Part shown: positions 1-64,000 of the stretch, piece after piece | How positions within the stretch are numbered: the first letter of the stretch is position 1 | How the letters are laid out: each line of letters opens with the position of its first letter | IMG/VR virus record: IMGVR_UViG_3300042482_000679 | Source: a virus | Length of the DNA: 64,000 bases | Direction: 5' to 3' (one strand) | Notes under the pieces: generated by a model | Told to the model about the DNA's origin: nothing | Database searches by the model: none | The model's input: the letters and a program-made list of their open reading frames with translations, nothing else | Program-made: the position numbers and the translations under genes

Positions 1-2
1 AA

Positions 3-434
3 AATCATCTTAGAATTTGTTTTGCCAAAGCCAAAGGTGCCGATGAAAATACCGAAGGTTTTAATAGAAACAAAGAACTTCAAAACCAAACACAAATCAC
101 TTACAAACAATTAAAAAGAATTAAAAACTTTTTTGATAATTTTAAGGGTAATGACACCGATTTATCTTGGATTTTAAATGGTGAGGGTGTTATGAAATCT
201 TGGGTTGATAACTCGTTAAATCAAATGAGGAACAACTCACATCAAAAAAATCAAGAAGATACTAAACCTGATGATTCAAAGGTGACACATAGTGATTTAA
301 AAACTAATATGTCCGACTATATGAGACCATCTAAACAACACAAAACAACTTCCAAAAAACACTCAACATCTGTTTTTGAATCTAAAGTTGTTGATAACCT
401 TAAAAGGATAAACGAAATAATGTCAAAATTATAA
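3..434 (+). CDS. Hypothetical protein, 5'-truncated by the window edge
   Basis: The frame of the 192..434 ORF is open back to position 3 (NHLRICFAKAKG...), so the true start is probably upstream of the window. Confidence 0.7.
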   Translation, partial: NHLRICFAKAKGADENTEGFNRNKELQNQTQITYKQLKRIKNFFDNFKGNDTDLSWILNGEGVMKSWVDNSLNQMRNNSHQKNQEDTKPDDSKVTHSDLKTNMSDYMRPSKQHKTTSKKHSTSVFESKVVDNLKRINEIMSKL

Positions 435-437
435 TTT

Positions 438-737
438 ATGTCAAGCTCAAGTCCATATAACATTGATTTAAGTCAAACAGAATCAAATCAATTAACAGCA
501 ATTGCAGACGCTGAAAGAAAAAAATTAATAACTCGTAATGATTTTGCACAAAGTGTTGATGAGTATGGTGTGACCAATTCTCAAGCACTTGCAGATGGTG
601 ATGAAATGGGTCGTGGTACTGGTGTATTCTTAGATGTGTACAATGATACTGCGGGTACCAGCACCGATATTTTTGAAAGAAAAAACGAGATTAAAATTAA
701 CAAATACGATAAATTTAAAACATACCCTAATTTCTAA
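438..737 (+). CDS. Hypothetical phage protein
   Basis: 99 aa ORF, tightly packed, TAATG junction with the next gene. Confidence 0.7.
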   Translation: MSSSSPYNIDLSQTESNQLTAIADAERKKLITRNDFAQSVDEYGVTNSQALADGDEMGRGTGVFLDVYNDTAGTSTDIFERKNEIKINKYDKFKTYPNF

Positions 738-1117
738 TGAAATTATTGTCCACTTTTAAGGGATTGCTGAATGAGGTTGCGTCACTAGACTCAATCCAAA
801 ATGCAATTCGCAATAAACAAAAAGTGGTAATTTACTACGATGGTGACGAACCAGGTGGTAAAGGTTTGAGGGTTATCGAACCCGTATGTTTAGGTAGGAG
901 TAAAAGAAATAATTTAGTTTTAAGGGCTTGGGACGATGAAGGAGCTTCGCATAGAGGTTACTTAGGTACAAGACCTATGCCGGGATGGAGACTATTTAAA
1001 GTCGATAAAATCGTATCTTTCAAACCAACAGGAGAAAATTTTGAAACTGCAAGACCAAATTACAATCCAAATGGTGACAAAAGTATGATTTCGATTATTA
1101 TTAATGCAATATTTTAA
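737..1117 (+). CDS. Stand-alone WYL-domain protein
   Basis: IQNAIRNKQKVVIYY...RVIEPVCLG...LVLRAW...WRLFKVDKI matches the WYL pattern; no HTH domain. Confidence 0.75.
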   Translation: MKLLSTFKGLLNEVASLDSIQNAIRNKQKVVIYYDGDEPGGKGLRVIEPVCLGRSKRNNLVLRAWDDEGASHRGYLGTRPMPGWRLFKVDKIVSFKPTGENFETARPNYNPNGDKSMISIIINAIF

Positions 1118-1119
1118 TT

Positions 1120-1689
1120 ATGGACATAGAAAAGTTAATGATGGCAAAGGCCATTATGGATAGAACCAAACAAATGGACTCGGGAGAGGTTGCTAAACCA
1201 CAACAAAGAATGCAACTAGAAAATTTTGATGCTCCACAAGCCAAATACAATTTACCAAGTGATTTAATGGAAGGTATTGGTCAACCACAAATGAACATAC
1301 CTACCAAACAAAATAATGGTATGGGTTTTAGTAAACCATCGGTAGATGCAATTAAGAAATCTAAGTTACCAGATGAGATTAAAAGATTAATGATTGAACA
1401 CCCAATCGACAATCCAAATACAATGTCGGGTCCAACATTATCTGATGACTTAATTGAAAAGGCATCAAGACTTATGGGCACTAAACCACAAGTTAACGAA
1501 CAATCACAACCTCAAACCGTATCAAGTAATTCAGATATTAAAAAAATGGTAAAAGAAGCGGTACGTGAAATTTTGTCTGAAAGTGGTTTAATTACTGAAT
1601 CTACAGAAAAGTCGAATGATGTTTTTACATTTAGAGTTGGTAAACACCTTTTTGAAGGTAAGCTGACCAAAATTAAAAAAATGAGATAG
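1120..1689 (+). CDS. Hypothetical protein (possible head/internal protein)
   Basis: 189 aa ORF; C-terminal ILSE and ITE motifs. Confidence 0.65.
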   Translation: MDIEKLMMAKAIMDRTKQMDSGEVAKPQQRMQLENFDAPQAKYNLPSDLMEGIGQPQMNIPTKQNNGMGFSKPSVDAIKKSKLPDEIKRLMIEHPIDNPNTMSGPTLSDDLIEKASRLMGTKPQVNEQSQPQTVSSNSDIKKMVKEAVREILSESGLITESTEKSNDVFTFRVGKHLFEGKLTKIKKMR

Positions 1690-1743
1690 TCCTTTCTTAT
1701 TATGATTTGAATTCGTATATTTTAGTTTAAAGTATACGATATT

Positions 1744-2961
1744 ATGTCAAAAATTAATGTTTTATGTGTCCCATCTGACCGTTCAGGTGTTGGCAAATTC
1801 AGGTCGTTAGACCCCCACATTTTTCTTCAAAATCAATATCCCGAGGATTTTTTTGTTGAGATTGATTACAATCCACCTATGAATGATTTGAATTTCTATA
1901 AGAAATTCCAAATTGTACATTTCCATAGAAGTATCACAGGAGACTTTGATGCATCTAAAAAGTTAGTTGAGGAACTAAATAAAATGGGTGTTATCACAAT
2001 TTGTGATATCGATGACTATTGGATGCCAAGCAAAGACCACCCAATTCACGATGTTATTATGTATAATAAAATCAATGAAAGAATTGTTGAAAGTCTTAAA
2101 GGGGCACAATACGTAACAACAACCACCACTTTATTCGCAGATGAAATTAAAAAGATTAATAAAAATGTGTTTGTATTACCAAACGCAGTTAATCCCGAAG
2201 AACCACAATTCAAAGAAGTAACACCCGAATCTGATAGACTCAGAATTGGTTGGTTAGGTGGTTCATCACATATGGGTGATTTGAAGTTGTTAGACAACTC
2301 ATTTAATAAATTACTCCAATTCAAAGATAAAGTTCAATATGTTCTTTGTGGGTTTGACACAAGAGGTACGATTACTGAAATTAACGGTCAAACAGGTGAA
2401 CAGAAGAAAAGACAAATTCTTCCTCACGAAACTGTGTGGGCTAGATACGAAGAAATCTTTACACAAAACTATAAAGTTGTTTCAGAAGATTTTAAAAATC
2501 ATTTGATGAAGTTTGAACAAGGTGAAAAACCTGAGTTTTTAGGGGAGGGTTACCGTCGTGTTTGGACACTTCCTGTTACATCATATGCTAAAAATTATTC
2601 TAAGATGGACGTTTCATTGGCCCCAATCAAAAACCATATGTTTAACAGAATGAAGTCTCAACTTAAAGTTATTGAGGCGGGATTCTATAAAAAAGCTGTT
2701 GTGGCGTCTGATTTGGGTCCCTACACACTTGATTTGACACACTCATTAGACAAACACGGTAAGTTTACAGATGGTAACGCGCTACTAGTTAGTGAATACT
2801 CAAACGCTCACGATTGGGCTAAATATTTGGAGAAATTAATCAAAAACCGTAATTTTGCTACTGACTTGGGTGAGAGATTGTATGAGTCTGTTAAAGACAA
2901 ATATGATTTGAAAAATGTCACTAAAGACCGAGCAGAATTGTACAAAAGTTTAATTAAATAA
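1744..2961 (+). CDS. Glycosyltransferase, GT-B fold (GT4-like)
   Basis: DIDDYW, VLPNAV, RIGWLGGSSH, and APIKNHMFNRMKSQLKVIEAG...ASDLGPY motifs. Confidence 0.85.
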   Translation: MSKINVLCVPSDRSGVGKFRSLDPHIFLQNQYPEDFFVEIDYNPPMNDLNFYKKFQIVHFHRSITGDFDASKKLVEELNKMGVITICDIDDYWMPSKDHPIHDVIMYNKINERIVESLKGAQYVTTTTTLFADEIKKINKNVFVLPNAVNPEEPQFKEVTPESDRLRIGWLGGSSHMGDLKLLDNSFNKLLQFKDKVQYVLCGFDTRGTITEINGQTGEQKKRQILPHETVWARYEEIFTQNYKVVSEDFKNHLMKFEQGEKPEFLGEGYRRVWTLPVTSYAKNYSKMDVSLAPIKNHMFNRMKSQLKVIEAGFYKKAVVASDLGPYTLDLTHSLDKHGKFTDGNALLVSEYSNAHDWAKYLEKLIKNRNFATDLGERLYESVKDKYDLKNVTKDRAELYKSLIK

Positions 2962-2962
2962 T

Positions 2963-3682
2963 ATGATTAAGATTCCATTACCTAAAATTCTTTTTCTTGA
3001 CATTGAGACTGTCGGACTAACAAAAGACTATGACCATTGCAAAAAGGAATACCCAAAAATTGCCGAACAATTTGATAAGTATTTTGATTGGTTTTTGAAA
3101 AGGTTCCCTGAAGACCAACTGATTGGTAAAAACGAAGATGAACAAAAAAATCTTGTGTTTTCTTCACGAGCAGCTTTGGTTCCTGAATTTGCAAAGATTG
3201 TTTGTATCAGTGTTGCGTTTGTTATGGAAAATGGTGATATTAAGAAACAAACATTCCACAACGATAATGAACAACACTTGTTGGTGGATTGTCAAAAGTT
3301 ACTTGACCGTTGTGGTAGATTAGAATTTTGGTTGTGTGGACATAACCTTAAGAACTTTGATATTCCTATGATGGCAAAAAGAATGATTATCAACGGATTA
3401 ATGCCACCATCAATCTTACCGTCTTATGACACAAAACCTTGGGAGATTAGAGCGATTGACACCAAAGAAATTTGGCAATACGGTGCATACACAGCAATTG
3501 GTTCTTTGGACCTTATGTGTACCTGTATGGACGTTCCATCTCCTAAAGAAGGTGAGGTTACAGGGGCTAAGGTTCACGACGCGTATTGGAATAAAGGTAT
3601 GTTAAAAGAAATTGCCGAATATTGTGAAAGAGATGTTCAGGTATTAATTGATGTTGTTCAAAAATTAAAAGCACTTATATGA
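2963..3682 (+). CDS. PolB-related 3'-5' exonuclease (DnaQ-like)
   Basis: ExoI LFLDIET, ExoII GHNLKNFDIP, ExoIII YCERDV. Confidence 0.85.
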   Translation: MIKIPLPKILFLDIETVGLTKDYDHCKKEYPKIAEQFDKYFDWFLKRFPEDQLIGKNEDEQKNLVFSSRAALVPEFAKIVCISVAFVMENGDIKKQTFHNDNEQHLLVDCQKLLDRCGRLEFWLCGHNLKNFDIPMMAKRMIINGLMPPSILPSYDTKPWEIRAIDTKEIWQYGAYTAIGSLDLMCTCMDVPSPKEGEVTGAKVHDAYWNKGMLKEIAEYCERDVQVLIDVVQKLKALI

Positions 3683-4287
3683 TTGATTTTGAATCAGACC
3701 CAGAATTAAACGATGAGATTAAAAGACTCTTCGACGAAATTAAAAATTTTAAAGACGAGAATGATGATGAGGATTTGATGTCCGAAATTGAATCCCGTTT
3801 AGGTTTACCTTTTGACGAATTTGAAAAGTTATTAGGGGACGCCTTAACAAAAAAACCATTGTTCTATAAAAAACTACACGAAGATGCTGTAGACCCAAAG
3901 TACGCATATGAAACCGATTCAGGTTTTGATTTACACAGTGTAGAAGAAATCCATTTCTTACCATTTGAACGTAAGTTAGTTCCAACAGGATTATCATTTG
4001 ATATTCCTGAAGGTTTTGAAATTCAAGTAAGAACTAAAAGTGGGTTGGCAATTAAACAAGGACTTATGGTTTTGAATAGTCCTGGAACTGTAGACCAAGG
4101 ATACACAGGTGAGGTCAAAGTTATTCTAATGAATATGAATAATATGGCGGTTACCGTTGAAAAAGGACAGAAGGTTGCTCAAGGCGTTTTATGTCCTGTA
4201 GAATCAGGTAAAAAAGTTTCTTTGGTGGAAGATGAATTTGAGGATAAAGAACGTGGTTCAAATGGATTTGGTTCAACAGGAATTTAA
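3679..4287 (+). CDS. dut: dUTP pyrophosphatase with acidic N-terminal extension
   Basis: SGFDL, RTKSGLA, NSPGTVDQGYTGE, KVAQ, RGSNGFGSTG motifs. Confidence 0.95.
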   Translation: MIDFESDPELNDEIKRLFDEIKNFKDENDDEDLMSEIESRLGLPFDEFEKLLGDALTKKPLFYKKLHEDAVDPKYAYETDSGFDLHSVEEIHFLPFERKLVPTGLSFDIPEGFEIQVRTKSGLAIKQGLMVLNSPGTVDQGYTGEVKVILMNMNNMAVTVEKGQKVAQGVLCPVESGKKVSLVEDEFEDKERGSNGFGSTGI

Positions 4288-4297
4288 AAAATAAGAT

Positions 4298-5917
4298 ATG
4301 ATTACTATTGGATATTCTACCCGAGAAAGTAAACCTGAGTTTATTGAATACTTAAAAACCTCATCAGGTTATGCCAAAAATGTTAGGGTTATTGAGAAAG
4401 TTAATAATGGTGAAAAATCACTATCACAAGTTTATAATGAAATTTTAAATGAAAGTGAAACTGATATTGTAATCTTTTGTCACGATGATATCTATTTTGA
4501 TAGTACTGGATGGTATCATAAAATACTAAAACATTTTGAAAAAACAGATTACGGAATTTTAGGTGTTGCTGGTACCAAATTTATGAGTGAAAATGGTACT
4601 TGGTGGTCCGACAGAAGAAAGATGTATGGTGTTGTTAATCACGAAAGTGGGGGTAAAAAATGGGAATCAAAATACTCCACATCATTAGGAAACGGTATCG
4701 ATGATGTTGTTGTTCTTGACGGTGTTTTTTTAGTGGTTCATAAGAATAGAATTAATCATAACTTTGTCGAAGAATTTGAGGGATTTCACTTCTACGATAT
4801 TCCATTTTGTTTTGAGAACTTTTTAAGTGGTGTAAAACTTGGTGTTATGTATAACGTAAGAATTACTCACAAATCAGTTGGTATGACTAACGAACAATGG
4901 GAGATAAATCGAAAAAAATTCGAGGAAAAATACAATCAACATCTACCACAAAAATTGGCATTAGACCCTAAGACAAAATTAAAGATTTTGTTTACTTGTT
5001 TATCATTTAAAACATTGACAGGTTCTGAACTTTATGTATACCAATTAGCCAAGTCACTTAAGAAAATGGGACACGATGTTTCTGTTATGTCAGAAATTGG
5101 TGGTCCTTTAACTGATATGGCAAAAAAAGATGGTATCAAAGTTTATTCAATTAGAGAACCTTTGGGCTATAAATTAGGAGATGGAAAGTGGAGTTTTCAA
5201 AATGGTGAAATTTCACAACCAAATGTCCTATACCCTGTTGGAGAATTGATGGTAGATTTAATTCACACTCAACACAAACCAATCACAGAACATATTTGTA
5301 GACTTTATCCAAACATACCAAAAATATCCACAATACATTCTGAAGTAATTGATTTGGAAATTCCATATGTTCACGAATCTATTAAAAAATACATTGCAAT
5401 CAGACCTGAAATTAAAGATTATTTGATTACTGAACACTCAATCGACGAGGAAAAAATTAAAGTAATTTACAACCCAATTGATAATACAAAATTTAAATCA
5501 TCGACAACAAGTGAGGATTATGTTCTGTTTGTCGGTACTTTAGATTATTTGAGAAAAAATACAATTTTTGATTTAGTTGAGAAAACTAAAGAAAGGGGTT
5601 TGAAATTAGTGGTTGTTGGTGAAGATAAATCAATTTATTTAAACGAATTAAAAAGTCACTCTCACGTAGAATATTATCCTGCGACTTGGTCGGTTGAGAA
5701 ATATGTTTCAAAGTGTAAAGAAACTGCAGGTATTCAATTAGGGAGAACAACTATTGAAGGTTGGATTTCAGGTAAACCAGGTTGGATTTATAAAGTCGAT
5801 GCTCAAGGGAATATAATGGATATTGAGTATCACGAACCCCCAACTGATGTGGATAAATACTATTCGGAAAATGTTACTAAACAAGTAATTGATGAATATC
5901 TTTATTCGGTAGTTTAA
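4298..5917 (+). CDS. Two-domain glycosyltransferase (GT2-like N-terminus, GT4-like C-terminus)
   Basis: N-terminal IFCHDDI...LDGVFL...FHFYD; C-terminal TGSELYVYQLA...GHDV...IYNPID...GRTTIEG. Confidence 0.8.
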   Translation: MITIGYSTRESKPEFIEYLKTSSGYAKNVRVIEKVNNGEKSLSQVYNEILNESETDIVIFCHDDIYFDSTGWYHKILKHFEKTDYGILGVAGTKFMSENGTWWSDRRKMYGVVNHESGGKKWESKYSTSLGNGIDDVVVLDGVFLVVHKNRINHNFVEEFEGFHFYDIPFCFENFLSGVKLGVMYNVRITHKSVGMTNEQWEINRKKFEEKYNQHLPQKLALDPKTKLKILFTCLSFKTLTGSELYVYQLAKSLKKMGHDVSVMSEIGGPLTDMAKKDGIKVYSIREPLGYKLGDGKWSFQNGEISQPNVLYPVGELMVDLIHTQHKPITEHICRLYPNIPKISTIHSEVIDLEIPYVHESIKKYIAIRPEIKDYLITEHSIDEEKIKVIYNPIDNTKFKSSTTSEDYVLFVGTLDYLRKNTIFDLVEKTKERGLKLVVVGEDKSIYLNELKSHSHVEYYPATWSVEKYVSKCKETAGIQLGRTTIEGWISGKPGWIYKVDAQGNIMDIEYHEPPTDVDKYYSENVTKQVIDEYLYSVV

Positions 5918-5968
5918 AGTCCTTATTTATTTTTACTAAAAAATTATTATTTTAGTATAAAAATTAAT

Positions 5969-7945
5969 ATGATAGTTCTTACAACAACATATAATTGTGA
6001 AAATTTTGTAGAAAGGTCTTTACTGAGTATAATGAGTCAACGTTTTAAAAACTTTACTTGTTATATTACTGATGATATGTCTACCGACAATACAGTGTCA
6101 ATAATCAAAGAGACTATTAAGGGTGACGATAGATTTGTATTGATTGAAAATACAAAAAAGATGTATCAACCAGGAAATTACGACCAAGTAATCAGAGGTT
6201 TAAACATACCTGATGATGAGGTTTGTGTTGAAGTAGATGGTGATGATTGGTTACCTAATTCAAATGTATTAGGGTTTATTGACGATGTTTATAAAAACCC
6301 TGATATTTGGATGACAAGTGGTTCATTTAAGTATCACGATGGTAGACTTGGTTTTGCAAAAAAACCACATAATTTATTAGACATTAGAAAACAAACTTTT
6401 ACCCTAACGCATTTAAGAACTTGGAAATCTTGGTTATGGAAAAAAATTGAGCAGTCTGATTTAATGGATTCTAATGGCGAATATTGGTCGGTTGCTGGGG
6501 ATTTATCATTTATGTTTCCAATGGTTGAGATGTCAGGCGAAAAACACTTTAAGTTCATACCTGAAATTTTATACGTCTATAACGAATCAAACCCGTTAAA
6601 TGACCATAAAGTTAATATGTCAGTTGTGAATAATACAACGTCAATAATTAGGAATAAGAAACCATACAAAAGATTATCAGGTTCCGAATCAACAAACCCA
6701 CACGATTTAATTACAAATCAAAGATTTGATGTGATTGTTAAATATCTTTACGCACAATCTATAATTAAAAATTATCAGACAGATACGTACAAAAATTTAT
6801 ACAAAGAACATTTAATAAAATGGAATAATTGTTTTGAAATTTCAAACCCATCAAAAAATTCATTCGAGGTATTTGACAATACTTTTAAAGATATTATCAC
6901 TAATATAAGTGAGAATGGATTTGACCCACAAATATCAAAAATCCCTGTGGTGAATGATAAATATATTGTTAATGGTGCTCACAGATTGGCCGCGAGTTTA
7001 GCTTTAAATAAGAATGTTTTTACTGAAGAATCTACAAGTATTAAAGACGGTCAACTAATTTGTTCTTGGGAGGGTGAATTCAAAAAATTAAATTTAAGTG
7101 AAACTCTATGTGATAGAGTTGCTCTTGAATACGCAAAATTAAAAAATAACACTTATATTGTTAGCGTTTTTCCATCAACAGGAGGGAATATCGAAGTACC
7201 TCTTTCTATTCTAAAAAAATACGGTTCTGTATTTTATTACAAACAAATAAAATTAGAAAAGAACGGTCCTCTAAACTTTATGAGAGAGTTATATGCCGGT
7301 GAACAATGGGCTGGTAATCATCAAAACAATTACATTGGTTATAGACAGAAAGAAGGTTTGTGTTTTACACAAAACGCACCTGTAACAATCTTCTTAGTTG
7401 AATTTGATAGTGTTGAGCAGTCTGTAAGAGCTAAAGAAGAAATTAGGAATCGTTTTAATATAGGAAAACATTCTGTTCATATAAATGACACTCACGACCA
7501 AACTATCAGACTTTCACAATGTGTATTTAATCAGAACTCAATAAAATTTATGTGTGATAGTACCCCATCAGATTACAGAAAATTTGATGGTTTATTAAAT
7601 AGTTTTAAAAAATATATTGAGGATAATAATTTAGATATTGATGAATATGCGGTAACCGCAAGTTCAATACTATCAATCTATGGTCTTAGAGAAGGTAAAG
7701 ACTTAGATTATATCCACACAAAATCAGCACCGTTAATTAAAGTAAGTGATGATATACAATCTCATAATTCATATGGTATTGGTAGATATGAACTTAATTA
7801 TGATGAAATAATTCACAATCCAGTTAATCATTTCTATTCGAGAGGGGTCAAATTTGTTTCCCCAAAAATAATAAAAGATATGAAAGAAAAGAGGAACGAA
7901 CCGAAAGATATTAACGATATAAACCTATTAAATAGTATATTGTAA
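5969..7945 (+). CDS. GT2 glycosyltransferase fused to ParB/Srx-like and nucleotidyltransferase-like domains
   Basis: TTYNCE...DDMSTD...VDGDDWL (GT2); IVNGAHRLAA (ParB/Srx); SSILSIYGLREGKDLDY (Pol-beta-type NTase). Confidence 0.7.
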   Translation: MIVLTTTYNCENFVERSLLSIMSQRFKNFTCYITDDMSTDNTVSIIKETIKGDDRFVLIENTKKMYQPGNYDQVIRGLNIPDDEVCVEVDGDDWLPNSNVLGFIDDVYKNPDIWMTSGSFKYHDGRLGFAKKPHNLLDIRKQTFTLTHLRTWKSWLWKKIEQSDLMDSNGEYWSVAGDLSFMFPMVEMSGEKHFKFIPEILYVYNESNPLNDHKVNMSVVNNTTSIIRNKKPYKRLSGSESTNPHDLITNQRFDVIVKYLYAQSIIKNYQTDTYKNLYKEHLIKWNNCFEISNPSKNSFEVFDNTFKDIITNISENGFDPQISKIPVVNDKYIVNGAHRLAASLALNKNVFTEESTSIKDGQLICSWEGEFKKLNLSETLCDRVALEYAKLKNNTYIVSVFPSTGGNIEVPLSILKKYGSVFYYKQIKLEKNGPLNFMRELYAGEQWAGNHQNNYIGYRQKEGLCFTQNAPVTIFLVEFDSVEQSVRAKEEIRNRFNIGKHSVHINDTHDQTIRLSQCVFNQNSIKFMCDSTPSDYRKFDGLLNSFKKYIEDNNLDIDEYAVTASSILSIYGLREGKDLDYIHTKSAPLIKVSDDIQSHNSYGIGRYELNYDEIIHNPVNHFYSRGVKFVSPKIIKDMKEKRNEPKDINDINLLNSIL

Positions 7946-7948
7946 AAT

Positions 7949-8548
7949 ATGCCAATATCAGATAACCTAAAAACAATTTTTGTCCATATACCAAAAAACG
8001 CTGGTACTGCAATTACTAATAGTAAAATTGCAAGATTTTATATGGGTGGTCACGATTCGGCAAAAGAAATTAAAAATAAAGAACCTAAAAAATGGGACGA
8101 ATATTTCAAATTTGCCGTCATTAGAAATCCTTGGGATAGGGTCGTTTCCAATTATGAGTATGCTCGTATGGAAAAAAGTTATTGGCACCACGTAAGTGAC
8201 ACGAATGTTGGCGCGGCTCATTTCGATTACCATACATTGAAAGATAAAACATTTGAGGAGTGTGTTAATATGTTGTATGAAGACAGGTCGTCTTTAAAAC
8301 ATCAAGGTTGGGCACCTCAATATGTGTGGATATCTGATAATGAAAAAAATATTTTAGTTGATAAAGTTTTTTATCACGAAACTTTAGAAACTGATGAGGA
8401 GTTTAATAAGTTAATTCCTGATTTAGAAAAGGTAAACTTTAGTGATAGAAAAAGCAACAATTACAAAGATTATTATACTGAAGATTTGATACGTAAGGTG
8501 TCAGAGATTTATGAATATGATATAAATTTATTTAAATTCAAATACTAA
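7949..8548 (+). CDS. Sulfotransferase (Sulfotransfer_2 family)
   Basis: 5'-PSB loop FVHIPKNAGTAI and 3'-PB motif IRNPWDRVVSNY. Confidence 0.9.
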   Translation: MPISDNLKTIFVHIPKNAGTAITNSKIARFYMGGHDSAKEIKNKEPKKWDEYFKFAVIRNPWDRVVSNYEYARMEKSYWHHVSDTNVGAAHFDYHTLKDKTFEECVNMLYEDRSSLKHQGWAPQYVWISDNEKNILVDKVFYHETLETDEEFNKLIPDLEKVNFSDRKSNNYKDYYTEDLIRKVSEIYEYDINLFKFKY

Positions 8549-8551
8549 ATT

Positions 8552-9001
8552 ATGATTTATTGGTTTACAGGCCAGCCAGGCCACGGAAAAACGGTTTTAT
8601 CTAACCATTTAAAAGGTTATTTAGAATCAAATTACAAAAAAAATGTCATTCACATTGATGGTGATGACATTAGAGAAATCTTTCAGAATAAAGACTATTC
8701 AAGGGAAGGTAGAATTAAAAACATAACATTCGCACAAAACTTGGCACATTTTTGTAGTCACAAAGGATTTGACGTTGTTGTTAGTGTTGTTGCACCATAT
8801 AAAGAAGTTCGAGATTCTTTTAAGGAAAGAATGGGTGAAAATATGGTAGAATTATATGTACACACAACTGAGGAAAGAGGACGTGAAAATTACCACGTCG
8901 CAGATTACGAAGCACCAACTGAAAATTATGTTGATGTTGATACAACAGATGAATCACCAGAAGGTTCATTGGTTTACATTATTAATGAATTAGATATATG
9001 A
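8552..9001 (+). CDS. cysC: Adenylyl-sulfate (APS) kinase
   Basis: IYWFTGQPGHGKT P-loop, IDGDDIR, YSREGR..NI, VVAPY, YEAP. Confidence 0.9.
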   Translation: MIYWFTGQPGHGKTVLSNHLKGYLESNYKKNVIHIDGDDIREIFQNKDYSREGRIKNITFAQNLAHFCSHKGFDVVVSVVAPYKEVRDSFKERMGENMVELYVHTTEERGRENYHVADYEAPTENYVDVDTTDESPEGSLVYIINELDI

Positions 9002-9339
9002 AGAAATTTAACACCTATTTTTGTGACATAGATGGCACAATTTTTAAGTATAGAAAGTTTACTGATATACCAGTCACAAAACCTGAAGTAATAACATCAG
9101 TTGCTGAAAAATTAAATGAATGGTTTTATGAAGGTCATCATATTGTTTTAACTACCGCAAGACCTGAAAATTTGAGAAGCCACACTGAATTTGAATTAAA
9201 AGATAATAATATAAAATACAATCAATTGGTTATGGGTATCGAAAGAGGTCCAAGATATCTAATAAATGATATGGACCCTGATAAAGAAGGTGAAAGAGCA
9301 ATTGGTATAAACTTAAATAGAGATAAAGGATTTGAATAA
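8998..9339 (+). CDS. Small HAD-superfamily phosphatase (capsule-locus type)
   Basis: FCDIDGTI motif I, LTTAR motif II, YLIND. Confidence 0.8.
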   Translation: MKKFNTYFCDIDGTIFKYRKFTDIPVTKPEVITSVAEKLNEWFYEGHHIVLTTARPENLRSHTEFELKDNNIKYNQLVMGIERGPRYLINDMDPDKEGERAIGINLNRDKGFE

Positions 9340-9340
9340 A

Positions 9341-9745
9341 ATGGAAAATTGGACTAAAAAAATTCACGTAGGGTCGTCCTTACCCGCTAAAGATGGACAA
9401 TACGCAATGTTTGTTGGTAGATGGCAACCACTCCATCCTGGACACCAAGAACTTTTTAAACAAGCAATGGATGAAGGTAAGAATGTTTTAATTTGTATTA
9501 GAGACATTGCCCCTGACGAAAAAAATCCATTTGCTGCCGAAGAGGTTAGACAAAATATTATGGAACATTACTCAAATGAATGTGAGGAAGGAAAGGTAAA
9601 AGTTATGGTTATTCCAGATATCTGCTCAATAGAATTTGGAAGAGGAGTTGGTTACGATATTATTGAGCGTATACCACCACAGCAAATTGCAGATATTTCA
9701 GCAACTAAAATTCGTGAACAAATGAAAAAAGAAGGTAAATTATGA
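9341..9745 (+). CDS. HIGH-superfamily nucleotidyltransferase (cytidylyltransferase-like; candidate minimal ATP sulfurylase)
   Basis: GRWQPLHPGH (HxGH) and ISATKIR motifs; ATG at 9341 preferred over TTG at 9332. Confidence 0.75.
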   Translation: MENWTKKIHVGSSLPAKDGQYAMFVGRWQPLHPGHQELFKQAMDEGKNVLICIRDIAPDEKNPFAAEEVRQNIMEHYSNECEEGKVKVMVIPDICSIEFGRGVGYDIIERIPPQQIADISATKIREQMKKEGKL

Positions 9746-9975
9746 TTGATGTAAAAATTAGATACAATACGGTTTGTGATGATAATCACATGTATTGGAG
9801 AATTTTAATAAACGGTGTTGAACATACTTGTTCAAATATCTTAATAGAAACACCCATGCACACAACTATTGATACGGTGTATGACCCATCAAGAGAAAAA
9901 ATGGTAACAAAACACCATATCTCTTGTATGGCATCTGAAGTTATTTGGAAGGGTGATGTTGTAATTGTTAAGTAA
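9742..9975 (+). CDS. Hypothetical protein
   Basis: 77 aa, overlaps both neighbouring genes. Confidence 0.65.
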   Translation: MIDVKIRYNTVCDDNHMYWRILINGVEHTCSNILIETPMHTTIDTVYDPSREKMVTKHHISCMASEVIWKGDVVIVK

Positions 9976-10196
9976 TGGTAAACGTTAAAAGACATATTGG
10001 TAAAACTATAAGTTACCGTTTGATTGGGACACTTACAACAGTGTTAGTAGCATATTCTTTTGGAGCGGATATAAAATTAGCTTCCTTAATGGGTGTTGGT
10101 GAATTATTATTTAAACCAGTAATCTACTTTTTACACGAAAGAGTTTGGTACAAATACATAAAATTTGGGTTGATAGAAAAAAAAGATGGAAATTAA
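9975..10196 (+). CDS. DUF2061-like small membrane protein
   Basis: RHIGKTISYRLIGT...YFLHERVW pattern, two hydrophobic segments. Confidence 0.8.
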   Translation: MVNVKRHIGKTISYRLIGTLTTVLVAYSFGADIKLASLMGVGELLFKPVIYFLHERVWYKYIKFGLIEKKDGN

Positions 10197-10746
10197 AGAT
10201 ATACAACATTCTGAAAATTGGTTTAATTACCAAGAATTTTACAATGAAATTGCTAGTAAAAAATATGAAACTTTAGTTGAGTTAGGTACTTGGAAAGGTC
10301 ACTCACTATCTTATTTGGCAAAAAAATTATTAGAACAAACTTACAAATTTGAACTATACGGAGTTGATTTATTTGATGATTCGTACATTCACACCAAAGA
10401 AGGAAACGAATATTTAACACCACAAATGAAATATATTTATGATGTTTATAATCAAAATTTAATTGATGCCGGTGTTAGAGATGTTGTTAAAGACATTAAA
10501 GGTAATACTTGGGACGCCGCAGCTCAATTTGAAGATGGTAGTGTGGATTTTGTGTTTATTGATGCAGACCATAATTATGAGTCAGTAAAAAAAGACATTC
10601 TTTCTTGGTTACCAAAAATGAGAGAAGGTGGAATTATGTCAGGTCACGATTATTGGAATCATACTTGTGGTGTTAAACAAGCAGTTGATGAACTTTTTCC
10701 TAATGTAATCATCGGTACAAATAACATTTGGATGGTTAAATTTTAA
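10186..10746 (+). CDS. Class I SAM-dependent methyltransferase (Methyltransf_24-like)
   Basis: VELGTWKGHS, VFIDADHNYE, GGIMSGHDY. Confidence 0.9.
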   Translation: MEIKDIQHSENWFNYQEFYNEIASKKYETLVELGTWKGHSLSYLAKKLLEQTYKFELYGVDLFDDSYIHTKEGNEYLTPQMKYIYDVYNQNLIDAGVRDVVKDIKGNTWDAAAQFEDGSVDFVFIDADHNYESVKKDILSWLPKMREGGIMSGHDYWNHTCGVKQAVDELFPNVIIGTNNIWMVKF

Positions 10747-10748
10747 TT

Positions 10749-11177
10749 ATGAAAAAAATTTCACATAGAGGTAATTTAAATGGTCGTATTCCTGAGAGAG
10801 AAAACTCACCTGATTATATTGTTGAGTCTTTATCTCTTGGTTATAATTGTGAGATTGATGTTTGGGTGGTTAATGATGAATATTTTTTAGGTCACGACAA
10901 AGCTCAATACAAAATTGAGGAGACATTTTTAGAAAGCAATTTATTATGGTGTCACGCTAAAAATATTCAAGCTCTCGAAAAGATGTTAAAGAATAAAAAA
11001 ATACATTGTTTTTGGCATCAAAATGATGATGTTACTTTAACATCGAAAGGTTTTATTTGGACCTATCCAAATAAAGAATTAACAAAAAAATCAATCTGTG
11101 TTTTACCTGAACTAAATTCTTTTGATATGGGAGATTGTTATGGGGTCTGTTCAGATTATATTCAACAATACAAATGA
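10749..11177 (+). CDS. Small GDPD/PLC-like phosphodiesterase
   Basis: ISHRGN...ENS...EIDVW...LGHD. Confidence 0.7.
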   Translation: MKKISHRGNLNGRIPERENSPDYIVESLSLGYNCEIDVWVVNDEYFLGHDKAQYKIEETFLESNLLWCHAKNIQALEKMLKNKKIHCFWHQNDDVTLTSKGFIWTYPNKELTKKSICVLPELNSFDMGDCYGVCSDYIQQYK

Positions 11178-12535
11178 TAAAGTTAATAATTTTTGATTTG
11201 GATGGTGTATTAATAGATACAAAAAATATTCATTTTGAATCATTAAATGACGCAATCGTAAAATATCAACCTGAATGTGTAATTCCTTGGGAAGAACATT
11301 TGGGTAAATTTGATGGGTTAAAAACAAATCAAAAGTTGGATATTTTAACTAAGGAAAAAAATCTTGATTCTAACCTGCATAATTTAATATGGTTAGAAAA
11401 ACAAAAATTAACCATCGAGAAATTAACTGAAACGGTTCCATCAAAACATATTGTCGAGTTATTTAAAAACTTATCTAAAGATGGGTATAAAATCGCCTGT
11501 TGCAGTAACTCAATTAGAAAGACGGTTTTAACTGTATTATCGAAACTTCAAATAATTGAGTTTTTCGATATTATCATATCAAATGAAGATGTGATTAATA
11601 GTAAACCACACCCTGAAATGTATTGGACTTGCATTTCGAAAATGAAATGCTTACCGGAACAAACATTAATTATTGAGGACTCTCCATACGGGTTATTAGC
11701 AGCATCAAGGTCCCATTCAAAAATTATGAGAGTGTCATCACCAGATGAAGTTAATACAAAAAATGTATACAATAAATTAAGTGAGATTAATCATATTACA
11801 ATGAAAAGCCCAAAGTGGTCAGACAAAAAATTAAATGTTCTTATACCTATGGCGGGTGCCGGTTCTCGTTTTGAAAAGGCCGGATATAGTTTTCCAAAAC
11901 CCCTAATAGATGTTAAGGGTGAACCAATGATTAAGGTTGTAAGTGAAAACTTAAACCTTGATGCGAACTTTATTTACATAGTTCAAAAATCACACAGAGA
12001 AAAATACAATTTAGACACATTATTAAATTTAATCAGTCCAAACTGTAAAATAGTTGAAGTTGACGGTGTTACGGAAGGTGCTGCGTGTACCACCCTTTTA
12101 GCCAAAGAATTCATCAATAATGACGATTCGTTAATCCTTGCAAACTCAGACCAATTTATTGAGTGGGACTCTAACGAGTTTATGTATAAAATGAAAGAAA
12201 CTGATGTTGATGGAGGTATTGTAACATTCGAATCTACCCACCCAAAATGGTCTTTTGCAAAATTAAATGAATTTGGTTTTGTTAGTGAAGTTGCCGAAAA
12301 GAATCCAATTTCTGACATAGCAACTGTAGGAATATATTACTGGAAGAAAGGTTCTGATTATGTAAAATATGCAGAACAAATGATTAGTAAGAACGTAAGA
12401 GTTAATAATGAATTTTATGTGTGTCCTGTCTTTAATGAGGCAATACCTGACGGTAAAAAAGTGATAAATTACCGTATAGACAAAATGTGGGGTCTTGGGA
12501 CACCGGAGGATTTAGTAACATACTTGAACAAGTAA
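11174..12535 (+). CDS. HAD phosphatase fused to sugar-phosphate nucleotidyltransferase
   Basis: FDLDGVL, KPHPE, IEDS (HAD); IPMAGAGSRF..PKPLI, EK, GLGTPEDL (NTP transferase); ATGA overlap at 11174. Confidence 0.85.
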   Translation: MIKLIIFDLDGVLIDTKNIHFESLNDAIVKYQPECVIPWEEHLGKFDGLKTNQKLDILTKEKNLDSNLHNLIWLEKQKLTIEKLTETVPSKHIVELFKNLSKDGYKIACCSNSIRKTVLTVLSKLQIIEFFDIIISNEDVINSKPHPEMYWTCISKMKCLPEQTLIIEDSPYGLLAASRSHSKIMRVSSPDEVNTKNVYNKLSEINHITMKSPKWSDKKLNVLIPMAGAGSRFEKAGYSFPKPLIDVKGEPMIKVVSENLNLDANFIYIVQKSHREKYNLDTLLNLISPNCKIVEVDGVTEGAACTTLLAKEFINNDDSLILANSDQFIEWDSNEFMYKMKETDVDGGIVTFESTHPKWSFAKLNEFGFVSEVAEKNPISDIATVGIYYWKKGSDYVKYAEQMISKNVRVNNEFYVCPVFNEAIPDGKKVINYRIDKMWGLGTPEDLVTYLNK

Positions 12536-12572
12536 TTCTTTTTTTTAAAATAAAACCTTTTATATTTTTAAA

Positions 12573-13415
12573 ATGAAAAAAATATATTTTGCAAATACTT
12601 CTTGGGGAGACTCAGAATCATTAGTAAGAAACATTATTGACCAAACCCCAAATAGTTTAGGTGTTTGGGAAGATGTTACATACACATTAAATAAATCAGA
12701 GTCGGATTTTATTATCGTGCAAGATGGGACCCCTGAGGATGTTGATGACTCCAAAGTAATTTATTTTGGTAGAGAACCTAAACACGTAACAGTTGCGTAT
12801 TATGAATGGAAAAGAAATTCATATGGGAACTATCATCACGAAGCAGGTAATTGTTGGTTACCATCGACTTGGTGGGTTAAACACCCATTTAATGAGTTGT
12901 TTGATTTAAACCCAACAAAGACTAAAAAACTATCCGCAATAGATTCTGGTAGAATTATGACAGAATATCATCATTTTAGAAAAGAATTGGTTACAAAATT
13001 GATGACGAATTATTCACAAGATGTTGATGTTTACGGACATATCAGACCAGGTCACGCCCTACCTCCTAGAGATAAAAAACAAGGTTTAATTGATTACAAT
13101 TACAACTTAGTTATTGAAAACGGTAAAACTGATTTTTATTTCAGTGAAAAATTTGTTGACCCAATTTTATTACTTACAATGCCAATTTATTCAGGTTGTA
13201 AACAAATTAGTAAGTTTTTTCCAAAAGGTAGTTATATCGAATTTGATGATTCTAAAGGTATCGATTATGCAATTAGTCAAATACTTGAAATTGCAAATTC
13301 AAACTATAGAGAAGAAAATATTGAAAATCTAAAAGAAGCAAGACACTTAGTCCTAAACAAATATAATATTTGGCCAACAATAAAAATGGCGATTGACAAT
13401 AAAAAAGTATTATAA
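12573..13415 (+). CDS. GT10 (alpha-1,3-fucosyltransferase-like) glycosyltransferase
   Basis: YNYNLVIEN...YFSEKFVDPILLLTMPIYSG matches the GT10 donor-binding motif. Confidence 0.8.
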   Translation: MKKIYFANTSWGDSESLVRNIIDQTPNSLGVWEDVTYTLNKSESDFIIVQDGTPEDVDDSKVIYFGREPKHVTVAYYEWKRNSYGNYHHEAGNCWLPSTWWVKHPFNELFDLNPTKTKKLSAIDSGRIMTEYHHFRKELVTKLMTNYSQDVDVYGHIRPGHALPPRDKKQGLIDYNYNLVIENGKTDFYFSEKFVDPILLLTMPIYSGCKQISKFFPKGSYIEFDDSKGIDYAISQILEIANSNYREENIENLKEARHLVLNKYNIWPTIKMAIDNKKVL

Positions 13416-13828
13416 TGGAAAAAATATATTCAAAAGTAGACCCATCTAAACTTCTTCATTTAATTGTTAGAAAAGATGACATCACTCCAGGAAGACAAGA
13501 TGTAATCTCTGAAGAAAACTTTATCCAATGTTCAATCTTGAATATGGAGGAAGGTAAAACATTTAAACCACATAAACACATTTGGAAAGAAAGAACTCGT
13601 AATGTAATCGCCCAAGAAAGTTGGATTGTAATCCAAGGCTCTGTAAAATGTATTTTTTATGATATTGATGACACTATAATTGCCGAACCAATATTAAATG
13701 TGGGTGATGCCAGTTTCACTTTAGAAGGTGGACATAATTACTATATTTTGGAAGACAACACTTTGGTTTATGAATATAAAACAGGTCCATATGAAGGTCA
13801 AAAATTAGATAAAACATTTATTGAATAA
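13415..13828 (+). CDS. Cupin-fold protein (WbuC/sugar isomerase-like)
   Basis: PHKH...QE...GGH...EYKTGPY. Confidence 0.75.
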   Translation: MEKIYSKVDPSKLLHLIVRKDDITPGRQDVISEENFIQCSILNMEEGKTFKPHKHIWKERTRNVIAQESWIVIQGSVKCIFYDIDDTIIAEPILNVGDASFTLEGGHNYYILEDNTLVYEYKTGPYEGQKLDKTFIE

Positions 13829-13829
13829 T

Positions 13830-14366
13830 ATGAAATTACATCTTGGTTGCGGTAAAAGAGATTTTGGTCCTGAATGGATTCACATCGATGGGGCGGACTT
13901 CCCACACATTAAAAGTCACGATATTACAAAATTAGATTTTGAAGAAAATACAGTTGATTTAATTTATTCATCACACACTTTGGAATACTTTGATAGAATT
14001 GAAGTTATTGAGGTATTGAAAGAATGGTTAAGAGTTTTAAAACCAAATGGCGTTTTAAGATTGGCGGTTCCTGATTTTGAATCAATGGTTCATCTCTATA
14101 TTGTTGGTGGTGAATTAGAATCATTTTTAGGCCCTCTATACGGTAGAATGGATATGGGTGACACCAAAATATATCATAGAACTTGTTATGACTTTAAATC
14201 ATTAAAGACTTTGTTAGAAAACAATGGTTTTACGGATGTATCAGTGTATGATTGGAGGGAGACTGAACATTCACACATTGATGACCATTCTCAAGCATAT
14301 CTACCACATATGGATAAAGAACACGGAACTTTAATTAGTTTAAACGTAGAATGTAAAAAAAAGTAA
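13830..14366 (+). CDS. SAM-dependent methyltransferase (type 11-like)
   Basis: LHLGCG, IYSSHTLEY, RVLKPNGVLRLAVPD. Confidence 0.88.
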   Translation: MKLHLGCGKRDFGPEWIHIDGADFPHIKSHDITKLDFEENTVDLIYSSHTLEYFDRIEVIEVLKEWLRVLKPNGVLRLAVPDFESMVHLYIVGGELESFLGPLYGRMDMGDTKIYHRTCYDFKSLKTLLENNGFTDVSVYDWRETEHSHIDDHSQAYLPHMDKEHGTLISLNVECKKK

Positions 14367-14367
14367 T

Positions 14368-14964
14368 ATGACACCAACATTTGAAATTGTTCAGGAATTT
14401 GAAAGTAAAGTTGCGGAGTTTTTTGGAGCACCGTTCGCAGTTGCTTTTGATAGTTGCACACACGGGATTGAAGTTGTTCTTAGATATTTGGAAACTAAAG
14501 AAATTTCAGTGCCAACAAGAACATACTTATCCATCCCATTTTTAGCTAATAAATTAAACATTGGTTTAGAATGGAGAATCGAAGCTTGGCAAGATTACTA
14601 CTACATTACAGACAGAGTAATTGATGCCGCTGTTTTATGGAAAAAAGATTCTTATATCCCAGATACATTTATGGGAATTAGTTTTCAATACCAAAAACAC
14701 TTATCTTTAGGTAGAGGTGGGGTTATATTATTAGATAACGAACACGATAAAAATCAAATTAAAAAAATGTCATACGACGGTAGATTACCTATGATACCTT
14801 GGAGAGACCAAAACATCGACACTTTTGGTTATCACTATTATATGACGCCAGAAACCGCAAAATTGGGTTTATCAAAACTAGAGGACGCAATCAACACAGA
14901 ACCAAAAAAATGGGTGGTTACAGATTGGCCAGATTTAACAGAAATGGATATTTTTAAAAAATGA
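14368..14964 (+). CDS. Short DegT/DnrJ/EryC1/StrS PLP-dependent sugar aminotransferase
   Basis: FESKVAEFFG...SCTHG, DAA, SFQYQKHLSLGRGG; only 198 aa. Confidence 0.8.
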   Translation: MTPTFEIVQEFESKVAEFFGAPFAVAFDSCTHGIEVVLRYLETKEISVPTRTYLSIPFLANKLNIGLEWRIEAWQDYYYITDRVIDAAVLWKKDSYIPDTFMGISFQYQKHLSLGRGGVILLDNEHDKNQIKKMSYDGRLPMIPWRDQNIDTFGYHYYMTPETAKLGLSKLEDAINTEPKKWVVTDWPDLTEMDIFKK

Positions 14965-15941
14965 GTAAAGTAGCTTTTATAACAGGAATTAATGGTCAAG
15001 ACGGTAGTTACTTGGCGGAACACTTATTAACTATGGGTTATGAAGTTCACGGTATGGTTAGAAGAAATTCTATGTCCGAGAACCAAGATTCAAGAGTTTA
15101 TCACTTAACAGACCAAATAACAACACATTATGGAGACTTATTGGATGAAAGTTCTATTGATAGAATTTTAGAAAAAGTAAGACCTGATGAAATTTATAAC
15201 ATTGGTGCACAAAGTCACGTAAGAATATCTTTTGATATGCCACAATTTACGGTTAAAACAAATGCTCTTGGTGTATTGAATGTTTTAGAGTCATACAGAA
15301 GAGTTGTACCAAACGCTAAATTTTATCAAGCGTCATCTTCTGAAATGTTTGGTAATAGTGTTGATGAGGATGGGTTTCAAAGAGAAACCACCCCGATGCA
15401 TCCAGTATCACCTTATGGATGTTCAAAATTGTTTGGTTATTCTATCGTTAGAAACTATAGAAAGGCATACGGATTACACGCAACTAACGGAATATTATTT
15501 AATCACGAGTCACCAAGACGAGGTTCAAATTTTGTAACTAACAAAGTTGTTAAAACCGCAGTACAAATTAAACTTGGTCTTGAGAAAAAATTAGAATTAG
15601 GGAATTTAGACTCATACAGAGATTGGGGTCACTCAAAAGATTATGTTAAAGCAATGCATTTAATTATGAATCACGAAACACCTGAAGACTTTGTTGTATC
15701 AACAATGCAAACCCACTCTGTAAGAGATATGACAAAATATGTTTTTGATAGTATGAATATGAACTATGAAGACTATGTAACACAAAATCCAATTTTCATC
15801 AGACCTGAAGAATTAAAATATCTTAAGGGAGATTCTACAAAGGCTAGAACAATACTTGGTTGGAAACCTGAATATACATTTGAGTCAATGTTAGATGAAA
15901 TGGTTGAATATTGGTATAACCATTTTTCAAAACAACTATAA
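14961..15941 (+). CDS. gmd: GDP-mannose 4,6-dehydratase
   Basis: AFITGINGQDGSYLAE, AQSHV, YQASSSEMFG, SPYGCSK, LFNHESPRRG, RDWGH. Confidence 0.96.
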   Translation: MSKVAFITGINGQDGSYLAEHLLTMGYEVHGMVRRNSMSENQDSRVYHLTDQITTHYGDLLDESSIDRILEKVRPDEIYNIGAQSHVRISFDMPQFTVKTNALGVLNVLESYRRVVPNAKFYQASSSEMFGNSVDEDGFQRETTPMHPVSPYGCSKLFGYSIVRNYRKAYGLHATNGILFNHESPRRGSNFVTNKVVKTAVQIKLGLEKKLELGNLDSYRDWGHSKDYVKAMHLIMNHETPEDFVVSTMQTHSVRDMTKYVFDSMNMNYEDYVTQNPIFIRPEELKYLKGDSTKARTILGWKPEYTFESMLDEMVEYWYNHFSKQL

Positions 15942-16078
15942 TGTCAGAAAAAAAACCAAAAAAACCGGAAAAACAAACCGAGGACAAACCATACATTTAT
16001 GAAAGTCCTGATAAAGGAAAAACTATCTACAAAAGAAAATTAGGTGAATACCCGATTGAACGAGAACGTATAAAATAA
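15941..16078 (+). CDS. Small basic hypothetical protein (45 aa; not in the ORF track)
   Basis: MSEKKPKK...IYESPDKGKTIYKRKLG; TAATG junctions on both sides. Confidence 0.65.
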   Translation: MSEKKPKKPEKQTEDKPYIYESPDKGKTIYKRKLGEYPIERERIK

Positions 16079-16812
16079 TGAGGATGAAGAAAAAAACAAA
16101 CAACCCAACACCAACTCCTGAGTATGGTGGTTCACCAAGAACTAAAAAGGAACTGATTTCAACAATCATAAAAAGACAAACAAAAGAAAAATTTCTAAGT
16201 GAAAGTCAGAAGTTGTATTACGAAAAATTAAAAACATCTGAAATCACAATTTGTTCGGGTCCTGCAGGTGTGGGTAAAAGTTACATAGCAATGAAAGCGG
16301 CTATTGACCTATTAGCTGACCCTAGTACACCTTACGAAAAGATAATCATTGTTAGACCAGCGGTTGAAGCTGAAGAAAAACTGGGTTCTTTACCGGGTAA
16401 TGTTGAAGAGAAACTTGACCCATATATCTTCCCAAGTTATTACCTTTTAAACAAAATTATCGGTAAAGACGCACGTGAAAAATTAAAAGATATTGAAGCG
16501 ATTGAAGTATTCGCATTGGCTTATATGAGAGGTATGAATATTGACAACTCAATTCTAATCTTTGAAGAAGCTCAGAACGCAACCCCCAATCAAATGAAAT
16601 TGCTTTTGACAAGAATTGGGTTTAACTCCAAATTCTTTATCTCAGGTGACTTAGAACAAACTGACCGATACAAAGATAAAACACACTCAGGTTTGTGGGA
16701 CGCGATGAAAAGATTCTCAGATTTAGATAACATCGGAACTCACGAGTTCAAAGATACTGATGTTGTGAGAAATCCTTTGATTACCAAAATACTAAAAAGA
16801 TACGAAGATTAA
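16078..16812 (+). CDS. phoH: PhoH-family ATPase
   Basis: GPAGVGKS, RPAVEAEEKLGSLPG, YMRG, EEAQN, GDLEQTD, VVRNPL. Confidence 0.95.
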   Translation: MRMKKKTNNPTPTPEYGGSPRTKKELISTIIKRQTKEKFLSESQKLYYEKLKTSEITICSGPAGVGKSYIAMKAAIDLLADPSTPYEKIIIVRPAVEAEEKLGSLPGNVEEKLDPYIFPSYYLLNKIIGKDAREKLKDIEAIEVFALAYMRGMNIDNSILIFEEAQNATPNQMKLLLTRIGFNSKFFISGDLEQTDRYKDKTHSGLWDAMKRFSDLDNIGTHEFKDTDVVRNPLITKILKRYED

Positions 16813-16813
16813 A

Positions 16814-17404
16814 ATGAGAATCGCAATTGATGTTAACGGAGTTCTTAGAGACACTCTTTTAAGAATTGAACAGGTCTATACTAAGTTCTATGTTGATAAT
16901 CCATTTATCACTGATGAGGAAAAAGAACCTTATGAAGTGTTATCACCCGTAGAAACTTTAGATATTTCAAAACACCTGAAATTCAAAGATGAGGATGAGG
17001 TTTATGACTTCTTGTATAGAGAACATACTATGGAAATATTTGGTCACGCTCCGTCCGTAGAAATGACATCATTTAACGACTTCAACGAGTTTTATACTGA
17101 CCACAGAGATAATAACGAAATTATTATTGTATCTGATGAGATTGGTAAATCAAAACCCGCAACATTATTCTTCTTATCTAAGTTTGGATGTTTAGTAGAA
17201 AAGATAAAATTCTACTCAGAAATCACCACTAATTCTATGTGGGATGAAATAGATGTTTTACTTACGGCTAATCCTAACTTATTATTAAATCACCCTACTG
17301 ATAAAATTGTGATAAAATTCAACACTGTCTATAATACAGATATTGATATAACACACAATATTAATACTATTAAAGAACTTAAAGAAATTATAGAAAAATT
17401 ATGA
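16814..17404 (+). CDS. HAD-fold 5'(3')-nucleotidase-like protein
   Basis: RIAIDVNGVLRD N-terminal motif (DxN variant). Confidence 0.55.
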   Translation: MRIAIDVNGVLRDTLLRIEQVYTKFYVDNPFITDEEKEPYEVLSPVETLDISKHLKFKDEDEVYDFLYREHTMEIFGHAPSVEMTSFNDFNEFYTDHRDNNEIIIVSDEIGKSKPATLFFLSKFGCLVEKIKFYSEITTNSMWDEIDVLLTANPNLLLNHPTDKIVIKFNTVYNTDIDITHNINTIKELKEIIEKL

Positions 17405-17676
17405 TAGAAGTATTTGGACAAAACTATTATGTGGATTTCGATAAAATCGAATCATACATTGATACTATCGGTGACGAAAGTTTAAATCTTTCAGGTGGGA
17501 CGGAAATGAAAATTAATGTTGTAAAATACGAGCTAATTAAATTAATGTTAGATGTTATTTTTAGTGAAATGGATATGGGAGACAATAAATTAGGACTTAA
17601 AAGTTCAGAAATATCCATACCATTTAGATTAGCATTTAACTCATTATTAAACAAAAATATAATAAATCATTATTAA
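17401..17676 (+). CDS. Hypothetical protein
   Basis: 91 aa, ATGA overlap. Confidence 0.65.
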   Translation: MIEVFGQNYYVDFDKIESYIDTIGDESLNLSGGTEMKINVVKYELIKLMLDVIFSEMDMGDNKLGLKSSEISIPFRLAFNSLLNKNIINHY

Positions 17677-17677
17677 T

Positions 17678-18733
17678 ATGGACCAATTACAAATTGACAA
17701 GGTAAAACAATCTATAGACAAACTTAGAGATAAGTCGTCTAAAATTTATTTCTTTGTGCACGACACAAAAGGAAATGCGAAAGCATCAATAAAATACATT
17801 TATGATATGGCGTTGACTCTTAAAAGAGGGGGTTACAACGCAATCATTCTTCACGAGAAGAAAGATTACACAGGAGTTTCAGGATGGTTGAATGAGGAGT
17901 ATATGAATGAAATCCCTCATAAAGTTATTGAAGGTGAGAATATTGAAATTGCACCTGAAGACTTTTTGGTAATCCCTGAAATCTTTGGGTTTATGATGGA
18001 CCAAGTTAAAAACTTACCTTGTGGTAAAATTGTATTAACTCAGGGTTATTCATATATGTTGGAAACATTACAACCAGGTCAAACTTGGAATCAGTTTGGT
18101 TTCTTAAAATGTATCACCACAAGTGAAGTTCAAAAAGACTACATTCAAAAAGTTATGAGAGGTCAAACTTTTGATGTTATCGAACCATTTATTGAGGATT
18201 ACTTCAAAAAGTCTGAAAGACTTCCGATGCCAATTATCGGTGTTCACTCAAGAGAACAAGAAGATACAATTAACCTAATCAAAACTTTCTATTTGAGATT
18301 CCCTCAGTTTAGATGGTTTACGTTTAGAGATTTACGTGGATTGAGTCAAGAACAATTCGCTAAGGCAATCTCAGAATGTTTCTTAACAGTTTGGATTGAT
18401 AGAAACAGTGCTTACGGTACCTTCCCATTGGAGAGTATGAAATGTGGTGTTCCAACAATTGGTATCCAACCAAACTTGAAACCTGAGTGGATGAATGAAA
18501 CTAATGGTGTGTGGATTAAGGACGAAACTTTACTACCTGAATTAATTGCCGATTGGTCTCAACATTGGTTAGAAGATGACATTTCAGAAGATGTCCTTAA
18601 AAATTTAGATATAACAATCGAACCTTTACCAAATAAAGAGTCGTTTCAAAATAAAGTGATAGAAGTGTTCTCGGGATACCTTAATACCAGAGCAGAATCT
18701 ATGGAAGAACAAATCTCAAAATTCGCAGAATAA
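17678..18733 (+). CDS. Glycosyltransferase, GT-B fold
   Basis: VIPEI and AYGTFPLESMKCGVP (GT4-type E..G.P motif). Confidence 0.75.
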   Translation: MDQLQIDKVKQSIDKLRDKSSKIYFFVHDTKGNAKASIKYIYDMALTLKRGGYNAIILHEKKDYTGVSGWLNEEYMNEIPHKVIEGENIEIAPEDFLVIPEIFGFMMDQVKNLPCGKIVLTQGYSYMLETLQPGQTWNQFGFLKCITTSEVQKDYIQKVMRGQTFDVIEPFIEDYFKKSERLPMPIIGVHSREQEDTINLIKTFYLRFPQFRWFTFRDLRGLSQEQFAKAISECFLTVWIDRNSAYGTFPLESMKCGVPTIGIQPNLKPEWMNETNGVWIKDETLLPELIADWSQHWLEDDISEDVLKNLDITIEPLPNKESFQNKVIEVFSGYLNTRAESMEEQISKFAE

Positions 18734-18734
18734 T

Positions 18735-19541
18735 ATGGAAGAAAAATTAAATTTATCAGTAATCCTACCCATCAAATCATCATTAGCATTAAATTTTGAT
18801 GAGTATTTTAATAAAGCAATTACTTCATTAAAAAACCAAATGGTTGGTTTTGAAGAATTAATCATTGTTAGTTCAAATGAAGAACAACTAAAGTCTTACT
18901 TAGAATCATTTGATTTTGGTGACTTGAATGTTGTAAAATTAAATTACGATGGTGAACCAAATTATTCATCACAAATTAATTATGGTGTATCACAAGCCAA
19001 GGGTGAATGGATTTCATTTTTTGAATTTGATGACGAATACGCATCAATTTGGTTTAAAAATGTTTTAAAGTATTCAAAATCATATCCTGAAGTACAAGCT
19101 TTCTTACCTGTAGTTGTTGATGTTGATGATAAAGAAGTTTTTGCTGGTTTCACAAATGAAGCGGTATTTGCCGCAAACTTCTCACAAGAAATGGGATATT
19201 TGACAAATGATATTCTACAAGATTATCAAAACTTCCAAAGCTCAGGTATGGTAATTAAAAAGAGCGTTGTCGAAGAGTTTGGTGGTTTTAAATCTTCAAT
19301 CAAACTTACATTCGTATACGAATTTTTACTTAGAATGACATACAATTCGGTATCTATTATGACAATCCCAAGATTAGGATACAAACATACAAATATGAGA
19401 ACAGGTTCATTGTTTTGGAACTACAAGTTTAGTGATGAGAAAATGGTTGAGGATGAGGTTAAGTTTTGGGTCCAAACAGCTAAAAAAGAATATTTCTTCT
19501 CAAATGATAGAACCATAAAGTATGAGAGTCAAAATGGATAA
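18735..19541 (+). CDS. Glycosyltransferase family 2
   Basis: LSVILPI...NYGVSQAKGEWISFFEFDD. Confidence 0.8.
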   Translation: MEEKLNLSVILPIKSSLALNFDEYFNKAITSLKNQMVGFEELIIVSSNEEQLKSYLESFDFGDLNVVKLNYDGEPNYSSQINYGVSQAKGEWISFFEFDDEYASIWFKNVLKYSKSYPEVQAFLPVVVDVDDKEVFAGFTNEAVFAANFSQEMGYLTNDILQDYQNFQSSGMVIKKSVVEEFGGFKSSIKLTFVYEFLLRMTYNSVSIMTIPRLGYKHTNMRTGSLFWNYKFSDEKMVEDEVKFWVQTAKKEYFFSNDRTIKYESQNG

Positions 19542-20293
19542 TGCTAGAGGTTCTATCAGCTACAACAGAAGAGTCCACCGCAAAAAAACGCGGTAGGAAA
19601 TCTACAGGTCAAACTACGAATTATTTTGACGTAAGGGAAGAAGAGGCTGTTAAAAGTTTTCTTTTAGCGGAAACGCAAGAAGAAAAAAATAGAATTTATA
19701 ACGAATTTCTACGTATGCCATTGGATAAAATGATATCCTCAATTATACGTAGATACAAACTTTATAGAAAAGATATGGATTTCAGGGAAATCCATAACGA
19801 TACTCATTCATTCTTAATGACAAAAGTTGATAAGTTTAAGCCTTCTAAAAATAAGAAGGCTTATTCATATTTTGGGACTATTTGTAAGAATTATTTGATG
19901 GGTCAAATAATTAAAGACCAAAAAGAAACTAATCGTAAAGTTTCTTATGAAGACATATCAACCTCATTAGAAGAAAGAGCTGATATGATATATCATATTG
20001 ATACCGAAGTCGTTGAAACTGATTTTGTGATAAAAAAATATTTGGACGAACTTAGAGGATTTATTGAAGAAGATTCTTTAAGTCATAGTGAGGTTAAACT
20101 AGGTTACGCCCTTATTGATTTATTTGAAAACTATGAAGAGATATTTTCAGGTACAGACAATAATAAATTCAATAAAAACATTATTTTACTCTCTTTAAGA
20201 GAGATGACAAATCTTTCAACAAAAGAGATTAGAAACTCAATGAAAAAGTTTAAAAAACTTTATGTTGTGGTGCAAGGTAGAATAAAAACTTAA
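19541..20293 (+). CDS. Phage late sigma factor (T4 gp55-like)
   Basis: NYF..., KFKPSKNKKAYSYFGTICKNYL resembles gp55/sigma region 2; lies directly before the structural genes. Confidence 0.7.
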   Translation: MLEVLSATTEESTAKKRGRKSTGQTTNYFDVREEEAVKSFLLAETQEEKNRIYNEFLRMPLDKMISSIIRRYKLYRKDMDFREIHNDTHSFLMTKVDKFKPSKNKKAYSYFGTICKNYLMGQIIKDQKETNRKVSYEDISTSLEERADMIYHIDTEVVETDFVIKKYLDELRGFIEEDSLSHSEVKLGYALIDLFENYEEIFSGTDNNKFNKNIILLSLREMTNLSTKEIRNSMKKFKKLYVVVQGRIKT

Positions 20294-20299
20294 GAAAAA

Positions 20300-20307
20300 T
20301 ATTTATA
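20300..20307 (+). promoter_or_regulatory. Putative late promoter TATTTATA (representative copy)
   Basis: TATTTA(T/A)N lies 3-30 nt upstream of about 18 structural or putatively late genes on both strands. Confidence 0.65.
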
Positions 20308-20310
20308 GGT

Positions 20311-20682
20311 ATGCCAAGACCACAAAAAAAAGAGATTAATCTTACAAAAGAGTCAATGTTGTCTCTTATGCAAGAAATTTATAACGAAATTGTTGAGCAA
20401 CGTAACACAGCAATTAGGATACAAAATAAAATGTTATCAATGATGAAGGAAGCATCAGATATGCAAAAATTAGGTCCTGTCATTGAAAAACAACAAAAAA
20501 TTATAAACGACTGTGTAGAAAAAAAGTTAACACTTTCAAAACTACAAGCAGGAATTTGGGAGAAGTCGTCATCAAATCAAGAATCATTTTCTTTATCTGA
20601 TATGGACGATGAATTGATGCGTTCACTTATTGATAGAGATTCTGACATCGATGATGATGAACCCACATACAAAATGAAATAA
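20311..20682 (+). CDS. Hypothetical coiled-coil protein
   Basis: 123 aa ORF after the late motif. Confidence 0.7.
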   Translation: MPRPQKKEINLTKESMLSLMQEIYNEIVEQRNTAIRIQNKMLSMMKEASDMQKLGPVIEKQQKIINDCVEKKLTLSKLQAGIWEKSSSNQESFSLSDMDDELMRSLIDRDSDIDDDEPTYKMK

Positions 20683-20683
20683 T

Positions 20684-22822
20684 ATGCCGTATGACGTTTC
20701 AAATATATCACCAGATTTAACTGATGGGTACAAAAGTATCCAATCACAAATAGGTGCTTTTGGGGCATATACACAAGCAACTACATCACAAAAAGAAGTT
20801 TCATCTACGAAAGGTAATTCAGATGCACAAGGGACTAATGCAATTGCACAACAACTCAATAGTGTCACTGAAGGACAGAAAGCGTTTCAAAGAAACGTAC
20901 CAACAAGTTACGACCAACTCTTAAAATTAATTAAAAGTTCGGCAAACGCAAATTCACAAGGTCAGGGTGGTCTTGAAACAACTAGAGCACTAAGAAAAAT
21001 ATTATTGGATGCGGTATTCAAGATGGAACCGTATGTTGCAAAAGTTATTGCAGATGAAGCGTTTAAAGCTTTAGGTTGTGCACAACAACAAACTTACCCA
21101 TCTATTTCACAGACAGTATTAGATTCCTTACCAAGCTTATCTACATTACCGGCAAACGAATCAATTTATGTTAACTTAGAAGAAATTGATTTTTTTGGTA
21201 GTTTGAAGGTTAAACCAAATTCATTAGTTGGTCGAATATATTACGAAACAACAGGATTTACACAACTATCACCATACATAAACTATAGTGGAGCTAAAAA
21301 GTTCCCAATGAATTTTGAGCTACAAAATAGAACTCAAAATTTAAATCAAACTTTTAAGTATGAATATGACTTACCTTATTACGGTAAATCAAATACAAAT
21401 CTTTGGGATTTTGAATACGTTAAACAAAATGATATTGGGGCAACTGGAGATTATCTTAGGATGTTTTTATTACAGAGACCTGATAAGAGTGGACAGTATG
21501 TTCCCCCTCCAACAACAGGAAGTACATTAAAATACTCGGCAAATACGATAGTTGATTCTTTGGGTGATTATTACCAATCTATCAAGGTATTTGATAGTAG
21601 GGTTTTTGCTGCAAACTTAATAAATTTATTAACGGGTTCTCTTTCCGTAGATTTAACATCAACTCAGGTTGAGGAGCAATCTAAATTTATATTAATTTTA
21701 AATAGGATTTTTGGTTTATGTGAGTCGGGTCCTAAAGAAATTGATGTTGCAGGAACATCAAAAATATCTGAATACGATAATATTGGTGATGAGTTTTTTG
21801 AATTTAATGAGGTAGATAATAACAATATTAATCAGTTTGTTAATGACGCCTTAAATGGTGTCGTGACATTCGTAGAATGTAATAATATCAATGTTCCTGT
21901 AAACAATCAGGTTATTTTAGAACAATTAACTCAAATAAATGATGACTTAAGTGTTAATGAACAAGTTGATTTACTTGAAGGTATTTTAGATTCAATTGTA
22001 GACAATTGGGAAAATACTTTTCCAGGAGTAGGGTTAAATGAGGCTTGGTTACAAAATATTTTACAGAAACTTCCTGTTGCGTTATTAGCGTCAATTTTTA
22101 CACCAAAAGTTTTACTCCCTCTTTTTACATTTAAATCTGTACTAGAAAATCAAATTTTAGGGTTTGCAAATGAAATTATTCAATCAGGAAACAGTATTGT
22201 AATTTCAGGAAACTCATCAATCGCGTCTGCAAATACAATCAATGATATTGTAAGTTCACAAGTTGCAAGTGGTGTTGATTTTGCAAGAAAATTTAAAAAA
22301 TTTGTGTTCGGAGTTGTTGCCGCAGTTGCCGAAAAATTCTTAGAAATATTATTTGAGGAACTAAAAAAGAATCTACTTAGAATAGTTAAGTTAATACTCA
22401 AAGACATATATCGAACAACTAAAGATAAAAGAGTTTTGATTATTCAATCATTGTTAGAAGCGGGCGAATTTATTGTTCAAACAGTTGTTAATTACCGAGA
22501 ATGTAAATCATTAGTTGGTGCGATTCAAAAAATATTAAAACTGATTAATAAAAAGTTACCAGGTACAGGAATTAATAAAGCACTTCTAGCTTTTGCGGAT
22601 GCGTTACCAGGTTTCTCACCTGAAAGGGCGGCAATAAATGCTATAGAATCTATGCAGGGATATGGATTACGAACAGGACCAACACCAGATGGTCAACCAA
22701 ATAAAATGACATTTTACCAAATTGCAACACAAAAAGGTTTAAGCGTTGAGGACGCTAAAAATGGTGTTGTTGATATTGGTATTAGTGTAATAACAGGACT
22801 ACCAATTGGAAAATCTCGATGA
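20684..22822 (+). CDS. Large putative virion structural protein
   Basis: 712 aa, in a late unit next to the baseplate hub gene; no family recognised. Confidence 0.55.
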   Translation: MPYDVSNISPDLTDGYKSIQSQIGAFGAYTQATTSQKEVSSTKGNSDAQGTNAIAQQLNSVTEGQKAFQRNVPTSYDQLLKLIKSSANANSQGQGGLETTRALRKILLDAVFKMEPYVAKVIADEAFKALGCAQQQTYPSISQTVLDSLPSLSTLPANESIYVNLEEIDFFGSLKVKPNSLVGRIYYETTGFTQLSPYINYSGAKKFPMNFELQNRTQNLNQTFKYEYDLPYYGKSNTNLWDFEYVKQNDIGATGDYLRMFLLQRPDKSGQYVPPPTTGSTLKYSANTIVDSLGDYYQSIKVFDSRVFAANLINLLTGSLSVDLTSTQVEEQSKFILILNRIFGLCESGPKEIDVAGTSKISEYDNIGDEFFEFNEVDNNNINQFVNDALNGVVTFVECNNINVPVNNQVILEQLTQINDDLSVNEQVDLLEGILDSIVDNWENTFPGVGLNEAWLQNILQKLPVALLASIFTPKVLLPLFTFKSVLENQILGFANEIIQSGNSIVISGNSSIASANTINDIVSSQVASGVDFARKFKKFVFGVVAAVAEKFLEILFEELKKNLLRIVKLILKDIYRTTKDKRVLIIQSLLEAGEFIVQTVVNYRECKSLVGAIQKILKLINKKLPGTGINKALLAFADALPGFSPERAAINAIESMQGYGLRTGPTPDGQPNKMTFYQIATQKGLSVEDAKNGVVDIGISVITGLPIGKSR

Positions 22823-23025
22823 CAGAAGAAGAATTTAAAATTATGATTGAAAGTTCTAAAGACGTTGATAAATTATCCAATAAGTCTTTAGAAACTAATA
22901 TGGACAAACTTGCAACAGAGTTTGAAGATACTAAAAAAAACATTATTAATATGACATACTACTTAGATAGAGTTGAGCAACTTTATGACGTTATGTTAAA
23001 AGAACACAAGAAAAGAAACGGATAA
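22819..23025 (+). CDS. Hypothetical protein
   Basis: 68 aa, overlaps both neighbours. Confidence 0.65.
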   Translation: MTEEEFKIMIESSKDVDKLSNKSLETNMDKLATEFEDTKKNIINMTYYLDRVEQLYDVMLKEHKKRNG

Positions 23026-24530
23026 TGGCAAGGTTATGGTATTACGCTAAAGTTGTTGACAATCAAGACCCTTTAAATCTTGGTCGTGTACGTGCACAAA
23101 TTTTAACAGATGATACGGAAGCGATTAGACAATCTGTAGAAGATTTTAATGTTGTAACGGATGCTTGGTCAGAAAAAGACCCATTTGTTTTTAACAGTTT
23201 ATTACCAATATACATTTGGTCCGTTCCAAAAGTAGATGAACTTCTACAAATTTACTACCACGATACTGATGACTCTCAGTTTTTAAACGCGTACTACATA
23301 CAAGGTCCTTTCTCAAGAATTCAAAATATTGTTTTAGAAAATTACGCTCAATCTGAAAGATATGGAGATATTAGAGGTATCAGATTAAATGGGTCAAAGT
23401 TTATTAGAAACACGGATGGTAGTTTTAAGAATCCTGACCCAAATGGAGTATTCCCCGACCCAGGAGATGTTGCAGTTATGGGTAGAGGGTCAACAGATTT
23501 AGTTTTAAAAGAAAACGAATTATTACTTAGAGCCGGGAAATACAAAGGAGAATTAGTTGGTGATAAAGACCCTGTCGGTAATAAAAACAGAGCCTTTTTA
23601 CAACTATCAAAATTTGACACATCAAAGATTAAAGAGGCTCAAAAAACATTCTTCGAGATTAAGGAATCTAACCCCCAAGTTAAGTATCTTATTGAGTATA
23701 TTATTAATAACCCCGAAAACTCATTACCAAACCCGATTTATAATGGTGTTTGTCGACTTTACAAATTAGTCCCTTCAGAAAGAACGTTAGCAAAGGCATT
23801 AAAGGTTGATTCAAATATTGAGGATTTAAAGGTTCTTGTTGCCCAAGAAAAGTTTACCAATTTAGAAGGAACACAACAAGTGATTGATTTTATTAACTTA
23901 TTCATTCAAACTTGTAACTCTAAAAGAAAAACCGCAAGTGGTGTTGAATTGTTTGGTGTTTTAGAACAAAGATTTCCAATCTACTTTAGACCCGCACCAT
24001 TTTTCTATACTCAAATGAGTGCCGGTAATTTTCAGACTCAAAGAACTTTATCAACCATATATCAAAAGATTAAGTTGAATCAAAACAACTCAGTTGGTGG
24101 TTATGGTTTAATATACGAACAGTCTAAAGTTGGTGTTCCTATTAAATTAATCAAAAATGTTGTTGAAGGTTTTAAAACTACAGGATTACCATCAACATTC
24201 GCGGCATTAGGGGGGAACAAAATTTATCTATTGTCTCAAACCTCTCAAATACCGGGTAAAAAGAAAATCAATTTTGATAATAGTCTCTATGGTATTGATG
24301 AAACTAAGTTTGTTACTGAGATTGACCCAAATACCTCAAGTTTAGTTAGGGGTGAAGAGTTATTAGAGTTTTTGAATCAAATTGTTAGGTTCTTAATTTC
24401 ACATACTCACGCTTATCCTGGTGAACCACCTTGTGTTGTTACAGAAGACGGTTCTACTGTTTCTGCAGTTCTTACAGCAAATAATGAAGCTCCATCCAAA
24501 GTTCTTAACCAGAATATTCGACTGAATTGA
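23025..24530 (+). CDS. Baseplate hub/central spike protein (gp5/VgrG-like OB fold)
   Basis: N-terminal AKVVDNQDPLNLGRVRAQI; C-terminal HTH (HxH) spike-tip-like motif. Confidence 0.7.
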   Translation: MARLWYYAKVVDNQDPLNLGRVRAQILTDDTEAIRQSVEDFNVVTDAWSEKDPFVFNSLLPIYIWSVPKVDELLQIYYHDTDDSQFLNAYYIQGPFSRIQNIVLENYAQSERYGDIRGIRLNGSKFIRNTDGSFKNPDPNGVFPDPGDVAVMGRGSTDLVLKENELLLRAGKYKGELVGDKDPVGNKNRAFLQLSKFDTSKIKEAQKTFFEIKESNPQVKYLIEYIINNPENSLPNPIYNGVCRLYKLVPSERTLAKALKVDSNIEDLKVLVAQEKFTNLEGTQQVIDFINLFIQTCNSKRKTASGVELFGVLEQRFPIYFRPAPFFYTQMSAGNFQTQRTLSTIYQKIKLNQNNSVGGYGLIYEQSKVGVPIKLIKNVVEGFKTTGLPSTFAALGGNKIYLLSQTSQIPGKKKINFDNSLYGIDETKFVTEIDPNTSSLVRGEELLEFLNQIVRFLISHTHAYPGEPPCVVTEDGSTVSAVLTANNEAPSKVLNQNIRLN

Positions 24531-24555
24531 TATTTATAATAAAATACTTATTTAA

Positions 24556-26064
24556 ATGTCTATCTTAAGGTCATATTTCTCAAAGAACGATACTATAATA
24601 TCAAATCTTTATACCAATACTGCTCGTAACCCAGTTGCTGAATTAAACTTTGGTGCTTCGGATTTAATTGTACCCAACTTTGGTTTTACACGTTTTTTAT
24701 TTGACCTTGATTTAACTTATCTTGAAGAACAAATTGCTTCAGGTGTTATATCAACAGGTTGTACCACAGGTATGACTCACGTTTTAAATATGGTTAATAC
24801 TTCATCGTTTGAAGATGACTTGATTAATACCAATATGACAAATGGTAGAAAAAGAGCAACATCATTTGATTTAATTCTTTTTAGAATACCAAAATACTCA
24901 GGAAGTACAGGTGAACCTCAAGTATGGGATGAAGGTGTTGGGTTTGATTATAATGATTACGCATTAACTAAGAATGGTGTTAGTGGTCAATTATCTGTCA
25001 TCCAACAAAACAATAACTCAGCCTTTTCAACAAGACCAACAAACTGGTATCAAAGAAGTACACTTAAGAATTGGTCAGTACCTGGTTTATATGACAATAG
25101 AAACACTTTAACAAGTTTGACGGGGTGTAACTACTCTGCGTTAACAATCGTTGACGTACAACACTTTGAATTGGGTAATGAAGATGCAAGTTTTGATATG
25201 ACTAATGAAATCAACAGTATTTTAAATGGTACGTTGACAGGTGTCACAGGATGGGGAATTGCTTATGTCCCTGATATTGAGAATATTACAGGTTTAACTG
25301 AGAGTTATAGTGTTGCGTTCTTTTCAAAATACACACAAACATTCTACCAACCATATCTTCAAACAACCTATAATGATTTGATTAAGGATGATAGAAATTT
25401 ATTCTTACAAAATCAGACAAATAAGTTATACTTATATGTTTATCAAAACGGTGATTTTGTAAACTTAGATAATTTACCAACAGTATCTATTGAGGACTCT
25501 GCAGGAGATTTAGTTGTTACAGGATTGTCAACTTGTTTGATTACAAAGGGTATTTATGAAGTCACGGTTCCTAACGCCTTTTCAGCATACACAACACCTT
25601 GTATGTTCTATGATGTGTGGTCTAACTTAACAATTAATGGACAACCCATTCCAAACATAACCAATGAATTTGTTTTAAGACCTTATACGTCAGGAATTCA
25701 GATAGGAACCCTATCCAAAGAACCTGAAAAATTTGGGTTTAGTTATTATGGTATTTTACAAAATGAAAAAATACTTAATACTGAAATTAGAAAAATTGGT
25801 GTAATCGCCAAAAAACTTTGGTCGTCACAGACTTTATTGATGGACATTGATGTTTACTATAGAGTTTACGTAAAAGAAGGTACCACTGAGGTTATCGTCC
25901 AAGATTGGACTCCTGTAAATAGAACCCCTAACGAATATTATTTCATCTTTGATATGAGAGACAAAATACCAAATGAATATTTTGTGGACATAAGGGTAAA
26001 CACAAGTGGTGAGAAAGATATTTATAAAGACACATTACAATTCCAAATAGTAAACAAAAAATGA
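24556..26064 (+). CDS. Putative virion structural protein
   Basis: 502 aa, beta-rich composition, TATTTATA at 24531. Confidence 0.55.
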   Translation: MSILRSYFSKNDTIISNLYTNTARNPVAELNFGASDLIVPNFGFTRFLFDLDLTYLEEQIASGVISTGCTTGMTHVLNMVNTSSFEDDLINTNMTNGRKRATSFDLILFRIPKYSGSTGEPQVWDEGVGFDYNDYALTKNGVSGQLSVIQQNNNSAFSTRPTNWYQRSTLKNWSVPGLYDNRNTLTSLTGCNYSALTIVDVQHFELGNEDASFDMTNEINSILNGTLTGVTGWGIAYVPDIENITGLTESYSVAFFSKYTQTFYQPYLQTTYNDLIKDDRNLFLQNQTNKLYLYVYQNGDFVNLDNLPTVSIEDSAGDLVVTGLSTCLITKGIYEVTVPNAFSAYTTPCMFYDVWSNLTINGQPIPNITNEFVLRPYTSGIQIGTLSKEPEKFGFSYYGILQNEKILNTEIRKIGVIAKKLWSSQTLLMDIDVYYRVYVKEGTTEVIVQDWTPVNRTPNEYYFIFDMRDKIPNEYFVDIRVNTSGEKDIYKDTLQFQIVNKK

Positions 26065-26540
26065 AAACAGTAAGACTTTCAGAAACAGAACTAACTAACC
26101 TAATAAAAAAAGTTTTAGGTGAAGATAAGGATATGAGAAGTAACAGATATATGTTCTTTTCTAATTTAGAACAAATGAAAAGACAATGTGAGCTTCTTTT
26201 GGAGCTAGACGAAGACACTATCACAGAAATTCTTAACAATGGACACGACTGGGCTGATGACCATATAACAGAATCCAAAAACAATTTAGACCAAGTTTTT
26301 GATTTTATGATGAATGAAATCAATGGTGAGGGGGAAGATATGGAATACGACGAGTATGAATATGTTAACGAAGGTCGTAAAAAGACAGGGACTAAGTTAT
26401 GTGCTCGTGGTAAAGCTGCTGCCAAATCAAAATTTGATGTTTACCCTTCAGCATACGCTAATGGATACGCGGTCCAAGTCTGTAAGGGAAAACAACCTGG
26501 ACTTGACGGTAAAAAAAGATGTTCAGGAACCTACTGTTAA
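26061..26540 (+). CDS. Hypothetical protein with basic Cys-containing C-terminus (KFDVYPSAYAN motif)
   Basis: Leader MKTVRLSETELTNLIKKVLGE; motif recalled from other T4-like phage proteins (possibly DUF5872). Confidence 0.6.
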   Translation: MKTVRLSETELTNLIKKVLGEDKDMRSNRYMFFSNLEQMKRQCELLLELDEDTITEILNNGHDWADDHITESKNNLDQVFDFMMNEINGEGEDMEYDEYEYVNEGRKKTGTKLCARGKAAAKSKFDVYPSAYANGYAVQVCKGKQPGLDGKKRCSGTYC

Positions 26541-26589
26541 TTTTTTTATTCAAAAACTTTCATTATATTTGTAGTCAATAAACGAGACT

Positions 26590-26994
26590 ATGAGTACATT
26601 ACTACACAAACTAAAACGTTTCATCCAAAAGAGTGCAATTAAAGCAATTCGGGTTTCTACACCACCACAAGAGAAATCTGAATATGAGAGAGATGCTATT
26701 AATATTTGTAAAAGACTAATAGCAAAACCTGAAAGTTTGTTATTACTAACCCCAATATCGTCTAAAAGATATATTAAAAACGATGCCTCAGGTATCTTTG
26801 TAATTTTAGAAGGTCGAAGTATCAAAGTAATAAATCACGTATACTCTTACGTAGTATTTTTAGAAGACAAATCTTGGAATCAGTTAACTTCATTGTTTGA
26901 TAATGAAGTTGAAAGCCGTAGAGAGGAATTTGAAAAGGAGATAACTGCAAATATTCGTCATTCACTCCAAACAATTTATAAGAATATAAAATGA
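26590..26994 (+). CDS. Hypothetical protein
   Basis: 134 aa, preceded by TATATTTG. Confidence 0.65.
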   Translation: MSTLLHKLKRFIQKSAIKAIRVSTPPQEKSEYERDAINICKRLIAKPESLLLLTPISSKRYIKNDASGIFVILEGRSIKVINHVYSYVVFLEDKSWNQLTSLFDNEVESRREEFEKEITANIRHSLQTIYKNIK

Positions 26995-27311
26995 AACAGT
27001 TTAAAAGTTTATTTGTATATGGTTTGATTGGATATCTATTTATCTCATCAATAGTTATTCTACTTACGTATAACGTATTACTTTATTTTGGTAAAGGTGG
27101 TAGAAAACCTATCACTAAAACTATTGAGGAAAAACCTTATGTTTTTGATGATGAATCTAAAAAACCATTAAAAAATGATAGTAATAATACTGTCAAAATT
27201 CAAAAACAAACACCTAAAGTTATTCCGCAAGTTGTCCCACAAGTCAAAGATTCCTTTAAAGAAAGTAATGATAGTATTGTTAACCCTGTCGATTCTTTAA
27301 AGACTCCTTAA
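26991..27311 (+). CDS. Single-pass membrane protein
   Basis: N-terminal hydrophobic helix; C-terminal DSI and DSL motifs. Confidence 0.65.
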   Translation: MKQFKSLFVYGLIGYLFISSIVILLTYNVLLYFGKGGRKPITKTIEEKPYVFDDESKKPLKNDSNNTVKIQKQTPKVIPQVVPQVKDSFKESNDSIVNPVDSLKTP

Positions 27312-27684
27312 GAACATTTAAAATAGTATTTCTAAGACTTTCATTTTTTTTAGTCTTATAGGACACCATAGTTGGTTTATTACCCTTACCAACTTTTGGG
27401 TCCTTTTTTTCCGCACGTCTTTTTTGTGCACAGGCAGCTTTTTTCTGTGCATCTGTCATTTTAGACGCTACTCCCGCCGCACGACATTTTGGATATCCTT
27501 TAGGGTCAGCATCAGGTCTACCACAAGGTGGATGACCTCCACCTTCTTTTTTTCTACAAATATTAACCCAAGGACCTTTAGGTTGCTTAGAACCTTTTGG
27601 TTTTTTCTTAGTACCAAACCAAACCGCTAAATCTTCGTTTAACATTTTTTCGTAATTAGAATCTCTTCCCGCTTGTAATTTCAT
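27280..27684 (-). CDS. Basic Cys-rich hypothetical protein
   Basis: WF...PWVNIC...PCGR...YPKCR motif; late motif at 27702-27709. Confidence 0.65.
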   Translation of the reverse strand: MKLQAGRDSNYEKMLNEDLAVWFGTKKKPKGSKQPKGPWVNICRKKEGGGHPPCGRPDADPKGYPKCRAAGVASKMTDAQKKAACAQKRRAEKKDPKVGKGNKPTMVSYKTKKNESLRNTILNVLKESLKNRQG

Positions 27685-27714
27685 AAAAAATATCTTATTA
27701 TTATAAATATCACT

Positions 27715-27939
27715 ATGGAAGATAATTTCGAAAATACAGAACCTATTGGGGAATTGTTTGGTAATGTTTTATACAGAACCAATGAACAATTAAATGATTT
27801 AATTGATAATTTGGATGAAGAGCAGGCATACATTATGATGAAGTTTGCCTGTGAAAAGGCGTTATACGCGGGTATCTTTACATTACCCGAAACCGAAATA
27901 CTACTTAAATCTTTACGGAAAACACATAAGTTAGGATAA
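27715..27939 (+). CDS. Hypothetical protein
   Basis: 74 aa ORF ending at the shared terminator. Confidence 0.6.
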   Translation: MEDNFENTEPIGELFGNVLYRTNEQLNDLIDNLDEEQAYIMMKFACEKALYAGIFTLPETEILLKSLRKTHKLG

Positions 27940-27967
27940 AAAAAAAAGGGGACCATTGGTCCCCTTT
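27938..27967 (-). terminator. Intrinsic terminator after the major capsid gene
   Basis: AAAGGGGACC-ATT-GGTCCCCTTT hairpin followed by a U-tract on the minus strand. Confidence 0.85.
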
Positions 27968-27986
27968 CTGTTAGATTTGAGTTTGA

Positions 27987-29792
27987 TTATCTCAATTCTC
28001 TCAAGTCGAATGTTCTAACACCATCAACTGTGATTCTACCATAGAATCTGTTGTTCACCATTTTCTTAGCGTATCTTGTCATAATACCTTTGATTGGTGT
28101 GAAGTTGAATGGGTTATACATTGTTGGTGTTAATTGTAGAGGTACATACGGTGCGTAAATGTAACCTGTGTCAAGTAACGATGTTCCTTTATGTCCTAAC
28201 AACACTTGGTTTGCTGGGAAGTAAGGGTCACGGTAAACTTGATATCTACCAGCCAATGTACCAACTCTCTCAATACCCATATTGTATTGGTCTTGCTCAG
28301 GAGCCGCATTTGATACGTGGAAGTATTCCAAGTCATCAAAGATAGCAGATACCTCAGAAGATACTACAATCCAGTTAGCTCCACCTCTTAAAGTAGATTT
28401 GTGGATTTGAGCTGAGATTTGGTTGATTGCTGTGATAAGAGTTTGGTTCCAGTCCTTTTGTGTGTAAGGAACTGCACTTGAACCTAATCTCTTCCATCCG
28501 TTGTAGTCCCAACGTAAGTTCCAAGCCGCACCTTTTCTAAGGTCTCTTAAGATTTCACGGTCGATTTCAGCCGCAACTTGCTCAGACAATAAAGCTGTTA
28601 ATTCAGCTTCAGCGTCGATGTTGTGGAATGCCGCTACGTCTTGAGCCATTTCAGGTGACCATTGTGCTCTTAATTTTCTTTCTGTAACCGATACAGTCAC
28701 TGACTGAAGGTCGAAAGAAACTTCACCGATTCTATCTTCAAATTCAAGATTCTTGTAGATTCTATAAGTTGTAGAGAATGCTTGTGAAGCTGCTGACAAT
28801 GAAGAGTAGAATGTTGAACCTGTGTAACCATCGATTGAGTTAGCATCTCCACAAGAGATACAAACAGGAACCTGAAGGTCAACTTCCAAGTAGATTTTAC
28901 CTTCTGCGTCACATACGTTGTAATATGTACCACCGTCAGTTCTAGAGTTAGGGAACTCAAGAGTTACGTCTGAACCGTACTCAACAATACCTTTACCATA
29001 TCTTTGAGTAACAACTCTGAATAAGTAGTTATTGTTTACGTTAGCAGCTGTTGTGTAGTTACCAGCCTTACCTCTAATAGTCAAGTCAGATAAGAATTCT
29101 TCAGTATCCATTGGTTGACCGTTAGGTCCGATTAATTGACCAGCACCTGCTGAAGCAAATCCTGTCATAACCAAAAGAACTTTTCTGTAGTTATCTAAAC
29201 CATAACCTGAAGCAACTAACTCATCACCAACCCATACTACAGTAGAGTTACCAGCTGTGATTGACGAGAAGCTACCTTTTGAGTAGTCGTAAAGACCTGG
29301 AGGGTCAAGAGCTGGTTCGTTACCTTCGTAGAATCTATCGTAAAGGTCTTTAGTTGCGTTGTAATCATAACCACTATTTGGTTGTTGGTTAGCAGCCGCG
29401 TTAGGTGAACCATAAGGTGCCCAGTGTTCACCAAATGTTGATGTTTCAGTTTCGTAAGACTGAATGTTAGGTACGAAGTAGAACAATTTACCGATAGGAA
29501 GGTTCATAGCTTGTACTGAAACGATGTCGTTAGCCAAAAGTTTAGAGAAAACTCTTCTTACGATTGGGAAAACAACTGTTTCAAATGAACCTGAGTCAGC
29601 AGTTGATGCAGCTTCGTTAATGAGATATGATGCTTGGTTTTCATATAACTGAGCAACGTTCTCTTTTAGGTGGCCTTTAAGACCTTCAAGGAACCCTAAT
29701 TTGTCCCATTTGTTGATTGTATCTTCTTTGATAACTTTAAGGTGCTTAAGACCAATGTTACCAACAAGACCTGATTCTAATAATGCTCCCAT
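27987..29792 (-). CDS. Major capsid protein (T4 gp23-like)
   Basis: PIVRRVF..LLANDIVSVQAMNLPIG, RKLRAQWSPEMAQD, IDAEAELTALLSEQVAAEIDREI, YAPYVPL, GIMTRY. Confidence 0.97.
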   Translation of the reverse strand: MGALLESGLVGNIGLKHLKVIKEDTINKWDKLGFLEGLKGHLKENVAQLYENQASYLINEAASTADSGSFETVVFPIVRRVFSKLLANDIVSVQAMNLPIGKLFYFVPNIQSYETETSTFGEHWAPYGSPNAAANQQPNSGYDYNATKDLYDRFYEGNEPALDPPGLYDYSKGSFSSITAGNSTVVWVGDELVASGYGLDNYRKVLLVMTGFASAGAGQLIGPNGQPMDTEEFLSDLTIRGKAGNYTTAANVNNNYLFRVVTQRYGKGIVEYGSDVTLEFPNSRTDGGTYYNVCDAEGKIYLEVDLQVPVCISCGDANSIDGYTGSTFYSSLSAASQAFSTTYRIYKNLEFEDRIGEVSFDLQSVTVSVTERKLRAQWSPEMAQDVAAFHNIDAEAELTALLSEQVAAEIDREILRDLRKGAAWNLRWDYNGWKRLGSSAVPYTQKDWNQTLITAINQISAQIHKSTLRGGANWIVVSSEVSAIFDDLEYFHVSNAAPEQDQYNMGIERVGTLAGRYQVYRDPYFPANQVLLGHKGTSLLDTGYIYAPYVPLQLTPTMYNPFNFTPIKGIMTRYAKKMVNNRFYGRITVDGVRTFDLRELR

Positions 29793-29830
29793 TTTAGTAT
29801 TTGGATTTTGTTTTTAGTTTATTTTTATTT

Positions 29831-31339
29831 TTACATCTTCGCCATCAAATCTTTAATTCTTAAGAATTGTGGATTTTCGTATGTCTTAGATTCAATTAGA
29901 CTTGTTGAAGAGCCTGAGCTCATTTGGTTGTTAAGTTTAGTTTCAACACTTTCGTTGATACTCTTACCCTCAACTTTACTCAATTCATCTTTAACAGTCT
30001 TGTAGAGTTGTTTTGATTCTTTTAGTGATTCAACAGAATCAAATCTTCTCAAGATATTTATTTTTTCTTTCTTGGTAGTAGAATGTTCCGTGAACAATCT
30101 TGTAGCGTAAGCTAGGTTAGAATTAAAAACCGCAACTTCATTAAGTTTTTCTCTGAAAACATTCAATGCTTTTCTATACTCTTCGTTTTTCTCTCTAAGT
30201 ACATTCATTTCAGTTTCAACAGATTCATAAGTATAGTTACGATTGTTTGTAATTCCTTTTCTTAAACCTCTACCTTCTTTTGAACCCATACCATAAGTTC
30301 TAGCAGCTTCTTTGGTTTCTTCTTTTTTCTTACGAGTTTCGAAGTGAGCATCATCTCTACGAGACTTAGTTGACTTAAGGTCTTTCTTAGCAATTTTACC
30401 GTGCTTCATACCTTCTCTTTCGTCTTCCTTGTCATCGTATCCTTGACCCTCTTTAAACTCAAATTTTGCTTTACCAGTACCCATAGTTTTAGGTCCTTCT
30501 TTCTTGTCGTCAGAGAATCCTTTTTTAGGTAATGAACTACCGTATTTAAATTTAGGATTTCCCATTCCAACGCCTTTAGGTTTAACAGTCATTTTAGCTT
30601 CCTCAAGGTTGTAACCTTCATTGTCTTCATCTTCTTCATACATTTCAGACATATCCATATCGTCCATTTCAGACATATCCATATCTTCTTCATCCATAAC
30701 AATTTCATAGACTACTTCATCTTCTTCATCTACTTCTTCTTGTTCGTTATAAAGTGCGTCTAAAACTGCATCCAAATCAGAATCTTCAACATCCTGTTCC
30801 ATCATTTCATCTTCTTCACCAATTCCGTCAAATCCGAAATAATCTTCTTCTTCATCGTATTGTTCGTCAAGTTCTTCGTCTTCTTCTTGTTCATTCATTT
30901 TAACAAGATACTCAACGTCATCACCGCTGTCTTTGATTGAGATTTCATCACCGTCTTTTTGAACAATGATTCCATCCTCATCAGACATACGTTTAAAGAT
31001 TGTTAAGATGTCTTCTGCTGAAGCGTTAGTAAGGTCAATAGTTTCTTCGTCATCTTCAAACTCCATTTCGTCTTCGTCACCGAATTCCATTTCGTCTTCA
31101 GATTCTTCAGAATCCATATCCTCAAGGTTATCAGCTTCATCTTCCACTTCATCAGTGTCAAACTCCGCATCTAATTCAATCTCCTCATCTTCTTGCTCGT
31201 TGAGAGATTCTTTTACTAACTGACTGATTTCTTCCTTCATAGTTGAAGCAAGTATTCCTTTTGCGTTTTCGGCTATAACGTCTTCGACGTTTTTCATTTG
31301 AATTAAAGCCTCTTGAACCAAATTTTTATTTTCGGACAT
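29831..31339 (-). CDS. Prohead core/scaffolding protein (gp22-like)
   Basis: Very acidic, coiled-coil C-terminus, many L/I-x-E sites, located between protease and capsid genes. Confidence 0.75.
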   Translation of the reverse strand: MSENKNLVQEALIQMKNVEDVIAENAKGILASTMKEEISQLVKESLNEQEDEEIELDAEFDTDEVEDEADNLEDMDSEESEDEMEFGDEDEMEFEDDEETIDLTNASAEDILTIFKRMSDEDGIIVQKDGDEISIKDSGDDVEYLVKMNEQEEDEELDEQYDEEEDYFGFDGIGEEDEMMEQDVEDSDLDAVLDALYNEQEEVDEEDEVVYEIVMDEEDMDMSEMDDMDMSEMYEEDEDNEGYNLEEAKMTVKPKGVGMGNPKFKYGSSLPKKGFSDDKKEGPKTMGTGKAKFEFKEGQGYDDKEDEREGMKHGKIAKKDLKSTKSRRDDAHFETRKKKEETKEAARTYGMGSKEGRGLRKGITNNRNYTYESVETEMNVLREKNEEYRKALNVFREKLNEVAVFNSNLAYATRLFTEHSTTKKEKINILRRFDSVESLKESKQLYKTVKDELSKVEGKSINESVETKLNNQMSSGSSTSLIESKTYENPQFLRIKDLMAKM

Positions 31340-31410
31340 ATATTTTTTTACTATAAATACTGCAATAAAACAAAAAATTTAATTTTTGTCCCATTAAAGA
31401 ATTTAAAGCA

Positions 31411-31448
31411 AAAAAAAAGTGGTCGATTTGACCACTTTATTTTTTTTT
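31411..31448. terminator. Intrinsic terminator, potentially bidirectional
   Basis: AAAGTGGTC-GATTT-GACCACTTT with A- and T-tracts on the flanks. Confidence 0.8.
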
Positions 31449-31452
31449 GTTT

Positions 31453-31662
31453 TTAATCTATTACTTCGTCTATTTTACTTTCAGATACTGAAACGATTCT
31501 CCAATCGTGTTGAAAGCCTTGGTATTTCCCTGTTACTTTAGCTTCGACATCTGTAACTGAAAATCCCCTCACTAATTTCTCTTCTCTAATTTTTTTAATT
31601 CTTCCTGAGTTTTCATCGGGGAGTTCATAAACGATTTTTGCAACAAAATATTTTTCATCCAT
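31453..31662 (-). CDS. Hypothetical protein (DUF4494-like)
   Basis: 69 aa; YF.AKI.Y....E.G..KK..E..LV...S.T..EA pattern. Confidence 0.6.
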   Translation of the reverse strand: MDEKYFVAKIVYELPDENSGRIKKIREEKLVRGFSVTDVEAKVTGKYQGFQHDWRIVSVSESKIDEVID

Positions 31663-31675
31663 AATTGTAAGTTTT

Positions 31676-32389
31676 TTATCTTGTTAAATAATCGTTTAAT
31701 TTTTTCATTAAGTCAACAGACTTACCCAAAGAATCTGAGTCTTTCATCTTTCTTTCTTCTTCTAAGTTTTCTTCGTAGTTATTTCTATCTTCAGGATTAC
31801 TGAATAAGTAAGCACCTGGTGTAGATGGTGAAGATACCAAGTCAAAACAAATTAATTCAAAATCGTCTTGAACTTCATTTTGTTCACCAACTTTTTTAAG
31901 AGAGCCGACACCACGAGATGAAACACCCATAGTAACACCTTGTCTCATTAGATTGGCAGCAATATCTCCTTTTGTAGATACGATACCTCTTTCGTGGAAA
32001 CCTGGTGATGTCAATAATTTTAGCTTACCCATCAAAATATTATTGTCCCACCATATATCAGTAATAATATGCGCAACTCTATCTAAATCGATAAGTGATG
32101 ATTCAGGGTGATTTAATTCAGATGTTGATAAACCTTTCTTAATTGCTGTCTTATATCTCTCAGCTTCTCTTTTTAAAATCCTTTCAGGATAAACTCTACC
32201 ATTTCTATTTGGTACACCATATTTTTGTAAAACGGCGTAAAACTCAAAAGGATTTCTATAATCAAGTTCTTTTTGTTCCCTCATTATAGCTTCATTGAGA
32301 CGGTCAGTTGGGGAGATATATCCCGCATCCATTTCAATAAGAATTCCTTTTCCTGTTTGGCCTGCTCCAAGTACTGAATAATTTTTCAT
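31676..32389 (-). CDS. Prohead core protease (T4 gp21-like)
   Basis: NRNGRVYP, ELNHP, GVSSRGVGS, DLVSSPSTPGA. Confidence 0.95.
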   Translation of the reverse strand: MKNYSVLGAGQTGKGILIEMDAGYISPTDRLNEAIMREQKELDYRNPFEFYAVLQKYGVPNRNGRVYPERILKREAERYKTAIKKGLSTSELNHPESSLIDLDRVAHIITDIWWDNNILMGKLKLLTSPGFHERGIVSTKGDIAANLMRQGVTMGVSSRGVGSLKKVGEQNEVQDDFELICFDLVSSPSTPGAYLFSNPEDRNNYEENLEEERKMKDSDSLGKSVDLMKKLNDYLTR

Positions 32390-32414
32390 CTATTCTTTTT
32401 CAAATAAATATACA

Positions 32415-32876
32415 TTAATAGATTGTTTGGAGTAAATCTGAGTTTTTGGTGGAGGAAAAGTTAAAATGATTGTTGTTTAAAATGTTATCCTTATAGACTC
32501 TTTTAAGGATTTTTTTGACTGAATCTTTAATTTCATTACATTTGAAATCACCGTCTTGTTTGGTGAAAAGATTTATTTCAAGATTCATAAATGATTTTTT
32601 ATTGTATCTAATACCACTTGTTCGTAAGTCTAAATCTACAATAAAATGTTGTTTGAATAATTCTGTGTTTATTGAATGTAAAACTGAATGTTTTACCTCT
32701 CTTGACATAATGGACACTATCCTATTCCAATTATCATCTTCATTTATTGGGGTTACCCAAGTTTGAATATTCAAATAAATTGATTTTAGTTCTTTAGCGT
32801 CAACTGTCCCGTAAAAGCTTTTAATACTGTCGTATTGATTTAGAGTAATTGTTTTGCCCTTCTTCATTAAGGTCAA
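32415..32876 (-). CDS. Hypothetical protein
   Basis: 153 aa ORF in the head module (start may be 32867). Confidence 0.65.
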   Translation of the reverse strand: MTLMKKGKTITLNQYDSIKSFYGTVDAKELKSIYLNIQTWVTPINEDDNWNRIVSIMSREVKHSVLHSINTELFKQHFIVDLDLRTSGIRYNKKSFMNLEINLFTKQDGDFKCNEIKDSVKKILKRVYKDNILNNNHFNFSSTKNSDLLQTIY

Positions 32877-32948
32877 CTATTATTGTCTCGTTTATTTTTT
32901 TAAAATATACTAAAAAATTATCAACAAAACAAATATATTTAATATTGT

Positions 32949-33134
32949 ATGTTAATAGTAAAAGTAGACTCAAATATTGAAAAGGCACTAAAGACTTTGA
33001 AATCCAAAGTTATTAGAACAAAACAAATGCAAAGATTAGTTGAATTGAAAGAATTTAAAAAGAAATCTGTAGTTAAGAGAAGTCAGAAAGAATCTGCAAA
33101 ACACAAACAATATCTTAGGACTCTTGGTGAATAG
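32949..33134 (+). CDS. rpsU: 30S ribosomal protein bS21
   Basis: MLIVKV..NIEKALK.LK.K......L....EF.K.SVVKR pattern, 61 aa, basic. Confidence 0.88.
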   Translation: MLIVKVDSNIEKALKTLKSKVIRTKQMQRLVELKEFKKKSVVKRSQKESAKHKQYLRTLGE

Positions 33135-33822
33135 AATCCTTTAATTGTTTTAATCTGATATAATTCATTAAATCAAAATTTTCAGATTTAATCTTTTCAA
33201 TAGTTTCATTTAACTTAGTCTTCATATCTTTTTCAGATTCTTTTTCTGAAATGACAACTAGTCTCTCTATTGTAGATTCTTTAATTGTTTGGAATTCTTT
33301 TTCTAAATCATCTTTAGATGTTGCCATTAAATGAAAGACTTCTACTTTTGTAGATTCGTCTAATGTTTCCAAATATGATTGAACTGTTTGATTGGCAATA
33401 TTGACCATAGACTTTAATGGAATTTTTACAGTTTCACTCACGTTAGTTTTGTTCTTCATTAAAGTTTCTATGATACGTTTTTTGGACAATACTCTTTCAG
33501 ATAGATTTACGTTTTTGAAATAAACTAAATTATCCAAATCTGAATATACGTTTTCAGATACCCCAACCCCATTTGGTAACTGAGTTTTGGTAACCAAATG
33601 TCTAACAATCTCAATACCTTCATTTAAGAATAACTCAGCATCTTCTTTAGATAATCCTTGTGGTTTATAAAGGTCATCGTAGATAGAATATAATTTTGAA
33701 AATGATTTATTTTCAAGAATATTGTGTTTGAATTCTCTTAAAGTTTTTTTAAAGTCTGATTGGTTCTTGTAGGATTCTACAAGACTCTTTTCAATTGCCG
33801 ATTTTATTTGTCCAAATGTCAT
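33115..33822 (-). CDS. Hypothetical head-module protein
   Basis: 235 aa, downstream of portal, late motif at 33838-33845. Confidence 0.65.
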   Translation of the reverse strand: MTFGQIKSAIEKSLVESYKNQSDFKKTLREFKHNILENKSFSKLYSIYDDLYKPQGLSKEDAELFLNEGIEIVRHLVTKTQLPNGVGVSENVYSDLDNLVYFKNVNLSERVLSKKRIIETLMKNKTNVSETVKIPLKSMVNIANQTVQSYLETLDESTKVEVFHLMATSKDDLEKEFQTIKESTIERLVVISEKESEKDMKTKLNETIEKIKSENFDLMNYIRLKQLKDSIHQES

Positions 33823-33845
33823 TTTTAGGGGTTTTCATATAAATA

Positions 33846-35708
33846 TTACGAATTCAGCAACTTATCAAGTTCTTCACCCATTTTTCCTAAACTTTGTTGT
33901 CCAACACCTAAATCTAAAAATTTGTTACCATACATATCACTCTCTAAAAGGATATTCATATCTCTATCCATTTTGGATTCTGGCGCTAACTCTGGCGCGC
34001 CAGCTTCAGGTGCCGGTGGTGGAGGAACCTCTCCACCCGCTTCTGGCGCGGTCTCAAAACCACCGCCTCCACCTGCGAATATATCTTCACCTGGAGGTGG
34101 CGTTGTAGTCTCGCCTGCGGGTTCTTGACCTGTTGCTGGTAGATTACCTTGTTTGTTACCATAAAGTTTATCAATTGTATCAAAGATACCTGTTTTAGAA
34201 ATAACTGTTGGTGTATTTTTAAGCTCTTCACCCACAGCCTTTTCAAGTCTTTGTTGTAGTAGGTCAACTCTAATTTCTTCATCAGACCATTGGAATATAT
34301 GTTTTTTGGCCCAAGTTGATGAGGTTGGTTGAATACCATTTCCTGGGTCAGTAACCATATCTTTATACAATAACATTTTTTCTTTCCAAATGTCAATCTT
34401 AAGAAGGTCTGCTTGTGTTGATGGGTTTGTTAATCCCAATTCAAAATTAGATATCTCTTCTTCAAAACCTAAAAGGAACAAGTGAATAATTGCAATTTTA
34501 TTCATTTCTTGAACCATAGATTTTTGAATTCTATTAATGGTTCTTGCAAATCTGATATCCATCAGTGCCAAGCTTTTACCATCACCTACGGTTTCTTCAA
34601 ATCCTAAAAATGCTTTTGGTATACGAAGTGCTGTAACAAGTTTCTTTTGAATATATTCAATATCTGCAATTTCAGATAAGTTCTGTGCACCAGGTAATGT
34701 GTCAATTGGACTTGGCGCTGCAGGGTCTCTTACAGGAATAAAATAATCTTGGTCAACCGCCATTTGGTTAAATCTCATATCTACGTTACCTGTTTTAGAA
34801 TCAACAATTTGTTCTCTTTTAAACTTGTTGGCAACACGTTGTACGTAAGCCTCAACATCATCGTCGTTCATATTTCCGACATATACTTTGAAGACCCTAC
34901 GTTCAGGGGCTCTTGAAGTACGGTATATCAACATCGCGTCCTCCGATAATAGAAGTTGTTTCCAAATTCTACGGGACTTTTCCAACATAGATGTACCATA
35001 CGGCAATTTACGGTCATCACCCAATAATCTAAAGTGAGCAATTTCCCAAGGTTGGAATTCCATATTCTTTTCTTTCCAATAGAATTTCAATCCTTTATTT
35101 TTAGTGTAATCGTTACCTATGTTTGGAGATACTGAACCATCCATAAGTCCACTTTCAACCCTTTCAACTTCAATGTTTGGTAACTGAACACAACCAACAA
35201 CACCCTTTTCAGGGTCCAATCTTAGATAAACAAAATTGTCACCATACTTACAAGTGTTTCTAGTCCACATAGGTAAGTTAGTGTTAATATCTAAGTTATT
35301 ATTGAATAAATCCGCTAATACAGATTTAATCCTTTTTGATTCTGAATAAATCTGTAATACAAAACCATCTTCATTAGGTGTTGTAGATTCTTCAGCGTAA
35401 ATGTCTAAGGCTGCAGAAATTTCTGGAGTATACTCCATAGACTCATAGTCATAATAAGATGATAATCTATTTGGTTGGTAGTATACTGCTTGAGTGTATA
35501 AATTATTCTCTACCTTAGCAAATTGTCCTGCCAAGTAAGCGGTTTGTCTTGCTTGGAGTTTTTCCTTTTCATATTCGGCTTTATCGGTAGTTCTTAAAAG
35601 TTCTTTTTTATCAAACTTAAATACAGGAAAATCCTGATTCATTAACGCGTCAGGACCTAAGGCTCTACCTAATCTTTGCCAAACTGTAAATTGCTTATTT
35701 TCTGCCAT
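33846..35708 (-). CDS. Portal protein (T4 gp20-like)
   Basis: PEISAALDIYAEE, PYGTSMLE, EDAMLIYRTSRAPERRVF, DYFIPVR, LPGAQNL. Confidence 0.96.
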   Translation of the reverse strand: MAENKQFTVWQRLGRALGPDALMNQDFPVFKFDKKELLRTTDKAEYEKEKLQARQTAYLAGQFAKVENNLYTQAVYYQPNRLSSYYDYESMEYTPEISAALDIYAEESTTPNEDGFVLQIYSESKRIKSVLADLFNNNLDINTNLPMWTRNTCKYGDNFVYLRLDPEKGVVGCVQLPNIEVERVESGLMDGSVSPNIGNDYTKNKGLKFYWKEKNMEFQPWEIAHFRLLGDDRKLPYGTSMLEKSRRIWKQLLLSEDAMLIYRTSRAPERRVFKVYVGNMNDDDVEAYVQRVANKFKREQIVDSKTGNVDMRFNQMAVDQDYFIPVRDPAAPSPIDTLPGAQNLSEIADIEYIQKKLVTALRIPKAFLGFEETVGDGKSLALMDIRFARTINRIQKSMVQEMNKIAIIHLFLLGFEEEISNFELGLTNPSTQADLLKIDIWKEKMLLYKDMVTDPGNGIQPTSSTWAKKHIFQWSDEEIRVDLLQQRLEKAVGEELKNTPTVISKTGIFDTIDKLYGNKQGNLPATGQEPAGETTTPPPGEDIFAGGGGGFETAPEAGGEVPPPPAPEAGAPELAPESKMDRDMNILLESDMYGNKFLDLGVGQQSLGKMGEELDKLLNS

Positions 35709-35746
35709 ACTCTATAAAATTATTCAAACTAGTCTGAATATAAATA

Positions 35747-37513
35747 CTATCGAGAACCAAACAGCCATTTATATTTCTCATAATCATTTTTAGAGGGTTC
35801 ATAATTCCTACTATGTTGTTGTTGATTCGGAAATTGTGGTATTGACGGATTAAAATATTGTGAACTATCTTTATGTTCATTTACAGTTGTGGACCAAGAA
35901 TCAATCATTGCTTTAGTGTGATTAACCACCTTAGTCAATGAAGGGAACGCCGCTTCAGCAGCATACAACGCCATTGAAATTGACATAATACAATCATCGT
36001 GATGTCCTCTTTGGTGGTCAGGTCTACCATTTATGTATACAAATGTTCCCATTTCACCTAATAATCTACTTGACCTGACTTTAAAGTCGTGTCTAATTGC
36101 CTCCTCAAATGATGCAATGATTTGAACTCTTTTTGAATTAAAATTAATACCAGGTATTTTTTCATTTTGTTTAGGGTCATATTTCCATTTGTTGGTTAAG
36201 TCAACACCATCATAATAGAAATTTTTATACCCTAATTCTTGTAATCTTCTTGATGTCGCAACACCCATACCCCCCGTTAAGTCAACAATACATAAAGCAT
36301 TATACATTGTTCCCCACTTGTACGCAATCTCTGCTAATACATCGGGTGGTATTTTACCAACAAATTCTAAAACCTGTTCTCTTGAGTCAAAATCAATGAT
36401 TTCAATACACGAGAAGTCTTCTGAATCTCCCCTTGATACATCAACACCCATCACATATTTGTGATTATTTTCAGGTTCTTTCCATATCCAAAGTTGGTTA
36501 CCCATTAATTTGGCTGTTGGTTCTTTTACATCATTCTCAGAAATTTTTTGGGTTAATAAAGAATCAAATACGTTATCACCTGAACCCAAGAAATTACATT
36601 CCAATTCCTGAGCAACTTTTCGTTTGTCGTACTTGAGTTTTTTAACCATACTCTCAAACCAACTTGAACAAGGTTTATATCCTTGTTCCATATATGTTTG
36701 AATTAGTTCAATATCTCTGTCGTATGGATTTTCATCGGGTAATTGTCTTACAACGTCTTTGGGGTATTCTTCCTTATTTAACAAATAATGAACAATATCC
36801 TCACATTTAACCATATACAAATCTTTGGTATAACGAGGGTCACGGAACCAATACATTGGCGTGATTTTGAAGTCGTTCATACCTCTTTGTGCTTGGTCGT
36901 AAATTTCGTAGTAAATCGGGTCGTATCCGTTAGGTGTTGATATTACAACAACTTTACCACCCGTAGATAGTGAGGCCATACAAGCCGCCCAGAAATCACT
37001 GTCAGCTTCAATAAACGCCGCCTCGTCAAATATTAATATCGTGGGGGTATAACCACGTAAGGCATCTTTAGATGTGGCAACCGCCTTAACTTCACATCCA
37101 TTAGTTAATTTAAAGTGTCTGGCAGAGTTTTTTTCACCTGAGAACCCAATACCAACCCAGTTCGGCCATTGTTCCGTAAAAGCTCTAATTTTATTAGCAA
37201 ATTCTACAGATGTTTCTAATTTATTGGCAATAATAAGAATCTTTTCAGGTTTTTCTTTTCGAGCAAACGCTAATCGTTTACTTGCCCAACCTGCAGTAAC
37301 CGTAGATACACCCGCCTGACGATACTTCAATGCAATGTTTTCATTATACATTTCGTAATCGTTAACAAGTGTTACTTGGTCTTTAAATAATTCTAAGGGA
37401 ACATACTTTGATACTGTGTTATCGTATGTTTGTAGATATGTTTTAAGAGCATAAGGAGTGCTTTTCATACACTTCTTATACTCTATTAAAACTTGTTCTT
37501 TTGTTAAACTCAT
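35747..37513 (-). CDS. Terminase large subunit (T4 gp17-like)
   Basis: KYRQAGVST Walker A, IFDEAAF Walker B, ISTPNG, nuclease GVDVSRG and HDDCIM. Confidence 0.96.
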   Translation of the reverse strand: MSLTKEQVLIEYKKCMKSTPYALKTYLQTYDNTVSKYVPLELFKDQVTLVNDYEMYNENIALKYRQAGVSTVTAGWASKRLAFARKEKPEKILIIANKLETSVEFANKIRAFTEQWPNWVGIGFSGEKNSARHFKLTNGCEVKAVATSKDALRGYTPTILIFDEAAFIEADSDFWAACMASLSTGGKVVVISTPNGYDPIYYEIYDQAQRGMNDFKITPMYWFRDPRYTKDLYMVKCEDIVHYLLNKEEYPKDVVRQLPDENPYDRDIELIQTYMEQGYKPCSSWFESMVKKLKYDKRKVAQELECNFLGSGDNVFDSLLTQKISENDVKEPTAKLMGNQLWIWKEPENNHKYVMGVDVSRGDSEDFSCIEIIDFDSREQVLEFVGKIPPDVLAEIAYKWGTMYNALCIVDLTGGMGVATSRRLQELGYKNFYYDGVDLTNKWKYDPKQNEKIPGINFNSKRVQIIASFEEAIRHDFKVRSSRLLGEMGTFVYINGRPDHQRGHHDDCIMSISMALYAAEAAFPSLTKVVNHTKAMIDSWSTTVNEHKDSSQYFNPSIPQFPNQQQHSRNYEPSKNDYEKYKWLFGSR

Positions 37514-38817
37514 TATTTAGGACGGCTTAAGCCAAGTCCTGCTAAGAAATCATCAAAATCATCATCGTCATTGTCATCTGAACCACCATCTTCATTTTCA
37601 TCGTAACTTTCGTATTCTTCTTTTACTTTGAAGGCAGTGTTCATCAAATCACGGAATTTATCAGTGGCTTTCTTATTTCTGTCTTTATCCTCTGAAATTA
37701 CATCTCCAATAAGTCTAAGGAATTCGTCAGCAGGAAGTTTGTAAAGTTCCATTTGGAACCAGTTTATGATACCTTTATTCTCCTCCTCAAATACTTCATC
37801 AGGGAGTGAAAATCTTATCTTTTCAATAACTTGAGGACCAATTCTTAATGACCACGCCTCCATAGGAAGTGTATCAGTTTGACCCAAAACTTTTTCTCTC
37901 ATAACAGGGTCTTGTGGTAATCCATAACGACCTTTAGCTTCTTCAAGACCTTTTAAAATTTCGTGACAAAGGATTGGGAATAACATACCCCAAGCCGAGA
38001 TTGTAGTATCAGGTTTTTCTTCACCACCTTCATCTCCACCACCATCATCATCACTATTATCTTGTAATTCAACTTTTCCACCAACACCTTGTCCTGTTTG
38101 ACTCATCATTTCGATAGCTCTTTCATCTGTAAAGTAGTTAAAGTCATTTACAGACATAATTAACAAATATGCATCGTATAGTTGTGGGTTGATAGCGTTA
38201 AGTGCTCTTCTTACAGATGGTTTTTGGAAAATATAGTGACCTTTTTTAGCCGCCCCTTGAATAACAGCATTGATGATGTTTCTTTTGTGAGTTTCAAGTT
38301 CAAGTAATTCTTCATCAGTCATTACATCTGCATCGAAAGAAGACATTTCTAATTTTTGCTCAATTTCTTCTTCAACCTCATCATCAATTTCTTCGGCCTC
38401 CATACGGAAGTTATTCACATTGATTTGTTCACCTAAGTGTAAATCGAAGTTAAACCAATCCATTGGCATTTCAGACTCCTCAAGACACGCTTGTAGGGCT
38501 AAGTTTTTTAACTCATCAATATGTTGTTGTTCTATTCTCCAAACTTGAGGAACCATTCTAAATGACTCTGCTTGTAACATTTGAAATAAGTTACGTGGAG
38601 TTACCAAAGTATCTTTACCTGTAACTGTACGTAATTTATCAACAACTTGTTTAAAACGGTTAGTAACGAGTTTTTGAACGTCTTTTTCAGAACGTCTTAA
38701 TGCAGGATTTTTTGCATATGGACTTTCAGGGTCACCAAGTTTTCTTTCAAGACTTGGGTCCATTCTTTCAGGGTAATTCCCATAATCAATCTGTTCTTTA
38801 ATTCTCTTATTTGCCAT
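37513..38817 (-). CDS. Hypothetical protein
   Basis: 434 aa, stop codon overlaps the terminase start. Confidence 0.7.
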   Translation of the reverse strand: MANKRIKEQIDYGNYPERMDPSLERKLGDPESPYAKNPALRRSEKDVQKLVTNRFKQVVDKLRTVTGKDTLVTPRNLFQMLQAESFRMVPQVWRIEQQHIDELKNLALQACLEESEMPMDWFNFDLHLGEQINVNNFRMEAEEIDDEVEEEIEQKLEMSSFDADVMTDEELLELETHKRNIINAVIQGAAKKGHYIFQKPSVRRALNAINPQLYDAYLLIMSVNDFNYFTDERAIEMMSQTGQGVGGKVELQDNSDDDGGGDEGGEEKPDTTISAWGMLFPILCHEILKGLEEAKGRYGLPQDPVMREKVLGQTDTLPMEAWSLRIGPQVIEKIRFSLPDEVFEEENKGIINWFQMELYKLPADEFLRLIGDVISEDKDRNKKATDKFRDLMNTAFKVKEEYESYDENEDGGSDDNDDDDFDDFLAGLGLSRPK

Positions 38818-39604
38818 TTTTCAAAAGTTTCATAATTACTTGGATAACATCCTCTTTAGCTTTCTCTTTGTCAGATGCTTTAGGTGCAGGATTTTCACCC
38901 GGATTAGGGTTTTTTCCTGGGTGAGCAGGTCTTGTTCTTGGTTTTGTACCAGGTTTAACACCAGGTTTAACATCCGGTTTTGTAGGTGCGGTTGTTGGTT
39001 GTTCAGATAACATTTTCATAAAATCTCCTTTTGTCATTTTTGGTTGTAGATTTCTCTCCACCAAAGATACAATTTCTTTTTCAATTAAAGAAATGTAAGG
39101 GTCTTTTCCTTCTTTCAAAGATTGTTTTACATCTTTAACACACCTTTCATACTTGTTCTTTTGTTTTGCACTCCACTCACTTCTTTCAGTTGTTTTAAAT
39201 TGTTTCCCTAATTGTGATGTACAAATAGCCCAAGCGTTATCTTTTGTTTTTTTATTTCCTTCAGTCATTTGACTTTCGGTTGGCATTCCGTCGCCATAAT
39301 CATTATATCCGTCATCGGTAGATGGCCCTACTTGATGTGGGTCTTGAGTCCTTGCACCTTTTTCAAAATCCATAGGGTCCTCTTCGTCTTCAGTCATTTC
39401 AGTTTCAACTTTAACATTGATTCCTTGCGAGGTCATCTTTTTGATTTCTGTAGGGTCAGTACCCTTTTTAACAACAACAAGTCCCTGTTCAGATAACCCG
39501 AATTTTTTAAATAATGTAGTAATTTCAGATTCTTGTAAATTAAGAACTGTTTTAGGACTAAGTCCCATTTCAATTAACTTGAGAGCTTTTTTATTAGTTT
39601 TCAT
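38807..39604 (-). CDS. Hypothetical protein with Pro/Lys-rich C-terminal repeat
   Basis: ATG at 39604 preferred; TKPDVKPGVKPGTKP repeat. Confidence 0.65.
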   Translation of the reverse strand: MKTNKKALKLIEMGLSPKTVLNLQESEITTLFKKFGLSEQGLVVVKKGTDPTEIKKMTSQGINVKVETEMTEDEEDPMDFEKGARTQDPHQVGPSTDDGYNDYGDGMPTESQMTEGNKKTKDNAWAICTSQLGKQFKTTERSEWSAKQKNKYERCVKDVKQSLKEGKDPYISLIEKEIVSLVERNLQPKMTKGDFMKMLSEQPTTAPTKPDVKPGVKPGTKPRTRPAHPGKNPNPGENPAPKASDKEKAKEDVIQVIMKLLKNGK

Positions 39605-39986
39605 AAACAAATTCTTTTTCAAATGCAAGAATTAAATCTTTTTCATAAAGTTTATCTTTTACTGAAGTCTCTTCTTCACCAAAAGAAAAAACTAATCTTG
39701 TATCACCCAAATAATCTACTTCCCAAGCCAATGCAATTACTCCGTCAACTGAATCGTGCATTGAGAAATAATCTGAGTTTTGGATTAGTTCAAATTTTGT
39801 ATCAGTACCTTTAAGAACACCTACTTTTTTGATAAACTCTAAGTTTGGTGGAGAGGGATAACCATTTGCTGGTGAACTATCCCAAGAATCTCCCTCAACG
39901 TTTAAAGTATCAGAAAAAATAAACTCGTATAAATTATCACCTTTATAGTCAGGACCAAGTCCATTCACATAAATTAGATAACTCAT
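39594..39986 (-). CDS. Hypothetical protein
   Basis: 130 aa, overlaps neighbours. Confidence 0.65.
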   Translation of the reverse strand: MSYLIYVNGLGPDYKGDNLYEFIFSDTLNVEGDSWDSSPANGYPSPPNLEFIKKVGVLKGTDTKFELIQNSDYFSMHDSVDGVIALAWEVDYLGDTRLVFSFGEEETSVKDKLYEKDLILAFEKEFVYEN

Positions 39987-41173
39987 AACAATAGACCTTC
40001 TTCAGATATTCTAACTTGTTTATTTTTATATTCAAACACCAAGTTATTCTTGTTTGTTTTTCCTATAAAATTATAAAAATTATTTTCTTCTAAAAATTTC
40101 TTAGCTGAAAGTTCTTGTTCGATAGTTTCAGACAATCTTTCGATTTGAGTAACACTTTTTTTGGCGTTAGTCTTAACCTCATTCTTTCTTGACTCATACA
40201 TCAATTTAGATTGTTTAACTTCAGAGTCAGAAACTTCAAAATACTTACTTAAAACTTTGTCAATTTTAGATTCAGACATCGCATTTTCAAATGAATATGA
40301 TTCTGTAGGTTCTTCAATTTCTACCTCACCTTCCATATCATCCCCCATTGCAGGTTCTTCAACATCAATTTCATCTTCCATACCCATATCAGCACCTTCT
40401 TCTTCGGCACCCTCAAGTTTGGACATAATGTCTTCCAAGTCTTCTTCACTTAGTTCTGTTAAATCAACTGCAGATAAAACCATATTGATAACGTATTTGA
40501 TGTCTTCAGAAGTCATACCTTCAGCGTTATCAAAAGTTCTCATTTTTTGAGTTAACTTACCAGTTAATTTTTGGATTGTCTTGAATGTAACCTCCTCGTC
40601 GTCAGCAGGCTCTTCAACATCCATCTCAGCGTCAACCTCCATTTCATCATCCATTGGTGGTAAATCTTCTCCCGCCATATCATCTGCGGGCATATCATCC
40701 ATTGGAACATCGTCAGCAGGTGCTGCTGGTAAAGCTGGTTCAGGAACCATAGGTGGTTCAGCAGGAACTGAAGGAGCTGCCGGTACATCTACCTCAGCCT
40801 TTTTAGTTTTGAAAACAAACTTTTTTTGTTCACCAAACAATTCAGTACCTTCATCATTACCATTTAAAGTGTTAACTTCTTTGATAACTAAGTTTAGTCT
40901 TTTCAAAGCTTGTGAATATGAAGAATAATATTTTCTATTCTTCATTGGCTCAATATAATCAGACGTAGACTCAGTTAGTCCTTTTTTAATAATATAACCT
41001 TGTTTTTCTTTAACAATGTGATAAGTCATTCCATCAACTAAGTTAATAGAATAATCTTGTGTTGATTCAGTCAAGGTACTGTTAGGAGTATTGTATTTAG
41101 CAATCTCCATAATTCTTTTTATTTTATCAGTTCCTTGTAACTTTTCACTACCGATAGGTTTTAGTTTTGACAT
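39983..41173 (-). CDS. Acidic hypothetical protein (possible prohead core component)
   Basis: 396 aa, acidic/Pro-rich linkers, several LTE/LSE sites. Confidence 0.65.
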   Translation of the reverse strand: MSKLKPIGSEKLQGTDKIKRIMEIAKYNTPNSTLTESTQDYSINLVDGMTYHIVKEKQGYIIKKGLTESTSDYIEPMKNRKYYSSYSQALKRLNLVIKEVNTLNGNDEGTELFGEQKKFVFKTKKAEVDVPAAPSVPAEPPMVPEPALPAAPADDVPMDDMPADDMAGEDLPPMDDEMEVDAEMDVEEPADDEEVTFKTIQKLTGKLTQKMRTFDNAEGMTSEDIKYVINMVLSAVDLTELSEEDLEDIMSKLEGAEEEGADMGMEDEIDVEEPAMGDDMEGEVEIEEPTESYSFENAMSESKIDKVLSKYFEVSDSEVKQSKLMYESRKNEVKTNAKKSVTQIERLSETIEQELSAKKFLEENNFYNFIGKTNKNNLVFEYKNKQVRISEEGLLL

Positions 41174-41198
41174 AGTTTTATTTATTTAATTTTCATTT

Positions 41199-42872
41199 TT
41201 AGCTGTTAATTCCATCGAATCCTCCGATTCTAATAGCACTTAAATCTATAACAACACCCTTTTTATTTTGTGGGTTCCAATCAACTGGGTGAGGAGGTTG
41301 GTCGGGGAATGGCGGTGACTCCCAAGTACCACCACTAAAGCTTCCTAAAATATCCGCAGTATACGCATATTGGTCGTTAACATCTAAACCAAAACCAAAT
41401 GGAGTTGGAGTTGGTGTTGGAGTTGCGGTGTTTGTTGTTGTTGGTGACGGTGTTACGTCAGCAGTTGTTGATGGTGTGGGTGTGTTACTATTTGTAACAG
41501 TTGGTGTAGGTGTGTTAGATGCTGTAATTGATGGTGTTGGTGTTGGTGTTTTAGTAGGTGTGTTAGTTGGAGTTTTTGTTGGAGTTGGTGTTGAAGTTTG
41601 TGCCGGTGTTGTTGATGGTGTATTTGAAGGTGTTACTGTTTGAGTTGCGGTCTGTGTTGGTGTTTTAGTTGGAGTTGGAGTTGTTGTTGTAGTGTTAGAC
41701 GGTGTAGGTGTAGGAGTTTTGGTATTTGTTGGTGTAGGTGTTGGAGTGGCATTTGTTAAACACTCGATACAATTTTGCCAAGGACCTGTTACAACTGTTG
41801 CCAAGTTATAAAGACTTGATGATGAACCACCAATAATTGTTAAACATAATTCACCTGAACCTACAACATTTAGTTTATAAATTTTTCCTGTCGCTAAACT
41901 TGAGTCGTTTAATGCTAATGTATACGTACTAGATGACGTACATTCCTGTACAAAATATTTCACTAAAGCTTCAGGACTTTCACTTGGTGTAATTGAAGGT
42001 GTAATTGAAGGTGTTGGTGTATTTGTAACCGTAGGAGTATTTGTTGAAGTTATTGTTGGTGTATTAGTTGGTGTGACCGCTGGTGTTCCTGTCGGTGTAT
42101 TTGTTGCGGTAGTAGTTGGTGTGTTAGTTGATGTGACAGTCGGAGTATTAGTTGATGTTATGGTAGGTGTGTTAGTTGGAGTTACTGTTGCAGTATTAGT
42201 TGGAGTTACTGTCGCAGTATTAGTTGGAGTTACTGTCGCAGTATTTGTAGGAGTGTTAGTCTGTGTTGCTGTATTTGTAGGTGTATTAGTTGGGGTTGAT
42301 GTTGGAGTTGCGGTCGTACCTGTATATGGGTCAGTAGATGTTGGAGTTGGTGTTGTTGTAGAAGTATTTGTTGGTGTTTGTGTTGGTGTTGCAGTAGGTG
42401 TTGGGGTTGGCAAAGGCCCAACTTGTACAGTAATTGAATCTGCGGTTGGTCCTGAACCCCAAGTCCAAGTATATGAACCAGTATTTATTCCCAAAGTTGC
42501 AAAACTTTTATTAGTAAAAGTTGCAATTGTTGGTCCTATTTCATTTCCAGAAACATATGATTCATCAAGATATAAGGTTGCTGTTCTTGGCGTACAACAT
42601 TCACCAACACCAAAACTAAGACCACTACCTGACCTATTAAATGAATTTGTAAAACTACCAGCACCCATATCATAGTTTTGTAACGCCAAACCAGTCCACG
42701 CTCTTACTTGGGTAATACCGGTGCTTAATAAAGAAACCCTGTCCTCAGATGGGTAAATTGTTGACCCTAAAGTTAAAGTAACACCTGATGTTAATGATGA
42801 AGTGTTAGCAGTACCTCCACCAGACATTACAACGTCGGCTCCAACTTCAAGTATAGTAATTAATATTGACAT
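41199..42872 (-). CDS. Thr/Pro-rich mucin-like putative virion surface protein
   Basis: Two long TPTNT-type repeat tracts separating three globular segments; late motif upstream. Confidence 0.75.
   Translation of the reverse strand: MSILITILEVGADVVMSGGGTANTSSLTSGVTLTLGSTIYPSEDRVSLLSTGITQVRAWTGLALQNYDMGAGSFTNSFNRSGSGLSFGVGECCTPRTATLYLDESYVSGNEIGPTIATFTNKSFATLGINTGSYTWTWGSGPTADSITVQVGPLPTPTPTATPTQTPTNTSTTTPTPTSTDPYTGTTATPTSTPTNTPTNTATQTNTPTNTATVTPTNTATVTPTNTATVTPTNTPTITSTNTPTVTSTNTPTTTATNTPTGTPAVTPTNTPTITSTNTPTVTNTPTPSITPSITPSESPEALVKYFVQECTSSSTYTLALNDSSLATGKIYKLNVVGSGELCLTIIGGSSSSLYNLATVVTGPWQNCIECLTNATPTPTPTNTKTPTPTPSNTTTTTPTPTKTPTQTATQTVTPSNTPSTTPAQTSTPTPTKTPTNTPTKTPTPTPSITASNTPTPTVTNSNTPTPSTTADVTPSPTTTNTATPTPTPTPFGFGLDVNDQYAYTADILGSFSGGTWESPPFPDQPPHPVDWNPQNKKGVVIDLSAIRIGGFDGINS
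41401..42410 (-). repeat. Degenerate coding tandem repeats (TPTNT/TPTVT), two tracts
   Basis: Includes 24-nt units such as GTATTAGTTGGAGTTACTGTCGCA at about 42170-42240. Confidence 0.85.
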
Positions 42873-42937
42873 TTAATTTTTCTTAATAAATATACATTTG
42901 GGTAGAATAATTTTCTAAATACTTGGACCTGCAATAA

Positions 42938-43690
42938 TTAGTCGATATTTTTTACTTCAACGGAAAGTTCTTTATCCATTTGATTGTTGATAGTATCATA
43001 CAATTTTTCAATAAGACCTGACCTTCTTAGATATTTGAAAACCAAATTCTCATACGAGTATTCACCTTCTTTCTCCAAACCTGAAGTTCTATATTCTTTC
43101 AATTTATCCTTAAGAGCCAAAATTTTAGATTCAGTTTTTTCAACACCATCCTTTTTAATTTGGAGAATCAAATTTTGAAGTTTCTGTTTCCAAGAAAGAA
43201 TTTTTGTTTCCAATAAATCTCTATCTATTTTTGAATTTTCTCTTTCGGGAACATTTAACCATTTATCATCTGAAATTGAATAAACACCTGAAGAATAATG
43301 AGCTTCTTTGGCATCTTGGGCGTACAACTCAACCTCGTAACCAAAAATTACGATGTCGTGTTTTTCATTAAAAAGTTGTTTTTTAAGGTTAAACAATTCT
43401 TTGTGTAAATCTTCTTGTTTTTTGAATTGTGAGAAATCAATTACAACGTGTAAATCAAAGTCTGAAAATTTTGACCAGTTATAATTTGCCAACGAACCTG
43501 TTAATATAATATCTTCAACTTTAATATCATCACCAAGACTATCGATAAAAGCATCCGCAATTTTTAATAAAGCCCTTTTTACTTTTGACTTCATTTTTGC
43601 ATCTTTAGCTTCCTCAGGATTTTCCCAAACTTTAGGGTTTAAGGTTTCTCTAAGTGAAAAACTATCAATAATGTCGTTAACTTTCTCCAT
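42938..43690 (-). CDS. Pol-beta-superfamily nucleotidyltransferase
   Basis: LTGSLANYNWSKFSDFDLHVV (GS...DxD) plus third acidic residue in VELY. Confidence 0.8.
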   Translation of the reverse strand: MEKVNDIIDSFSLRETLNPKVWENPEEAKDAKMKSKVKRALLKIADAFIDSLGDDIKVEDIILTGSLANYNWSKFSDFDLHVVIDFSQFKKQEDLHKELFNLKKQLFNEKHDIVIFGYEVELYAQDAKEAHYSSGVYSISDDKWLNVPERENSKIDRDLLETKILSWKQKLQNLILQIKKDGVEKTESKILALKDKLKEYRTSGLEKEGEYSYENLVFKYLRRSGLIEKLYDTINNQMDKELSVEVKNID

Positions 43691-43707
43691 TATTAATAAA
43701 TAGATAG

Positions 43708-43953
43708 TTATTCTACTTTCTTATACTTGAATTTTTTTGATATCTCAGAATTGAAGAATTTACCCTGTGATTCGGACATTCTGAATTTTGTGTATGTTGC
43801 GTGTGGTACATCTTCATATTCGTATCTCACGCCATTTTTGAACTCTGCAATCATTTTTTTGGTTGCAGTATCATATTCTGTTCTTGTAATATTACTTGAC
43901 TCAATCTCGTTGAGTATTTTTGTTCCGTCTATAATTTCTCTTTTAATTGCCAT
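43708..43953 (-). CDS. KTSC-domain protein
   Basis: ESSNI....YD......EFKNG..YEY.DVP...Y..F..SESQGKFFN. Confidence 0.9.
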   Translation of the reverse strand: MAIKREIIDGTKILNEIESSNITRTEYDTATKKMIAEFKNGVRYEYEDVPHATYTKFRMSESQGKFFNSEISKKFKYKKVE

Positions 43954-44242
43954 CGTTTAAAGGGAATAACTCATTTATCTTCTCCAATCTTTTGTGGATA
44001 ATTAAATTTAAATCATTTTCTTCCAAATTAAACATATCAGACAATTCCTTCTTTAACATATGTAAATAATAATTAAACTCATCGTGAGCTTTAAATAATT
44101 CTACGGTCATATTCGAAACCTTAGCCGCGGTTTCCTCTGTATAACCAAGTCTTTTTAATTCTTTTCTAATTCTAATATAGGCATCAAAAAGTGATGAATA
44201 GTTAAAAGAACCATCAAGATATTTGTTCACTATCTTTTCCAT
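43943..44242 (-). CDS. Hypothetical protein
   Basis: 99 aa, late-like motif 4 nt upstream. Confidence 0.6.
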   Translation of the reverse strand: MEKIVNKYLDGSFNYSSLFDAYIRIRKELKRLGYTEETAAKVSNMTVELFKAHDEFNYYLHMLKKELSDMFNLEENDLNLIIHKRLEKINELFPLNDGN

Positions 44243-44255
44243 ATAAGATAAATAT

Positions 44256-44281
44256 AAAAAACCCCCAACTTAGTCGGGGGT
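44256..44281 (-). terminator. Intrinsic terminator after the UVR gene
   Basis: ACCCCCGACT-A-AGTTGGGGGT followed by a T-tract on the minus strand. Confidence 0.75.
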
Positions 44282-44288
44282 CTTCAAA

Positions 44289-44735
44289 TTATTCATATTT
44301 TCTCAACTCGTTTCGTATCTCAATCGCTGATTCAAAATCTTGTGTTTCGATTGCCGATTTCAATTTAGACTGTAGTTCTTCTACCTTGTCTTTATTCTCT
44401 TCAATTGATTTAATCATATCACGAAGTTTAATTGCCAATAAGAAATCTTCAGTCTCAACCGCTCTTTCGAGTTCTGCTTTTAGTCTTTCAACTTTATTCT
44501 CAGATTGTTTTGGTTTTCTCAATTTAGATTTAAGACCATCTTTGTCACTTCCAAAGTAGGACTTATAAATTACGGTTGATTTCCAAGTACCATCTGGTGA
44601 TGTGTAACTTTCACTGGTCCATTCACCTTCTTCATCTTTACCCGTTTTAAAATCTTTTTTAAAGTCTTTAAAAGGGTCTCCACCGAACATTGATTCAAAC
44701 ATTTCGTTTAGGTCGTCAAAATTAAATCTTCTCAT
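44289..44735 (-). CDS. Tandem UVR (UvrB/UvrC coiled-coil) domain protein
   Basis: LKAELERAVETEDFLLAIKLRDMI and LQSKLKSAIETQDFESAIEIRNEL. Confidence 0.85.
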   Translation of the reverse strand: MRRFNFDDLNEMFESMFGGDPFKDFKKDFKTGKDEEGEWTSESYTSPDGTWKSTVIYKSYFGSDKDGLKSKLRKPKQSENKVERLKAELERAVETEDFLLAIKLRDMIKSIEENKDKVEELQSKLKSAIETQDFESAIEIRNELRKYE

Positions 44736-44783
44736 AGTATTTTTTTTATTAAATATAAATGTTTATTTTTGTAGAGACAATAG

Positions 44784-44855
44784 TCAATTTGAATGCCAAA
44801 TGGAAATATATGACATTTTGTCAGTATCACAAAAAACTTAACTGACAATTTTTCA
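44784..44855 (-). promoter_or_regulatory. Sigma54-like promoter plus two TGACA-N3-TGTCA-type palindromes
   Basis: Minus-strand TGGCA-N6-TTGA at 44784-44798; TGACATTTTGTCA at 44811-44823; TGACAATTTTTCA at 44843-44855. Confidence 0.55.
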
Positions 44856-44859
44856 GTTG

Positions 44860-44891
44860 TTTGGATTTGTATGAAAATTGTTATACCTTTG
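44860..44891 (+). promoter_or_regulatory. Bacteroidota-type primary sigma promoter for clpC
   Basis: TTTG (44860) - 20 nt - TACCTTTG (44884). Confidence 0.7.
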
Positions 44892-44908
44892 TAAAAAAAT
44901 AGAAAACT

Positions 44909-46909
44909 ATGAATGGATTAATGGATGATGACGAAAAACCTCTAAGCCAACGTAAATCTTCTGATTCTTCAACACCTGTGTTGGACAATTTCAGTAGAGA
45001 CCTTATTAAGTTAGCTGAAGATGGTAAACTTGACCCTGTTGTTGGTCGTGAACAAGAGATTCTACGAATTGCACAAGTTTTATCACGTAGGAAGAAAAAC
45101 AACCCAATTATCTTGGGGGAACCTGGTTGTGGTAAAACCGCGATTGTCGAAGGATTGGCAATGTTGATTCACAAAGGTGAGTGTCCAAAGAATTTGTTGG
45201 ATAAACGAATTGTTACTTTGGATTTGACATCTGTGGTTGCAGGAACCAAGTATCGTGGTCAGTTTGAAGAACGACTAAAGGTTATCTTGGAAGAACTTCA
45301 AAACAACCCGAATATCATCGTGTTCATTGATGAGATTCATACGTTGATTGGTTCAGGTAACTCATCAGGTTCTCTTGATGGTTCCAACATCTTTAAACCA
45401 GCTCTTGCTCGTGGAGAACTCCAATGTATCGGAGCGACTACTTTGGATGAGTATCGTAAGTCGTTTGAGAAAGATGGGGCGTTGGAACGTCGTTTTCAAA
45501 AAATTATGGTTGACGCATCAACACCTGCAGAAACTGTAATTATCCTTAACAATGTCAAGGATAAGTATGAGTCTTACCATAAGGTAACCTATTCAGATGA
45601 GGTAATTGAATTGTGTGTAAAGTTGGCTGACCGTTACATCACAGACCGTCAATTCCCTGACAAAGCCTTTGATATTCTGGATGAGGTTGGGGCTCGTGCT
45701 CAAACTGAGGTTAAAATACCTGAAGCAATTGAGGACCTGAAACGTAAAGCGGCTGAAATCAAACAACAAAAACTTGATGTTGTAAAACGTCAAAACTTTG
45801 AACAAGCAGCCGAATTACGTGACAAGGAACGTAAAATCTTGGCAAAACTTGAATCTGAAAAGAAAAAGTTTGAAGAGGAGTCATCAACCAATCGTACCTC
45901 GATTACTGTTGATAATGTTTATGATGTGGTTTCGTCTATGACAAAAATTCCTGTAAACAAAATGACAATCGATGACACTAACGCACTTATCAATATGGAT
46001 AGTGTTATTAAGTCTAAGGTAATCGGTCAGGATGAGGCGGTAGAAAAGATTGTTAAATCAATCCGTAGAAACCGAATTGGTATCAAAGACCCTAATCGTC
46101 CAATTGGTTCATTTATTTTCTTGGGTTCTACTGGTGTTGGTAAAACTCACTTGGCTAAACAAATCGCCAAAGAAATGTTTGGTTCAGAAGATTCGATGAT
46201 TCGTGTGGATATGTCCGAGTATCAAGAAAAACACACGGTATCTCGATTGGTCGGAGCACCTCCAGGATACGTTGGTTATGATGAAGGTGGTATGTTGACA
46301 GAACAAGTCAAAAACAAACCATACTCAGTAATCCTATTTGATGAGGTTGAAAAGGCTCACCGAGACATCTTCTCAATCCTACTTCAAATCCTTGATGATG
46401 GTCACGTTACTGATTCATTGGGTCGTAAGATTAACTTCAAGAATACCTTGATTATTATGACCACAAACTTGGGTGTTAAAAAATTGTCTGATTTTGGTTC
46501 AGGTATTGGTTTCTCATCAAACAAATACTCAAACGAAGAAGCCAAAAAACAGATGTTGATGAAAGAACTCAAAACTTTCTTCTCACCTGAGTTTTTGAAC
46601 CGTGTAGATGACACCATCGTGTTCCAAACTTTATCGAAAGAAAATATCGATAAAATCACCAAACTTGAATTGGATAAATTGGTGACTCGTTTGACTGATA
46701 TGAATTATCAAATTACATATAGTCCTTCGTTGATTGAATTTATCTCAAAAGTTGGGTTTGATGAAATATATGGAGCACGTCCTATCAAAAGGGCTATTCA
46801 AGATAAGGTCGAAGATTTTATCTCTGAGATGGTCCTGACAGGTAAAATCAAGGAAGGTAAAAAAATCAATCTTACCGTCCAAGATGAGACAGTAAAAATT
46901 GGTAAGTAA
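44909..46909 (+). CDS. clpC: ClpC-like AAA+ unfoldase lacking the N-terminal domain
   Basis: Two AAA modules ([14 protein letters not shown]; [17 protein letters not shown]), UVR-type middle domain ([11 protein letters not shown]), GIGF ClpP-docking loop. Confidence 0.9.
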
Positions 46910-46910
46910 C

Positions 46911-46940
46911 AAAAGGGGGGATGAAAGTCCTCCCTTTTAT
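46911..46940 (+). terminator. Intrinsic terminator
   Basis: AAAAGGGGGGAT-GAAA-GTCCTCCCTTTT. Confidence 0.75.
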
Positions 46941-46951
46941 ATTTATATTAT

Positions 46952-47578
46952 ATGCGTGATAGAATTAAACAAATTTTACAAGAACAAATCGACCTTAAAA
47001 AAATAGGTATTGAAGTTGAACCTTCAGATAGAGTTGTACGTAGTATTTGTGATGCTAAGAAATTTTGTGATGCTCAAGGACCTATAACATTTGGTCAATT
47101 AAGAACTATTATCGAATCGGCAATAAAGGAACGATTGGGTAAACATATTGGCGAGGGTGGGTTTAAAGCAACATTAAGATTATTACCTTGGTTTTTACCA
47201 CAATTAGCGGTTGCGGGATTTGGTGCTGCAATTATGAGAGCTGCAAATAAAATTATTAAACCTTCATTAACTGAAACCCAAAATTACAAGACTTGGTGGG
47301 GTAAAACAATTTTAAGACTTATGGATGCAGTTGAGGGTGACCTTCCTCTTTCAGACCCATTTAGTAAAATATTTTTTATATCAGATGGTTTAATGAGCTT
47401 AATGGACGATGAGAGTAAAGTTAAATTTGCTCGTCATATTGCAGAAATTGCTAACAGAATGCCAGACGATGAACCAGTGCCAGAGTTTTTTGTAGAAAAC
47501 GAATTAAGAAATTGGGTTAATAAAAGATTTTTATTAGACCCACCACTTGAACCAAAGGGAATAAAAAAAGAGGACTAA
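46952..47578 (+). CDS. Hypothetical late protein
   Basis: TATTTATA 4 nt upstream; leader MRDRIKQILQE. Confidence 0.65.
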   Translation: MRDRIKQILQEQIDLKKIGIEVEPSDRVVRSICDAKKFCDAQGPITFGQLRTIIESAIKERLGKHIGEGGFKATLRLLPWFLPQLAVAGFGAAIMRAANKIIKPSLTETQNYKTWWGKTILRLMDAVEGDLPLSDPFSKIFFISDGLMSLMDDESKVKFARHIAEIANRMPDDEPVPEFFVENELRNWVNKRFLLDPPLEPKGIKKED

Positions 47579-47591
47579 TGTCCTCTTTTTT
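47563..47591. terminator. Bidirectional terminator between convergent genes
   Basis: AAAAAGAGGAC-TAAT-GTCCTCTTTTT. Confidence 0.85.
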
Positions 47592-47594
47592 GTT

Positions 47595-48425
47595 TTAGAA
47601 AAGTAAAAACTGATGTGAGTTTTTATCTACTCTGTTAGTGTGGTGATAATTGTTACCAATTGATTCGATAATTTTTTTACCAATGTTAATACCGTTCTCG
47701 ACATCTTCAATTACAACATATTCATATTTTGAGTGGTAGTCATAATAACCAATTGATAGGTTAATACAAGAGAAATCAAATTTCTTTCTCAAAGCGTATA
47801 CATCAGTAAATGGGTGTCGTTGGTACTTCATATCGTCTGTCATAGACTCTTTCAATACAACATCACAAGACTTGAAGAAATCAGAGTTTCGGTCAAACAA
47901 TCTTTCACCAAAACAATATTCTGTAACCATCCAGTTCTCAGGTGCATCAAACTGAATCGCATATCCGACATTTTTGAAGAACTCAGGGTCAGCGTGAGAT
48001 GAACCAATACAACCAATTTCCTCACTAACAAAAAACGCAACTTTCAAGTCAGGTAGTTCTTCCAATAAAGTCAAACAGGCAAAAACACCCGCCTTGTCAT
48101 CACCACCAATACCTGTTGGATTTCCGTGGTCGTCATAAGCTTTCAAGGAAAGTTTCATTTCACCTTGAGCATTTTCTTTCATTTCTTCACGAACATTAAT
48201 ATTTGTCAATGAGTGGACCGTGTCCGTATGAGCAACAACACAAGGAAAATATTCAACAACTTCAGAAGTCTGTTTTGTAACATAAACGTTCATATGTTCA
48301 TCAACCTGAAAGTTGTAACCTTTGTTGGTTAGGTAGTTTGTGAGGTATTCTACCATAATACCTTCGTGTCTTGATACTGTGGGAACTGATAGAACTTCCT
48401 TAAGTAGGTTTGTGTTGATTGTCAT
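47595..48425 (-). CDS. M28/M42-like (clan MH) metallopeptidase
   Basis: AHTDTV, GGDDKAG, SEEIGCIGS, QFD, YHSKYE. Confidence 0.88.
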   Translation of the reverse strand: MTINTNLLKEVLSVPTVSRHEGIMVEYLTNYLTNKGYNFQVDEHMNVYVTKQTSEVVEYFPCVVAHTDTVHSLTNINVREEMKENAQGEMKLSLKAYDDHGNPTGIGGDDKAGVFACLTLLEELPDLKVAFFVSEEIGCIGSSHADPEFFKNVGYAIQFDAPENWMVTEYCFGERLFDRNSDFFKSCDVVLKESMTDDMKYQRHPFTDVYALRKKFDFSCINLSIGYYDYHSKYEYVVIEDVENGINIGKKIIESIGNNYHHTNRVDKNSHQFLLF

Positions 48426-48450
48426 TGTATATTATTTGTATACAAATATA

Positions 48451-49818
48451 CTAAAAACCTAACAGATTTTCAAAGTTAAATAACTTTTTATTGTAAATAA
48501 AATCATTAAATTTTTCATAGTCCATTGAAAAATTTCTCTGTTGTAATCCTTTTTGGACTTTAAACTCAACTTTTAAAGTTTCAGGGTTGACACTATCAAC
48601 AACCAATCTTAAATCAGGGTAATTTGGGAACGGAAGACTATACCCCTGTTTAAACTTACTAAAAATTTCTTTGGATATTCTGGACCATTCTTCAATTTGA
48701 TAATCTTCCTCAAACTTCTCAAGTATCTTATCAAGGTTTCGTCCCAAATCAACATTAAAACCGTGACTATCAAAATCTCCTTGGTAGTTCCAATACTCTT
48801 CGTACCAACCTCCATTTATACCACCAACTTCATTAAAAATCCCTTCCAATAATTGTTTTGGTGTTGCAGATTCCATATTAAGTTGGACTGCCCAAGTATA
48901 AAGAACGGCAACTGTTGCGGTTAATTCGTTATCTCTCGAGTCCCAACTAAAACCATTTTTTGAGAAAACATTGTTTAACTCTTTATAAACACTTTCTCTA
49001 ACACCATCTCTTACTTCCTCATTGGCATAATAATTGGCACTATCCATCATATCACCCAAAATACCCGGAACAAGTTTATTGAAGTCTCTATACAGTTTTG
49101 CCAAAACTTCTTCGTTACTAGAGTTATCAATACTGATATCTTCCTCATTCCAATCAGGATGCAACAAAGAAAATATTTTCTTCATTTTTTCTTTGTTTTC
49201 ATCATTATATTGACTTTGATACCAATATCCCTCTGAAAAATTTTCTCGTGTACTCCATTCATCAACAAACTGAAAACCATCATAACCACCATAACTTGAT
49301 GTAACAGCATTAATAATATAAATGTCATCCTCAACCAAGTTAAACATATTTTCATAATCATTCTCGCTTAATTTGAAGACAATTTTTGTTTCACCCTTTC
49401 TACTACCTCTTTCTATTACTTCAGAAACTTTTGGAAATCTATCTAAATAATCAGCATCGACTCTACCATAGATGTATTTTCTTAACGCAATTGGGAAGAA
49501 TGGACCTGGTTTTGTAAGAGTCTCAATAAAGTCTTCCAATGTACCATTTGTTGTGAAATTTTTCAAATTAACCTCTGAAGATTTAGAATCAACAATTTTG
49601 TAGTCACTCTCAGTACGAGTTAATAAATAATACTTCCCACTTTCATTGATAACATAAGCACCTCCAAGGGAAAAAGATTTTTCCAAATCTTCTACAGTTT
49701 CATCGTTCTGACACCAATTTGTGTTATCTTGGAAGTTATTACATAGTGCTTCCATATTGTAATATAGAACGATTGTATCGTTAAAAGATTCAAATATTTT
49801 CTTGTCAAACTTTGGCAT
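48451..49818 (-). CDS. Hypothetical acidic protein
   Basis: 455 aa; late motif 5 nt upstream; N-terminal C..TNWC motif. Confidence 0.7.
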   Translation of the reverse strand: MPKFDKKIFESFNDTIVLYYNMEALCNNFQDNTNWCQNDETVEDLEKSFSLGGAYVINESGKYYLLTRTESDYKIVDSKSSEVNLKNFTTNGTLEDFIETLTKPGPFFPIALRKYIYGRVDADYLDRFPKVSEVIERGSRKGETKIVFKLSENDYENMFNLVEDDIYIINAVTSSYGGYDGFQFVDEWSTRENFSEGYWYQSQYNDENKEKMKKIFSLLHPDWNEEDISIDNSSNEEVLAKLYRDFNKLVPGILGDMMDSANYYANEEVRDGVRESVYKELNNVFSKNGFSWDSRDNELTATVAVLYTWAVQLNMESATPKQLLEGIFNEVGGINGGWYEEYWNYQGDFDSHGFNVDLGRNLDKILEKFEEDYQIEEWSRISKEIFSKFKQGYSLPFPNYPDLRLVVDSVNPETLKVEFKVQKGLQQRNFSMDYEKFNDFIYNKKLFNFENLLGF

Positions 49819-49841
49819 ATACTAATAAATACTTATATTTG
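49811..49841 (+). promoter_or_regulatory. Bacteroidota-type promoter for tmRNA
   Basis: TTTG (49811) - 19 nt - TATATTTG (49834). Confidence 0.75.
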
Positions 49842-49859
49842 TATTGTTCTTTGAAATAT

Positions 49860-50255
49860 GGGGGTGCCTTGGTATTGATTGGCGTTGCTGGGCATCGGGG
49901 GCACGTAGTGAGAAGTTTCCTATCACTATAATCTACGGAGGCGATTTTTAACTGGCAATACTTTTGCTAAACTTTCTGCTCTCGGTCTTATGAGAGAAGA
50001 AAAAGTTGCTGTAGCCTAAGAGGTATACACAACACGGGGTCGATGGACATTAACCTAGCAACAGAAGTCCTTTAAGGTGTGGTTTCTATCCAAAAAGGAA
50101 CAAAACGGGTATGGTTCCCCGTAAGAACTGTCACCGTCGCTGAGCGGTGTGAGAACTCAGATATTTCGGAAGGTATGAAAAACCTTGACCTAAACGTGTA
50201 GTCCCTAATGGTTAGGGCGAGCAAGACGGGGGTTCGACTCCCCCCACCTCCACCA
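49860..50255 (+). ncRNA. ssrA: tmRNA
   Basis: Acceptor GGGGGTG/CACCTCC-A-CCA with G3:U wobble; T-arm GGGGG-TTCGACT-CCCCC; tag ORF 49954-50019 after TAACT. Confidence 0.93.
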
Positions 50256-50260
50256 AGTTA

Positions 50261-50300
50261 GATGTGGGAGTTTTAGTTGACTCCCATATCTCTTTTTTTT
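50261..50300 (+). terminator. Intrinsic terminator after tmRNA
   Basis: GATGTGGGAGT...ACTCCCATATC followed by a T-tract. Confidence 0.8.
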
Positions 50301-50311
50301 ATATTTTACCT

Positions 50312-50713
50312 GTGGGTAATCATTGTCAAGTTTGTAGTTTTAAATGTTGGGGTCGAGATGACCATCACGCCAGTTGTTGTTCTTTGGAAGATAGGAACTA
50401 CATTATGGGTCCAATAGAAGACTATCAAACATTTCTAAAAAACCTTTCTAAAAAACTTGGTCGTGAAGTAAAGTTTGATGAGGTTTTTTATAACTATGAA
50501 ACGGGGTCTAAGGTATTTCCTGATAGACCTGTTTGGCAAGATTTCCGTAGTTATCCAGCATTTAAAGTAGATTTCTCAACAGAAAACAAATATTGTATCA
50601 ACTATAATAGACACTTAAGAAGTTGTATGGTGTATGACATTAGACCTGAAACTTGTGTAAATTATTTTTGTGATTATTTAGAAAGAGAACTATTGATGAA
50701 TGGTGAAGTATAA
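50312..50713 (+). CDS. YkgJ-like Cys-cluster protein
   Basis: CxxC...CC...C...C.VY..RPETC..YFC; GTG at 50312 preferred because 50264 lies in the terminator. Confidence 0.75.
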   Translation: MGNHCQVCSFKCWGRDDHHASCCSLEDRNYIMGPIEDYQTFLKNLSKKLGREVKFDEVFYNYETGSKVFPDRPVWQDFRSYPAFKVDFSTENKYCINYNRHLRSCMVYDIRPETCVNYFCDYLERELLMNGEV

Positions 50714-50733
50714 TTATATTAGTAATCATAATC

Positions 50734-50820
50734 GGAGGTTTGGCAGAGCGGTCGAATGCGGCAGTCTTGAAAACTGCTTTACGGGAAACTGTAACCGGGG
50801 TTCGAATCCCTGAGCCTCCG
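50734..50820 (+). tRNA. tRNA-Ser(TGA)
   Basis: GGAGGTT/AGCCTCC acceptor, GCAGT-CTTGAAA-ACTGC, long variable arm; no encoded CCA. Confidence 0.95.
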
Positions 50821-50826
50821 CTAAGA

Positions 50827-50858
50827 AATCTTGGGACATCATCCCAAGATTTTTTTTT
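50827..50858 (+). terminator. Intrinsic terminator
   Basis: AAATCTTGGGA-CATCA-TCCCAAGATTT followed by a T-tract. Confidence 0.8.
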
Positions 50859-50895
50859 GTTTGACAAATCCATTTTAAATCTTTAACTTTGAACT

Positions 50896-51225
50896 ATGGA
50901 ACTATTAAAAGAATTTTGGACAAAAGTGAAAAGTGGTCTTAGAATCGTTGTTAACTACTTTTTCATTATCCTGGGTATGGTGGGATGCTTTACCATTGGA
51001 TACTATTACAACGCATTACGTGATTTCAACAAGATTGGTAAACCTAAAATTTATAAGGCAATTGACCACACGTTGGCAATCGACGAAAACAATAATGGCA
51101 TCATTATTGAAAATCGTAGAGGTACCTACATTGTATTGGACGCTGAATTGGTGACCAAGTTCTTTGATATCAAAGCACGAAATATGTGGGGACAACACCA
51201 AACACCAAAACCTGTAGAGAAATGA
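50896..51225 (+). CDS. Single-pass membrane protein
   Basis: Hydrophobic segment IVVNYFFIILGMVGCFTIGYYY; promoter TTTG-N20-TAACTTTG at 50860-50891. Confidence 0.7.
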   Translation: MELLKEFWTKVKSGLRIVVNYFFIILGMVGCFTIGYYYNALRDFNKIGKPKIYKAIDHTLAIDENNNGIIIENRRGTYIVLDAELVTKFFDIKARNMWGQHQTPKPVEK

Positions 51226-51296
51226 TGAGTGTTTGGTATAACCGAATTCTCCACCTGTTAGCAGGTATTGCGGTGGGGTATTTAATCTTTGTTTAA
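51222..51296 (+). CDS. 24-aa hydrophobic peptide (not in the ORF track)
   Basis: MMSVWYNRILHLLAGIAVGYLIFV; ATGA overlap, fills the intergenic gap. Confidence 0.45.
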   Translation: MMSVWYNRILHLLAGIAVGYLIFV

Positions 51297-51306
51297 AAAA
51301 AATGTT

Positions 51307-51870
51307 ATGACAGTAAAAAGGACCATTACAACAGTTTATCTCCTAATCACCATTATGGTGTTAACAGTAGGATACCAATTAGCCAAGAATAAATTCGTTT
51401 ATCAACCTAATGGTATTGAAGAAATGGGGTATGAGTCCACTTTGCCAACGTCATTGTATATGTATAATCTACTTGAGGACAAGTCCGAAGAATACGGTAT
51501 CCCCAAACATATCTTATACAATGTCGCTTATTTGGAGACACGTTATTGTGGTCCTTTTCACGTCAACTACAACCCACATCAAAGGTCTTATGCCGGAGCA
51601 GTGGGACCGATGCAAATCATTACAAGATACTCGCATTCATATGCGGGTAGACGAGTTAAAGAGACCGAATTAAAAAATAATCTGAAACTTAATATCGACA
51701 TTTCTTGTAAGATGCTCAAAAAATTACACGGTATGTATGGGCGATGGGATTTGGCTCTTGGATATTACAATACAGGTTATCCACAAGTTAATGGTTACGC
51801 ACGATACGCATCATCCACAATTGATTACAAACAAAAATGGGTGAAACCAAAAACTCAAACAACTCTATGA
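51307..51870 (+). CDS. Lytic transglycosylase (SLT domain) with N-terminal membrane anchor
   Basis: VAYLET catalytic Glu, GAVGPMQI, ALGYYNTG. Confidence 0.88.
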   Translation: MTVKRTITTVYLLITIMVLTVGYQLAKNKFVYQPNGIEEMGYESTLPTSLYMYNLLEDKSEEYGIPKHILYNVAYLETRYCGPFHVNYNPHQRSYAGAVGPMQIITRYSHSYAGRRVKETELKNNLKLNIDISCKMLKKLHGMYGRWDLALGYYNTGYPQVNGYARYASSTIDYKQKWVKPKTQTTL

Positions 51871-52217
51871 CGAAACTACAAGACGCTATCTTTATATTCT
51901 TTGTTTATTTAATTTCTCAAATATTCGTATTCTACCAACTCCAAGGTCATCTTTGGAACAAATGGATTAAAGACCACCCATTTCTTATGGCACTCTTTGG
52001 ACTACCACTTGGATATTTGGTTATATTAGGGTCTCGTAAGATGGTTGCACTGTGTGACGGTCAAACTTGGCCAAATCGAATTTTAGGTTTTACTCTTGGA
52101 GTAATAGTATTTACTATTATGGCTTGGGTTTACCTTAAAGAACCCTTATCATTAAAAACAGGTGTATTACTTTTTTTATGTTTCTTAATAATTTGCATTC
52201 AATTGTTTTGGAAATAA
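51867..52217 (+). CDS. Four-TM small membrane protein (DMT/SMR-like)
   Basis: Four hydrophobic helices, LKEPLS motif; ATGA overlap at 51867. Confidence 0.7.
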   Translation: MTKLQDAIFIFFVYLISQIFVFYQLQGHLWNKWIKDHPFLMALFGLPLGYLVILGSRKMVALCDGQTWPNRILGFTLGVIVFTIMAWVYLKEPLSLKTGVLLFLCFLIICIQLFWK

Positions 52218-52255
52218 GAAAATCAGTCGTATATTTGTAGAGTTAAAAACAATAT

Positions 52256-52329
<74 letters not shown>

Positions 52330-52333
52330 CAAA

Positions 52334-52525
52334 ATGACAGACTTGTATTTAGATTCAAAAGAAATCCGAAAGAAACGATACCAAGGGGTAAATCCCGAAG
52401 GTTTTGTTCTTGTATCAGAAGAAGCTTTGGATAAGCTACGTGACTTTGAAATATGGAAAAAATGGAAGAATAATGAAATCGATTTAATTGATTTGGAATT
52501 CGAAGAAAATCATTTGACAGAATAA
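52334..52525 (+). CDS. Hypothetical protein
   Basis: 63 aa from ATG at 52334; the upstream start in the track lies inside the tRNA. Confidence 0.55.
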   Translation: MTDLYLDSKEIRKKRYQGVNPEGFVLVSEEALDKLRDFEIWKKWKNNEIDLIDLEFEENHLTE

Positions 52526-52553
52526 TTATCTTTGTTATATTTCTGTAACACAA

Positions 52554-52627
52554 GCCTCTATAGCTTTAATCGGTAGAGCACCTGACTTGTAATCAGGGGG
52601 TTGGCGGTTCGAGTCCGTCTGGAGGCT
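52554..52627 (+). tRNA. tRNA-Thr(TGT)
   Basis: GCCTCTA/TGGAGGC, CCTGA-CTTGTAA-TCAGG. Confidence 0.95.
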
Positions 52628-52643
52628 CAAAAAAAAAATCATT

Positions 52644-52823
52644 ATGACAAACAAGAATCCAAAAACAACTGATAAAAAGGTGAAAACCACTGAAAACGAT
52701 TTTCGTATTGTTGCTGAGGGTAAACTAAAAGGTCGTAAAGATATATCTAAAGATGAAAATAAAGATAATCCGTGGAAATGTGAATGGGATAATGTCCACG
52801 GTGATGTAATTCACTTTAGATAA
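52644..52823 (+). CDS. Hypothetical protein (59 aa; not in the ORF track)
   Basis: MTNKNPKTTDKK...GDVIHFR, fills the gap between two tRNAs. Confidence 0.5.
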   Translation: MTNKNPKTTDKKVKTTENDFRIVAEGKLKGRKDISKDENKDNPWKCEWDNVHGDVIHFR

Positions 52824-52827
52824 AAAA

Positions 52828-52903
52828 GCGGGAGTAGCTCAGTTGGTAGAGCTTCAGCCTTCCAAGCTGAAAGTCGCGAGTTCGAGTCTCGTCTCCCGCT
52901 CCA
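52828..52903 (+). tRNA. tRNA-Gly(TCC)
   Basis: GCGGGAG/CTCCCGC-T-CCA, TCAGC-CTTCCAA-GCTGA. Confidence 0.96.
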
Positions 52904-52904
52904 T

Positions 52905-53010
52905 AAGGGAATCCGGCTTTATGGTGAAGGACACGCTGGCGGATGACATTCAGAGATTGTCTTTAAAGAACTCGAAACCATAAGTCTTGTGATGGAGGTC
53001 CCTTCCACCA
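52905..53010 (+). ncRNA. Candidate structured ncRNA (unclassified)
   Basis: Nested helices AAGGGA/TCCCTT, GGCTTTATGGT/ACCATAAGTC, AAGGACA/TGTCTTT; ends CCACCA. Confidence 0.45.
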
Positions 53011-53015
53011 CACAA

Positions 53016-53088
53016 GCGAGAGTAGCTCAGTTGGTAGAGCACAACCTTGCCAAGGTTGGGGTCGCGAGTTCGAATCTCGTCTCTCGCT
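53016..53088 (+). tRNA. tRNA-Gly(GCC)
   Basis: GCGAGAG/CTCTCGC, CAACC-TTGCCAA-GGTTG. Confidence 0.96.
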
Positions 53089-53132
53089 CAATCTGAATTA
53101 AAACACAGAGTAAACCAAATTTAAAAACCAAA

Positions 53133-53303
53133 ATGAAAAAAGTAGTATTTTTATTGTTTTCTTTAGTTCTTTTGGCTTCTTGTGGTAACGAGGCGACTCC
53201 TGCCGTTGAACCATCTTCAGTTGACACAACTGAAGTTGTTGTTGACAGCACTGTAGTTGATTCAACAGTTACTCCTGAAGTTGAAGTTGCACCTGCTAAG
53301 TAA
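53133..53303 (+). CDS. Small lipoprotein (56 aa; not in the ORF track)
   Basis: MKKVVFLLFSLVLLAS-C lipobox; DTT/DST/DST motifs; terminator at about 53325-53350. Confidence 0.8.
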   Translation: MKKVVFLLFSLVLLASCGNEATPAVEPSSVDTTEVVVDSTVVDSTVTPEVEVAPAK

Positions 53304-53374
53304 TTACAGAGGTAACACGGACTTAAAAGGGACCTCGTGTCCCTTTTTTTATGCTTTAAACTATTTATAACAAT

Positions 53375-54697
53375 ATGAAACGAGTTTTAAGAGAAGAAAT
53401 AAATTCAATGAAATCATTAATGAAAATTAATGAAGACTTTGTTACTGTTTCTTCAGTTGGATTTGATAACATCACAACAGATAATGATTCAACAAAGTCT
53501 GATAAAATAAATCGTGCGCTTCTTAAAGATATTAGTAGAGCAGCTAAAAAGGCTGGTGTAAAAGTAACTATCACAACTGCTAATTCAGGTCACAATATGA
53601 GAACTAAATCCGGCACCTTAAGTAGACATAATACTAATCAAGCCGTCGATATTGCGATGATTGATGGTGTTGGTTCAGGTGGAGCGACTAATGCAACTAA
53701 TGGTAACCCTAAATTTAAATCAGGTGGAGATAAATTAGTCGCCGCTCTTGAAAGTATGGGTTATACGAGAAATGCTGAAGGACCCCAAAACCCAAAGGCA
53801 GTTTTTTGGCAAACTAATTCAGGTGGTAATCATTTTAATCACGTACACGTTTCAAACACAACTGGCGAATCATCTAAAGAAAGTGACGATAATTTTGAAA
53901 TTACACCTGAAAGAGAGGAAGAATTGAAAAAAATTGCACAGGGTGTTTCCAATCAGGAGAAAAAAACTGGTGATTTTGAAGCAATATTTAAAATGGCTGA
54001 CACACTTAAATCTACTCTTAATAGAGCATCGGTAAATGCAGGTATAAAAGAGCAGTTTGATGATAGTGAAAGAGTTTCTGGTGTAGGTTTGGTTAAATCT
54101 AAACATCAGGGAAAAATAGTTCCTAACACACTTATAAAGAAAAACTGTGATGATTCATTAGTAATCAGGTTTAGGATGAATAATAGTACATACTATGTAG
54201 AATACTGTAATTTAGAAAAAACTTATAAATCTACAGGTGAAAATGTATACGTTGGCGATAAATTAGGTGAATCCTCAGATACTGTTTATTTAAGTTATTT
54301 TAACTATAAAGGTGACAAAATTAATAAAGACATTATTAGCTCACCTAAAACTGAGCCTGAAGAAATAGACGATGAAAAACCTACAGATTCTGTAAAATCA
54401 AAAGGATTAAAAATATTTCAAGATGATTCTGGAAGTACAGGTGAAACGTTTGCAGACTCTTTTTATAACCTATTTCAAAATTTAAACCCTTTAACCAGTA
54501 GATACGCTATAGACTCAGAAACAGGCAAACCTGTTAAAGTACATCAGGGTGGTCTTGCAACAACACGTAGTAAAGATTCTAAACCAAAAATGGATTATTT
54601 AAAAAGAATAGGATACGCATCAACTAAATCAGGTGCAAAAACCAGAGGTAAAAGTCTTAAAGAAGAAATGGAAATAATGAAAAAATTAATGAAATAA
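53375..54697 (+). CDS. Protein with peptidase M15-like (Hedgehog/DD-peptidase fold) domain
   Basis: SRH....AVD and NHVHV Zn-ligand motifs; possible degenerate M23-like segment; late motif 5 nt upstream. Confidence 0.65.
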   Translation: MKRVLREEINSMKSLMKINEDFVTVSSVGFDNITTDNDSTKSDKINRALLKDISRAAKKAGVKVTITTANSGHNMRTKSGTLSRHNTNQAVDIAMIDGVGSGGATNATNGNPKFKSGGDKLVAALESMGYTRNAEGPQNPKAVFWQTNSGGNHFNHVHVSNTTGESSKESDDNFEITPEREEELKKIAQGVSNQEKKTGDFEAIFKMADTLKSTLNRASVNAGIKEQFDDSERVSGVGLVKSKHQGKIVPNTLIKKNCDDSLVIRFRMNNSTYYVEYCNLEKTYKSTGENVYVGDKLGESSDTVYLSYFNYKGDKINKDIISSPKTEPEEIDDEKPTDSVKSKGLKIFQDDSGSTGETFADSFYNLFQNLNPLTSRYAIDSETGKPVKVHQGGLATTRSKDSKPKMDYLKRIGYASTKSGAKTRGKSLKEEMEIMKKLMK

Positions 54698-54724
54698 AAA
54701 AAAGGGACTTAGGTCCCTTTTTTT
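54696..54724. terminator. Bidirectional terminator
   Basis: AAAAGGGAC-TTAG-GTCCCTTTT with A- and T-tracts. Confidence 0.85.
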
Positions 54725-54727
54725 ATG

Positions 54728-54815
54728 CGGTGGGTGAGGGGCTCGAACCCTCGCGCCGGTTACCCGACCTATCAGTTTAGCAAACTGACCCCTTCACCAA
54801 CTTGGGTAACCCACC
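54728..54815 (-). tRNA. tRNA-Ser(GCT)
   Basis: GGTGGGT/ACCCACC, TCAGT-TTGCTAA-ACTGA, long variable arm. Confidence 0.95.
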
Positions 54816-54820
54816 AAAGA

Positions 54821-55465
54821 TTACTCTTCATCATCATAAACACCTGACTCCAAATCGTCAAGAGTAAATAGATGAATTTCTAATGATTTACCAGTAAACC
54901 ATTCATCCTCAAAGTCTTTTTCAAGTTCTTGGTTCTTGTAAAACATTTTATCCATAACCTCATAATCAAAAATTGGTGATTCTAAACTCTGAGCAGTAAA
55001 GCCAAAGTCTTCAAATTTAGGTACCTCATCAGACTCAATATGATAATTACAAATTGTCCCTTTAACATCCTCAATCAAACAAAGAATGTTTTCGTGACCT
55101 TCGTGAGGGTATGCGTCGATAACCTGACCAACTTCTTCTAAATTTGGTATTTCACCATATTTGTCTTGTAAATCGTATATGTCTGTGAGTTCTTCCCACC
55201 CTTTTTCCCATATAACATTTCCATTTTCGTCAATCAAAACAAACATAAGTCTATCGTTAACATATGGTCGAGATGCCACCCACCAGTTAGTATCATAGTG
55301 GTCATAATTCTCAATTAAGTCAGGTATCATTGAATACATCTCACTGAGTTCTTCGTGATTACCTTCTTCTTTAGCATTAAGAATAATTTCAACTTCTTCA
55401 GAAGTTAGGTTATGGGCAGATGCCTCCATACCAAAACCATTAACCAATAATTTATATTTAGCCAT
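54821..55465 (-). CDS. Acidic hypothetical protein
   Basis: 214 aa ORF. Confidence 0.7.
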   Translation of the reverse strand: MAKYKLLVNGFGMEASAHNLTSEEVEIILNAKEEGNHEELSEMYSMIPDLIENYDHYDTNWWVASRPYVNDRLMFVLIDENGNVIWEKGWEELTDIYDLQDKYGEIPNLEEVGQVIDAYPHEGHENILCLIEDVKGTICNYHIESDEVPKFEDFGFTAQSLESPIFDYEVMDKMFYKNQELEKDFEDEWFTGKSLEIHLFTLDDLESGVYDDEE

Positions 55466-55466
55466 T

Positions 55467-55631
55467 TTATTTAAAATTAGAATTGTTTAACCAAATTGTA
55501 TCACCCTTTTTATATTCACCTTTAGAGTATACAACGCCTTTTAAACCCTCATCTGTTTTACACATATATGAGTTATATTCTTTTCCCACAGAAACCAATG
55601 AGATAACAATCAAAAACGCAATTGTTTTCAT
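55467..55631 (-). CDS. Small protein with hydrophobic N-terminus (54 aa; not in the ORF track)
   Basis: MKTIAFLIVISLVSVG...; tightly packed in the operon. Confidence 0.55.
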   Translation of the reverse strand: MKTIAFLIVISLVSVGKEYNSYMCKTDEGLKGVVYSKGEYKKGDTIWLNNSNFK

Positions 55632-55780
55632 TCTTCTTCCTCCTTATCATTTTGATTTGTTGGTAATGCTCCGACAAATAAAGACATTAAAATCCACCAA
55701 GGACTTTGTGTTAAATAAACAACATATCCGACAAGTGCGAGATATGCCAAGGCAACTAAAGTGTAAGAAACGTATTTCAT
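55628..55780 (-). CDS. Small membrane protein (50 aa; not in the ORF track)
   Basis: MKYVSYTLVALAYLALVGYVVYLTQSPWWILMSLFVGA...; overlaps both neighbours. Confidence 0.6.
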   Translation of the reverse strand: MKYVSYTLVALAYLALVGYVVYLTQSPWWILMSLFVGALPTNQNDKEEEE

Positions 55781-56373
55781 TATTGTAAGAATTTTAAAAC
55801 TTTCTCTTTTACTCCTGATTGTTTAATACCCTCGTATTGTTGTGGTGTATGTACGAAATTAGTTAAACCAGGTTTTTCGTCAAGACCATCTTTATGTGTA
55901 AAATGATTTGATAAAAAATCTACAGACATATCCAAATCATCAATTGACACCCAATGAGTAATTTCAGGATGAGTTTCTAAATAATGTTGGATTTCAATTG
56001 AACGTTCCAATTCTAAATCGGCACGGAATCGTAGTATGTTCCATTTTTCAGGTGCGATATCTTCAGTTCTTGGTGTTGTTGCAATTGGAGCTTTTAGGAT
56101 ACCTTGAGATAGGTAGTATTCACCAAGTTCCTCCAACGTGGCGTGAAATCTCCAATCTGAAGATACAACTATTTCAGCACCAGTCTCTTCTAAAATAGAA
56201 TTTAGGACTTTAATTGCTTTATCATCAAAATCGTCAAATCGATATTGAATAGGAATTTCTCTATTGGTCATAGACATTTTTCTACCACCCCATTTTTTTT
56301 GTTTCTTCATCCTACCACCCCAATTGTTTGCAAGACAAATTACACCATCGTTATCTAGGAATATTACTTTCAT
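55780..56373 (-). CDS. HAD phosphatase of the Swiss-army-knife RNA-repair type
   Basis: MKVIFLDNDGV, IVVSSDWR, WVSIDD; start at 56373 just after TATCTTTG. Confidence 0.8.
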   Translation of the reverse strand: MKVIFLDNDGVICLANNWGGRMKKQKKWGGRKMSMTNREIPIQYRFDDFDDKAIKVLNSILEETGAEIVVSSDWRFHATLEELGEYYLSQGILKAPIATTPRTEDIAPEKWNILRFRADLELERSIEIQHYLETHPEITHWVSIDDLDMSVDFLSNHFTHKDGLDEKPGLTNFVHTPQQYEGIKQSGVKEKVLKFLQ

Positions 56374-56405
56374 AGAACAAAGATAATACAATCTTGTAGT
56401 AATTC

Positions 56406-57641
56406 CTATTTTTTCTTGTAAATAATTTCTTTGTGGATTTTGAATGGTCCGTATTTTTTCTCCATCAATAAACGGTGAAGTTCCCAATTGATAATGGATT
56501 CGTTTGTTTGTCCATCATCTTTCGCCATATCATAAAGTTTGGCAATTTTTCTAATCATTTTATCGGCAATCATATTAAACTTTTTGATTTCGTATTTAAA
56601 AAATTTGATTGGGTTGTTTTCAAATCTAAGAACAAATTTTTGAAAGTTTTCTTTGATTTTATCAAGTTCCTCAGAATCCCCTAAAGATTGTCCAAGCATT
56701 GATGCTAACATAGATAATAGAGGGTCTGAACCCATTGGTCCATCTACGTATCTGTTAAACTTTTCAAGTTTTCTATTTGATAAGTTTATAAAGAATAAAC
56801 GTAAAACTTTTTCAACTTTTTCATCATCAGTCATTGTGGTAGGGTCCTCTTCCATAATTTCAGATATAAAAAAATCAACTCTTTCCATATTATCTTTAAT
56901 CCCTGAGACTAAATCTTCATACGTGAAATTTTTAATTTCCTGTAATTTTTGGAATGTCTTATCCTTTTTCAAAAAGTCTAAAAACTGTGATTTTGTAATA
57001 TTTTTCGTTCTTATGTTAGATGCGACTTCACTAGGTCTAACCAAATTTTCAGCAACGGTAGTAAAATATAAAAAGTGTATAAATTTTTCGTCAAGTACAT
57101 CAATCCTAAATGGTGGCATATCACCGATAGCATTATATTCAGCATCGTGCCCAATTAAACCCTTTCGACTAACTTGTTTATCGTATTTGTGTTTTAATTC
57201 GTGAGCAATTGACCCGATATATTCATCTCTATCAGATTCAAACTCTTGGGCTAATTGTTGCGGTTCCCATTCAGAGTTTACAATATAAGTTAAAGTAAAT
57301 GTTGCTTTTGATGATGGTTTAATAGTTTTTAACTTAATGTCTCTATCAAATCTAAAAGTTTGTGACATACCCATAGAGGCGATTTTCGGGTCCTCTTTGA
57401 ATTCATCAATCTCGTTAACCTCAACGATGAGTTTATAACTATCAAGATATATTTTTTGTTTATAACCTAATGTTATATCAATGTCACCATAAAATTCGTA
57501 TTCATCTTTTTTTTGACGAATACTTTTTAAGTCGTTTAAAATCATTCCATAAACTTCTTCGGCGGCTTCCAAAATAGATTCAGGAACCCCTAAAGCTTCA
57601 TTAATTAAGTTGTACTGACTTTCGGTGATAATATACTTCAT
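56406..57641 (-). CDS. Hypothetical late protein with HExxH motif
   Basis: SIAHELKHKYD; leader MKYIITESQYNLINE. Confidence 0.65.
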   Translation of the reverse strand: MKYIITESQYNLINEALGVPESILEAAEEVYGMILNDLKSIRQKKDEYEFYGDIDITLGYKQKIYLDSYKLIVEVNEIDEFKEDPKIASMGMSQTFRFDRDIKLKTIKPSSKATFTLTYIVNSEWEPQQLAQEFESDRDEYIGSIAHELKHKYDKQVSRKGLIGHDAEYNAIGDMPPFRIDVLDEKFIHFLYFTTVAENLVRPSEVASNIRTKNITKSQFLDFLKKDKTFQKLQEIKNFTYEDLVSGIKDNMERVDFFISEIMEEDPTTMTDDEKVEKVLRLFFINLSNRKLEKFNRYVDGPMGSDPLLSMLASMLGQSLGDSEELDKIKENFQKFVLRFENNPIKFFKYEIKKFNMIADKMIRKIAKLYDMAKDDGQTNESIINWELHRLLMEKKYGPFKIHKEIIYKKK

Positions 57642-57655
57642 ACTATTAAATAGTA

Positions 57656-57820
57656 TTATTGGTCTCTTTCATCTAATATTTGAAGGTACAATGATTCTGT
57701 CATAAGATGGCCACTTTGTTTGCCTACTAAATCACAAAAAAGACCTTTTTGTAAAATAGAATAGTCCTTGGGGTCAATAATCACCCAAGGACCTTCGTTT
57801 CTAATGTCGTTACGTTTCAT
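57656..57820 (-). CDS. Hypothetical protein (54 aa; not in the ORF track)
   Basis: MKRNDIRNEGPWVIIDP...; TAATG junction. Confidence 0.5.
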   Translation of the reverse strand: MKRNDIRNEGPWVIIDPKDYSILQKGLFCDLVGKQSGHLMTESLYLQILDERDQ

Positions 57821-57957
57821 TATGGTTGTGTTAATACCAAAAATACGGCAACAATTCCAATCACCAATAGTCCCAAAAAAGCCATTGCTAGACTAAATTC
57901 AACTTGGTCTTTTGTTTTACCTTGCCAATCTTCAGGGTTCCATTCTTCTTTTTTCAT
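57820..57957 (-). CDS. Small membrane protein (45 aa; not in the ORF track)
   Basis: MKKEEWNPEDWQGK...LAMAFLGLLVIGIVAVFLVL; overlaps both neighbours. Confidence 0.6.
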   Translation of the reverse strand: MKKEEWNPEDWQGKTKDQVEFSLAMAFLGLLVIGIVAVFLVLTQP

Positions 57958-58388
57958 ACTGTATGTTCCCATTGAACTCTCACACAATTTTGTGGGAGAC
58001 GGTTTAGATGTCTATAATTATTAATGTACCCCATCATATTTGCCGAACCAACAGCATTTGCCGAGTGAACAACCACATCAACAACAGGTTTTCCGTCCAA
58101 CCATTGGTTAACCAACCACTTTGTACAATCCATACCAGTTTTTTCAGTGATATTGTCGTAATTGATTGCGTAGTTTTTTGTTACACCATATAACCACTCA
58201 CTCATTGCACTATCACCTAAATCGTGGTCCAAAGAAATAAGTTCGATGTTTTCTAAACCAATTTTGTTAATTGTTTGGACAAACTCATCATAAGAACGAA
58301 CAACAGTCCATTCAGGGATTCCATTAACCCACTCATTATTCGGACTCACAGGAGTTCTAACATCATCAAGATAGATACGGTGTTTCAT
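57954..58388 (-). CDS. Cyclic-phosphate-processing receiver-like domain protein
   Basis: IYLDDVR, VVRSYDEF, ISLDHDLG, TGMD...WL, VHSAN..G. Confidence 0.8.
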   Translation of the reverse strand: MKHRIYLDDVRTPVSPNNEWVNGIPEWTVVRSYDEFVQTINKIGLENIELISLDHDLGDSAMSEWLYGVTKNYAINYDNITEKTGMDCTKWLVNQWLDGKPVVDVVVHSANAVGSANMMGYINNYRHLNRLPQNCVRVQWEHTV

Positions 58389-58404
58389 ATTTGTAGTTTT
58401 TAAT

Positions 58405-58498
58405 AATCACATCGTACAGGCATTCTACTCCCAGCTCCGAGGAATTGTATCTAACTTAGCCCTTCTCCACCGCTGTACGGGTACCTGAAGATATGATT
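58405..58498 (-). ncRNA. Candidate structured ncRNA (unclassified)
   Basis: Terminal helices AATCATAT/ATGTGATT and CGTACAG/CTGTACG enclosing a GC-rich core. Confidence 0.45.
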
Positions 58499-58500
58499 TG

Positions 58501-58572
58501 TAGCCCGACGGGGAATCGAACCCCGCTCTCGTCCGTGAAAGGGACGTGTCCTGACCGATAGACGACCGGGCC
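58501..58572 (-). tRNA. tRNA-Glu(TTC)
   Basis: GGCCCGG/TCGGGCT, CGTCC-CTTTCAC-GGACG. Confidence 0.93.
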
Positions 58573-58588
58573 AAATTAAGATAAGTTG

Positions 58589-58662
58589 TGGACCGTGGGA
58601 GACTCGAACTCCCGACCCCCTGCGTGCAAGGCAGGTGCTCTAGCCAACTGAGCTAACAGCCC
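58589..58662 (-). tRNA. tRNA-Ala(TGC)
   Basis: GGGCTGT/ACGGTCC (G3:U70), CCTGC-CTTGCAC-GCAGG. Confidence 0.95.
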
Positions 58663-58724
58663 GAAAAGAGAACCCGGGCCCAGCGTGCCAATCTTTCAGG
58701 AAGGGCCCTTTTCAAGGTTCTTTG

Positions 58725-58799
58725 TTGCGGGGGTGGGATTCGAACCCACGTGATTCAGCTTATGAGACTGAGCTGGAACCTTCTCCAGTCCACCCCGCT
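58725..58799 (-). tRNA. tRNA-Met(CAT), atypical initiator-like
   Basis: A-GCGGGG/CCCCGC-A with 1:72 mismatch, TCAGT-CTCATAA-GCTGA, unusual D arm. Confidence 0.85.
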
Positions 58800-58805
58800 A
58801 TGTTG

Positions 58806-58877
58806 CGGTCCCACGGGGAATCGAACCCCGAACTCAGCCGTGACAGGGCTGCATTATAGCCGTTTAACTATGAGACC
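58806..58877 (-). tRNA. tRNA-Asp(GTC)
   Basis: GGTCTCA/TGGGACC, CAGCC-CTGTCAC-GGCTG. Confidence 0.95.
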
Positions 58878-58889
58878 TAAATGACTTTA

Positions 58890-58920
58890 CAAAGATAATA
58901 CATATTTTGTAAAAATCAAA
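58890..58920 (-). promoter_or_regulatory. Bacteroidota-type promoter for the minus-strand tRNA operon
   Basis: TTTG - 19 nt - TATCTTTG on the minus strand. Confidence 0.75.
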
Positions 58921-58952
58921 AAAACTTTTTTTTTTATTAAAAAAACGTGTTT

Positions 58953-59993
58953 TTACTGTTCTTCATATGGAGCATACTCAATTTCTTCAGGTAAAGCTTC
59001 ATTGTTCCAGGCAGCGTCGGGAATTACCATTTCATCGGTGTTTCTCAAACCCCTTACTCTTTCAAGAATATTTTCCATTGAGATTTCAGGGATATCACGT
59101 AAATCCACATTAACCATTGGTACTTCCTCCATTATTTCTCCCTCATATGGTTGTTTCTCAATTTTTACTATTCGATTAAACCCTTCATTGAAGACTTCAG
59201 AATTAGATTCTAAATTGGTGATAATTTGATTGTTATCAATCTTACTTTTTATCCACATAAAAATATCCAAATCTAACTGAGTGTCGGTAAAATCAACTCT
59301 ATTATCTGCTGAGTTCCAAAATGATGAAATCACCTCACCTCTATCTCTAACGTCTTTATCATAAAACCAAGCAACTTTGTATCCTGTGTTTTTATTGATA
59401 ATATAAAGTAATGAACCTTTTTTACCATATCTGTAAAAATGTTCAGCTTCTGAAGATGCTGCGGTACACCATTTGGTTGATGCTCCATACTTACAAGATG
59501 ACTCCCAAGTTAAAGGTCTAATTACCAACCAAGTGTCATTTTCAAATTCTCGAACAATTTGTTTCTCAAACTCTTTTTTTTCATCTTTCAATGAAAGTAA
59601 TGACAGATATGAATTGAGCTCCTCAATATCAGTGATGTGTGTGGTGTCCAATCCTTTTGGATTATATCTTTCACATTGCTCCATAAAATCAACAACCATT
59701 CTTACATCAGCGTGTGAAAATAAATCCAGAAATCTCCAATATAATACGACTGCAATATCAGATAAATTATTTATTTGTTCAGGTTTGACAATTTTCCTTC
59801 CAATTAATAACTCTTCTCGGATTTCTTTAATCTCATTTTTACCGTAATTTTTGGTCATCATTTTCCCAAAAACATTAATCATCATTGGGACATACTTTTT
59901 GGTTTTGGTGTTATCCATATTTGTTATGAAGTCTAACAAACTCATATTTAACCAATCAGGTCCGTTCTCTTTAAAATCTTTAATTCTAGCCAT
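58953..59993 (-). CDS. Hypothetical protein with PcfJ-like TKWCT module
   Basis: WLVIRPLTWESSCKYGASTKWCT; ATG at 59993 after TTTG-N20-TATGTTTG (60012-60043). Confidence 0.65.
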   Translation of the reverse strand: MARIKDFKENGPDWLNMSLLDFITNMDNTKTKKYVPMMINVFGKMMTKNYGKNEIKEIREELLIGRKIVKPEQINNLSDIAVVLYWRFLDLFSHADVRMVVDFMEQCERYNPKGLDTTHITDIEELNSYLSLLSLKDEKKEFEKQIVREFENDTWLVIRPLTWESSCKYGASTKWCTAASSEAEHFYRYGKKGSLLYIINKNTGYKVAWFYDKDVRDRGEVISSFWNSADNRVDFTDTQLDLDIFMWIKSKIDNNQIITNLESNSEVFNEGFNRIVKIEKQPYEGEIMEEVPMVNVDLRDIPEISMENILERVRGLRNTDEMVIPDAAWNNEALPEEIEYAPYEEQ

Positions 59994-60093
59994 CGTATGA
60001 AGTATTTTTTTCAAACATACATAAAATTAAAGTTTTGGTCAAATAAAATCTCAAACAACATTATTCACAAGGACTATTTATACTTAAAAACGT

Positions 60094-61671
60094 ATGCCGA
60101 CTACAAGACCTTTTGCATATAATACAGGCTCAACAATATCAGGGACAGAACAAATTGGTAATTTATCCATTGCTCAAAATGATAGAGATTTTTCACAAAA
60201 CTATGGTGGTGTAAGATGGTGGATGGGACCTGATGAAGATTTGGGTTATGTAATTGCTACGGATAATCCTGCAAATGACCAACCAACTGAACCAGGTATT
60301 AATCCCCCATTTGGTGACGTTACTTTTTGGAGAACGGATGTTTTTACAGATTTAGCGTTTATTCAATTATCACAAGTAATCTCAAGAGAAAATGGTACAC
60401 CTCAAACATTTGCCACGACAGATGACGCAAAAACTTGGTTAAATAGTAACGGTTATTGGACATCATATGTTTTACCGTTATCAACACCTACTCCAACACC
60501 AACTCAAACTTCCACACCTACTTCCACACCAACGCAAACACCAACTAATACCGTAACAAACACGCCAACTAATACAGCAACAAACACACCAACTAATACC
60601 GCAACTAATACGCCAACTCAAACACCAACCAATACCGCAACTAACACACCATCATCAACAGAAACTCCAACACCAACGCCAACCAATACCGCAACTAATA
60701 CGCCAACTCAAACACCAACTAATACAATAACAAATACACCTACAGTAACACCAACTAATACTGAAACAGGAACACCAACTCCTACACCAACCATTACATT
60801 AACTCCAACAAATACTAACACACCAACACCATCTACAACACCAAGTATTGTAACTTCAGGTTTGGTTATTCAACTTGACGCATATGAAAGCTCAAGTTAT
60901 CCAGGAACAGGAACAACTGTTTTTGATATTACAGGTGGATATGACCACACATTAATTGGTGCAACATACACAGTTCTTAATGGTATAAAATGTTTTGATT
61001 GTACAACAGGAAATAATAGAGTTGATTACAACTTAACAGGACCTTTATTACCAAATTCAGGATACACATATATTACTTGGGCAAGATTGATACCTAGTAA
61101 TGCTGGGTTTAGAACAGTACTTTATACAAAGGGTCCTCCTAAAATCACACCAATTACTATACCTAATGGAACAAACACATTAGGATATTGGGCAACAGGA
61201 TTTGTAAGTTCAGGATATGATGTTTCATCTTCGGCAGGTGTTTGGGTTCAGTTTGCCGTAGTCGGGACTAACTCATCTCAAAAATTCTACATAAATGGTT
61301 CACAGGTGGGAAGTACAATCAATGAGGGTGCTGGTGGAACTAGACACTGGGGATGGGGTAATAATGATATCGTTGTACAACCTTGGGGTCATGTTGCCAA
61401 CATGTATTTCTATAACAGACAATTAAATCTTACTGAAATAACACAACAATACAATTATTTAGCGCCAAGATTTGCGGAAATAACCCCAACACCAACTAAT
61501 ACATCAACCCCTACAGTAACACCAACAACAACGAGCACACCAACTGTGACACCAACTAATACTTTAACTCCAACTCCAACACCAACGCCAACCGAACCAT
61601 TCTTTATTTTAATTCAAAGTGGTGACATATTAACCGCTCAAGATGGTAGTGGAATAGAATATCAACATTAA
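60094..61671 (+). CDS. Thr/Pro-repeat protein with LamG/concanavalin A-like domain (putative fibre or adhesin)
   Basis: GLVIQLDA...SYPGTGT...KFYING...[14 protein letters not shown]; TPTNT tracts; late motif upstream. Confidence 0.8.
60481..60843 (+). repeat. Coding TPTNTATN-type tandem repeat
   Basis: Degenerate 12/24/36-nt units; 77 nt identical to 63483-63559. Confidence 0.85.
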
Positions 61672-61688
61672 AACTAATATTTATAGAA

Positions 61689-62195
61689 ATGGCAAACGTA
61701 CAAATAGCAAATTTACCGACATACACAGGAAACACAAATGGTGCTTTTCTTGTTATGAACAATAGTGGGAACACAGAATCATTTAAAGTAACCAAAGAAA
61801 CATTATTTAACGGGTATTCGCAAAATGCGATATCACCCGTAATAGGAAGTTGGACCTTATCTGCAGGTACAAATACTGTTAGTTTTACAGTTCCTCAGGG
61901 TCAATCATATGTTATGTGGGTGAATGGAAATATTCCAAGCGGTATTGTTAATTGGAATGCAACAGTAACACTATCAAACAATAATGTACCTGTAATAGGT
62001 GTTCAGTATGGTTGGTATTATCTTGATGGAAATGCTTTGGTTTTAACATCAATACCAAGTCAGATAGTCGGAACTGCGGGAAGTATTAGTACCTCATCTC
62101 CAGCGGTTTCAAATACAAATACCTTTACATTTGGTATAACCAATAACAGTGGTACACCACAAATAGTTGATTACGGATATGTTAAAGTAAGTTAA
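61689..62195 (+). CDS. Putative virion structural protein
   Basis: MANVQIANLP N-terminus, beta-rich, TATTTATA 3 nt upstream. Confidence 0.65.
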   Translation: MANVQIANLPTYTGNTNGAFLVMNNSGNTESFKVTKETLFNGYSQNAISPVIGSWTLSAGTNTVSFTVPQGQSYVMWVNGNIPSGIVNWNATVTLSNNNVPVIGVQYGWYYLDGNALVLTSIPSQIVGTAGSISTSSPAVSNTNTFTFGITNNSGTPQIVDYGYVKVS

Positions 62196-62267
62196 TTGGG
62201 ACAAGATTAAATTGTATCACAACCAATTATTAGTGTATAAAATATTTAATAAAAAACAATCGCAAGT

Positions 62268-64000
62268 ATGCCAACTATAATACCAATAGCTTACAATAAC
62301 TCAGGTATACCAATACCTGGAACTACTCAAATCGGAGATTTATCAATTGCAGATACTGCACAAGACTACGGAGCATATCCTGATGGTTATACATTTTGGG
62401 CAACACCTGACTTAGATTTACATTATGCTGTGGCTTATCCGGTACCCGCAGGAAATCATCCAAACCCATTGAGTATTCCTTGTTATGTTGGATTTTTCAA
62501 ATCACCAATTAAATCTGAAAGTTCATTTCTTGAGTTGGCAAATTATATCGCAAACAAAGACAATGACCCACAAAACTTTACAAATGGTAATGACGCGAAA
62601 ACTTGGTTAAATAATAATGGATATTGGACATCTTATGCGAGCACTCTACTTATAAGTCTTGATTCAGGTAATCCAAGTTCATATTCAGGAACAGGGTCAA
62701 CTTGGTATGATATAAGTGGTTATGGTAACAACGCTACATTAGTAAATTCACCAACATATTCATCAAGTTATGATGGTGTATTACAGTTTGACGATGTGTC
62801 ATTAGAATATGGAACATTTAATGATTTAGGTAACTTAAGTCAATTTACAGTTGAGGCTTGGTTTAGACTAACAAGTTCTTTAACAGGAAAAGTATCTTCG
62901 ATTGTTTCCAACCAATATAACTCAAGTACTGCAGTTAATTTTAGTATAGGTACCAATAACTCACCTAACGATTATAATCTTTCCGTAGGTTTCTATGATA
63001 ACATTTGGTATAATACAACAGGATTTGTACCTCAGACAAACGTTTGGTATCAAGTCGTTGGGACTTATGATGGAACATCACTTCGTCAATACATTAATGG
63101 TCAAGCATCAGGAGGAACTATTAACATCTCAGCAAACCCAATTTCAGGTGGTAATAACAGATTAATGAGAAGATGGGATGAAACTCTATCATCAGGAAAC
63201 TTAATTGATGGTGATTTAGCGATTGTAAAAATTTATAGTGAAGCATTGTCATCATCTGATATTTTAGATAGTTATAACTCAACGTATACAAGATTTTTGG
63301 ATGTAACTCCTACTCCAACACCAACTCAAACTCAAACTTCCACACCTACTTCCACACCAACTAATACAGCAACAAACACACCAACAAACACACCAACCAA
63401 TACCGCAACTAACACTCCAACTCAAACGCCAACCAATACCGCAACTAATACGCCAACTCAAACACCAACTAATACTGCAACAAACACACCATCATCAACA
63501 GAAACTCCAACACCAACGCCAACCAATACCGCAACTAATACGCCAACTCAAACACCAACCAATACCGCAACTAATACGCCAACTCAAACACCAACTAATA
63601 CAATAACAAATACACCTACAGTAACACCAACCAATACTGCAACAAATACACCTACAGTAACACCAACCAATACCGCAACTAATACGCCAACTCAAACACC
63701 AACTAATACGCCAACACCTTCAGTAACACCTGAACCTGTAACAGGATATTCATTTAATTTAATTGTATTACCTTACAACTTCCCAGCTACAGGTAATACA
63801 ATTATGAACCAAGGTGCAGTCCAAACAGGAACTACCAACCCTAATGAATTGACTATAAGTGGTAGAGGAATATACTTCAATTCTATTGATTCTAACGGTA
63901 TAGATAGGGAAAGTTACTTCTCTCAATTTACTGGACAAAGTATTACTATTACAATGACTCAAACAGGAAGTACCGCGATTTACTCTGGTGATACAAATGC
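62268..64000 (+). CDS. Paralogue of 60094: N-domain, LamG-like domain, Thr/Pro repeat; 3'-truncated by the window edge
   Basis: [10 protein letters not shown]...[15 protein letters not shown] matches 60094 ([15 protein letters not shown]); FTVEAW...[10 protein letters not shown]...YING; frame open to the window end. Confidence 0.85.
63306..63730 (+). repeat. Coding TPTNTATN-type tandem repeat
   Basis: Repeated AATACCGCAACTAATACGCCAACTCAAACACCAAC units. Confidence 0.85.

What the first reader, a model, noticed from the sequence alone, without database searches (positions are those of the whole stretch)
7949..10196. Self-contained PAPS sulfation block with a candidate 134-aa minimal ATP sulfurylase
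Seen: sulfotransferase, CysC, small HAD, HIGH nucleotidyltransferase (GRWQPLHPGH, ISATKIR), a hypothetical gene and DUF2061, tightly packed, with no CysD/N or Sat in the window. Known: Sat-type ATP sulfurylases are HIGH-superfamily enzymes with HxxH and ISGT-like motifs but are about 400 aa. Inference: the small HIGH protein supplies APS, the HAD removes PPi or PAP, and the phage runs a miniature sulfate-activation pathway for glycan sulfation.
Basis: partly seen in the sequence, partly recalled or inferred. Interest (0 to 1): 0.75.

Follow-up and report, generated by a model that had tools for sequence, protein, structure and literature searches.

The report
Phage sulfation cassette, candidate mini ATP-sulfurylase
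A giant phage carries six tightly packed genes that probably make the activated-sulfate donor PAPS and use it to sulfate sugars; its 134-residue enzyme belongs to a large unnamed family that is the best candidate for the ATP sulfurylase that SAR11 and other abundant ocean bacteria appear to lack.

Summary
Window 7949-10196 (+) holds six translationally coupled ORFs: a Sulfotransfer_2 enzyme, a lid-less APS-kinase homologue, a small HAD, a 134-aa HxGH nucleotidyltransferase (NT), a 77-aa ORF and DUF2061. The window has no Sat or CysD.

The NT is not a cut-down Sat. By sequence and fold it is nearest NadM-type NMN adenylyltransferases, lacks about 25 residues of their middle segment, and has its own invariant Arg54 and Arg101.

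Its relatives track APS/PAPS genes closely:
- A kinase is adjacent in 43 of 43 well-flanked viral loci.
- It is fused to APS kinase in hundreds of proteins, in both domain orders, including full canonical CysC domains (191 and 222 bits).
- It lies next to sulfotransferases of three Pfam families.
- One SAR11 subclade has the operon NT-aprM-aprB-aprA-TauE, where sat normally sits.
- Other bacterial loci read CysQ-kinase-NT.

38 of 40 NT-bearing genomes have no Sat, although 27 have sulfotransferases. Of 94 AprB-positive, Sat-negative SAR11 genomes, 90 carry the NT. CoaD, CoaE and NadD are present separately.

Best reading (about 0.7): an undescribed third type of ATP sulfurylase that, with the mini APS kinase, forms a minimal PAPS synthase. 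There is no biochemical proof. This scan reached the same reading before on SAR11, SAR86 and other phage DNA.

The parts
7949..8548 (+). PAPS-dependent sulfotransferase (Sulfotransfer_2 family), the consumer of the module
   Evidence: Pfam PF03567 1.7e-12; phrog_3347; 5'-PSB motif PKNAGT at residue 15 and 3'-PB motif RNPWDRVVS at residue 59. In most related phages a Sulfotransfer_1/3 enzyme holds this place instead.
8552..9001 (+). Lid-less mini APS kinase (CysC homologue), inferred to convert APS to PAPS
   Evidence: Pfam APS_kinase 1.7e-17, 64 bits against GA 21; NCBIfam CysC models all below their cut-offs. It keeps the P-loop, DGDxxR, F/Y-S, R and P..R motifs but lacks the KGLYKKA..FTGI lid present in 8 of 40 partner kinases. 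The family profile's best 24 solved matches are all APS kinases, 4.5e-37 to 1.5e-23.
8998..9339 (+). Small HAD phosphatase; accessory, inferred PAP 3'-phosphatase (alternative: pyrophosphatase)
   Evidence: Weak Pfam HAD_PNKP 2.4e-4, below GA; phrog_1238 and phrog_415. A PNKP-type HAD is present in 8 of 43 well-flanked viral cassettes and follows the NT in L018. In phage locus L192 a generic HAD-family domain (PF00702, 2.3e-6) is fused to a canonical APS kinase. A CysQ-type enzyme sits in the analogous position in L085, L071 and L080.
9341..9745 (+). 134-aa HxGH nucleotidyltransferase: candidate third-type ATP sulfurylase (sulfate + ATP <-> APS + PPi)
   Evidence: CTP_transf_like 9.6e-9. More than 8000 near-length relatives. 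Invariant across 36 diverse members: G26 R27 Q29 P30 H32 H35 P63 G100 V103 G104 Y105 R125; at least 90% conserved: R54 N62 P92 R101 I119 S120 T122. AF2 model pLDDT 88, pTM 0.80. Context, fusion and phyletic evidence.
9742..9975 (+). 77-aa ORF, the split-off N-terminal module of longer DUF2061 proteins
   Evidence: No Pfam family. 33% identical (E 6e-8) to the N-terminal half of the 148-aa DUF2061 protein P0245. Most longer DUF2061 relatives are 140-157 aa. Optional in related cassettes.
9975..10196 (+). DUF2061 small predicted membrane protein, recurrent partner of unknown role
   Evidence: Pfam PF09834 9.9e-16. Present in 33 of 43 well-flanked viral loci. Fused to the NT in P0278 (196 aa; NT part 55% identical). 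Not found next to the cellular NT genes.

Best explanation
The block is a self-contained PAPS supply-and-use module inside the phage's glycan-synthesis region.

Step 1 (inferred): the 134-aa NT acts as an ATP sulfurylase of a new type and makes APS and PPi from ATP and sulfate. It uses the superfamily's ATP-binding motifs, HxGH (H32, H35) and ISxTxxR (R125). The family-specific invariant residues R54, N62, R101 and Y105 are candidates for holding the small sulfate anion, in a pocket left open by loss of the NMNAT middle segment.

Step 2 (inferred from homology): the lid-less APS kinase phosphorylates APS to PAPS. This pulls the thermodynamically unfavourable first step (textbook knowledge) and would explain why the two genes are almost never apart and are so often fused.

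Step 3 (inferred from family and motifs): the Sulfotransfer_2 enzyme moves sulfate from PAPS to a sugar built by the neighbouring glycosyltransferases.

Step 4 (weaker inference): the small HAD removes the inhibitory product PAP, or alternatively PPi.

The 77-aa ORF plus DUF2061 form a split small protein, predicted to be membrane-bound, whose role is unknown. It may tether the NT.

In one SAR11 subclade, where the NT stands alone upstream of aprMBA, the same enzyme would run in reverse (APS + PPi -> ATP + sulfate).
For: Coupling to the kinase: adjacent in 79 of 80 viral loci and 43 of 43 with full flanks. In the 80 cellular loci, 49 have an adjacent stand-alone kinase and about 20 are fused.

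Fusions: most of 1692 longer homologues carry PF01583 plus PF01467. Both orders occur: kinase-NT, and NT-kinase in L029, L079, L086 and L091. The kinase partner can be a full canonical APS kinase: L021 191 bits, profile 3-152 of 152; L192 222 bits. The kinase family's best 24 solved matches are all APS kinases.

PAPS consumers nearby: Sulfotransfer_2 here and in L192; Sulfotransfer_1/3 in 23 viral loci; a Sulfotransfer_3-like gene beside the bacterial fusion. Phage DLP_6, which has the fusion, has a Sulfotransfer_2 gene elsewhere.

APS, PAP and sulfate contexts in cells:
- Operon NT-c15 (4-5 TM segments, AprM-like)-AprB-AprA-c18-TauE in L048, L051 and L033, with no kinase. This mirrors sat-aprMBA of A. 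vinosum (PMC3779200).
- Kinase-NT convergent on aprBA in L088, L089, L092 and L094.
- CysQ-like - kinase - NT in L085, L071 and L080.
- A PF03601 (YeiH-type) transporter - kinase - NT in SAR86.

Missing-enzyme logic:
- Sat in only 2 of 40 NT genomes; CysD over its cut-off in 1 of 40.
- Sulfotransfer_3 over its cut-off in 27 of 40, including a complete SAR86 chromosome with no Sat, CysD or AprB.
- In 151 SAR11 genomes: NT 107, AprB 98, Sat 6. Cross-tabulated: NT+AprB+ 94, NT+AprB- 13, NT-AprB+ 4, neither 40. Of the 94 AprB+ Sat- genomes, 90 have the NT.
- PMC10356861 states that most SAR11 lack ATP sulfurylase.

Other roles already filled: CoaD, CoaE and NadD were found in the 5 NT genomes tested.

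Fold: HIGH-superfamily Rossmann fold shared with Sat (1v47, Z 7.3 over 115 residues). The SGTxxR-type motif, whose Arg swings toward sulfate in Sat, is kept as ISATKIR with R125 invariant.
Against: No activity has been measured for any member.

The nearest relatives are NMN adenylyltransferases, not Sat: PDB profile search 1f9a at 2.6e-13 with no ATP sulfurylase among the 60 best of 70 matches at E<=10; Foldseek and VIA rank NMNAT and PPAT first.

The Sat-defining RNP and GRD motifs are absent. hhalign against two canonical Sat proteins aligned only the C-terminal hairpin and ISxT motif, at 21% probability.

Some contexts show no sulfotransferase: Xylella phage Salvo (PF13469 and PF03567 negative over the whole genome; PF00685 not tested), the TARA viral contigs where the fusion sits by a TAGT glycosyltransferase and sugar-nucleotide enzymes, and a phage subgroup with kinase-NT-DNA methylase.

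In most SAR11 loci the immediate neighbours are an enoyl-CoA hydratase and a CoA-binding protein, and a few NT-ECH fusions exist.

Sat and the NT are not mutually exclusive: 5 of 6 Sat+ SAR11 genomes also carry the NT.

SAR11 genomes are syntenic and related, so many loci and genomes represent few independent events. Many of the genomes are incomplete single-cell or metagenome assemblies.
Confidence: 0.7

Rival explanations
1. The substrate is right but the reaction is different. The NT binds APS but is not an ATP sulfurylase. It could be an APS:phosphate adenylyltransferase (APS + Pi -> ADP + sulfate), an APS hydrolase, or a non-catalytic APS/PAPS-binding partner that regulates the kinase.
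For: All of the APS/PAPS context evidence fits equally well. In the aprMBA operon, only APS removal is required.
Against: The catalytic HxGH and ISxTxxR motifs that hold the ATP beta/gamma-phosphates or PPi in this superfamily are invariant, which argues for an ATP/PPi-linked reaction. Genomes with sulfotransferases but no Sat, CysD or AprB (the complete SAR86 chromosome) need an APS-forming enzyme, not an APS-destroying one.
Confidence: 0.1
2. The NT activates a different small acceptor for the glycan, for example a glycerol-, choline- or sugar-phosphate cytidylyl- or adenylyltransferase. The APS kinase works on APS supplied by the host.
For: The cassette lies in a glycosyltransferase block. 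The TARA contigs place the fusion beside a TAGT glycosyltransferase, an epimerase and UDP-glucose dehydrogenase. Cytidylyltransferases match the fold at Z 6.6-7.8. Pfam names the domain cytidylyltransferase-like.
Against: This does not explain the near-obligate pairing and repeated fusion with APS kinase. It also does not explain the aprMBA operon, or the CysQ and sulfite/sulfate-transporter contexts that have no glycan genes. Most host-type genomes that carry the pair have no Sat or CysD to supply APS.
Confidence: 0.08
3. The pair is a NadR-like NAD salvage unit: the NT is an NMN/NaMN adenylyltransferase and the kinase a nicotinamide-riboside kinase.
For: The closest sequence and fold relatives are NadM, archaeal NMNAT and NadR. 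The GRFQPxHxGH and NPF motifs are shared.
Against: About 25 residues of the NMNAT middle segment are missing. All NCBIfam NMNAT models score far below their cut-offs (34.8 bits against 127). The kinase matches APS kinase rather than the NadR kinase family. NadD is present in NT genomes. There is no NAMPT in the closest phage record and no Nudix fusion. No NAD gene appears among the recurrent neighbours.
Confidence: 0.06
4. The pair is a PPAT/dephospho-CoA-kinase-like unit that makes CoA or another 3'-phospho-ADP cofactor.
For: PPAT is the second-best fold match (Z 9.7). CoA, like PAPS, carries 3'-phospho-ADP. In 35 SAR11 loci an enoyl-CoA hydratase follows the NT, 30 have a CoA_binding_2 gene nearby, and a few NT-ECH fusions exist.
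Against: Canonical CoaD and CoaE are present in the tested NT genomes. The partner kinase belongs to the APS kinase family, sometimes in full canonical form. The ECH adjacency is confined to syntenic SAR11 genomes and is absent from phage, SAR86, archaeal and aprMBA-linked loci.
Confidence: 0.05

Closest known systems
Sat-type ATP sulfurylase (PF01747; e.g. A. vinosum Sat of the sat-aprMBA operon, T. thermophilus 1v47)
   Same: Same superfamily fold (Z 7.3 over 115 residues). HxxH and S-x-T-x-x-R motifs are shared. The operon position upstream of aprMBA is the same in a SAR11 subclade. Partnership and fusion with APS kinase are shared.
   Different: 134 aa in a single domain, against about 350-400 aa with an N-terminal beta-barrel domain. 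Below the Pfam cut-off (17.5 bits against 24.3). The RNP and GRD sulfate-binding motifs and the mobile loop are absent. By sequence it is closer to NMNAT than to Sat.
Bifunctional PAPS synthases (metazoan PAPSS1/2, PDB 1x6v; Aquifex Sat-APS kinase, 2gks)
   Same: APS kinase joined to an HxxH nucleotidyltransferase domain, in both domain orders, next to PAPS users.
   Different: The transferase domain is a different and much smaller family. In the window the two activities are separate, overlapping-operon genes, and the kinase lacks its lid.
NadM-type / archaeal NMN adenylyltransferase (PDB 1f9a, 1ej2, 2qjt)
   Same: Best sequence match (2.6e-13) and best fold match (Z 10.2, rmsd 2.7 over 111 residues). 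Shares GRFQPxHxGH, NPF and SxTxIR.
   Different: Lacks about 25 residues between the IPxD strand and the GY hairpin. Has R54-D55 where NMNAT has G-S, and a new invariant R101. Partners, neighbours and phyletic pattern point to sulfur rather than NAD.
CysDN heterodimeric ATP sulfurylase
   Same: The proposed reaction is the same, and some CysN proteins are likewise associated with CysC.
   Different: Unrelated fold (PAPS-reductase-like CysD plus the GTPase CysN) and GTP-driven. CysD was found over its cut-off in only 1 of 40 NT genomes and not in the window.

Membership tests
Sat-type ATP sulfurylase (PF01747) | Scores above the Pfam gathering cut-off | tested here: not met
   17.5 bits against a cut-off of 24.3; 13 bits in G001.
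Sat-type ATP sulfurylase (PF01747) | HxxH motif and SGTxxR motif | tested here: met
   H32-P-G-H35 and I-S-A-T-K-I-R125; H32, H35 and R125 are invariant in 36 diverse members. Motif definition from PMC3779200.
Sat-type ATP sulfurylase (PF01747) | RNP motif (QxRNPxH) and GRD motif (GRDHAG) that bind sulfate | tested here: not met
   The sequence reads GRWQPLH. hhalign against two canonical Sat proteins pairs GRGVGY with the hairpin before ISGT, not with GRDHAG, at 21% probability.
Sat-type ATP sulfurylase (PF01747) | Multi-domain protein of about 350-400 aa with an N-terminal domain | tested here: not met
   134 aa, one Rossmann-type domain.
Sat-type ATP sulfurylase (PF01747) | Catalyses ATP + sulfate <-> APS + PPi | not testable with these tools
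   Only context, fusion and phyletic evidence is available.
NadM-type NMN adenylyltransferase | GRFQPxHxGH, NPF(T/S) and SxTxIR motifs | tested here: met
   Alignments to 2qjo, 2qjt and 1f9a.
NadM-type NMN adenylyltransferase | Full catalytic domain of about 170 aa including the middle segment; scores above the curated cut-offs | tested here: not met
   Profile positions 83->92 correspond to 1f9a residues 76->110, a deletion of about 25 aa. NCBIfam NF002243 gives 34.8 bits against 127; TIGR01527 gives 27.9 against 181.
NadM-type NMN adenylyltransferase | NAD-salvage context (Nudix fusion, NAMPT, or filling a missing NadD) | tested here: not met
   No Nudix domain; no PF04095 in G001; NadD present in NT genomes.
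APS kinase (PF01583), for ORF 8552-9001 | Above the Pfam cut-off; P-loop, DGDxxR, F/Y-S and R motifs | tested here: met
   64.3 bits against 21.1; invariant G7 G12 K13 D38 R41 R54 P82; the best solved matches are all APS kinases.
APS kinase (PF01583), for ORF 8552-9001 | Equivalog-level score and complete lid segment | tested here: not met
   TIGR00455 gives 65.5 bits against 138.7. The lid (KGLYKKA..FTGI) is deleted, unlike 8 of the 40 partner kinases.
PAPS-dependent sulfotransferase (PF03567), for ORF 7949-8548 | Above the Pfam cut-off, with 5'-PSB and 3'-PB PAPS-binding motifs | tested here: met
   48.5 bits against 22; PKNAGT and RNPWDRVVS.
Phosphopantetheine adenylyltransferase (CoaD) | Scores above the curated cut-off; fills the CoaD role | tested here: not met
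   TIGR01510 gives 21.3 bits against 103. Separate canonical CoaD genes score 174-194 bits in NT genomes.

The most novel reading that the evidence does not exclude
The 124-136-aa NT family is a third, independently evolved type of ATP sulfurylase and the smallest known, derived from an NMNAT-like ancestor. With a lid-less APS kinase it forms a minimal PAPS synthase. It would be the missing sat of SAR11 (both the aprMBA-linked and kinase-linked forms), SAR86 and other streamlined marine microbes. Large phages carry it so that they can sulfate their own glycans whatever the host's sulfur metabolism.
Probability: 0.65. Interest if true: 0.85.

Novelty: new variant of a known kind. Interest (0 to 1): 0.8.

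Why it matters
ATP sulfurylase is the entry point of sulfate into biology, and only two enzyme types are known (Sat and CysDN). SAR11, among the most abundant bacteria in the ocean, encodes APS reductase but is reported mostly to lack ATP sulfurylase (PMC10356861). That leaves open how it completes sulfite oxidation or makes PAPS.

A tiny, easily expressed candidate makes the question directly testable. It is present in 107 of 151 sampled SAR11 genomes, in SAR86, in marine archaea and in many phages. If confirmed it would:
- change sulfur-cycle annotation of marine metagenomes, where these genes are now labelled cytidylyltransferase-like;
- add PAPS synthesis and glycan sulfation to the list of phage auxiliary functions;
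- give biotechnology a PAPS-regeneration pair of under 300 residues in total.

Tried and rejected
1. The resemblance between the family motif GR[GD]VGY and the Sat motif GRDHAG was rejected. hhalign pairs it with the hairpin before ISGT.

2. Complex prediction on kinase (A5) plus NT (A3) gave no verdict (score 0.00, below the mark). It says nothing for or against binding.

3. The 200-residue N-terminal extension of the 321-aa NT variants is not an accessory catalytic domain. Atlas features and structure point to HNH/EndoVII-type homing endonucleases. P0136 carries PF07460.

4. The recurrent unknown neighbours (c7 of 357-376 aa, c12 of 259 aa, p291, and the 376-aa TARA protein) show no sulfotransferase similarity or PAPS-binding motifs.

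5. c18, the 116-aa protein at the end of aprBA, is not a HIT protein: it has no Pfam match and no HxHxH motif.

6. Strict complementarity between Sat and the NT in SAR11 was not found. 5 of 6 Sat+ genomes also have the NT.

7. Literature searches for DUF2061, for phage ATP sulfurylase/APS kinase, and for a novel nucleotidyltransferase-type sulfurylase found no description of this family. Two DNA-hypermodification papers do not mention the fusion.

8. The TARA metagenome records could not be searched whole for sulfotransferases because they are not held.

9. Model coordinates are not exposed, so I could not measure where R54 and R101 sit relative to the ATP site.
Full report
**Observation**

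Pfam assigns them as follows:
- Sulfotransfer_2.
- APS_kinase, 64 bits.
- A weak PNKP-type HAD.
- CTP_transf_like, with only a sub-threshold ATP-sulfurylase match (17.5 bits against a cut-off of 24.3).
- Nothing for the 77-aa ORF.
- DUF2061.

NCBIfam places the small nucleotidyltransferase (NT) nearest NadM-type NMNAT models, but far below their cut-offs.

The sulfotransferase has both PAPS-binding motifs.

The window has no Sat or CysD by tblastn. The closest held viral record, G001, which carries an identical NT, has none either.

The window belongs to a large phage, and the block lies inside a long run of glycosyltransferase and methyltransferase genes.

**The NT travels with an APS kinase**

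PHROG 10255 matched the kinase ORF with its N-terminal half and the NT with its C-terminal half. That pointed to fused proteins in Xylella, Xanthomonas and Stenotrophomonas phages.

The NT has more than 8000 near-length relatives. It also has 1692 longer ones, most of which combine PF01583 and PF01467.

Across 80 cellular and 80 viral loci, the fusion occurs in both domain orders.

A kinase is adjacent to or fused with the NT in 79 of 80 viral loci. The figure is 43 of 43 for loci with at least 3 kb on both sides. In 49 cellular loci a kinase of about 136 aa lies directly upstream of the NT.

The partner kinases form a continuum, from lid-less mini forms like the window's to full canonical APS kinases. 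Canonical examples are L021 at 191 bits and L192 at 222 bits.

The kinase profile's best 24 solved matches are all APS kinases.

**Links to PAPS, APS, PAP and sulfate**

In phages:
- The module sits beside sulfotransferases of different Pfam families. Replacement of the sulfotransferase by a non-orthologous one is what a cofactor-supply module would be expected to show.
- A PNKP-type HAD recurs in 8 of 43 cassettes. In L192 a generic HAD-family domain is fused to a canonical APS kinase.
- DUF2061 is present in 33 of 43 loci and is fused to the NT in P0278.
- The window's 77-aa ORF is the detached N-terminal half of longer DUF2061 proteins.

In cells:
- One SAR11 subclade has the co-directional operon NT-c15-AprB-AprA-c18-TauE, with no kinase. 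c15 has 4-5 TM-like segments and no Pfam match, as described for AprM. The NT therefore sits where sat sits in the co-transcribed sat-aprMBA operon of Allochromatium vinosum (PMC3779200).
- Another SAR11 group has kinase-NT convergent on aprBA.
- Some alphaproteobacteria have CysQ-like - kinase - NT.
- SAR86 has a PF03601 (YeiH-type) transporter - kinase - NT.
- A bacterial contig has the canonical fusion beside a sulfotransferase.

**Phyletic pattern**

Among 40 NT-bearing genomes:
- 2 have Sat and 1 has CysD over its cut-off.
- 17 have AprB, and none of those 17 has Sat or CysD.
- 27 have Sulfotransfer_3 genes, against 2 of 14 control genomes. These include a complete SAR86 chromosome that has no Sat, CysD or AprB.

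In a sample of 151 Pelagibacteraceae genomes:

| | AprB+ | AprB- | Total |
|---|---|---|---|
| NT+ | 94 | 13 | 107 |
| NT- | 4 | 40 | 44 |
| Total | 98 | 53 | 151 |

- Sat is present in 6 of the 151.
- Of the 94 AprB+ Sat- genomes, 90 have the NT.
- These counts include one unpublished genome, G161 (NT+, AprB+). Leaving it out changes each count by one and changes no conclusion.
- Relatedness and synteny inflate these numbers, and many of the assemblies are incomplete.

PMC10356861 states that most SAR11 lack ATP sulfurylase.

Canonical CoaD, CoaE and NadD are present in the five NT genomes tested. The PPAT, DPCK and NaMNAT roles are therefore already filled.

**Structure**

The AlphaFold model is confident (pLDDT 88, pTM 0.80).

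| Match | Z | Note |
|---|---|---|
| NMNAT 1f9a | 10.2 | best match |
| PPAT | 9.7 | |
| NadM | 8.5-9.1 | |
| Cytidylyltransferases | 6.6-7.8 | |
| Sat 1v47 | 7.3 | over 115 residues |

Foldseek and VIA agree on this order.

The PDB profile search aligns the family to NMNAT in two blocks. The gap between them implies a deletion of about 25 residues. From my own recollection, not tested here, that segment contributes to nicotinamide binding in archaeal NMNATs.

Family-specific invariant residues are R54 (NMNAT has Gly there), N62-P63, R101 and Y105.

The NT is therefore not a member of the Sat family: the RNP and GRD motifs are absent. It also fails the NMNAT membership tests.

**Mechanism and confidence**

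I read the block as sulfate -> APS (NT) -> PAPS (mini kinase) -> sulfated glycan (sulfotransferase). The HAD probably clears PAP, and the split DUF2061 protein is a partner of unknown role.

Only gene presence, homology and context are shown. All catalytic steps are inferred. I put confidence at about 0.7.

The main rivals are:
- another APS-linked reaction (0.10);
- a different acceptor for the glycan (0.08);
- an NMNAT / NR-kinase pair (0.06);
- a PPAT/DPCK-like pair (0.05).

**Unexplained**

- ECH and CoA-binding neighbours, and rare NT-ECH fusions, in SAR11.
- Fusion-bearing phages with no detected sulfotransferase: Salvo, the TARA/TAGT contigs, and the DNA-methylase subgroup.
- The co-presence of Sat and the NT in five SAR11 genomes.

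**Earlier scan notes**

Earlier notes of this scan reached the same reading on SAR11, SAR86 and other phage DNA. I consulted them after my own analysis. They supplied the PMC3779200 reference and the HIT-protein lead, both of which I checked. They are not independent evidence.

Noticed in passing
L192:6042-6989 (viral contig IMGVR_UViG_3300021197_001752): A 315-aa protein fuses a full canonical APS kinase (222 bits) to a C-terminal HAD-family domain. It lies between DUF2061 and the NT, with a Sulfotransfer_2 gene 2.5 kb upstream. This is a Rosetta-stone link between a HAD and the PAPS pathway.
   Followed up: partly
L014:6001-8009 (TARA viral contigs, also L015-L017): The fused kinase-NT sits directly upstream of a PF20691 TAGT (TET-associated glycosyltransferase) gene, an epimerase and a UDP-glucose dehydrogenase, near DNA polymerase B. 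No sulfotransferase was found in the locus. The DNA- or glycan-modification role of the pair here is unexplained.
   Followed up: partly
L163:6576-11627 and about 25 similar viral loci: A phage subgroup has DUF3310 - kinase - NT - N6/N4 DNA methylase - 357-376-aa unknown - DUF5856 - a weak DHH-like 470-aa protein, with no sulfotransferase within 5 kb. The DHH family includes NrnA-type PAP phosphatases, but the match is below threshold (E 0.0011).
   Followed up: no
P0187, P0200, P0218, P0219; L037:6359-7132: In many SAR11 genomes an enoyl-CoA hydratase follows the NT after a 6-17-nt gap. A few database proteins of about 384 aa read as NT-ECH fusions. Whether these are real fusions or lost stop codons was not checked.
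   Followed up: no
L018:6001-6600 (321-aa NT variants; also P0136): The N-terminal 200 residues of the long NT variants resemble HNH/EndoVII homing endonucleases. This suggests a mobile endonuclease module has fused to or inserted at the NT gene in freshwater phages.
   Followed up: partly
L048:9585-9935, L092:4722-5072 (c18): A conserved 116-aa protein with no Pfam family always ends the SAR11 aprBA operon, in both the NT-aprMBA and the convergent arrangements. It has no histidine triad.
   Followed up: partly
L001 (Xylella phage Salvo, NC_042345.1), gp24 and gp32: Salvo encodes the kinase-NT fusion (gp32, annotated 'kinase') and a gene annotated cysteine dioxygenase (gp24). PF13469 and PF03567 found no sulfotransferase in its 55.6-kb genome; PF00685 was not tested.
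   Followed up: partly
window 5969-7945 and 10749-12535: The 658-aa protein has a GT2 domain only in its first 130 residues, and the rest has no Pfam match. The 142-aa ORF at 10749-11177 has no Pfam match. The 466-aa ORF at 11135-12535 was not examined.
   Followed up: no
L074:799-1608 and L074:5935-6342 (SAR11 SAG AG-916-G03): One SAR11 genome carries two copies of the system about 4 kb apart: a 269-aa kinase-NT fusion and a separate kinase plus a 135-aa NT.
   Followed up: no

Follow-up and report, generated by a model that had tools for sequence, protein, structure and literature searches.

The window, a 64,000-nucleotide stretch of viral DNA (IMG/VR record IMGVR_UViG_3300042482_000679), comes from an uncultured family of jumbo phages with genomes of approximately 320 kb, whose host is most likely a member of the Bacteroidota. 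An earlier note, made from the letters alone, had placed four clustered genes between positions 44289 and 50255, encoding a UVR protein, a ClpC ATPase, a peptidase and a tmRNA, and all four are found intact at those positions and, judged by their sequences, look genuine and functional. The clustering of the latter three is a property of the family as well, with the order clpC, peptidase, an ORF of no assigned family, and tmRNA being kept in every relative whose locus reaches across the clpC-to-tmRNA span (63/63). Among these informative loci the order survives insertions, swaps of the gene divergent from clpC, and 30% divergence of ClpC (70–87% identity among the syntenic relatives). Two additional ORFs inside the span had been given little stress. 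The shorter one (46952–47578, plus strand, 208 aa) has no family match and falls outside the conserved set, since it was seen only in the window and in one relative, L002. The longer one (48451–49818, minus strand, 455 aa) lies between the peptidase and the tmRNA in all relatives; it evolves fast, is variable in its N-terminal part, and its AF2 model (pLDDT 83) found no match when compared with the PDB.

The clpC gene (44909–46909, plus strand) encodes a protein of 666 aa, comprising D1, an M-domain with a UVR motif, D2, a G-I-G-F loop and D2-small, and is matched by the Pfam models AAA, AAA_lid_9, AAA_2 and ClpB_D2-small. It forms one continuous alignment with S. aureus ClpC over S. aureus residues 153–794, and because this alignment starts at residue 153 the N-domain must be missing. 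The ORF itself begins 14 residues ahead of the equivalent of residue 153, the 173 bp upstream of it are a divergent promoter region, and neither the complete relative nor any of three long relatives gave a match to the Clp_N profile (PF02861). The 80 nearest genomic ClpC homologues are nearly all from Bacteroidota (54–59% identity) and nearly all 820–910 aa long with an N-domain, and Bacteroidota homologues carry 147–196 more N-terminal residues than the phage protein. The GxxGxGKT and DE motifs and the KYR and GYVG pore loops are invariant in 18 family members. The short M-domain, situated between D1 and D2 with its UVR motif at aa 279–310, aligns without a gap through S. aureus residues 411–460, which puts F297 of the window protein, a Tyr in most relatives, at the position of the tip residue F436. 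The putative ClpP-docking loop G532-I-G534-F535 (IGF 533–535) stands opposite the AGF loop of S. aureus, and also aligns with the DFGxG[VI]GF loop found in most of the 80 homologues. On this alignment evidence, the phage protein is a Bacteroidota ClpC minus its N-domain, with predicted ATPase modules, M-domain and docking loop retained. A terminator-like hairpin follows the gene (46911–46938, plus strand).

In ClpC, the N-domain is the binding site for MecA, McsB and phospho-arginine, and it also keeps the resting state stable. The closest known protease is the ClpC–ClpP of Firmicutes, Actinobacteria and Bacteroidota (e.g. ClpC of S. aureus and B. subtilis; PDB 6em8, 3j3s), with which the phage protein shares a pair of AAA+ modules whose Walker and pore-loop motifs are intact, a coiled-coil M-domain with UVR motif and aromatic tip, and an xGF docking loop; unlike it, the phage protein is without the entire N-domain of about 150 aa, and, unlike in the ctsR-mcsA-mcsB-clpC operon, phage clpC sits behind a promoter of its own. 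It has been reported that the N-domain represses ClpC, that the M-domain tip F436, the Phe of the UVR motif, holds the resting state, and that the SsrA degron is recognised by the pore and not by the N-domain, and that S. aureus ΔN-ClpC-F436A degrades GFP-SsrA as well as the MecA-activated wild type (Jenne et al. 2025, PMC12583610). The phage protein resembles this engineered, adaptor-independent variant in having no N-domain, and differs from it in keeping an aromatic tip; release from the resting state would therefore need a partner, e.g. the tandem-UVR protein. Given that ΔN-ClpC alone is proteolytically inactive (PMC12583610), loci that have no UVR protein would need another route to break the M-domain contacts.

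Divergent from clpC, the window carries a gene (44289–44735, minus strand) for a 148-aa protein with two Pfam UVR motifs (E 6e-15). According to AF2-derived secondary structure, an N-terminal F-rich helix and a three-strand beta unit, in which W39 and D48-G49 are invariant in the family alignment, precede two UVR helical hairpins (aa 79–148). The protein contains no Cys and has 750 metagenomic relatives, which bear the JGI automatic names McsA or UvrB. McsA, its best NCBIfam match, was rejected as an identity, as the score is 32.4 bits against a cut-off of 210 and covers the UVR part only, and as a protein with no Cys has no CxxC zinc-finger. Like McsA of Firmicutes, the protein-arginine kinase activator, it is a small UVR-motif protein encoded beside clpC; unlike McsA, it carries a second UVR motif, differs in its N-terminal beta unit, and has neither Cys nor zinc finger. 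The context differs too, in that McsA works via McsB and the ClpC N-domain, the very domain that is missing in the phage.

This position is a slot with changing occupants. Across 78 loci, a tandem-UVR gene fills it in 44, an Hsp20 gene in 23 (alpha-crystallin domain PF00011, E 6.7e-13 and 2.3e-12 in relatives), and nothing in 11. A predicted -24/-12-like promoter element, GGCAT-N5-TTGAC, lies upstream of the UVR gene (44783–44797, minus strand), and the general form GG[ACT]A[CT]-N5-TTG[ACT] recurs 48–62 nt before the ATG in 46 of 49 distinct slot-gene upstream regions, UVR and Hsp20 alike, vs 0.7% of random windows. Compared with the sigma-54 consensus TGGCAY-N5-TTG, the spacing and the GG fit, with GA or GT in place of GC as the -12 dinucleotide. 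The earlier view of the UVR protein as an integral adaptor of a tag-and-degrade circuit was not supported by these comparisons: the 34 loci with Hsp20 or nothing in the slot retain clpC, peptidase and tmRNA, the UVR gene has changed state at least three times on the ClpC tree, with repeated switches, tag types do not track its presence, and its promoter belongs to a different class.

SmpB and ClpP had been expected to come from the host or from elsewhere in the phage genome. For ClpP, relatives do encode their own: the complete 321-kb relative and 4 of 5 long relatives have a ClpP gene 13–28 kb from the cluster, with a CLP_protease domain of 196 bits (positions 5–181 of 182) in which the GxASMG Ser, the HQ His and the downstream Asp are readable. 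This evidence comes from the relatives, the window ending 19 kb after clpC. A head-maturation or prohead protease was considered for these ORFs and rejected (235 bits with ClpP models vs 67). With ClpP encoded by the phage family, the protease is more private than had been assumed. SmpB (PF01668) had no match in the complete relative or in the five long relatives, in agreement with its presumed supply by the host.

The peptidase gene (47595–48425, minus strand; phrog_4191, E 1.5e-37) encodes a predicted PepT-like metallopeptidase of the MH clan (M20/M42). At 276 aa it is some 110 residues short of PepT, the equivalent of the lid (dimerisation) domain. The putative metal and catalytic residues H66, D109, E134/E135 and H231 are conserved and align with H78, D140, E173/E174 and H379, the residues with these roles in PepT (1fno). 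Its M42 score passes the cut-off (25.3 vs 23.2) and its M20 score does not (21.2 vs 24.6), scores with all NCBIfam PepT models are far under cut-off, and identity among relatives is 57–69%.

The tmRNA (49860–50255, plus strand) is a one-piece molecule found by both Rfam (RF00023, 89 bits against a cut-off of 47, full length over model positions 1–374) and ARAGORN. In its sequence, a 5' GGGGGUG pairs with CACCUCC, followed by ACCA, giving a G3:U70 pair and an encoded CCA; a terminator hairpin stands immediately 3' (50260–50291, plus strand). The single piece, the full-length Rfam match and the alanine identity pair are those of the bacterial tmRNA–SmpB system, from which the phage departs by having no SmpB of its own, and the resume codon occupies the same position as in Bacteroidota tmRNAs, with RNA identity of only ~40%. 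The tag ORF (49954–50019) has 21 codons plus a stop, and ARAGORN reads the tag as GNTFAKLSALGLMREEKVAVA. All 48 distinct family tmRNAs have tags of 21 or 22 codons, every length change being in-frame, and K6, G11 and L12 are invariant across them despite having 2–3 codons each, a pattern by which the tag is evidently under selection at the peptide level. Sampled Bacteroidota tags are of the GENNYALAA type, with 9 codons and an L-A-A end, whereas the phage tag ends in V-x-V-A instead of Y-A-L-A-A; the note's description of it as a non-host tag is supported. The last residue is I or S in some relatives and Ala in 42 of 48, and the core K-[LM]-x-x-[LIV]-G-L is conserved, hydrophobic and amphipathic.

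Such a core, and an end that departs from L-A-A, could also suit a tag that is no degron, in which case the tmRNA would only recycle ribosomes, and the long amphipathic tag would hold tagged chains back from host ClpXP, sparing host proteases from saturation, or direct them to another fate such as the membrane or aggregates with the Hsp20. We regard this as very unlikely, as the Ala-ending tags close behind a hydrophobic stretch in the manner of known degrons, and as the same genomes also encode a Clp ATPase, ClpP and a peptidase. If the tag is a degron, its proposed reader is ClpC and not ClpX, unlike in tag degradation by ClpXP with SspB.

With regard to transcription, the Bacteroidota promoter consensus TTTG-N18-21-TAnnTTTG occurs at 11 sites in the window vs 3.4 +/- 1.8 expected, a count reached by 0 of 100 shuffles. 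Predicted promoters of this sigma-A type precede clpC (44860–44891, plus strand; TTTG-N20-TAnnTTTG), the peptidase (48443–48474, minus strand; full motif in 30 of 51 relatives, -7 element in 49 of 51) and the tmRNA (49811–49841, plus strand), and the motif recurs at all three genes across relatives, compared with 1.3% of random windows. The host-type promoters previously ascribed to these genes are thereby borne out, and are specifically of the Bacteroidota type; by prediction, clpC, peptidase and tmRNA are separate transcription units. Behind the tmRNA follows an array of tRNA genes (Ser, Arg, Thr, Gly, Gly; 50734–53089, plus strand), of which tRNA-Arg has a Bacteroidota-type promoter.

Separate promoters for each gene, together with terminators for clpC and tmRNA, are what one would expect if these were unlinked early genes, adjacent only as a block transcribed by host RNA polymerase. 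The ΔN-ClpC would then destroy host proteins in a deregulated manner, for takeover and as a source of amino acids, or would unfold and disaggregate proteins while virions are assembled, and the tmRNA would belong with the tRNA array, which in the window's clade it leads on the same strand and with the same promoter type. That an Hsp20 can take the place of the UVR protein points to a role in dealing with aggregates, many jumbo phages have an N-less ClpC with no tmRNA, UVR or peptidase homologue nearby, and Iyer et al. (2021, PMC7824862) propose that phage Clp parts act on the host or in assembly. We nevertheless consider this explanation unlikely, given that the clpC–tmRNA order has outlasted so much divergence in 63 of 63 loci, that tRNAs follow the tmRNA in only 24 of 47 relatives, half having none within 6 kb of it, and that the association of peptidase, tmRNA, ClpP and ClpC is repeated, with non-homologous parts, in an unrelated viral contig (L267), where an M28 peptidase, a long-tag tmRNA, ClpP and ClpC lie within 7 kb.

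The opposite explanation, which the earlier note had put forward, is a private tag-and-degrade circuit, in which a degron handled poorly by host proteases is read by ΔN-ClpC, alone or with the UVR protein or the 455-aa ORF as adaptor, and fed to ClpP. The long non-Bacteroidota tag, its peptide-level selection and its invariant K..GL core are as expected for a specific reader, the tmRNA is never parted from the clpC–peptidase block within the family even where tRNAs are lacking, contig L267 presents an analogous cluster, and ΔN-ClpC degrades SsrA substrates very efficiently once its M-domain contacts are disrupted (PMC12583610). Outside the family the picture changes. N-less ClpC is common in other jumbo-phage lineages, and 37 of 39 such records, 5 of the 7 near-complete genomes among them, have no tmRNA above the Rfam cut-off; in the remaining two records the tmRNA is >150 kb from clpC, and LR756502.1 has N-less ClpC and ClpP, yet no tmRNA. 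The co-occurrence that such a circuit predicts thus holds within the family for clpC, peptidase and tmRNA, and fails for the UVR gene and for tmRNA in wider lineages, where the genes are distributed independently, an outcome that the note itself had named as refuting its model. Since 34 of 78 loci also lack the UVR gene or have another in its place, yet show no corresponding change in tag type, and since synteny at 70–87% ClpC identity may be mere inheritance, we assign this circuit a low probability.

The reading we favour, with about an even chance of being correct, is that of a proteostasis and ribosome-rescue island, whose parts serve one pathway without forming an exclusive lock-and-key circuit. 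ΔN-ClpC would dock phage or host ClpP and take in substrates through its pore, as a protease beyond the reach of host N-domain adaptors, phospho-arginine marks and N-domain repression, and would work without needing the UVR protein or the tmRNA. The slot beside clpC, with its -24/-12-like promoter, would be an exchangeable co-factor position, filled by an Hsp20 holdase in some phages and by the tandem-UVR protein in others. The paired UVR motifs of the latter, which reproduce the aromatic M-domain tip, most likely engage M-domains and move ClpC from the head-to-head, repressed resting state to the active hexamer or back. Host AlaRS would charge the phage tmRNA, and host SmpB and EF-Tu would bring it to ribosomes stalled during infection, which it would free while adding the phage-specific tag of 21–22 residues; tagged chains would probably be among the ClpC–ClpP substrates, and the lid-less peptidase would trim the released peptides.

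Clp ATPases are restrained largely via their N-domains, and it is on these domains that anti-tubercular cyclic peptides act. This locus and ~40 other viral contigs suggest that jumbo phages have repeatedly taken up ClpC minus this control domain, often with a ClpP of their own, and the alternation of Hsp20 with a protein that doubles the M-domain tip points to a natural regulator of the second control element of ClpC, which would help to explain how ClpC is activated and perhaps to control it. Phage-encoded Clp parts and tmRNAs have precedents in jumbo and huge phages, in which ClpP, ClpA/ClpX-type ATPases, ClpS, tmRNA and SmpB are each listed (Iyer et al. 2021, PMC7824862; Al-Shayeb et al. 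2020, PMC7162821). In the passages of these surveys found by term search, ClpC is not mentioned and Clp parts and tmRNAs are treated apart, and the N-domain-less ClpC, the UVR/Hsp20 swap slot, the long tag and the clustering with a peptidase are undescribed there.

It is plausible that phage ClpC is the exclusive reader of the tag, because ClpC that has lost its N-domain and its M-domain contacts is able to degrade SsrA substrates (PMC12583610). Carried to its full extent, this would be a degron code of the phage's own, in which a tag with a K..GL core and a V-x-V-A end is poorly handled by host ClpXP and is read by the pore of N-less ClpC, once freed by a UVR mimic of the M-domain (a new class of ClpC regulator), and in which the 455-aa ORF could be the tag adaptor; this we think unlikely. 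The tag of 21–22 residues nonetheless offers a concrete and cheap test case for a virus-installed degron code on host ribosomes, and even if the parts act independently, the locus shows the extent of protein quality control carried by jumbo phages of this family. The strict co-inheritance of clpC, peptidase, ORF and tmRNA, along with contig L267, counts against the looser coupling of the island and fits a tighter one.

Domain, Rfam and family matches recovered all four elements of the proposed circuit where the earlier note had placed them: a minus-strand 148-aa protein with two UVR motifs (44289-44735), clpC on the plus strand (44909-46909), a minus-strand peptidase of 276 aa (47595-48425) and a plus-strand tmRNA gene (49860-50255). 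The window is phage DNA (31-36% G+C, 10 tRNA genes and 1 tmRNA gene), with the portal (33846-35708) and the large terminase (35747-37513), both on the minus strand, lying together 7-10 kb upstream of the cluster. The nearest record, G001, is 97% identical across positions 1-20000 and stops short of the cluster, and megablast of the cluster locus against GenBank phages returned no match. A ClpC protein search retrieved 185 related viral contigs, the best 80 of which are 70-87% identical in ClpC. One of these genomes is complete, at 321 kb and with terminal repeats, and we therefore place the cluster in a large uncultured jumbo-phage family. Of the closest 80 ClpC homologues in bacteria (54-59% identity), nearly all come from Bacteroidota, which, together with the low G+C, makes a Bacteroidota host likely.

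The phage ClpC (666 aa) has the full ClpC domain set minus the N-domain and aligns with residues 153-794 of S. aureus ClpC in one unbroken stretch; throughout the family there is no variation in the Walker motifs, the pore loops, the M-domain or the G-x-G-F loop. Because nearly all of the Bacteroidota homologues measure 820-910 aa and extend 147-196 residues further at the N-terminus, and most share the loop DFGxG[VI]GF with the phage protein, the latter is a ClpC of Bacteroidota type whose N-domain has been lost. The complete 321-kb relative has no Clp_N domain in any of its genes. We also noted that a 696-aa PDB chain (8xon_S / 8xoo) named 'NDP-hexose 4-ketoreductase' matches the phage ClpC over chain residues 40-679 (E 5.6e-206), and appears to be a misleadingly named ClpC-like ATPase without the standard N-domain. 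The suggestion that ClpP is supplied from elsewhere in the phage genome is probably right for this phage: the complete relative and four of five long relatives, UVR-protein and Hsp20 genomes among them, encode a genuine ClpP with a Ser-His-Asp triad at a distance of 13-28 kb downstream from clpC. No ClpP was found within the window, which stops 19 kb past clpC, and no SmpB was found in the complete relative or the long relatives searched.

The tmRNA gives a full-length Rfam match (89 bits). Its acceptor contains the G3:U70 pair and its CCA is encoded; a promoter lies 20 nt 5' of the gene, and a terminator follows immediately. Its tag is A-GNTFAKLSALGLMREEKVAVA. Using an HMM built from family tmRNAs, the gene was detected in 63 of 80 loci, and the remaining loci apparently end before the tmRNA position. 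The tag frame spans 21 or 22 codons in all 48 distinct family tmRNAs; K6, G11 and L12 are invariant although each is specified by two or three different codons, and Ala after V-x-V or similar closes 42 of the 48 tags. ARAGORN called a tmRNA in four of five Bacteroidota genomes searched, and these four have tags that start at the same position in the RNA as the phage tag, but are only 9 codons long (GENNYALAA twice, GENNYAMAA and DNTSYRLAA), and these tmRNAs are only ~40% identical to that of the phage. The short Bacteroidota tags, and the residues held invariant through varied codons, indicate that the phage tag is unlike that of the likely host and is selected as a peptide, in agreement with the non-host tag that had been proposed. 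In the tRNA arrays past the tmRNA of some relatives (L015, L013/L061), ARAGORN called a 'tRNA-Stop' (a possible suppressor tRNA) and tRNAs with undetermined anticodon.

All family members keep the order clpC, peptidase, 455-aa ORF, tmRNA unbroken, and it survives both variable-length insertions between clpC and the peptidase and swaps of the gene divergent from clpC; tRNA genes occur within 6 kb after the tmRNA in only 24 of 47 relatives. This conserved order is suggestive of function, though plain inheritance among fairly close relatives could also explain it. The peptidase belongs to phage family phrog_4191; its alignment with peptidase T matches the metal-binding residues and the catalytic ones, with ~110 lid-domain residues missing. 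The 455-aa ORF (48451-49818, minus strand), always present between peptidase and tmRNA in relatives, belongs to a family of 301-615 aa proteins that are 21-32% identical, with a common core of only ~300 aa carrying the motifs DDDxWF, GGWxExxYE and LLYQPELF. Its AF2 model is confident (pLDDT 83); Foldseek against the PDB returned nothing at E <= 0.001, the best Z from VIA-align wide was 5.1, and language-model atlas scores were <= 0.77. An accessory 208-aa ORF inside the cluster span is present in the window and one relative only.

Host-type promoters had been proposed for clpC, the peptidase and the tmRNA, and these hold up, specifically as the Bacteroidota consensus TTTG-N18-21-TAnnTTTG. The window has 11 such sites, against a chance expectation of 3.4 +/- 1.8, including sites directly 5' of these three genes, one further ORF and tRNA genes. 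In distinct regions of relatives, the full motif was found upstream of the peptidase in 30/51, the tmRNA in 25/48 and clpC in 13/58, compared with 1.3% of random windows.

The position divergent from clpC is more variable. Upstream of it, in the relatives examined, lies a block (42938-44242 in the window, minus strand) encoding an NTP_transf_2 nucleotidyltransferase, a KTSC-domain protein and a protein of ~100 aa in which the motif PL.[ND]G is conserved. Among 78 informative loci the position is occupied by a tandem-UVR protein in 44, by an Hsp20 small heat-shock protein in 23 and by no gene in 11. No tandem-UVR protein was found elsewhere in the genomes with Hsp20 in this slot. On a Bacteroidota-rooted ClpC tree, from a quick tree search only, the UVR state takes three changes, and two or more are needed for the Hsp20 state. 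The UVR protein is thus an exchangeable neighbour of clpC, and its replacement by Hsp20 or no gene in 34 of 78 loci contradicts the view of it as an adaptor integral to the circuit. Nor do tags co-vary with the UVR gene across relatives, as tag types do not sort by slot state (UVR, Hsp20 or empty).

Both slot occupants share a -24/-12-like element at a fixed distance. It has the form TGGYAY-N5-TTGAY (44783-44797 in the window, minus strand, with the same position in related contigs L001-L067), and GG[ACT]A[CT]-N5-TTG[ACT] was found 48-62 nt upstream of the slot-gene start codon in 46 of 49 regions, versus 0.7% of random windows. The full sigma-A-type motif is absent upstream of UVR and Hsp20 genes alike, unlike neighbouring genes. 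We call the element only -24/-12-like because its spacing fits, while its -12 dinucleotide departs from the sigma-54 consensus; it may be a stress-type or phage-specific promoter. We claim no shared host regulon from similar motifs upstream of bacterial clpC, since most of these matches fell inside the coding region of gyrA or of a divergently oriented gene.

The UVR protein itself belongs to a family of 750 metagenomic proteins auto-named UvrB or McsA. The McsA name, shared by relatives, was rejected for the phage protein, which has zero cysteines and scores 32 bits against an NCBIfam cut-off of 210. A common origin of the UVR and Hsp20 N-termini, raised by an apparently shared F-x-D-[LIM]-x-x-x-F motif, gained no support, as profile-profile comparison aligned only 13 columns with a probability of 4%. 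The predicted fold (pLDDT 69) had no PDB match at E <= 0.001, weak rows to the DnaK substrate-binding domain being not significant, and a complex prediction with ClpC 25-350, with alignments for both proteins, scored 0.05, which is evidence neither way.

Work on S. aureus ClpC suggests how such an enzyme could operate. There, the N-domain represses the ATPase, and the SsrA degron is recognised by the ClpC pore and not by the N-domain; ΔN-ClpC alone is inactive, and once the M-domain tip change F436A is added, ΔN-ClpC equals MecA-activated wild type in the degradation of GFP-SsrA (Jenne et al., PMC12583610). F436 is the UVR-motif Phe, and its phage counterpart is aromatic (F297, Tyr in most relatives); the UVR protein has two copies of the motif found at this M-domain tip. 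It could bind the ClpC M-domains, and would then control the resting state of an enzyme already freed from N-domain control. C-terminal tags recognised by the pore would be fitting substrates for a ClpC activated in this way, and tag-reading by the phage ClpC is mechanistically reasonable. The interpretation in the earlier note is partly supported: phage genes for a Clp protease and a peptidase occur together with a private-tag tmRNA, and the products probably work in a single pathway that leads from ribosome rescue to the degradation of peptides.

The expectation that the parts co-occur stands within the family, where the order from clpC to tmRNA is intact, and fails for the UVR gene and for N-less ClpC in other lineages. 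A wider sample covered eighty viral contigs whose ClpC shares 51-59% identity with that of the window; 40 of them encode an N-less ClpC (644-732 aa), none with a UVR or Hsp20 homologue nearby. Whole-record scans of 39 N-less records detected a tmRNA over the Rfam cut-off in two, both >150 kb from clpC, and one further record had a near-cut-off match 21 kb away; of seven near-complete genomes with N-less ClpC, five had no tmRNA and four had ClpP. The 642-kb huge phage LR756502.1 encodes an N-less ClpC plus two or three copies of ClpP, with no tmRNA above cut-off, and in LR756508.1 N-less ClpC and tmRNA are both present, 360 kb apart. The CLP_protease-domain genes of LR756502.1 lie at 58622, 112104 and 364599, two being full length (234-260 bits) and one partial. 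Because these lineages carry it mostly without a tmRNA, and none with UVR nearby, N-less ClpC is a recurrent jumbo-phage invention, independent of phage tmRNA or UVR protein. Clp parts and tmRNAs in large phages have already been reported, separately (PMC7824862; PMC7162821); relative to these two surveys, the recurrent N-less ClpC, the long conserved tag and a UVR/Hsp20 swap slot that has a promoter type of its own are new.

One unrelated IMG/VR contig, L267 (79.6 kb, ~32% complete), points against independence of the parts. Within 7 kb (5379-12091) it encodes an M28 peptidase, an unknown ORF, a tmRNA whose tag (GNNSTHIFNQYPLVGNTQTQYAVAA) has 25 codons, an ankyrin-repeat protein, ClpP and a full-length ClpC. 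The peptidase and the ORF beside it have no detectable homology to the window peptidase and 455-aa ORF, and a search with the window terminase gave no match in L267. The contig holds an analogous cluster assembled from non-homologous parts.

Follow-up and report, generated by a model that had tools for sequence, protein, structure and literature searches.

A phage-encoded ClpC-type unfoldase without an N-domain and its divergent tandem-UVR neighbor in a lineage of freshwater jumbo phages

The DNA analyzed here (the window) is a 64,000-nt stretch of a tailed phage from an uncultured freshwater jumbo phage lineage with genomes of approximately 320 kb. The window contains the genes for the major capsid protein, portal, and TerL, confirming the earlier assignment of the ATPase described here to a phage; clpC itself is placed in the structural and packaging region. 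The host is probably a member of Bacteroidota, a phylum in which, to our knowledge, the adaptors MecA and McsB are not established. The locus consists of clpC, a divergent gene for a small protein with tandem UVR motifs, and a control region between them (Table 1).

Table 1. Features of the clpC locus, with positions in the window
Feature	Position	Strand	Basis or details
Tandem-UVR protein, 148 aa, virus-only family	44289-44735	-	Pfam UVR 6e-15, two stretches; homologues
Phe/Met-rich N-terminal peptide, residues 1-24	44664-44735	-	Weakly like N-terminal region of sister-phage sHSPs
Predicted three-stranded beta segment, residues 26-59	44559-44660	-	AF2 pLDDT ~75; conserved W...SPDG core
UVR hairpin 1, residues 77-113	44397-44507	-	Core EDFLLAIKLRD 44418-44450
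UVR hairpin 2, residues 114-148	44292-44396	-	Core QDFESAIEIRN 44310-44342
Shared divergent control region	44736-44908	.	Between tandem-UVR gene and clpC
Palindrome TGACA-N3-TGTCA	44811-44823; near copy 44843-44855		Within divergent control region
ClpC-type double-ring AAA+ unfoldase without N-domain, 666 aa	44909-46909	+	Pfam, PHROG, phmmer
Acidic low-complexity leader, 21 residues, in place of N-domain	44909-44971	+	Corresponds to N-D1 linker
AAA1 ring	44972-45712	+	Walker A 45116-45139, pore loop KYRG 45248-45259, Walker B 45320-45340
Short ClpC-type M-domain with UVR motif	45713-45913	+	Alignment to S. aureus ClpC, conservation
M-domain tip F297, R304, D305	45791-45823	+	S. aureus F436, R443, D444
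AAA2 ring and D2-small domain	45914-46870	+	Pfam, alignment, motif positions
AAA2 motifs	Walker A 46124-46147, pore loop GYVGY 46265-46279, Walker B 46331-46357	+
ClpP-docking loop GIGF, in AAA2	46502-46513	+	Motif position, alignment

Residues 15-655 of the phage ClpC align end to end and without major gaps to residues 153-794 of Staphylococcus aureus ClpC (phmmer, E 2e-223). Pfam matches comprise AAA (residues 68-178), AAA_lid_9 (206-306), AAA_2 (397-568), and ClpB_D2-small (575-654), with a UVR match (279-310) just below the threshold (20.2 vs 21.5 bits). The protein exhibits the two AAA+ modules of ClpC with their Walker A and B motifs and pore loops, the short, single-motif coiled-coil M-domain with a UVR motif and an aromatic tip, which aligns gap-free to that of S. 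aureus ClpC, and the (L/I/V)-G-F loop for ClpP docking. The TPVLDNF motif occupies residues 22-28 and GIGF residues 532-535. Across 65 distinct relatives, the docking loop is invariant as G[IV]GF, and the M-domain tip residues F/Y, R, and D are conserved. The UVR M-domain and the GIGF loop are thus both retained, as proposed before.

The two-repeat N-domain of ClpC is missing from the window protein, which has no Pfam match to Clp_N (PF02861) and whose match to phrog_4871 begins at profile position 163 of 764. An in-frame stop codon (TAG, 44900-44902) lies three codons before the ATG and the upstream intergenic gap spans only 173 bp; therefore, no N-domain is hidden upstream of the gene. Neither the complete relative G003 (321 kb) nor the phage LR756502 (642 kb) has a Clp_N anywhere in its genome. 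These results agree with the claim of the earlier note that the ClpC lacks the Clp_N repeats. The start of the leader found in their stead is of the MNxLMDDD type in nearly all phages with a gene in the divergent position, and MIES... in all seven rows in which this position is empty. Other huge phages (LR756502, LR745206, and LR756508) also encode a ΔN ClpC, and no UVR or Hsp20-type neighbor was found beside these three.

Firmicutes ClpC-ClpP, which works with the adaptor MecA, and engineered S. aureus ΔN ClpC (PDB 6em8, 3j3s) have the same short M-domain with an F/R/D tip, ClpP loop, and pore loops, and from the N-D1 linker to the C-terminus the phage ClpC resembles the laboratory ΔN construct of S. 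aureus ClpC almost exactly. Unlike the Firmicutes protein, the phage ClpC, known here from sequence, is naturally devoid of the N-domain, has no MecA-like partner in view, and is encoded by a phage alongside phage ClpP and a small UVR or sHSP neighbor. MecA binding requires the N-domain of ClpC, and the M-domains make head-to-head contacts (PMC5699869, PMC12583610), as the earlier note stated. The engineered S. aureus ΔN ClpC forms planar hexamers paired head-to-head through the M-domain tip residues F436, R443, and D444, which bind ClpP yet are proteolytically inactive; once the head-to-head contact is broken, ΔN ClpC turns into a protease that needs no adaptor and can degrade SsrA-tagged protein (PMC12583610, PMC5699869).

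The phage ATPase also resembles ClpL (PDB 6lsy), a double-ring Hsp100 without Clp_N repeats, and shares with it an M-domain of ClpC length, the aromatic tip of which makes ring dimers in ClpL (PMC11006417). In contrast to the phage protein with its invariant G[IV]GF, ClpL has an N-terminal domain of its own and no ClpP-docking loop. The assignment as ClpL was rejected on the presence of GIGF, the leader of only 21 residues before AAA1, and the scores (746 bits for ClpC vs 511 bits for ClpL). ClpB/Hsp104 has a long, two-motif M-domain and no ClpP loop; this assignment was rejected as well, since ClpB aligns to the phage protein as two stretches split at the M-domain, whereas ClpC aligns as one, and the ClpP loop is present. 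PDB 8xon looked like a natural N-less ClpC but was obtained in structural work on Streptomyces ClpC1-ClpP1P2 (PMC11005422). A function without ClpP, as a disaggregase or remodeler like ClpL or ClpB that acts, for example, in large-capsid assembly on clients prepared by the sHSP or UVR protein, would fit the place of clpC among structural and packaging genes, its pairing with sHSP in sister phages, and the resemblance of ΔN ClpC ring dimers to those of ClpL (PMC12583610), but it is improbable given the invariant docking loop, which ClpL and ClpB lack, and the presence of ClpP in the lineage.

All four larger relatives that reach the expected clpP position (G003, G004, G005, and G007) encode a full-length ClpP of their own (~190 bits), which lies 15-30 kb downstream of clpC and has its Ser-His-Asp triad intact. 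No ClpP was found within the window, which matches G005 in gene order and stops approximately 15 kb before the position expected from that order. A tmRNA lies 3 kb from clpC. The nearest record (G001) was found to lack ClpC, the UVR gene, and ClpP, and a search for Hsp70 in G001, G003, G004, G005, and G007 detected none. The earlier note had foreseen assays of the phage ATPase with host ClpP; with intact ClpP encoded by the relatives themselves, host ClpP is not the obvious partner, and it is quite likely that the phage ClpC works with phage ClpP. Host ClpC M-domains likewise carry the UVR motif. The possibility that the phage ATPase uses host ClpP, while the UVR protein also acts on host ClpC and hijacks the host machine, draws on this shared motif, on the absence of ClpP inside the window, and on known phage modulators of host ClpCP such as SPO1 Gp53 (PMC6873191). 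We give it little chance, because all four relatives supply ClpP and the UVR gene is linked to phage clpC rather than free-standing.

Ten of the first 30 residues of the tandem-UVR protein are Phe or Met, and Cys is absent, so the earlier description of a divergent gene with a Phe/Met-rich N-terminus and two UVR helices (Pfam UVR, 6e-15) stands. Its ESM Atlas clusters are all viral, no homologue was found in the GenBank phages searched, and dN/dS values of 0.12-0.31 (for pairs with dS of 0.4-1.0) indicate purifying selection. By its helical hairpins the protein belongs to the UVR-motif proteins (PF02151), the general core of which is F-x-x-A-A-x-L-R-D. In the AF2 model, of which the N-terminal part has low confidence, hairpin 1 superposes on the UVR domain of UvrB (2nmv_B, rmsd 0.9 Å over 38 residues, Z 6.5), which confirms the predicted UVR hairpin fold, and a long central helix (residues 98-130) is common to both hairpins. 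The VIA-align matches are generic helical hairpins (Z ≤7.2), among which the UvrB UVR domain and McsA (8wtb_B, Z 6.1) are informative; Foldseek of the model against the PDB returned nothing below E 0.03. Both repeats bear the F...RD residues that make the head-to-head contact in the M-domain (F98, R105, and D106 in repeat 1, F134 and R141 in repeat 2), but these residues define every UVR motif, and their presence is therefore not specific to M-domain mimicry.

UVR-bearing partners of ClpC are known from plants, in which CLPF and UVR proteins trapped on CLPC1 have been described (PMC8889267). Like McsA (encoded in the clpC operon; PDB 8wtb), CLPF, and the CLPC1-trapped proteins, the phage protein is small or modular, contains a UVR hairpin, and is linked to ClpC genetically or physically. 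Unlike McsA, which works via McsB and contains four Cys zinc-finger motifs, it is free of Cys and carries two UVR repeats; the assignment as McsA, with its N-terminal CxxC zinc-finger motifs and single UVR-like hairpin, was rejected on these grounds. Unlike the phage pair, in which ClpC has no N-domain, CLPF contains a YccV domain and depends on ClpS1 as well as on the N-domain of ClpC.

We classified 82 loci, consisting of the window, 80 related IMG/VR loci, and the more distant L004. The divergent position is occupied by the tandem-UVR gene in 47 loci, by an Hsp20 sHSP gene in 23, and by nothing in 11, and is cut in one. The divergent UVR-clpC pair occurs in 45 of the 80 related loci and in L004. 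The linkage is tight and specific: in 47/47 carrier loci the UVR gene lies directly upstream of and divergent from clpC, and it occurs at no other place in these records. None of the genomes searched combines UVR with Hsp20, and on the ClpC tree the UVR label requires at least three changes. In one whole clade the position is empty, indicating that the cofactor is dispensable. The UVR protein thus is not an obligatory switch; it is probably a helper that a degradation machine run by the phage can do without, since sister phages have an sHSP or nothing in its place. No ClpC residues, in the M-domain or elsewhere, were found to co-vary with the type of neighbor, and the M-domain is identical between UVR-type and sHSP-type phages. 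Most UVR-type and many sHSP-type loci conserve the palindrome within the control region, whereas 8/8 empty loci tested lack it; the background is 7 matches in 691 kb. The palindrome was found nowhere else in the window, and there is thus no wider regulon here.

An Hsp20 sHSP is marked by an alpha-crystallin domain (PF00011) and an IxI motif at the C-terminus. The sister-phage proteins at the same position match PF00011 (E 1e-12 to 1e-16), with C-terminal sequences such as ISLL or ISIL, whereas the tandem-UVR protein has no match to this family and was rejected as an Hsp20 sHSP. The first ~55 residues of the two types are weakly alike: they are each other's top non-self HMM match (E 0.01-0.1), the beta segment of the UVR protein aligns in the same order to the sHSP segment with DGAY (E 0.007, probability only 5%), and full-length hhalign of the two profiles covers 13 N-terminal columns only (E 0.03). 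This similarity is statistically weak (E 0.007-0.1, HHalign probability 2-5%), and the tandem-UVR protein appears to keep an sHSP-like N-terminal part. It could accordingly be a stand-alone, sHSP-derived holdase or co-chaperone that never touches ClpC, its adjacency reflecting shared transcriptional control of stress or late proteostasis genes. Such a holdase would be interchangeable with bona fide Hsp20 or absent altogether, share its operator with the sHSP type and resemble it in the N-terminal part, and leave no co-variation in ClpC, as is observed. We nevertheless consider it rather unlikely, because the alpha-crystallin domain needed for sHSP function has been lost, the motif gained is exactly that of the ClpC control arm, twice, and the UVR gene is never found away from clpC. 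That the tandem-UVR protein works with ClpC is likely; that the contact is direct and made through the M-domain is somewhat less likely than not.

Normally the N-domain and the M-domain serve as two locks that keep ClpC safe, and the ΔN/F436A double mutant made in the laboratory is a toxic, unselective protease. The phage protein is a natural ClpC with the M-domain lock alone, and its neighbor is a small protein made up of the motif of this very lock, in a lineage that also supplies ClpP and tmRNA. Alongside the observed domain make-up, gene linkage, and exchange with sHSP, we somewhat favor the reading that the locus supplies the unfoldase of a Clp proteolysis module owned by the phage, together with a cofactor gene that can be exchanged. 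The phage ClpC keeps all the parts for substrate threading and ClpP docking, and has lost the N-domain as the normal adaptor binder and substrate gate. This loss leaves the M-domain as its only regulatory surface, and the published work on ΔN ClpC makes the M-domain tip a plausible docking site. The divergent, co-regulated gene encodes either an Hsp20 sHSP or, as in the window, a tandem-UVR protein ending in two hairpins like the M-domain tip. The latter may dock on the M-domain tips, and once docked might open up or rearrange the ring dimers, or pass on clients that its N-terminal part has bound. In a more specific and rather speculative form, the tandem-UVR protein would be an AAA+ regulator acting on the M-domain only, having arisen in place from an sHSP gene whose alpha-crystallin domain was mostly replaced by two mimics of the M-domain tip. 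It would compete with the head-to-head contacts that lock N-less ClpC in inactive ring dimers, and thereby switch on an adaptor-free ClpCP protease for proteins tagged by the phage tmRNA.

Should the small protein prove to open the lock, no adaptor or anti-repressor acting purely via UVR-UVR contacts would have been known before it. The finding would then reveal how a degradation pathway is run by a virus itself, and would provide a natural reagent for studies of M-domain control, a mechanism that serves as a drug target in Staphylococcus and Mycobacterium. If it does not bind ClpC, the locus still records an sHSP exchanged or remodeled in place beside a conserved phage unfoldase.

Clp systems and Clp modulators encoded by phages include ClpXP with tmRNA in phage G (PMC12484599), Gp53 of SPO1 (PMC6873191), and the Clp ATPase and peptidase that belong to the core genes of the moraphages, jumbo phages of freshwater Bacteroidota with an occasional HSP20 (PMC12619734). 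Large phages carrying their own Clp components, tmRNA, and chaperones are thus shared ground with the present lineage. The moraphages fit the present lineage by description, with the differences that its complete relative measures 321 kb, compared with a moraphage maximum of 307 kb, and has no Hsp70. The N-domain loss, the tandem-UVR neighbor, and the Hsp20 swap are not described in these three reports (PMC12484599, PMC6873191, PMC12619734). Downstream of clpC, a 208-aa ORF (46952-47578) was rejected as an operon partner because it is present in only one other locus. A conserved metallopeptidase gene adjoins clpC, and naturally N-less ClpC of this type is abundant in lake metagenomes.

Analysis of clpC indicated that its 666-aa product is ClpC by sequence and fails one defining feature, the N-domain. 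A Pfam search of the product returned AAA, AAA_lid_9, AAA_2 and ClpB_D2-small domains and no Clp_N, and the match to phrog_4871 ('ATP-dependent protease') begins only at profile position 163 of 764. The top matches among solved structures are the ClpC proteins of S. aureus and B. subtilis (E ~1e-223), with residues 15-655 aligning in one stretch to residues 153-794 of solved ClpC, the start of which is the linker after the N-domain. ClpL, ClpB and ClpE were rejected as identities. The earlier note had reported that the protein reaches TPVLDNF at about residue 22 without Clp_N repeats and retains the UVR M-domain and GIGF loop; this holds, as the motif starts at residue 22 and both elements are present, the UVR motif (residues 279-310) lying slightly below the Pfam cut-off. 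An in-frame TAG three codons upstream of the start and a gap of 173 bp to the divergent gene rule out a missed N-terminal exon. Clp_N was found nowhere in G003 (locus L036), a related genome that is complete (321,283 bp, terminal repeats), or in the 642-kb huge phage LR756502, so no separate gene provides the domain. The short leader is common to ClpC of all 80 IMG/VR relatives (70-87% identity) and of three huge phages of 484-642 kb (48-57%), and the N-less ClpC is a stable natural form. The 65 distinct sequences compared conserve the M-domain tip aromatic (F in the window, Y in most relatives), the R-D following it and the G[IV]GF loop. The acidic, MNxLMDDD-type N-terminus, possibly a tail for docking or autoregulation, is kept in nearly all phages with a UVR or small heat-shock protein (sHSP) neighbour; in the clade without a neighbour, ClpC starts with MIES...DGG (7/7 rows), with the more distant locus L004 as an exception.

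Features of the window, its proteins and two related loci
Feature	Location	Strand	Basis or remark
Major capsid protein	27987-29792		strong PHROG match
Portal	33846-35708		strong PHROG match
Large terminase	35747-37513		strong PHROG match
Pro-Thr-rich protein, 557 aa	41199-42872	-	
Pol-beta-type nucleotidyltransferase, KTSC-domain and 99-113-aa proteins	42938-43953; 43943-44242	-	phrog_36119 (nucleotidyltransferase)
Tandem-UVR protein, 148 aa	44289-44735	-	Pfam UVR, two stretches, 6e-15
Palindrome TGACA-N3-TGTCA	44811-44823		
Near copy of palindrome	44843-44855		32 bp apart
clpC, 666 aa	44909-46909	+	
Acidic N-terminus of ClpC	44909-44938 (residues 1-10)		
208-aa ORF	46952-47578	+	43 bp 3' of clpC
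Peptidase, 276 aa	47595-48425	-	phrog_4191, 1.5e-37
tmRNA	49860-50255	+	ARAGORN; Rfam RF00023, 89 bits, E 8e-34
Ten tRNA genes, two clusters	50734-58877		
ClpC Walker A and Walker B	both rings	+	motif location in sequence
ClpC pore loops KYRG and GYVGY		+	motif location
ClpC M-domain core	residues 295-305	+	motif location
ClpC ClpP loop GIGF	residues 532-535	+	motif location
UVR protein helix, low confidence	residues 7-17		AlphaFold2
UVR protein three strands, then disordered linker	residues 26-59 (strands)		AlphaFold2
UVR protein helices	residues 77-94, 98-130, 134-147		AlphaFold2
~200-aa UVR protein, locus L005	997-1602	+	
~200-aa UVR protein, locus L007	1024-1611	-	

The product of the divergent gene has, as noted earlier, an F/M-rich N-terminus (Phe or Met at 10 of the first 30 residues) and two UVR stretches. 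The gene is under purifying selection (dN/dS 0.12-0.31), and in the ESM Atlas the family has viral members only; no homologue occurs in GenBank phages. In the AlphaFold2 model (20 sequences, mean pLDDT 71), two predicted UVR hairpins have one long central helix in common. Hairpin 1 fits the UvrB UVR domain at 0.9 Å over 38 residues and McsA more loosely; every superposition of the model had Z < 8, the remaining matches were generic, and a Foldseek search found nothing. McsA was rejected because the protein contains no Cys, and MecA, CLPF and sHSP identities were also rejected. Each repeat carries an F...RD pattern (F98/R105/D106 and F134/R141) that is invariant or nearly so in the family.

Profile searches located the UVR gene in 45 of 80 related loci, the window and L004, always in divergent orientation immediately upstream of clpC, with no copy elsewhere in the larger records. 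In 23 loci the same position encodes a ~130-aa Hsp20 protein (Pfam, E 1e-12 to 1e-16) ending in a C-terminal IxI-like motif. The position is empty in 11 loci, which together form one clade and have neither gene elsewhere on their fragments. The two genes are mutually exclusive in G003-G007, the larger related genome records. On the ClpC tree, the UVR label requires at least three changes and the two types are interleaved, so this position has repeatedly swapped its occupant. The palindrome between the divergent genes occurs, in one or two copies ~30 bp apart, in most UVR-type and many sHSP-type loci and is missing in 8/8 empty loci tested (background, 7 hits in 691 kb; no further copies in the 64-kb window). 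This distribution argues that an operator moves with the gene in the divergent position, whichever its type. Comparison of the UVR and sHSP N-terminal peptides gave 54% identity over 13 columns (hhalign, E 0.03). Trimming the profiles to ~62 residues gave a collinear alignment of 49 columns (E 0.007, probability 5%), placing N-peptide on N-peptide and SPDG-x-W on TKDG-A-Y, where the alpha-crystallin domain begins; among ~980 N-termini, the N-terminal HMMs have each other's family as best non-self hits (E 0.01-0.1). This likeness is suggestive, not conclusive, and fits an in-place exchange keeping the promoter and first ~55 codons with the rest swapped.

Studies of S. aureus ClpC showed that its resting state is held by head-to-head contacts of the M-domain tips (F436, R443, D444), which MecA breaks in a manner requiring the N-domain, in agreement with the earlier note; delta-N ClpC forms planar hexamers still paired by M-domains that bind ClpP as long, proteolytically inactive rods, and delta-N F436A ClpC is a highly active, toxic adaptor-free protease that degrades GFP-SsrA (PMC5699869, PMC12583610). 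By sequence, the phage ClpC corresponds to a delta-N ClpC that occurs naturally and keeps the tip residues (F297/R304/D305), and the tip's F...RD pattern recurs in both UVR protein repeats. In the most economical model, the M-domain would be the sole lock of the phage ClpC, and the tandem-UVR protein would be its ligand, opening or bridging ring dimers. Against this model, F...RD is the hallmark of every UVR motif, no ClpC residue varies with the neighbour type, and one clade does without the UVR partner and others have an sHSP in its place; moreover, huge phages with delta-N ClpC lack such a neighbour but have other small UVR proteins elsewhere. In view of this evidence, the UVR protein is probably a functionally linked cofactor of ClpC, while direct docking on the M-domain is a tentative reading, somewhat on the doubtful side. 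These huge phages also encode single-UVR proteins of 130-150 aa, and ~200-aa proteins at L005, L007, L010 and L011 (huge phages LR745206 and LR756502) resemble a bifunctional nuclease (DUF151) with a C-terminal UVR, the DUF151-like part being read by eye and only the UVR part coming from a match. Plant UVR2-4 proteins trapped on CLPC1 share this architecture (PMC8889267).

A full-length ClpP (~190 bits; match to positions 5-181 of the 182 in the profile) that has the Ser, His, Asp triad is encoded 15-30 kb downstream of clpC in each of G003, G004, G005 and G007, and each huge phage has two or three ClpP genes. None lies within the 64-kb window; its gene order matches G005 118.5-138.7 kb and it stops ~15 kb before the G005 ClpP, so its phage very probably carries its own. 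The tmRNA, 3 kb downstream of clpC, has an unusually long tag of 21 residues, with G first and a VAVA end instead of LAA. Convergent with clpC and adjacent to it in 74/82 loci is the M42/M20/M28-related peptidase gene, whose product has HxD, D, EE, D and H motifs resembling metal ligands and could trim ClpP-released peptides. The 208-aa ORF has no family match and is shared among relatives with L022 only, where it is longer, and is thus probably a recent insertion. Phage-encoded Clp protease with tmRNA is known from phage G (PMC12484599), and a phage modulator of host ClpC from SPO1 (Gp53; PMC6873191). The literature searched contains no account of a ClpC that naturally lacks the N-domain and has a UVR or sHSP partner that can be exchanged.

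By its gene content, the window belongs to a tailed phage. Its large terminase reaches only ~28% identity in GenBank phages, where the nearest matches are from an uncultured phage of 484 kb and from Flavobacterium phages. The 666-667-aa form of ClpC abounds in metagenomes, where it occurs on contigs as long as 185 kb. The recently named moraphages are freshwater phages of Bacteroidota hosts that have Clp ATPase and peptidase in their core gene set, and some also carry HSP20 (PMC12619734); the window's lineage resembles them by description. Hsp70 was not found in G003. The gene of the 557-aa protein lies after the packaging genes and before the ClpC block; its product has very long low-complexity tracts separating globular parts and is a possible fibre or surface protein. 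The nucleotidyltransferase, KTSC-domain and 99-113-aa protein genes keep their order beside the clpC-divergent position in nearly all relatives. The tRNA genes, two each for Ser and Gly and one each for Arg, Thr, Glu, Ala, Met and Asp, flank the proteostasis block.

Follow-up and report, generated by a model that had tools for sequence, protein, structure and literature searches.

Among the systems that come closest to the one described here, the ssrA tags of E. coli and Caulobacter are two-part degrons that are handled by ClpXP with the help of the adaptor SspB. Other bacteria use long tags: those of Mycoplasma and Mesoplasma are read by Lon, in lineages that have lost ClpXP, and the tags of Chlamydia are long, too. 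Altogether, bacterial tags span 8 to 35 residues (PMC8012679). In the E. coli tmRNA the reading frame of the tag is set by A86, which lies 4 nt 5' of the resume codon (PMC2481249).

Phages carry tmRNA genes as well. The listed examples are the mycobacteriophage Bxz1 group and Bacillus phage G (PMC4131195), and tmRNAs are mentioned for huge phages (PMC7162821). A study that reports tmRNAs in 2.3% of phage genomes, and also marine two-piece tmRNAs, suggests that host proteins are tagged for recycling (PMC9004378). The reason why phages have tmRNA genes is a little-studied question, and the suggestions range from ribosome availability to the recycling of host proteins (PMC9004378, PMC7162821). 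Moraphages, which are mostly freshwater jumbo phages of Bacteroidota with genomes of 200-307 kb and predicted Flavobacteriia hosts, have a ClpA-like ATPase and a peptidase among their core genes, and the word tmRNA does not occur in the 2025 paper that describes them (PMC12619734). Compared by description only, they may be the same lineage as the phage described below, or a sister lineage. Our literature search found no published analysis of the tag family reported here or of its link to a phage ClpC.

We analysed 64,000 nucleotides of the IMG/VR virus record IMGVR_UViG_3300042482_000679 (this whole stretch is called the window in the following). It contains genes of a tailed phage as recognised with PHROG, namely the major head protein (27987-29792), the portal (33846-35708) and the large terminase (35747-37513). 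Over its first 20 kb the window shares 97% identity with the nearest IMG/VR record, which is 115 kb long (CheckV 38% complete) and ends about 10 kb before the position of the tmRNA. Since a relative with direct terminal repeats is complete at 321 kb, the window is, as judged from its genes and relatives, a part of a jumbo phage of the class Caudoviricetes.

ARAGORN calls a sole tmRNA in the window, at 49860-50255 (+). The Rfam model RF00023 matches the same interval with 89 bits against a gathering score of 47 (E 3e-33, model positions 1-374). The gene and its signals are laid out as follows:

49811..49841, + strand: Bacteroidota-type promoter motif TTTG-N19-TAnnTTTG, ending 19 nt 5' of the tmRNA
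49860..50255, + strand: one-piece tmRNA (ssrA) gene, 396 nt, with an encoded 3' CCA (ARAGORN and Rfam RF00023)
49860..49866, + strand: acceptor stem, 5' strand; the G3:U70 alanine identity pair is made by G3 (49862) and the U at 50249
49950, + strand: frame-setting adenosine, A91 of the gene and equivalent of E. coli A86, 4 nt 5' of the resume codon (invariant alignment column)
49954..50016, + strand: tag reading frame, 21 codons, with the resume codon GGC (ARAGORN, Rfam, relatives)
50017..50019, + strand: stop codon TAA of the tag frame (ARAGORN, window sequence)
50245..50255, + strand: 3' strand of the acceptor stem, plus ACCA (window sequence, ends of the relatives' tmRNAs, consensus pairing)
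50260..50300, + strand: intrinsic-terminator-like hairpin of 13 pairs with a T run behind it, beginning 5 nt 3' of the tmRNA

The covariance match is full-length, and the gene has the acceptor stem with its G3:U70 pair, the T-arm, the 3' CCA, the adenosine four positions before the resume codon and a stop in frame. A blastn search with the tmRNA against 50,697 phage records gave zero matches, i.e. there is no isolate relative among them, and an exact 19-mer from the tmRNA 5' end has no match in IMG/VR.

Relatives were collected by two independent routes. For the first set (clp-first), the query was the gene of the Clp ATPase that lies 3 kb 5' of the tmRNA; it gave 80 IMG/VR loci with 70-87% protein identity; an HMM built from the tmRNAs that ARAGORN had called then found a tmRNA in 63 of these 80 loci, so that 64 tmRNAs are available together with that of the window. 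For the second set (tag-first), a degenerate pattern of the tag ORF was searched for, which at least 119 stretches match. Among the matches listed, all 80 of 80 loci are members of the same tmRNA family according to the HMM, and the tag frame is open in all of them. Note that the pattern itself imposes the invariance of K6, G11 and L12 in the tag-first set, and this invariance was therefore excluded as evidence.

With 31 distinct relatives, RNAalifold reports compensatory changes in 29 of 41 consensus pairs, which belong to the acceptor stem, helix 2 and the T-arm. All 31 distinct family members keep G:U at the G3:U70 position, and the adjacent acceptor pairs covary. The pseudoknot region is covered by the Rfam alignment with low posterior values and many indels, and RNAalifold cannot model pseudoknots. 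As for the promoter, the window has 12 copies of the motif TTTG-N19-TAnnTTTG where 4.75 are expected, and a count of 12 was reached in none of 100 shuffles; a sigma-70-like site at 49812-49839 overlaps the copy in front of the tmRNA. Judged by pairing, promoter and terminator, the phage tmRNA is thus shown to be functional-looking and independently transcribed. We also observed that the tmRNA genes of several relatives have no encoded terminal CCA and end in ACAG, ACTA, ACTT and similar sequences instead.

These data bear on the idea that the gene is a decaying copy of a host tmRNA, in which the original stop was lost by accident and the frame became long. With 89 bits, the Rfam match does score lower than cellular Bacteroidota tmRNAs (105-198 bits), and the alignment with host tmRNAs at the DNA level is confined to the 3' tRNA-like 80 nt of the phage RNA. 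On the other hand, a decaying gene would hardly show covariation throughout, an invariant G3:U70 pair and frame-setting A, its own promoter and terminator, and a tag frame that is kept in more than 140 contigs. We consider this explanation barely credible.

The preliminary description of the window had placed a tag of 21 codons after TAACT, at 49954-50019, and this reading is correct to the base. Both ARAGORN (coding part 95-160 of the gene) and Rfam, whose own resume codon aligns there, set the resume codon to the GGC at 49954-49956, directly after TAACT. In the alignment of the 31 distinct family members, A91 and the resume-codon bases G95 and G96 are invariant, and glycine is the first residue in 26 of 27 distinct tag variants, which speaks against another resume codon with a short canonical tag. 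Alternative resume codons were nevertheless considered, because ARAGORN gives 8-residue tags for nine relatives and an odd call for another one (L067). In these ten relatives the same GGC-started frame is open over the 13 codons that precede the start set by ARAGORN, which gives 21 residues again, and we rejected the alternative starts; a short canonical tag is obtained from none of them.

The window tag, with its 21 residues and its C-terminal V-A-V-A, departs from the canonical ssrA degron of ClpXP (about 8-12 residues, [LMV]-A-A end). That the tag lacks a terminal Ala-Ala, as had been noted, holds for the window. It does not hold as a trait of the family: in both sets together we counted at least 67 distinct tags, and among the matches listed 11 of 67 end in AA. 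The same description had seen an amphipathic segment in the tag; this finds no support, as the tags do not exceed shuffled versions in their alpha-helical hydrophobic moment. The tag is better described as a series of four blocks. Its start is polar (G-N/E-T/V) and leads into a hydrophobic core that is invariant (K-[LM]-x-x-[LIV]-G-L); an acidic patch comes next, and the C-terminus is small and non-polar, mostly V-x-A. Among the matches listed, 59 of 62 tags with 21 residues end in alanine, mostly as V-V-A or T-V-A.

Next, we asked whether the tag is conserved as a peptide. Starting from the aligned resume codon, a frame of 21 or 22 codons is open in all 64 tmRNAs of the clp-first set including the window; taking both sets together, the tag is conserved in more than 140 related phage contigs. 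In the 27 distinct peptides of the clp-first set and the window, K6, G11 and L12 never vary. The other two frames are closed by stops in 25 of 26 and in 26 of 26 unique 21-codon sequences, respectively. Within the same 26 sequences the summed entropy at codon positions 1, 2 and 3 is 16.5, 11.5 and 24.7, so that the third position is the most variable one, and pN/pS is 0.61. The length of the ORF changes by a single whole codon only, in a molecule whose pseudoknot region is rich in indels, and the frame ends with TAA in 56 and with TAG in 8 family members. A conserved RNA structure as the cause of the conservation was ruled out, since RNAalifold finds no consensus helix over the ORF. Because the frame is open in all members, the other frames are closed, third positions are the most variable and there is no helix over the ORF, the tag is under constraint at the level of the peptide; our comparison of the predicted tags shows that selection acts on the tag as a peptide.

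It could be argued that only ribosome rescue is selected, and that the tag is no degron at all or is even shaped to escape the proteases of the host. In that case it would be conserved because of the needs of translation, of termination or of the folding of the mRNA-like domain, or the tag would be a harmless or stabilising tail. In E. coli, viability needs rescue and not proteolysis (PMC8012679); the tmRNA of our phage sits in an island of tRNA and RNA-repair genes, which fits an upkeep of translation, and the pN/pS value is only moderately low. However, drift in length like that of the pseudoknot region is what one would expect of a neutral tail, and the length of the tag is fixed to the codon. 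Furthermore, K6, G11, L12 and the terminal alanine are invariant or nearly so while the codons vary, and the ORF has no conserved RNA helix. We think that this explanation is unlikely.

The quality of the automatic calls deserves a comment. In the 63 clp-first loci in which the family HMM finds a tmRNA, ARAGORN calls only 18, and in 10 of these 18 the resume codon is mis-set. For the family members with a reported tmRNA, it is mis-set in about a third, and many other members are missed. Surveys of phage tags that are based on ARAGORN will miss or mis-read such tags, which leads to under-reporting.

The type of promoter and the nearest cellular homologues of the ClpC both point to Bacteroidota as the likely host phylum: the closest cellular homologues of the phage Clp ATPase come almost all from Bacteroidota, many of them from Flavobacteriales, with 54-59% identity. 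The tags of possible hosts were sampled from the tmRNAs of 144 genomes across Bacteroidota, and could be read in 94. All but one of these 94 tags are 8-10 residues long, the exception having 15, and an AA end is seen in 92. In the Flavobacteriales sample, 46 of 48 tags have 9 residues and are of the GENNYALAA type; a lone 20-residue call apparently has a mis-set start. No likely host tag has more than about half the length of the phage tag, and a host tag of equal length, which would have contradicted the preliminary description, was not found in this sample. None of the approximately 136 sampled Bacteroidota tags, including 48 from Flavobacteriales, resembles the phage tag, and on this comparison of predicted tags it is shown to be private to the phage clade and unlike the sampled host tags.

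Still, the tag might be a degron that is read by proteases of the host, such as ClpXP, a host ClpC-ClpP, Lon, FtsH or a periplasmic protease of the Tsp/Prc type, and the tmRNA would then simply add rescue capacity. The extra length would in this case be a recognition element for an adaptor or for Lon, as in the bacteria with long tags, and the length of 21 residues is within the range of 8-35 known from bacteria (PMC8012679). The C-terminus of the tag resembles a generic non-polar degron and could be read by host proteases: it is small and non-polar, with alanine at the end of 59 of the 62 21-residue variants and AA at the end of 11 of 67 among the matches listed. Moreover, the phage appears to rely on the SmpB of the host (see below) and is hence already tied into host trans-translation, and phage Bxz1, with its long and odd tag, has no Clp of its own. 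Against this stand the roughly 136 Bacteroidota tags, none of which is alike, and there is no obvious reason to swap the 9-residue tag of the host for another one of 21 residues that is kept throughout a deep clade. On balance, we find a host reader rather doubtful.

What else could read the tag is suggested by the genes upstream of the tmRNA. The conserved order is nucleotidyltransferase, 81-aa ORF, sometimes a two-UVR protein, clp (+), M20/M42 peptidase (-), a variable protein (-) and tmRNA (+), and in the window it is made up of the following genes:

42938..43953, - strand: NTP_transf_2 nucleotidyltransferase and 81-aa ORF, the upstream edge of the block (75 of 80 and 77 of 80 loci)
44289..44735, - strand: protein of 148 aa that bears two UVR motifs, transcribed divergently from clp (seen in 44 of 80 loci)
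44909..46909, + strand: predicted ClpC-type double AAA+ unfoldase, 666 aa, without N-domain (domains and GIGF loop)
47595..48425, - strand: M20/M42-type peptidase between clp and tmRNA (same place in 73 of 80 loci)
48451..49818, - strand: conserved 455-aa protein, divergent from the tmRNA (191-615 aa in relatives)

The nucleotidyltransferase itself is small and occupies 42938-43690 (-); it is the gene found in 75 of 80 loci. The Clp ATPase has two AAA+ modules, with the domains AAA, AAA_lid_9, AAA_2 and ClpB_D2-small, and a UVR-like middle domain. Residues 181-832 of a Flavobacterium homologue with 848 aa align with it at 57% identity, and GIGF at its ClpP-docking loop aligns with GVGF of that protein. 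A Clp_N domain is present in the Flavobacterium homologue, but no match to it was found in the phage protein. Since the alignment covers only residues 181-832 of a homologue that bears Clp_N, the phage protein is, by its domain composition, a ClpC without N-domain. The 148-aa UVR protein would be a candidate partner of its middle domain.

The 455-aa protein is less easy to place. Its relatives have about 23% mean identity. For its AlphaFold model (pLDDT 86.5), Foldseek gave no match against the PDB at E <= 0.001 and the scores in the ESM Atlas were all below 0.8; used as a query in the IMG/VR protein search, the protein gave no match. We considered it as an analogue of SmpB and rejected this, as the wide structural search peaked at Z 5.3 with a GNAT-like N-terminal piece, which is within noise.

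The linkage between clp and tmRNA was examined from both sides. In the clp-first set, a tmRNA is present in 54 of 54 loci with at least 4.5 kb of sequence downstream of clp, and the 17 loci without a tmRNA match all end at most 3.6 kb past clp. In the tag-first set, among the matches listed, clp is found upstream and on the same strand in 30 of 30 loci with at least 5 kb of upstream sequence, at a distance of 2.0-5.7 kb. Within the clade, the tmRNA thus always lies 2-7 kb downstream of clp with the peptidase in between, although all these loci come from one clade and the synteny may reflect shared descent. The two genes do not form one operon; they have separate promoters, and two genes on the opposite strand separate them.

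There are further copies of the Bacteroidota-type promoter motif: those at 44860-44891 and 48443-48474 are located directly 5' of clp and of the peptidase gene, that at 50860-50891 precedes an ORF at 50896, and those at 52207-52237 and 58890-58920 precede the two tRNA arrays. On this basis, the whole island of translation and proteostasis genes would be transcribed by the RNA polymerase of the host. The tmRNA stands first in a region that has ten tRNA genes (ARAGORN) and RNA-repair-type domains. One of these tRNA genes, which follows tRNA-Gly(tcc) in the window (53016-53089), has an anticodon loop that varies among relatives: the anticodon is gcc in the window, acc in L014 (19219-19292) and tta, that of a UAA suppressor, in L024 (18913-18987), and the loops are odd-sized and unreadable in L022 (17035-17111), L023 and L070 (18983-19059). 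As the tag frame of L024 ends with TAA, its suppressor tRNA could read through the tag stop.

A ClpP was found once each in the complete 321-kb relative and in four large fragments, with 191-196 bits; the one of the complete relative scores 196 bits and shows, in translation, the Ser, His and Asp motifs. By synteny, the gene would fall beyond the end of the 64-kb window, and going by its relatives the window's own phage probably has a ClpP as well. SmpB (PF01668), on the other hand, was found neither in the complete 321-kb relative, searched with the Pfam HMM in six frames, nor in the four large fragments. Because the phage lineage has no SmpB, the SmpB of the host would have to serve the tmRNA.

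Combining these observations, we propose the following model. A host-type promoter and a terminator of its own would govern the transcription of the tmRNA, which would be charged with alanine by way of G3:U70, presumably by the alanyl-tRNA synthetase of the host, and delivered by host SmpB to host ribosomes. On stalled ribosomes, alanine and the 21-residue peptide would be appended to the nascent chain. The tag might then act as a degradation signal for the phage's own protease, the reader being the phage ClpP in combination with the ClpP-docking ClpC without N-domain, whose gene lies 3 kb upstream. The degradation products would go to the neighbouring peptidase for trimming, and in this way the phage could clear and recycle truncated chains without the ClpXP of the host. 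The preliminary description had expected a changed protease or adaptor specificity, or else a stabilisation of the rescued proteins. The first of these fits the synteny with the predicted ClpP-docking phage ClpC and the phage ClpP. A tag that is a degron for the phage ClpC-ClpP is the reading that we prefer, and we regard it as a serious possibility that falls a little short of an even chance.

A stronger version of this model is a private, orthogonal circuit, in which SmpB and ribosomes are borrowed from the host and the degron is readable by phage factors only. Here, the K-[LM]-x-x-[LIV]-G-L core would be bound by the UVR-motif adaptor or directly by ClpC, and the V-x-A end would enter the pore of the unfoldase; during infection, truncated chains of both host and phage would thereafter be broken down to amino acids by the phage ClpP and the aminopeptidase encoded nearby. 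Such a strict separation from the host is conceivable, but we lean against it.

Other phages provide counter-evidence to a pairing of tag and phage ClpC: Bxz1 has a long, odd tag without Clp, and LR756502 has ClpC and ClpP without a tmRNA. A general rule that links phage tmRNA to phage Clp was considered and dropped, as four other phages give a mixed picture. The Bxz1 tag has 25 residues and an ALV end, and this phage has neither Clp ATPase nor ClpP. Bacillus phage G has a tag of 13 residues with a QVA end, and its ClpP gene is directly followed by the gene of a ClpX-like ATPase (JN638751.1 187823-189357). In LR756508 the tag apparently has 36 residues, a Clp ATPase is present and ClpP is a weak match (57 bits). 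In LR756502, ClpC and ClpP are present and no full tmRNA was found.

Some additional observations were made in these genomes. In phage G (410560-413871, L279), 54 nt separate a UAA-suppressor tRNA from the tmRNA that follows it. The full tmRNA of LR756508, a genome of 484 kb (L272, 92434-92880), has its tag in the same TAACT-GGC context and is miscalled by ARAGORN. The same genome contains a separate 112-nt match (LR756508.1 414804-414915, 58 bits) to both ends of the tmRNA model, which looks like a molecule that consists of the tRNA-like domain only, similar to the one noted for mycobacteriophage DS6A.

Potentially, the tag could also direct proteins to a fate other than proteolysis, e.g. binding to a phage factor, sequestration or association with the membrane, or it could be a sensor of translational stress in the host. 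The invariant internal K-[LM]-x-x-[LIV]-G-L is more like a binding motif than like a C-terminal degron, and conserved proteins without functional annotation flank the gene. However, the helical hydrophobic moment of the tag is unremarkable, and we know of no precedent for a non-proteolytic fate of a tmRNA tag. To us this seems very improbable.

The question of why phages have tmRNAs thus gains a concrete handle: a tag system that is widespread in freshwater phages and deeply conserved, with invariant residues and a candidate reader encoded by the same phages. Should the tag and the phage ClpC indeed belong together, they would be a natural pair of degron and protease that is independent of that of the host. 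It would then give insight into how viruses take over proteostasis, and could serve as a tool for controlled protein degradation.

How does this system compare with those already known? It shares with the tmRNAs of Flavobacteriales and other Bacteroidota (RF00023) the tRNA-like domain with G3:U70, the A four nucleotides before the resume codon, the glycine resume codon, the Bacteroidota-type promoter and, as predicted for the phage RNA, the dependence on SmpB. It differs from them in its tag, which has 21 residues with another core and another end instead of the 9-residue GENNYALAA type, and in that the phage has no smpB.

With ssrA, SspB and ClpXP it has in common a conserved internal element and a small non-polar C-terminus, a layout that matches a first part for binding the adaptor and a second one for engaging the unfoldase. 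However, the candidate reader in the phage is of the ClpC and not of the ClpX type, and no SspB-like protein was identified. The tags of Mycoplasma, Mesoplasma and Chlamydia are similar in being longer than 20 residues, in having no LAA end and in tracking a change of protease; there, cellular ClpXP was lost, whereas here the virus brings Clp components of its own. Compared with the ClpC-ClpP systems of Firmicutes and Actinobacteria, which use MecA or McsB as adaptors, the phage protein has the same two AAA+ rings, UVR-like middle domain and [IV]GF loop. Unlike them, it has no N-domain, the part that is used by adaptors of the MecA, phospho-arginine and ClpS type, and its choice of substrates must therefore work differently.

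The listed phage tmRNAs, finally (the Bxz1 group, phage G, the huge phages and the marine two-piece molecules), are likewise borne by phages, often lie by tRNA clusters and have non-canonical tags. The family described here is unrelated to them in sequence and has a different tag, with conservation at the level of the peptide across a large clade and synteny with a phage ClpC. In summary, phage tmRNAs with odd tags were already known from Bxz1 and phage G; the tag described here has 21 residues, is conserved across its clade and is fixed in synteny with a phage ClpC.
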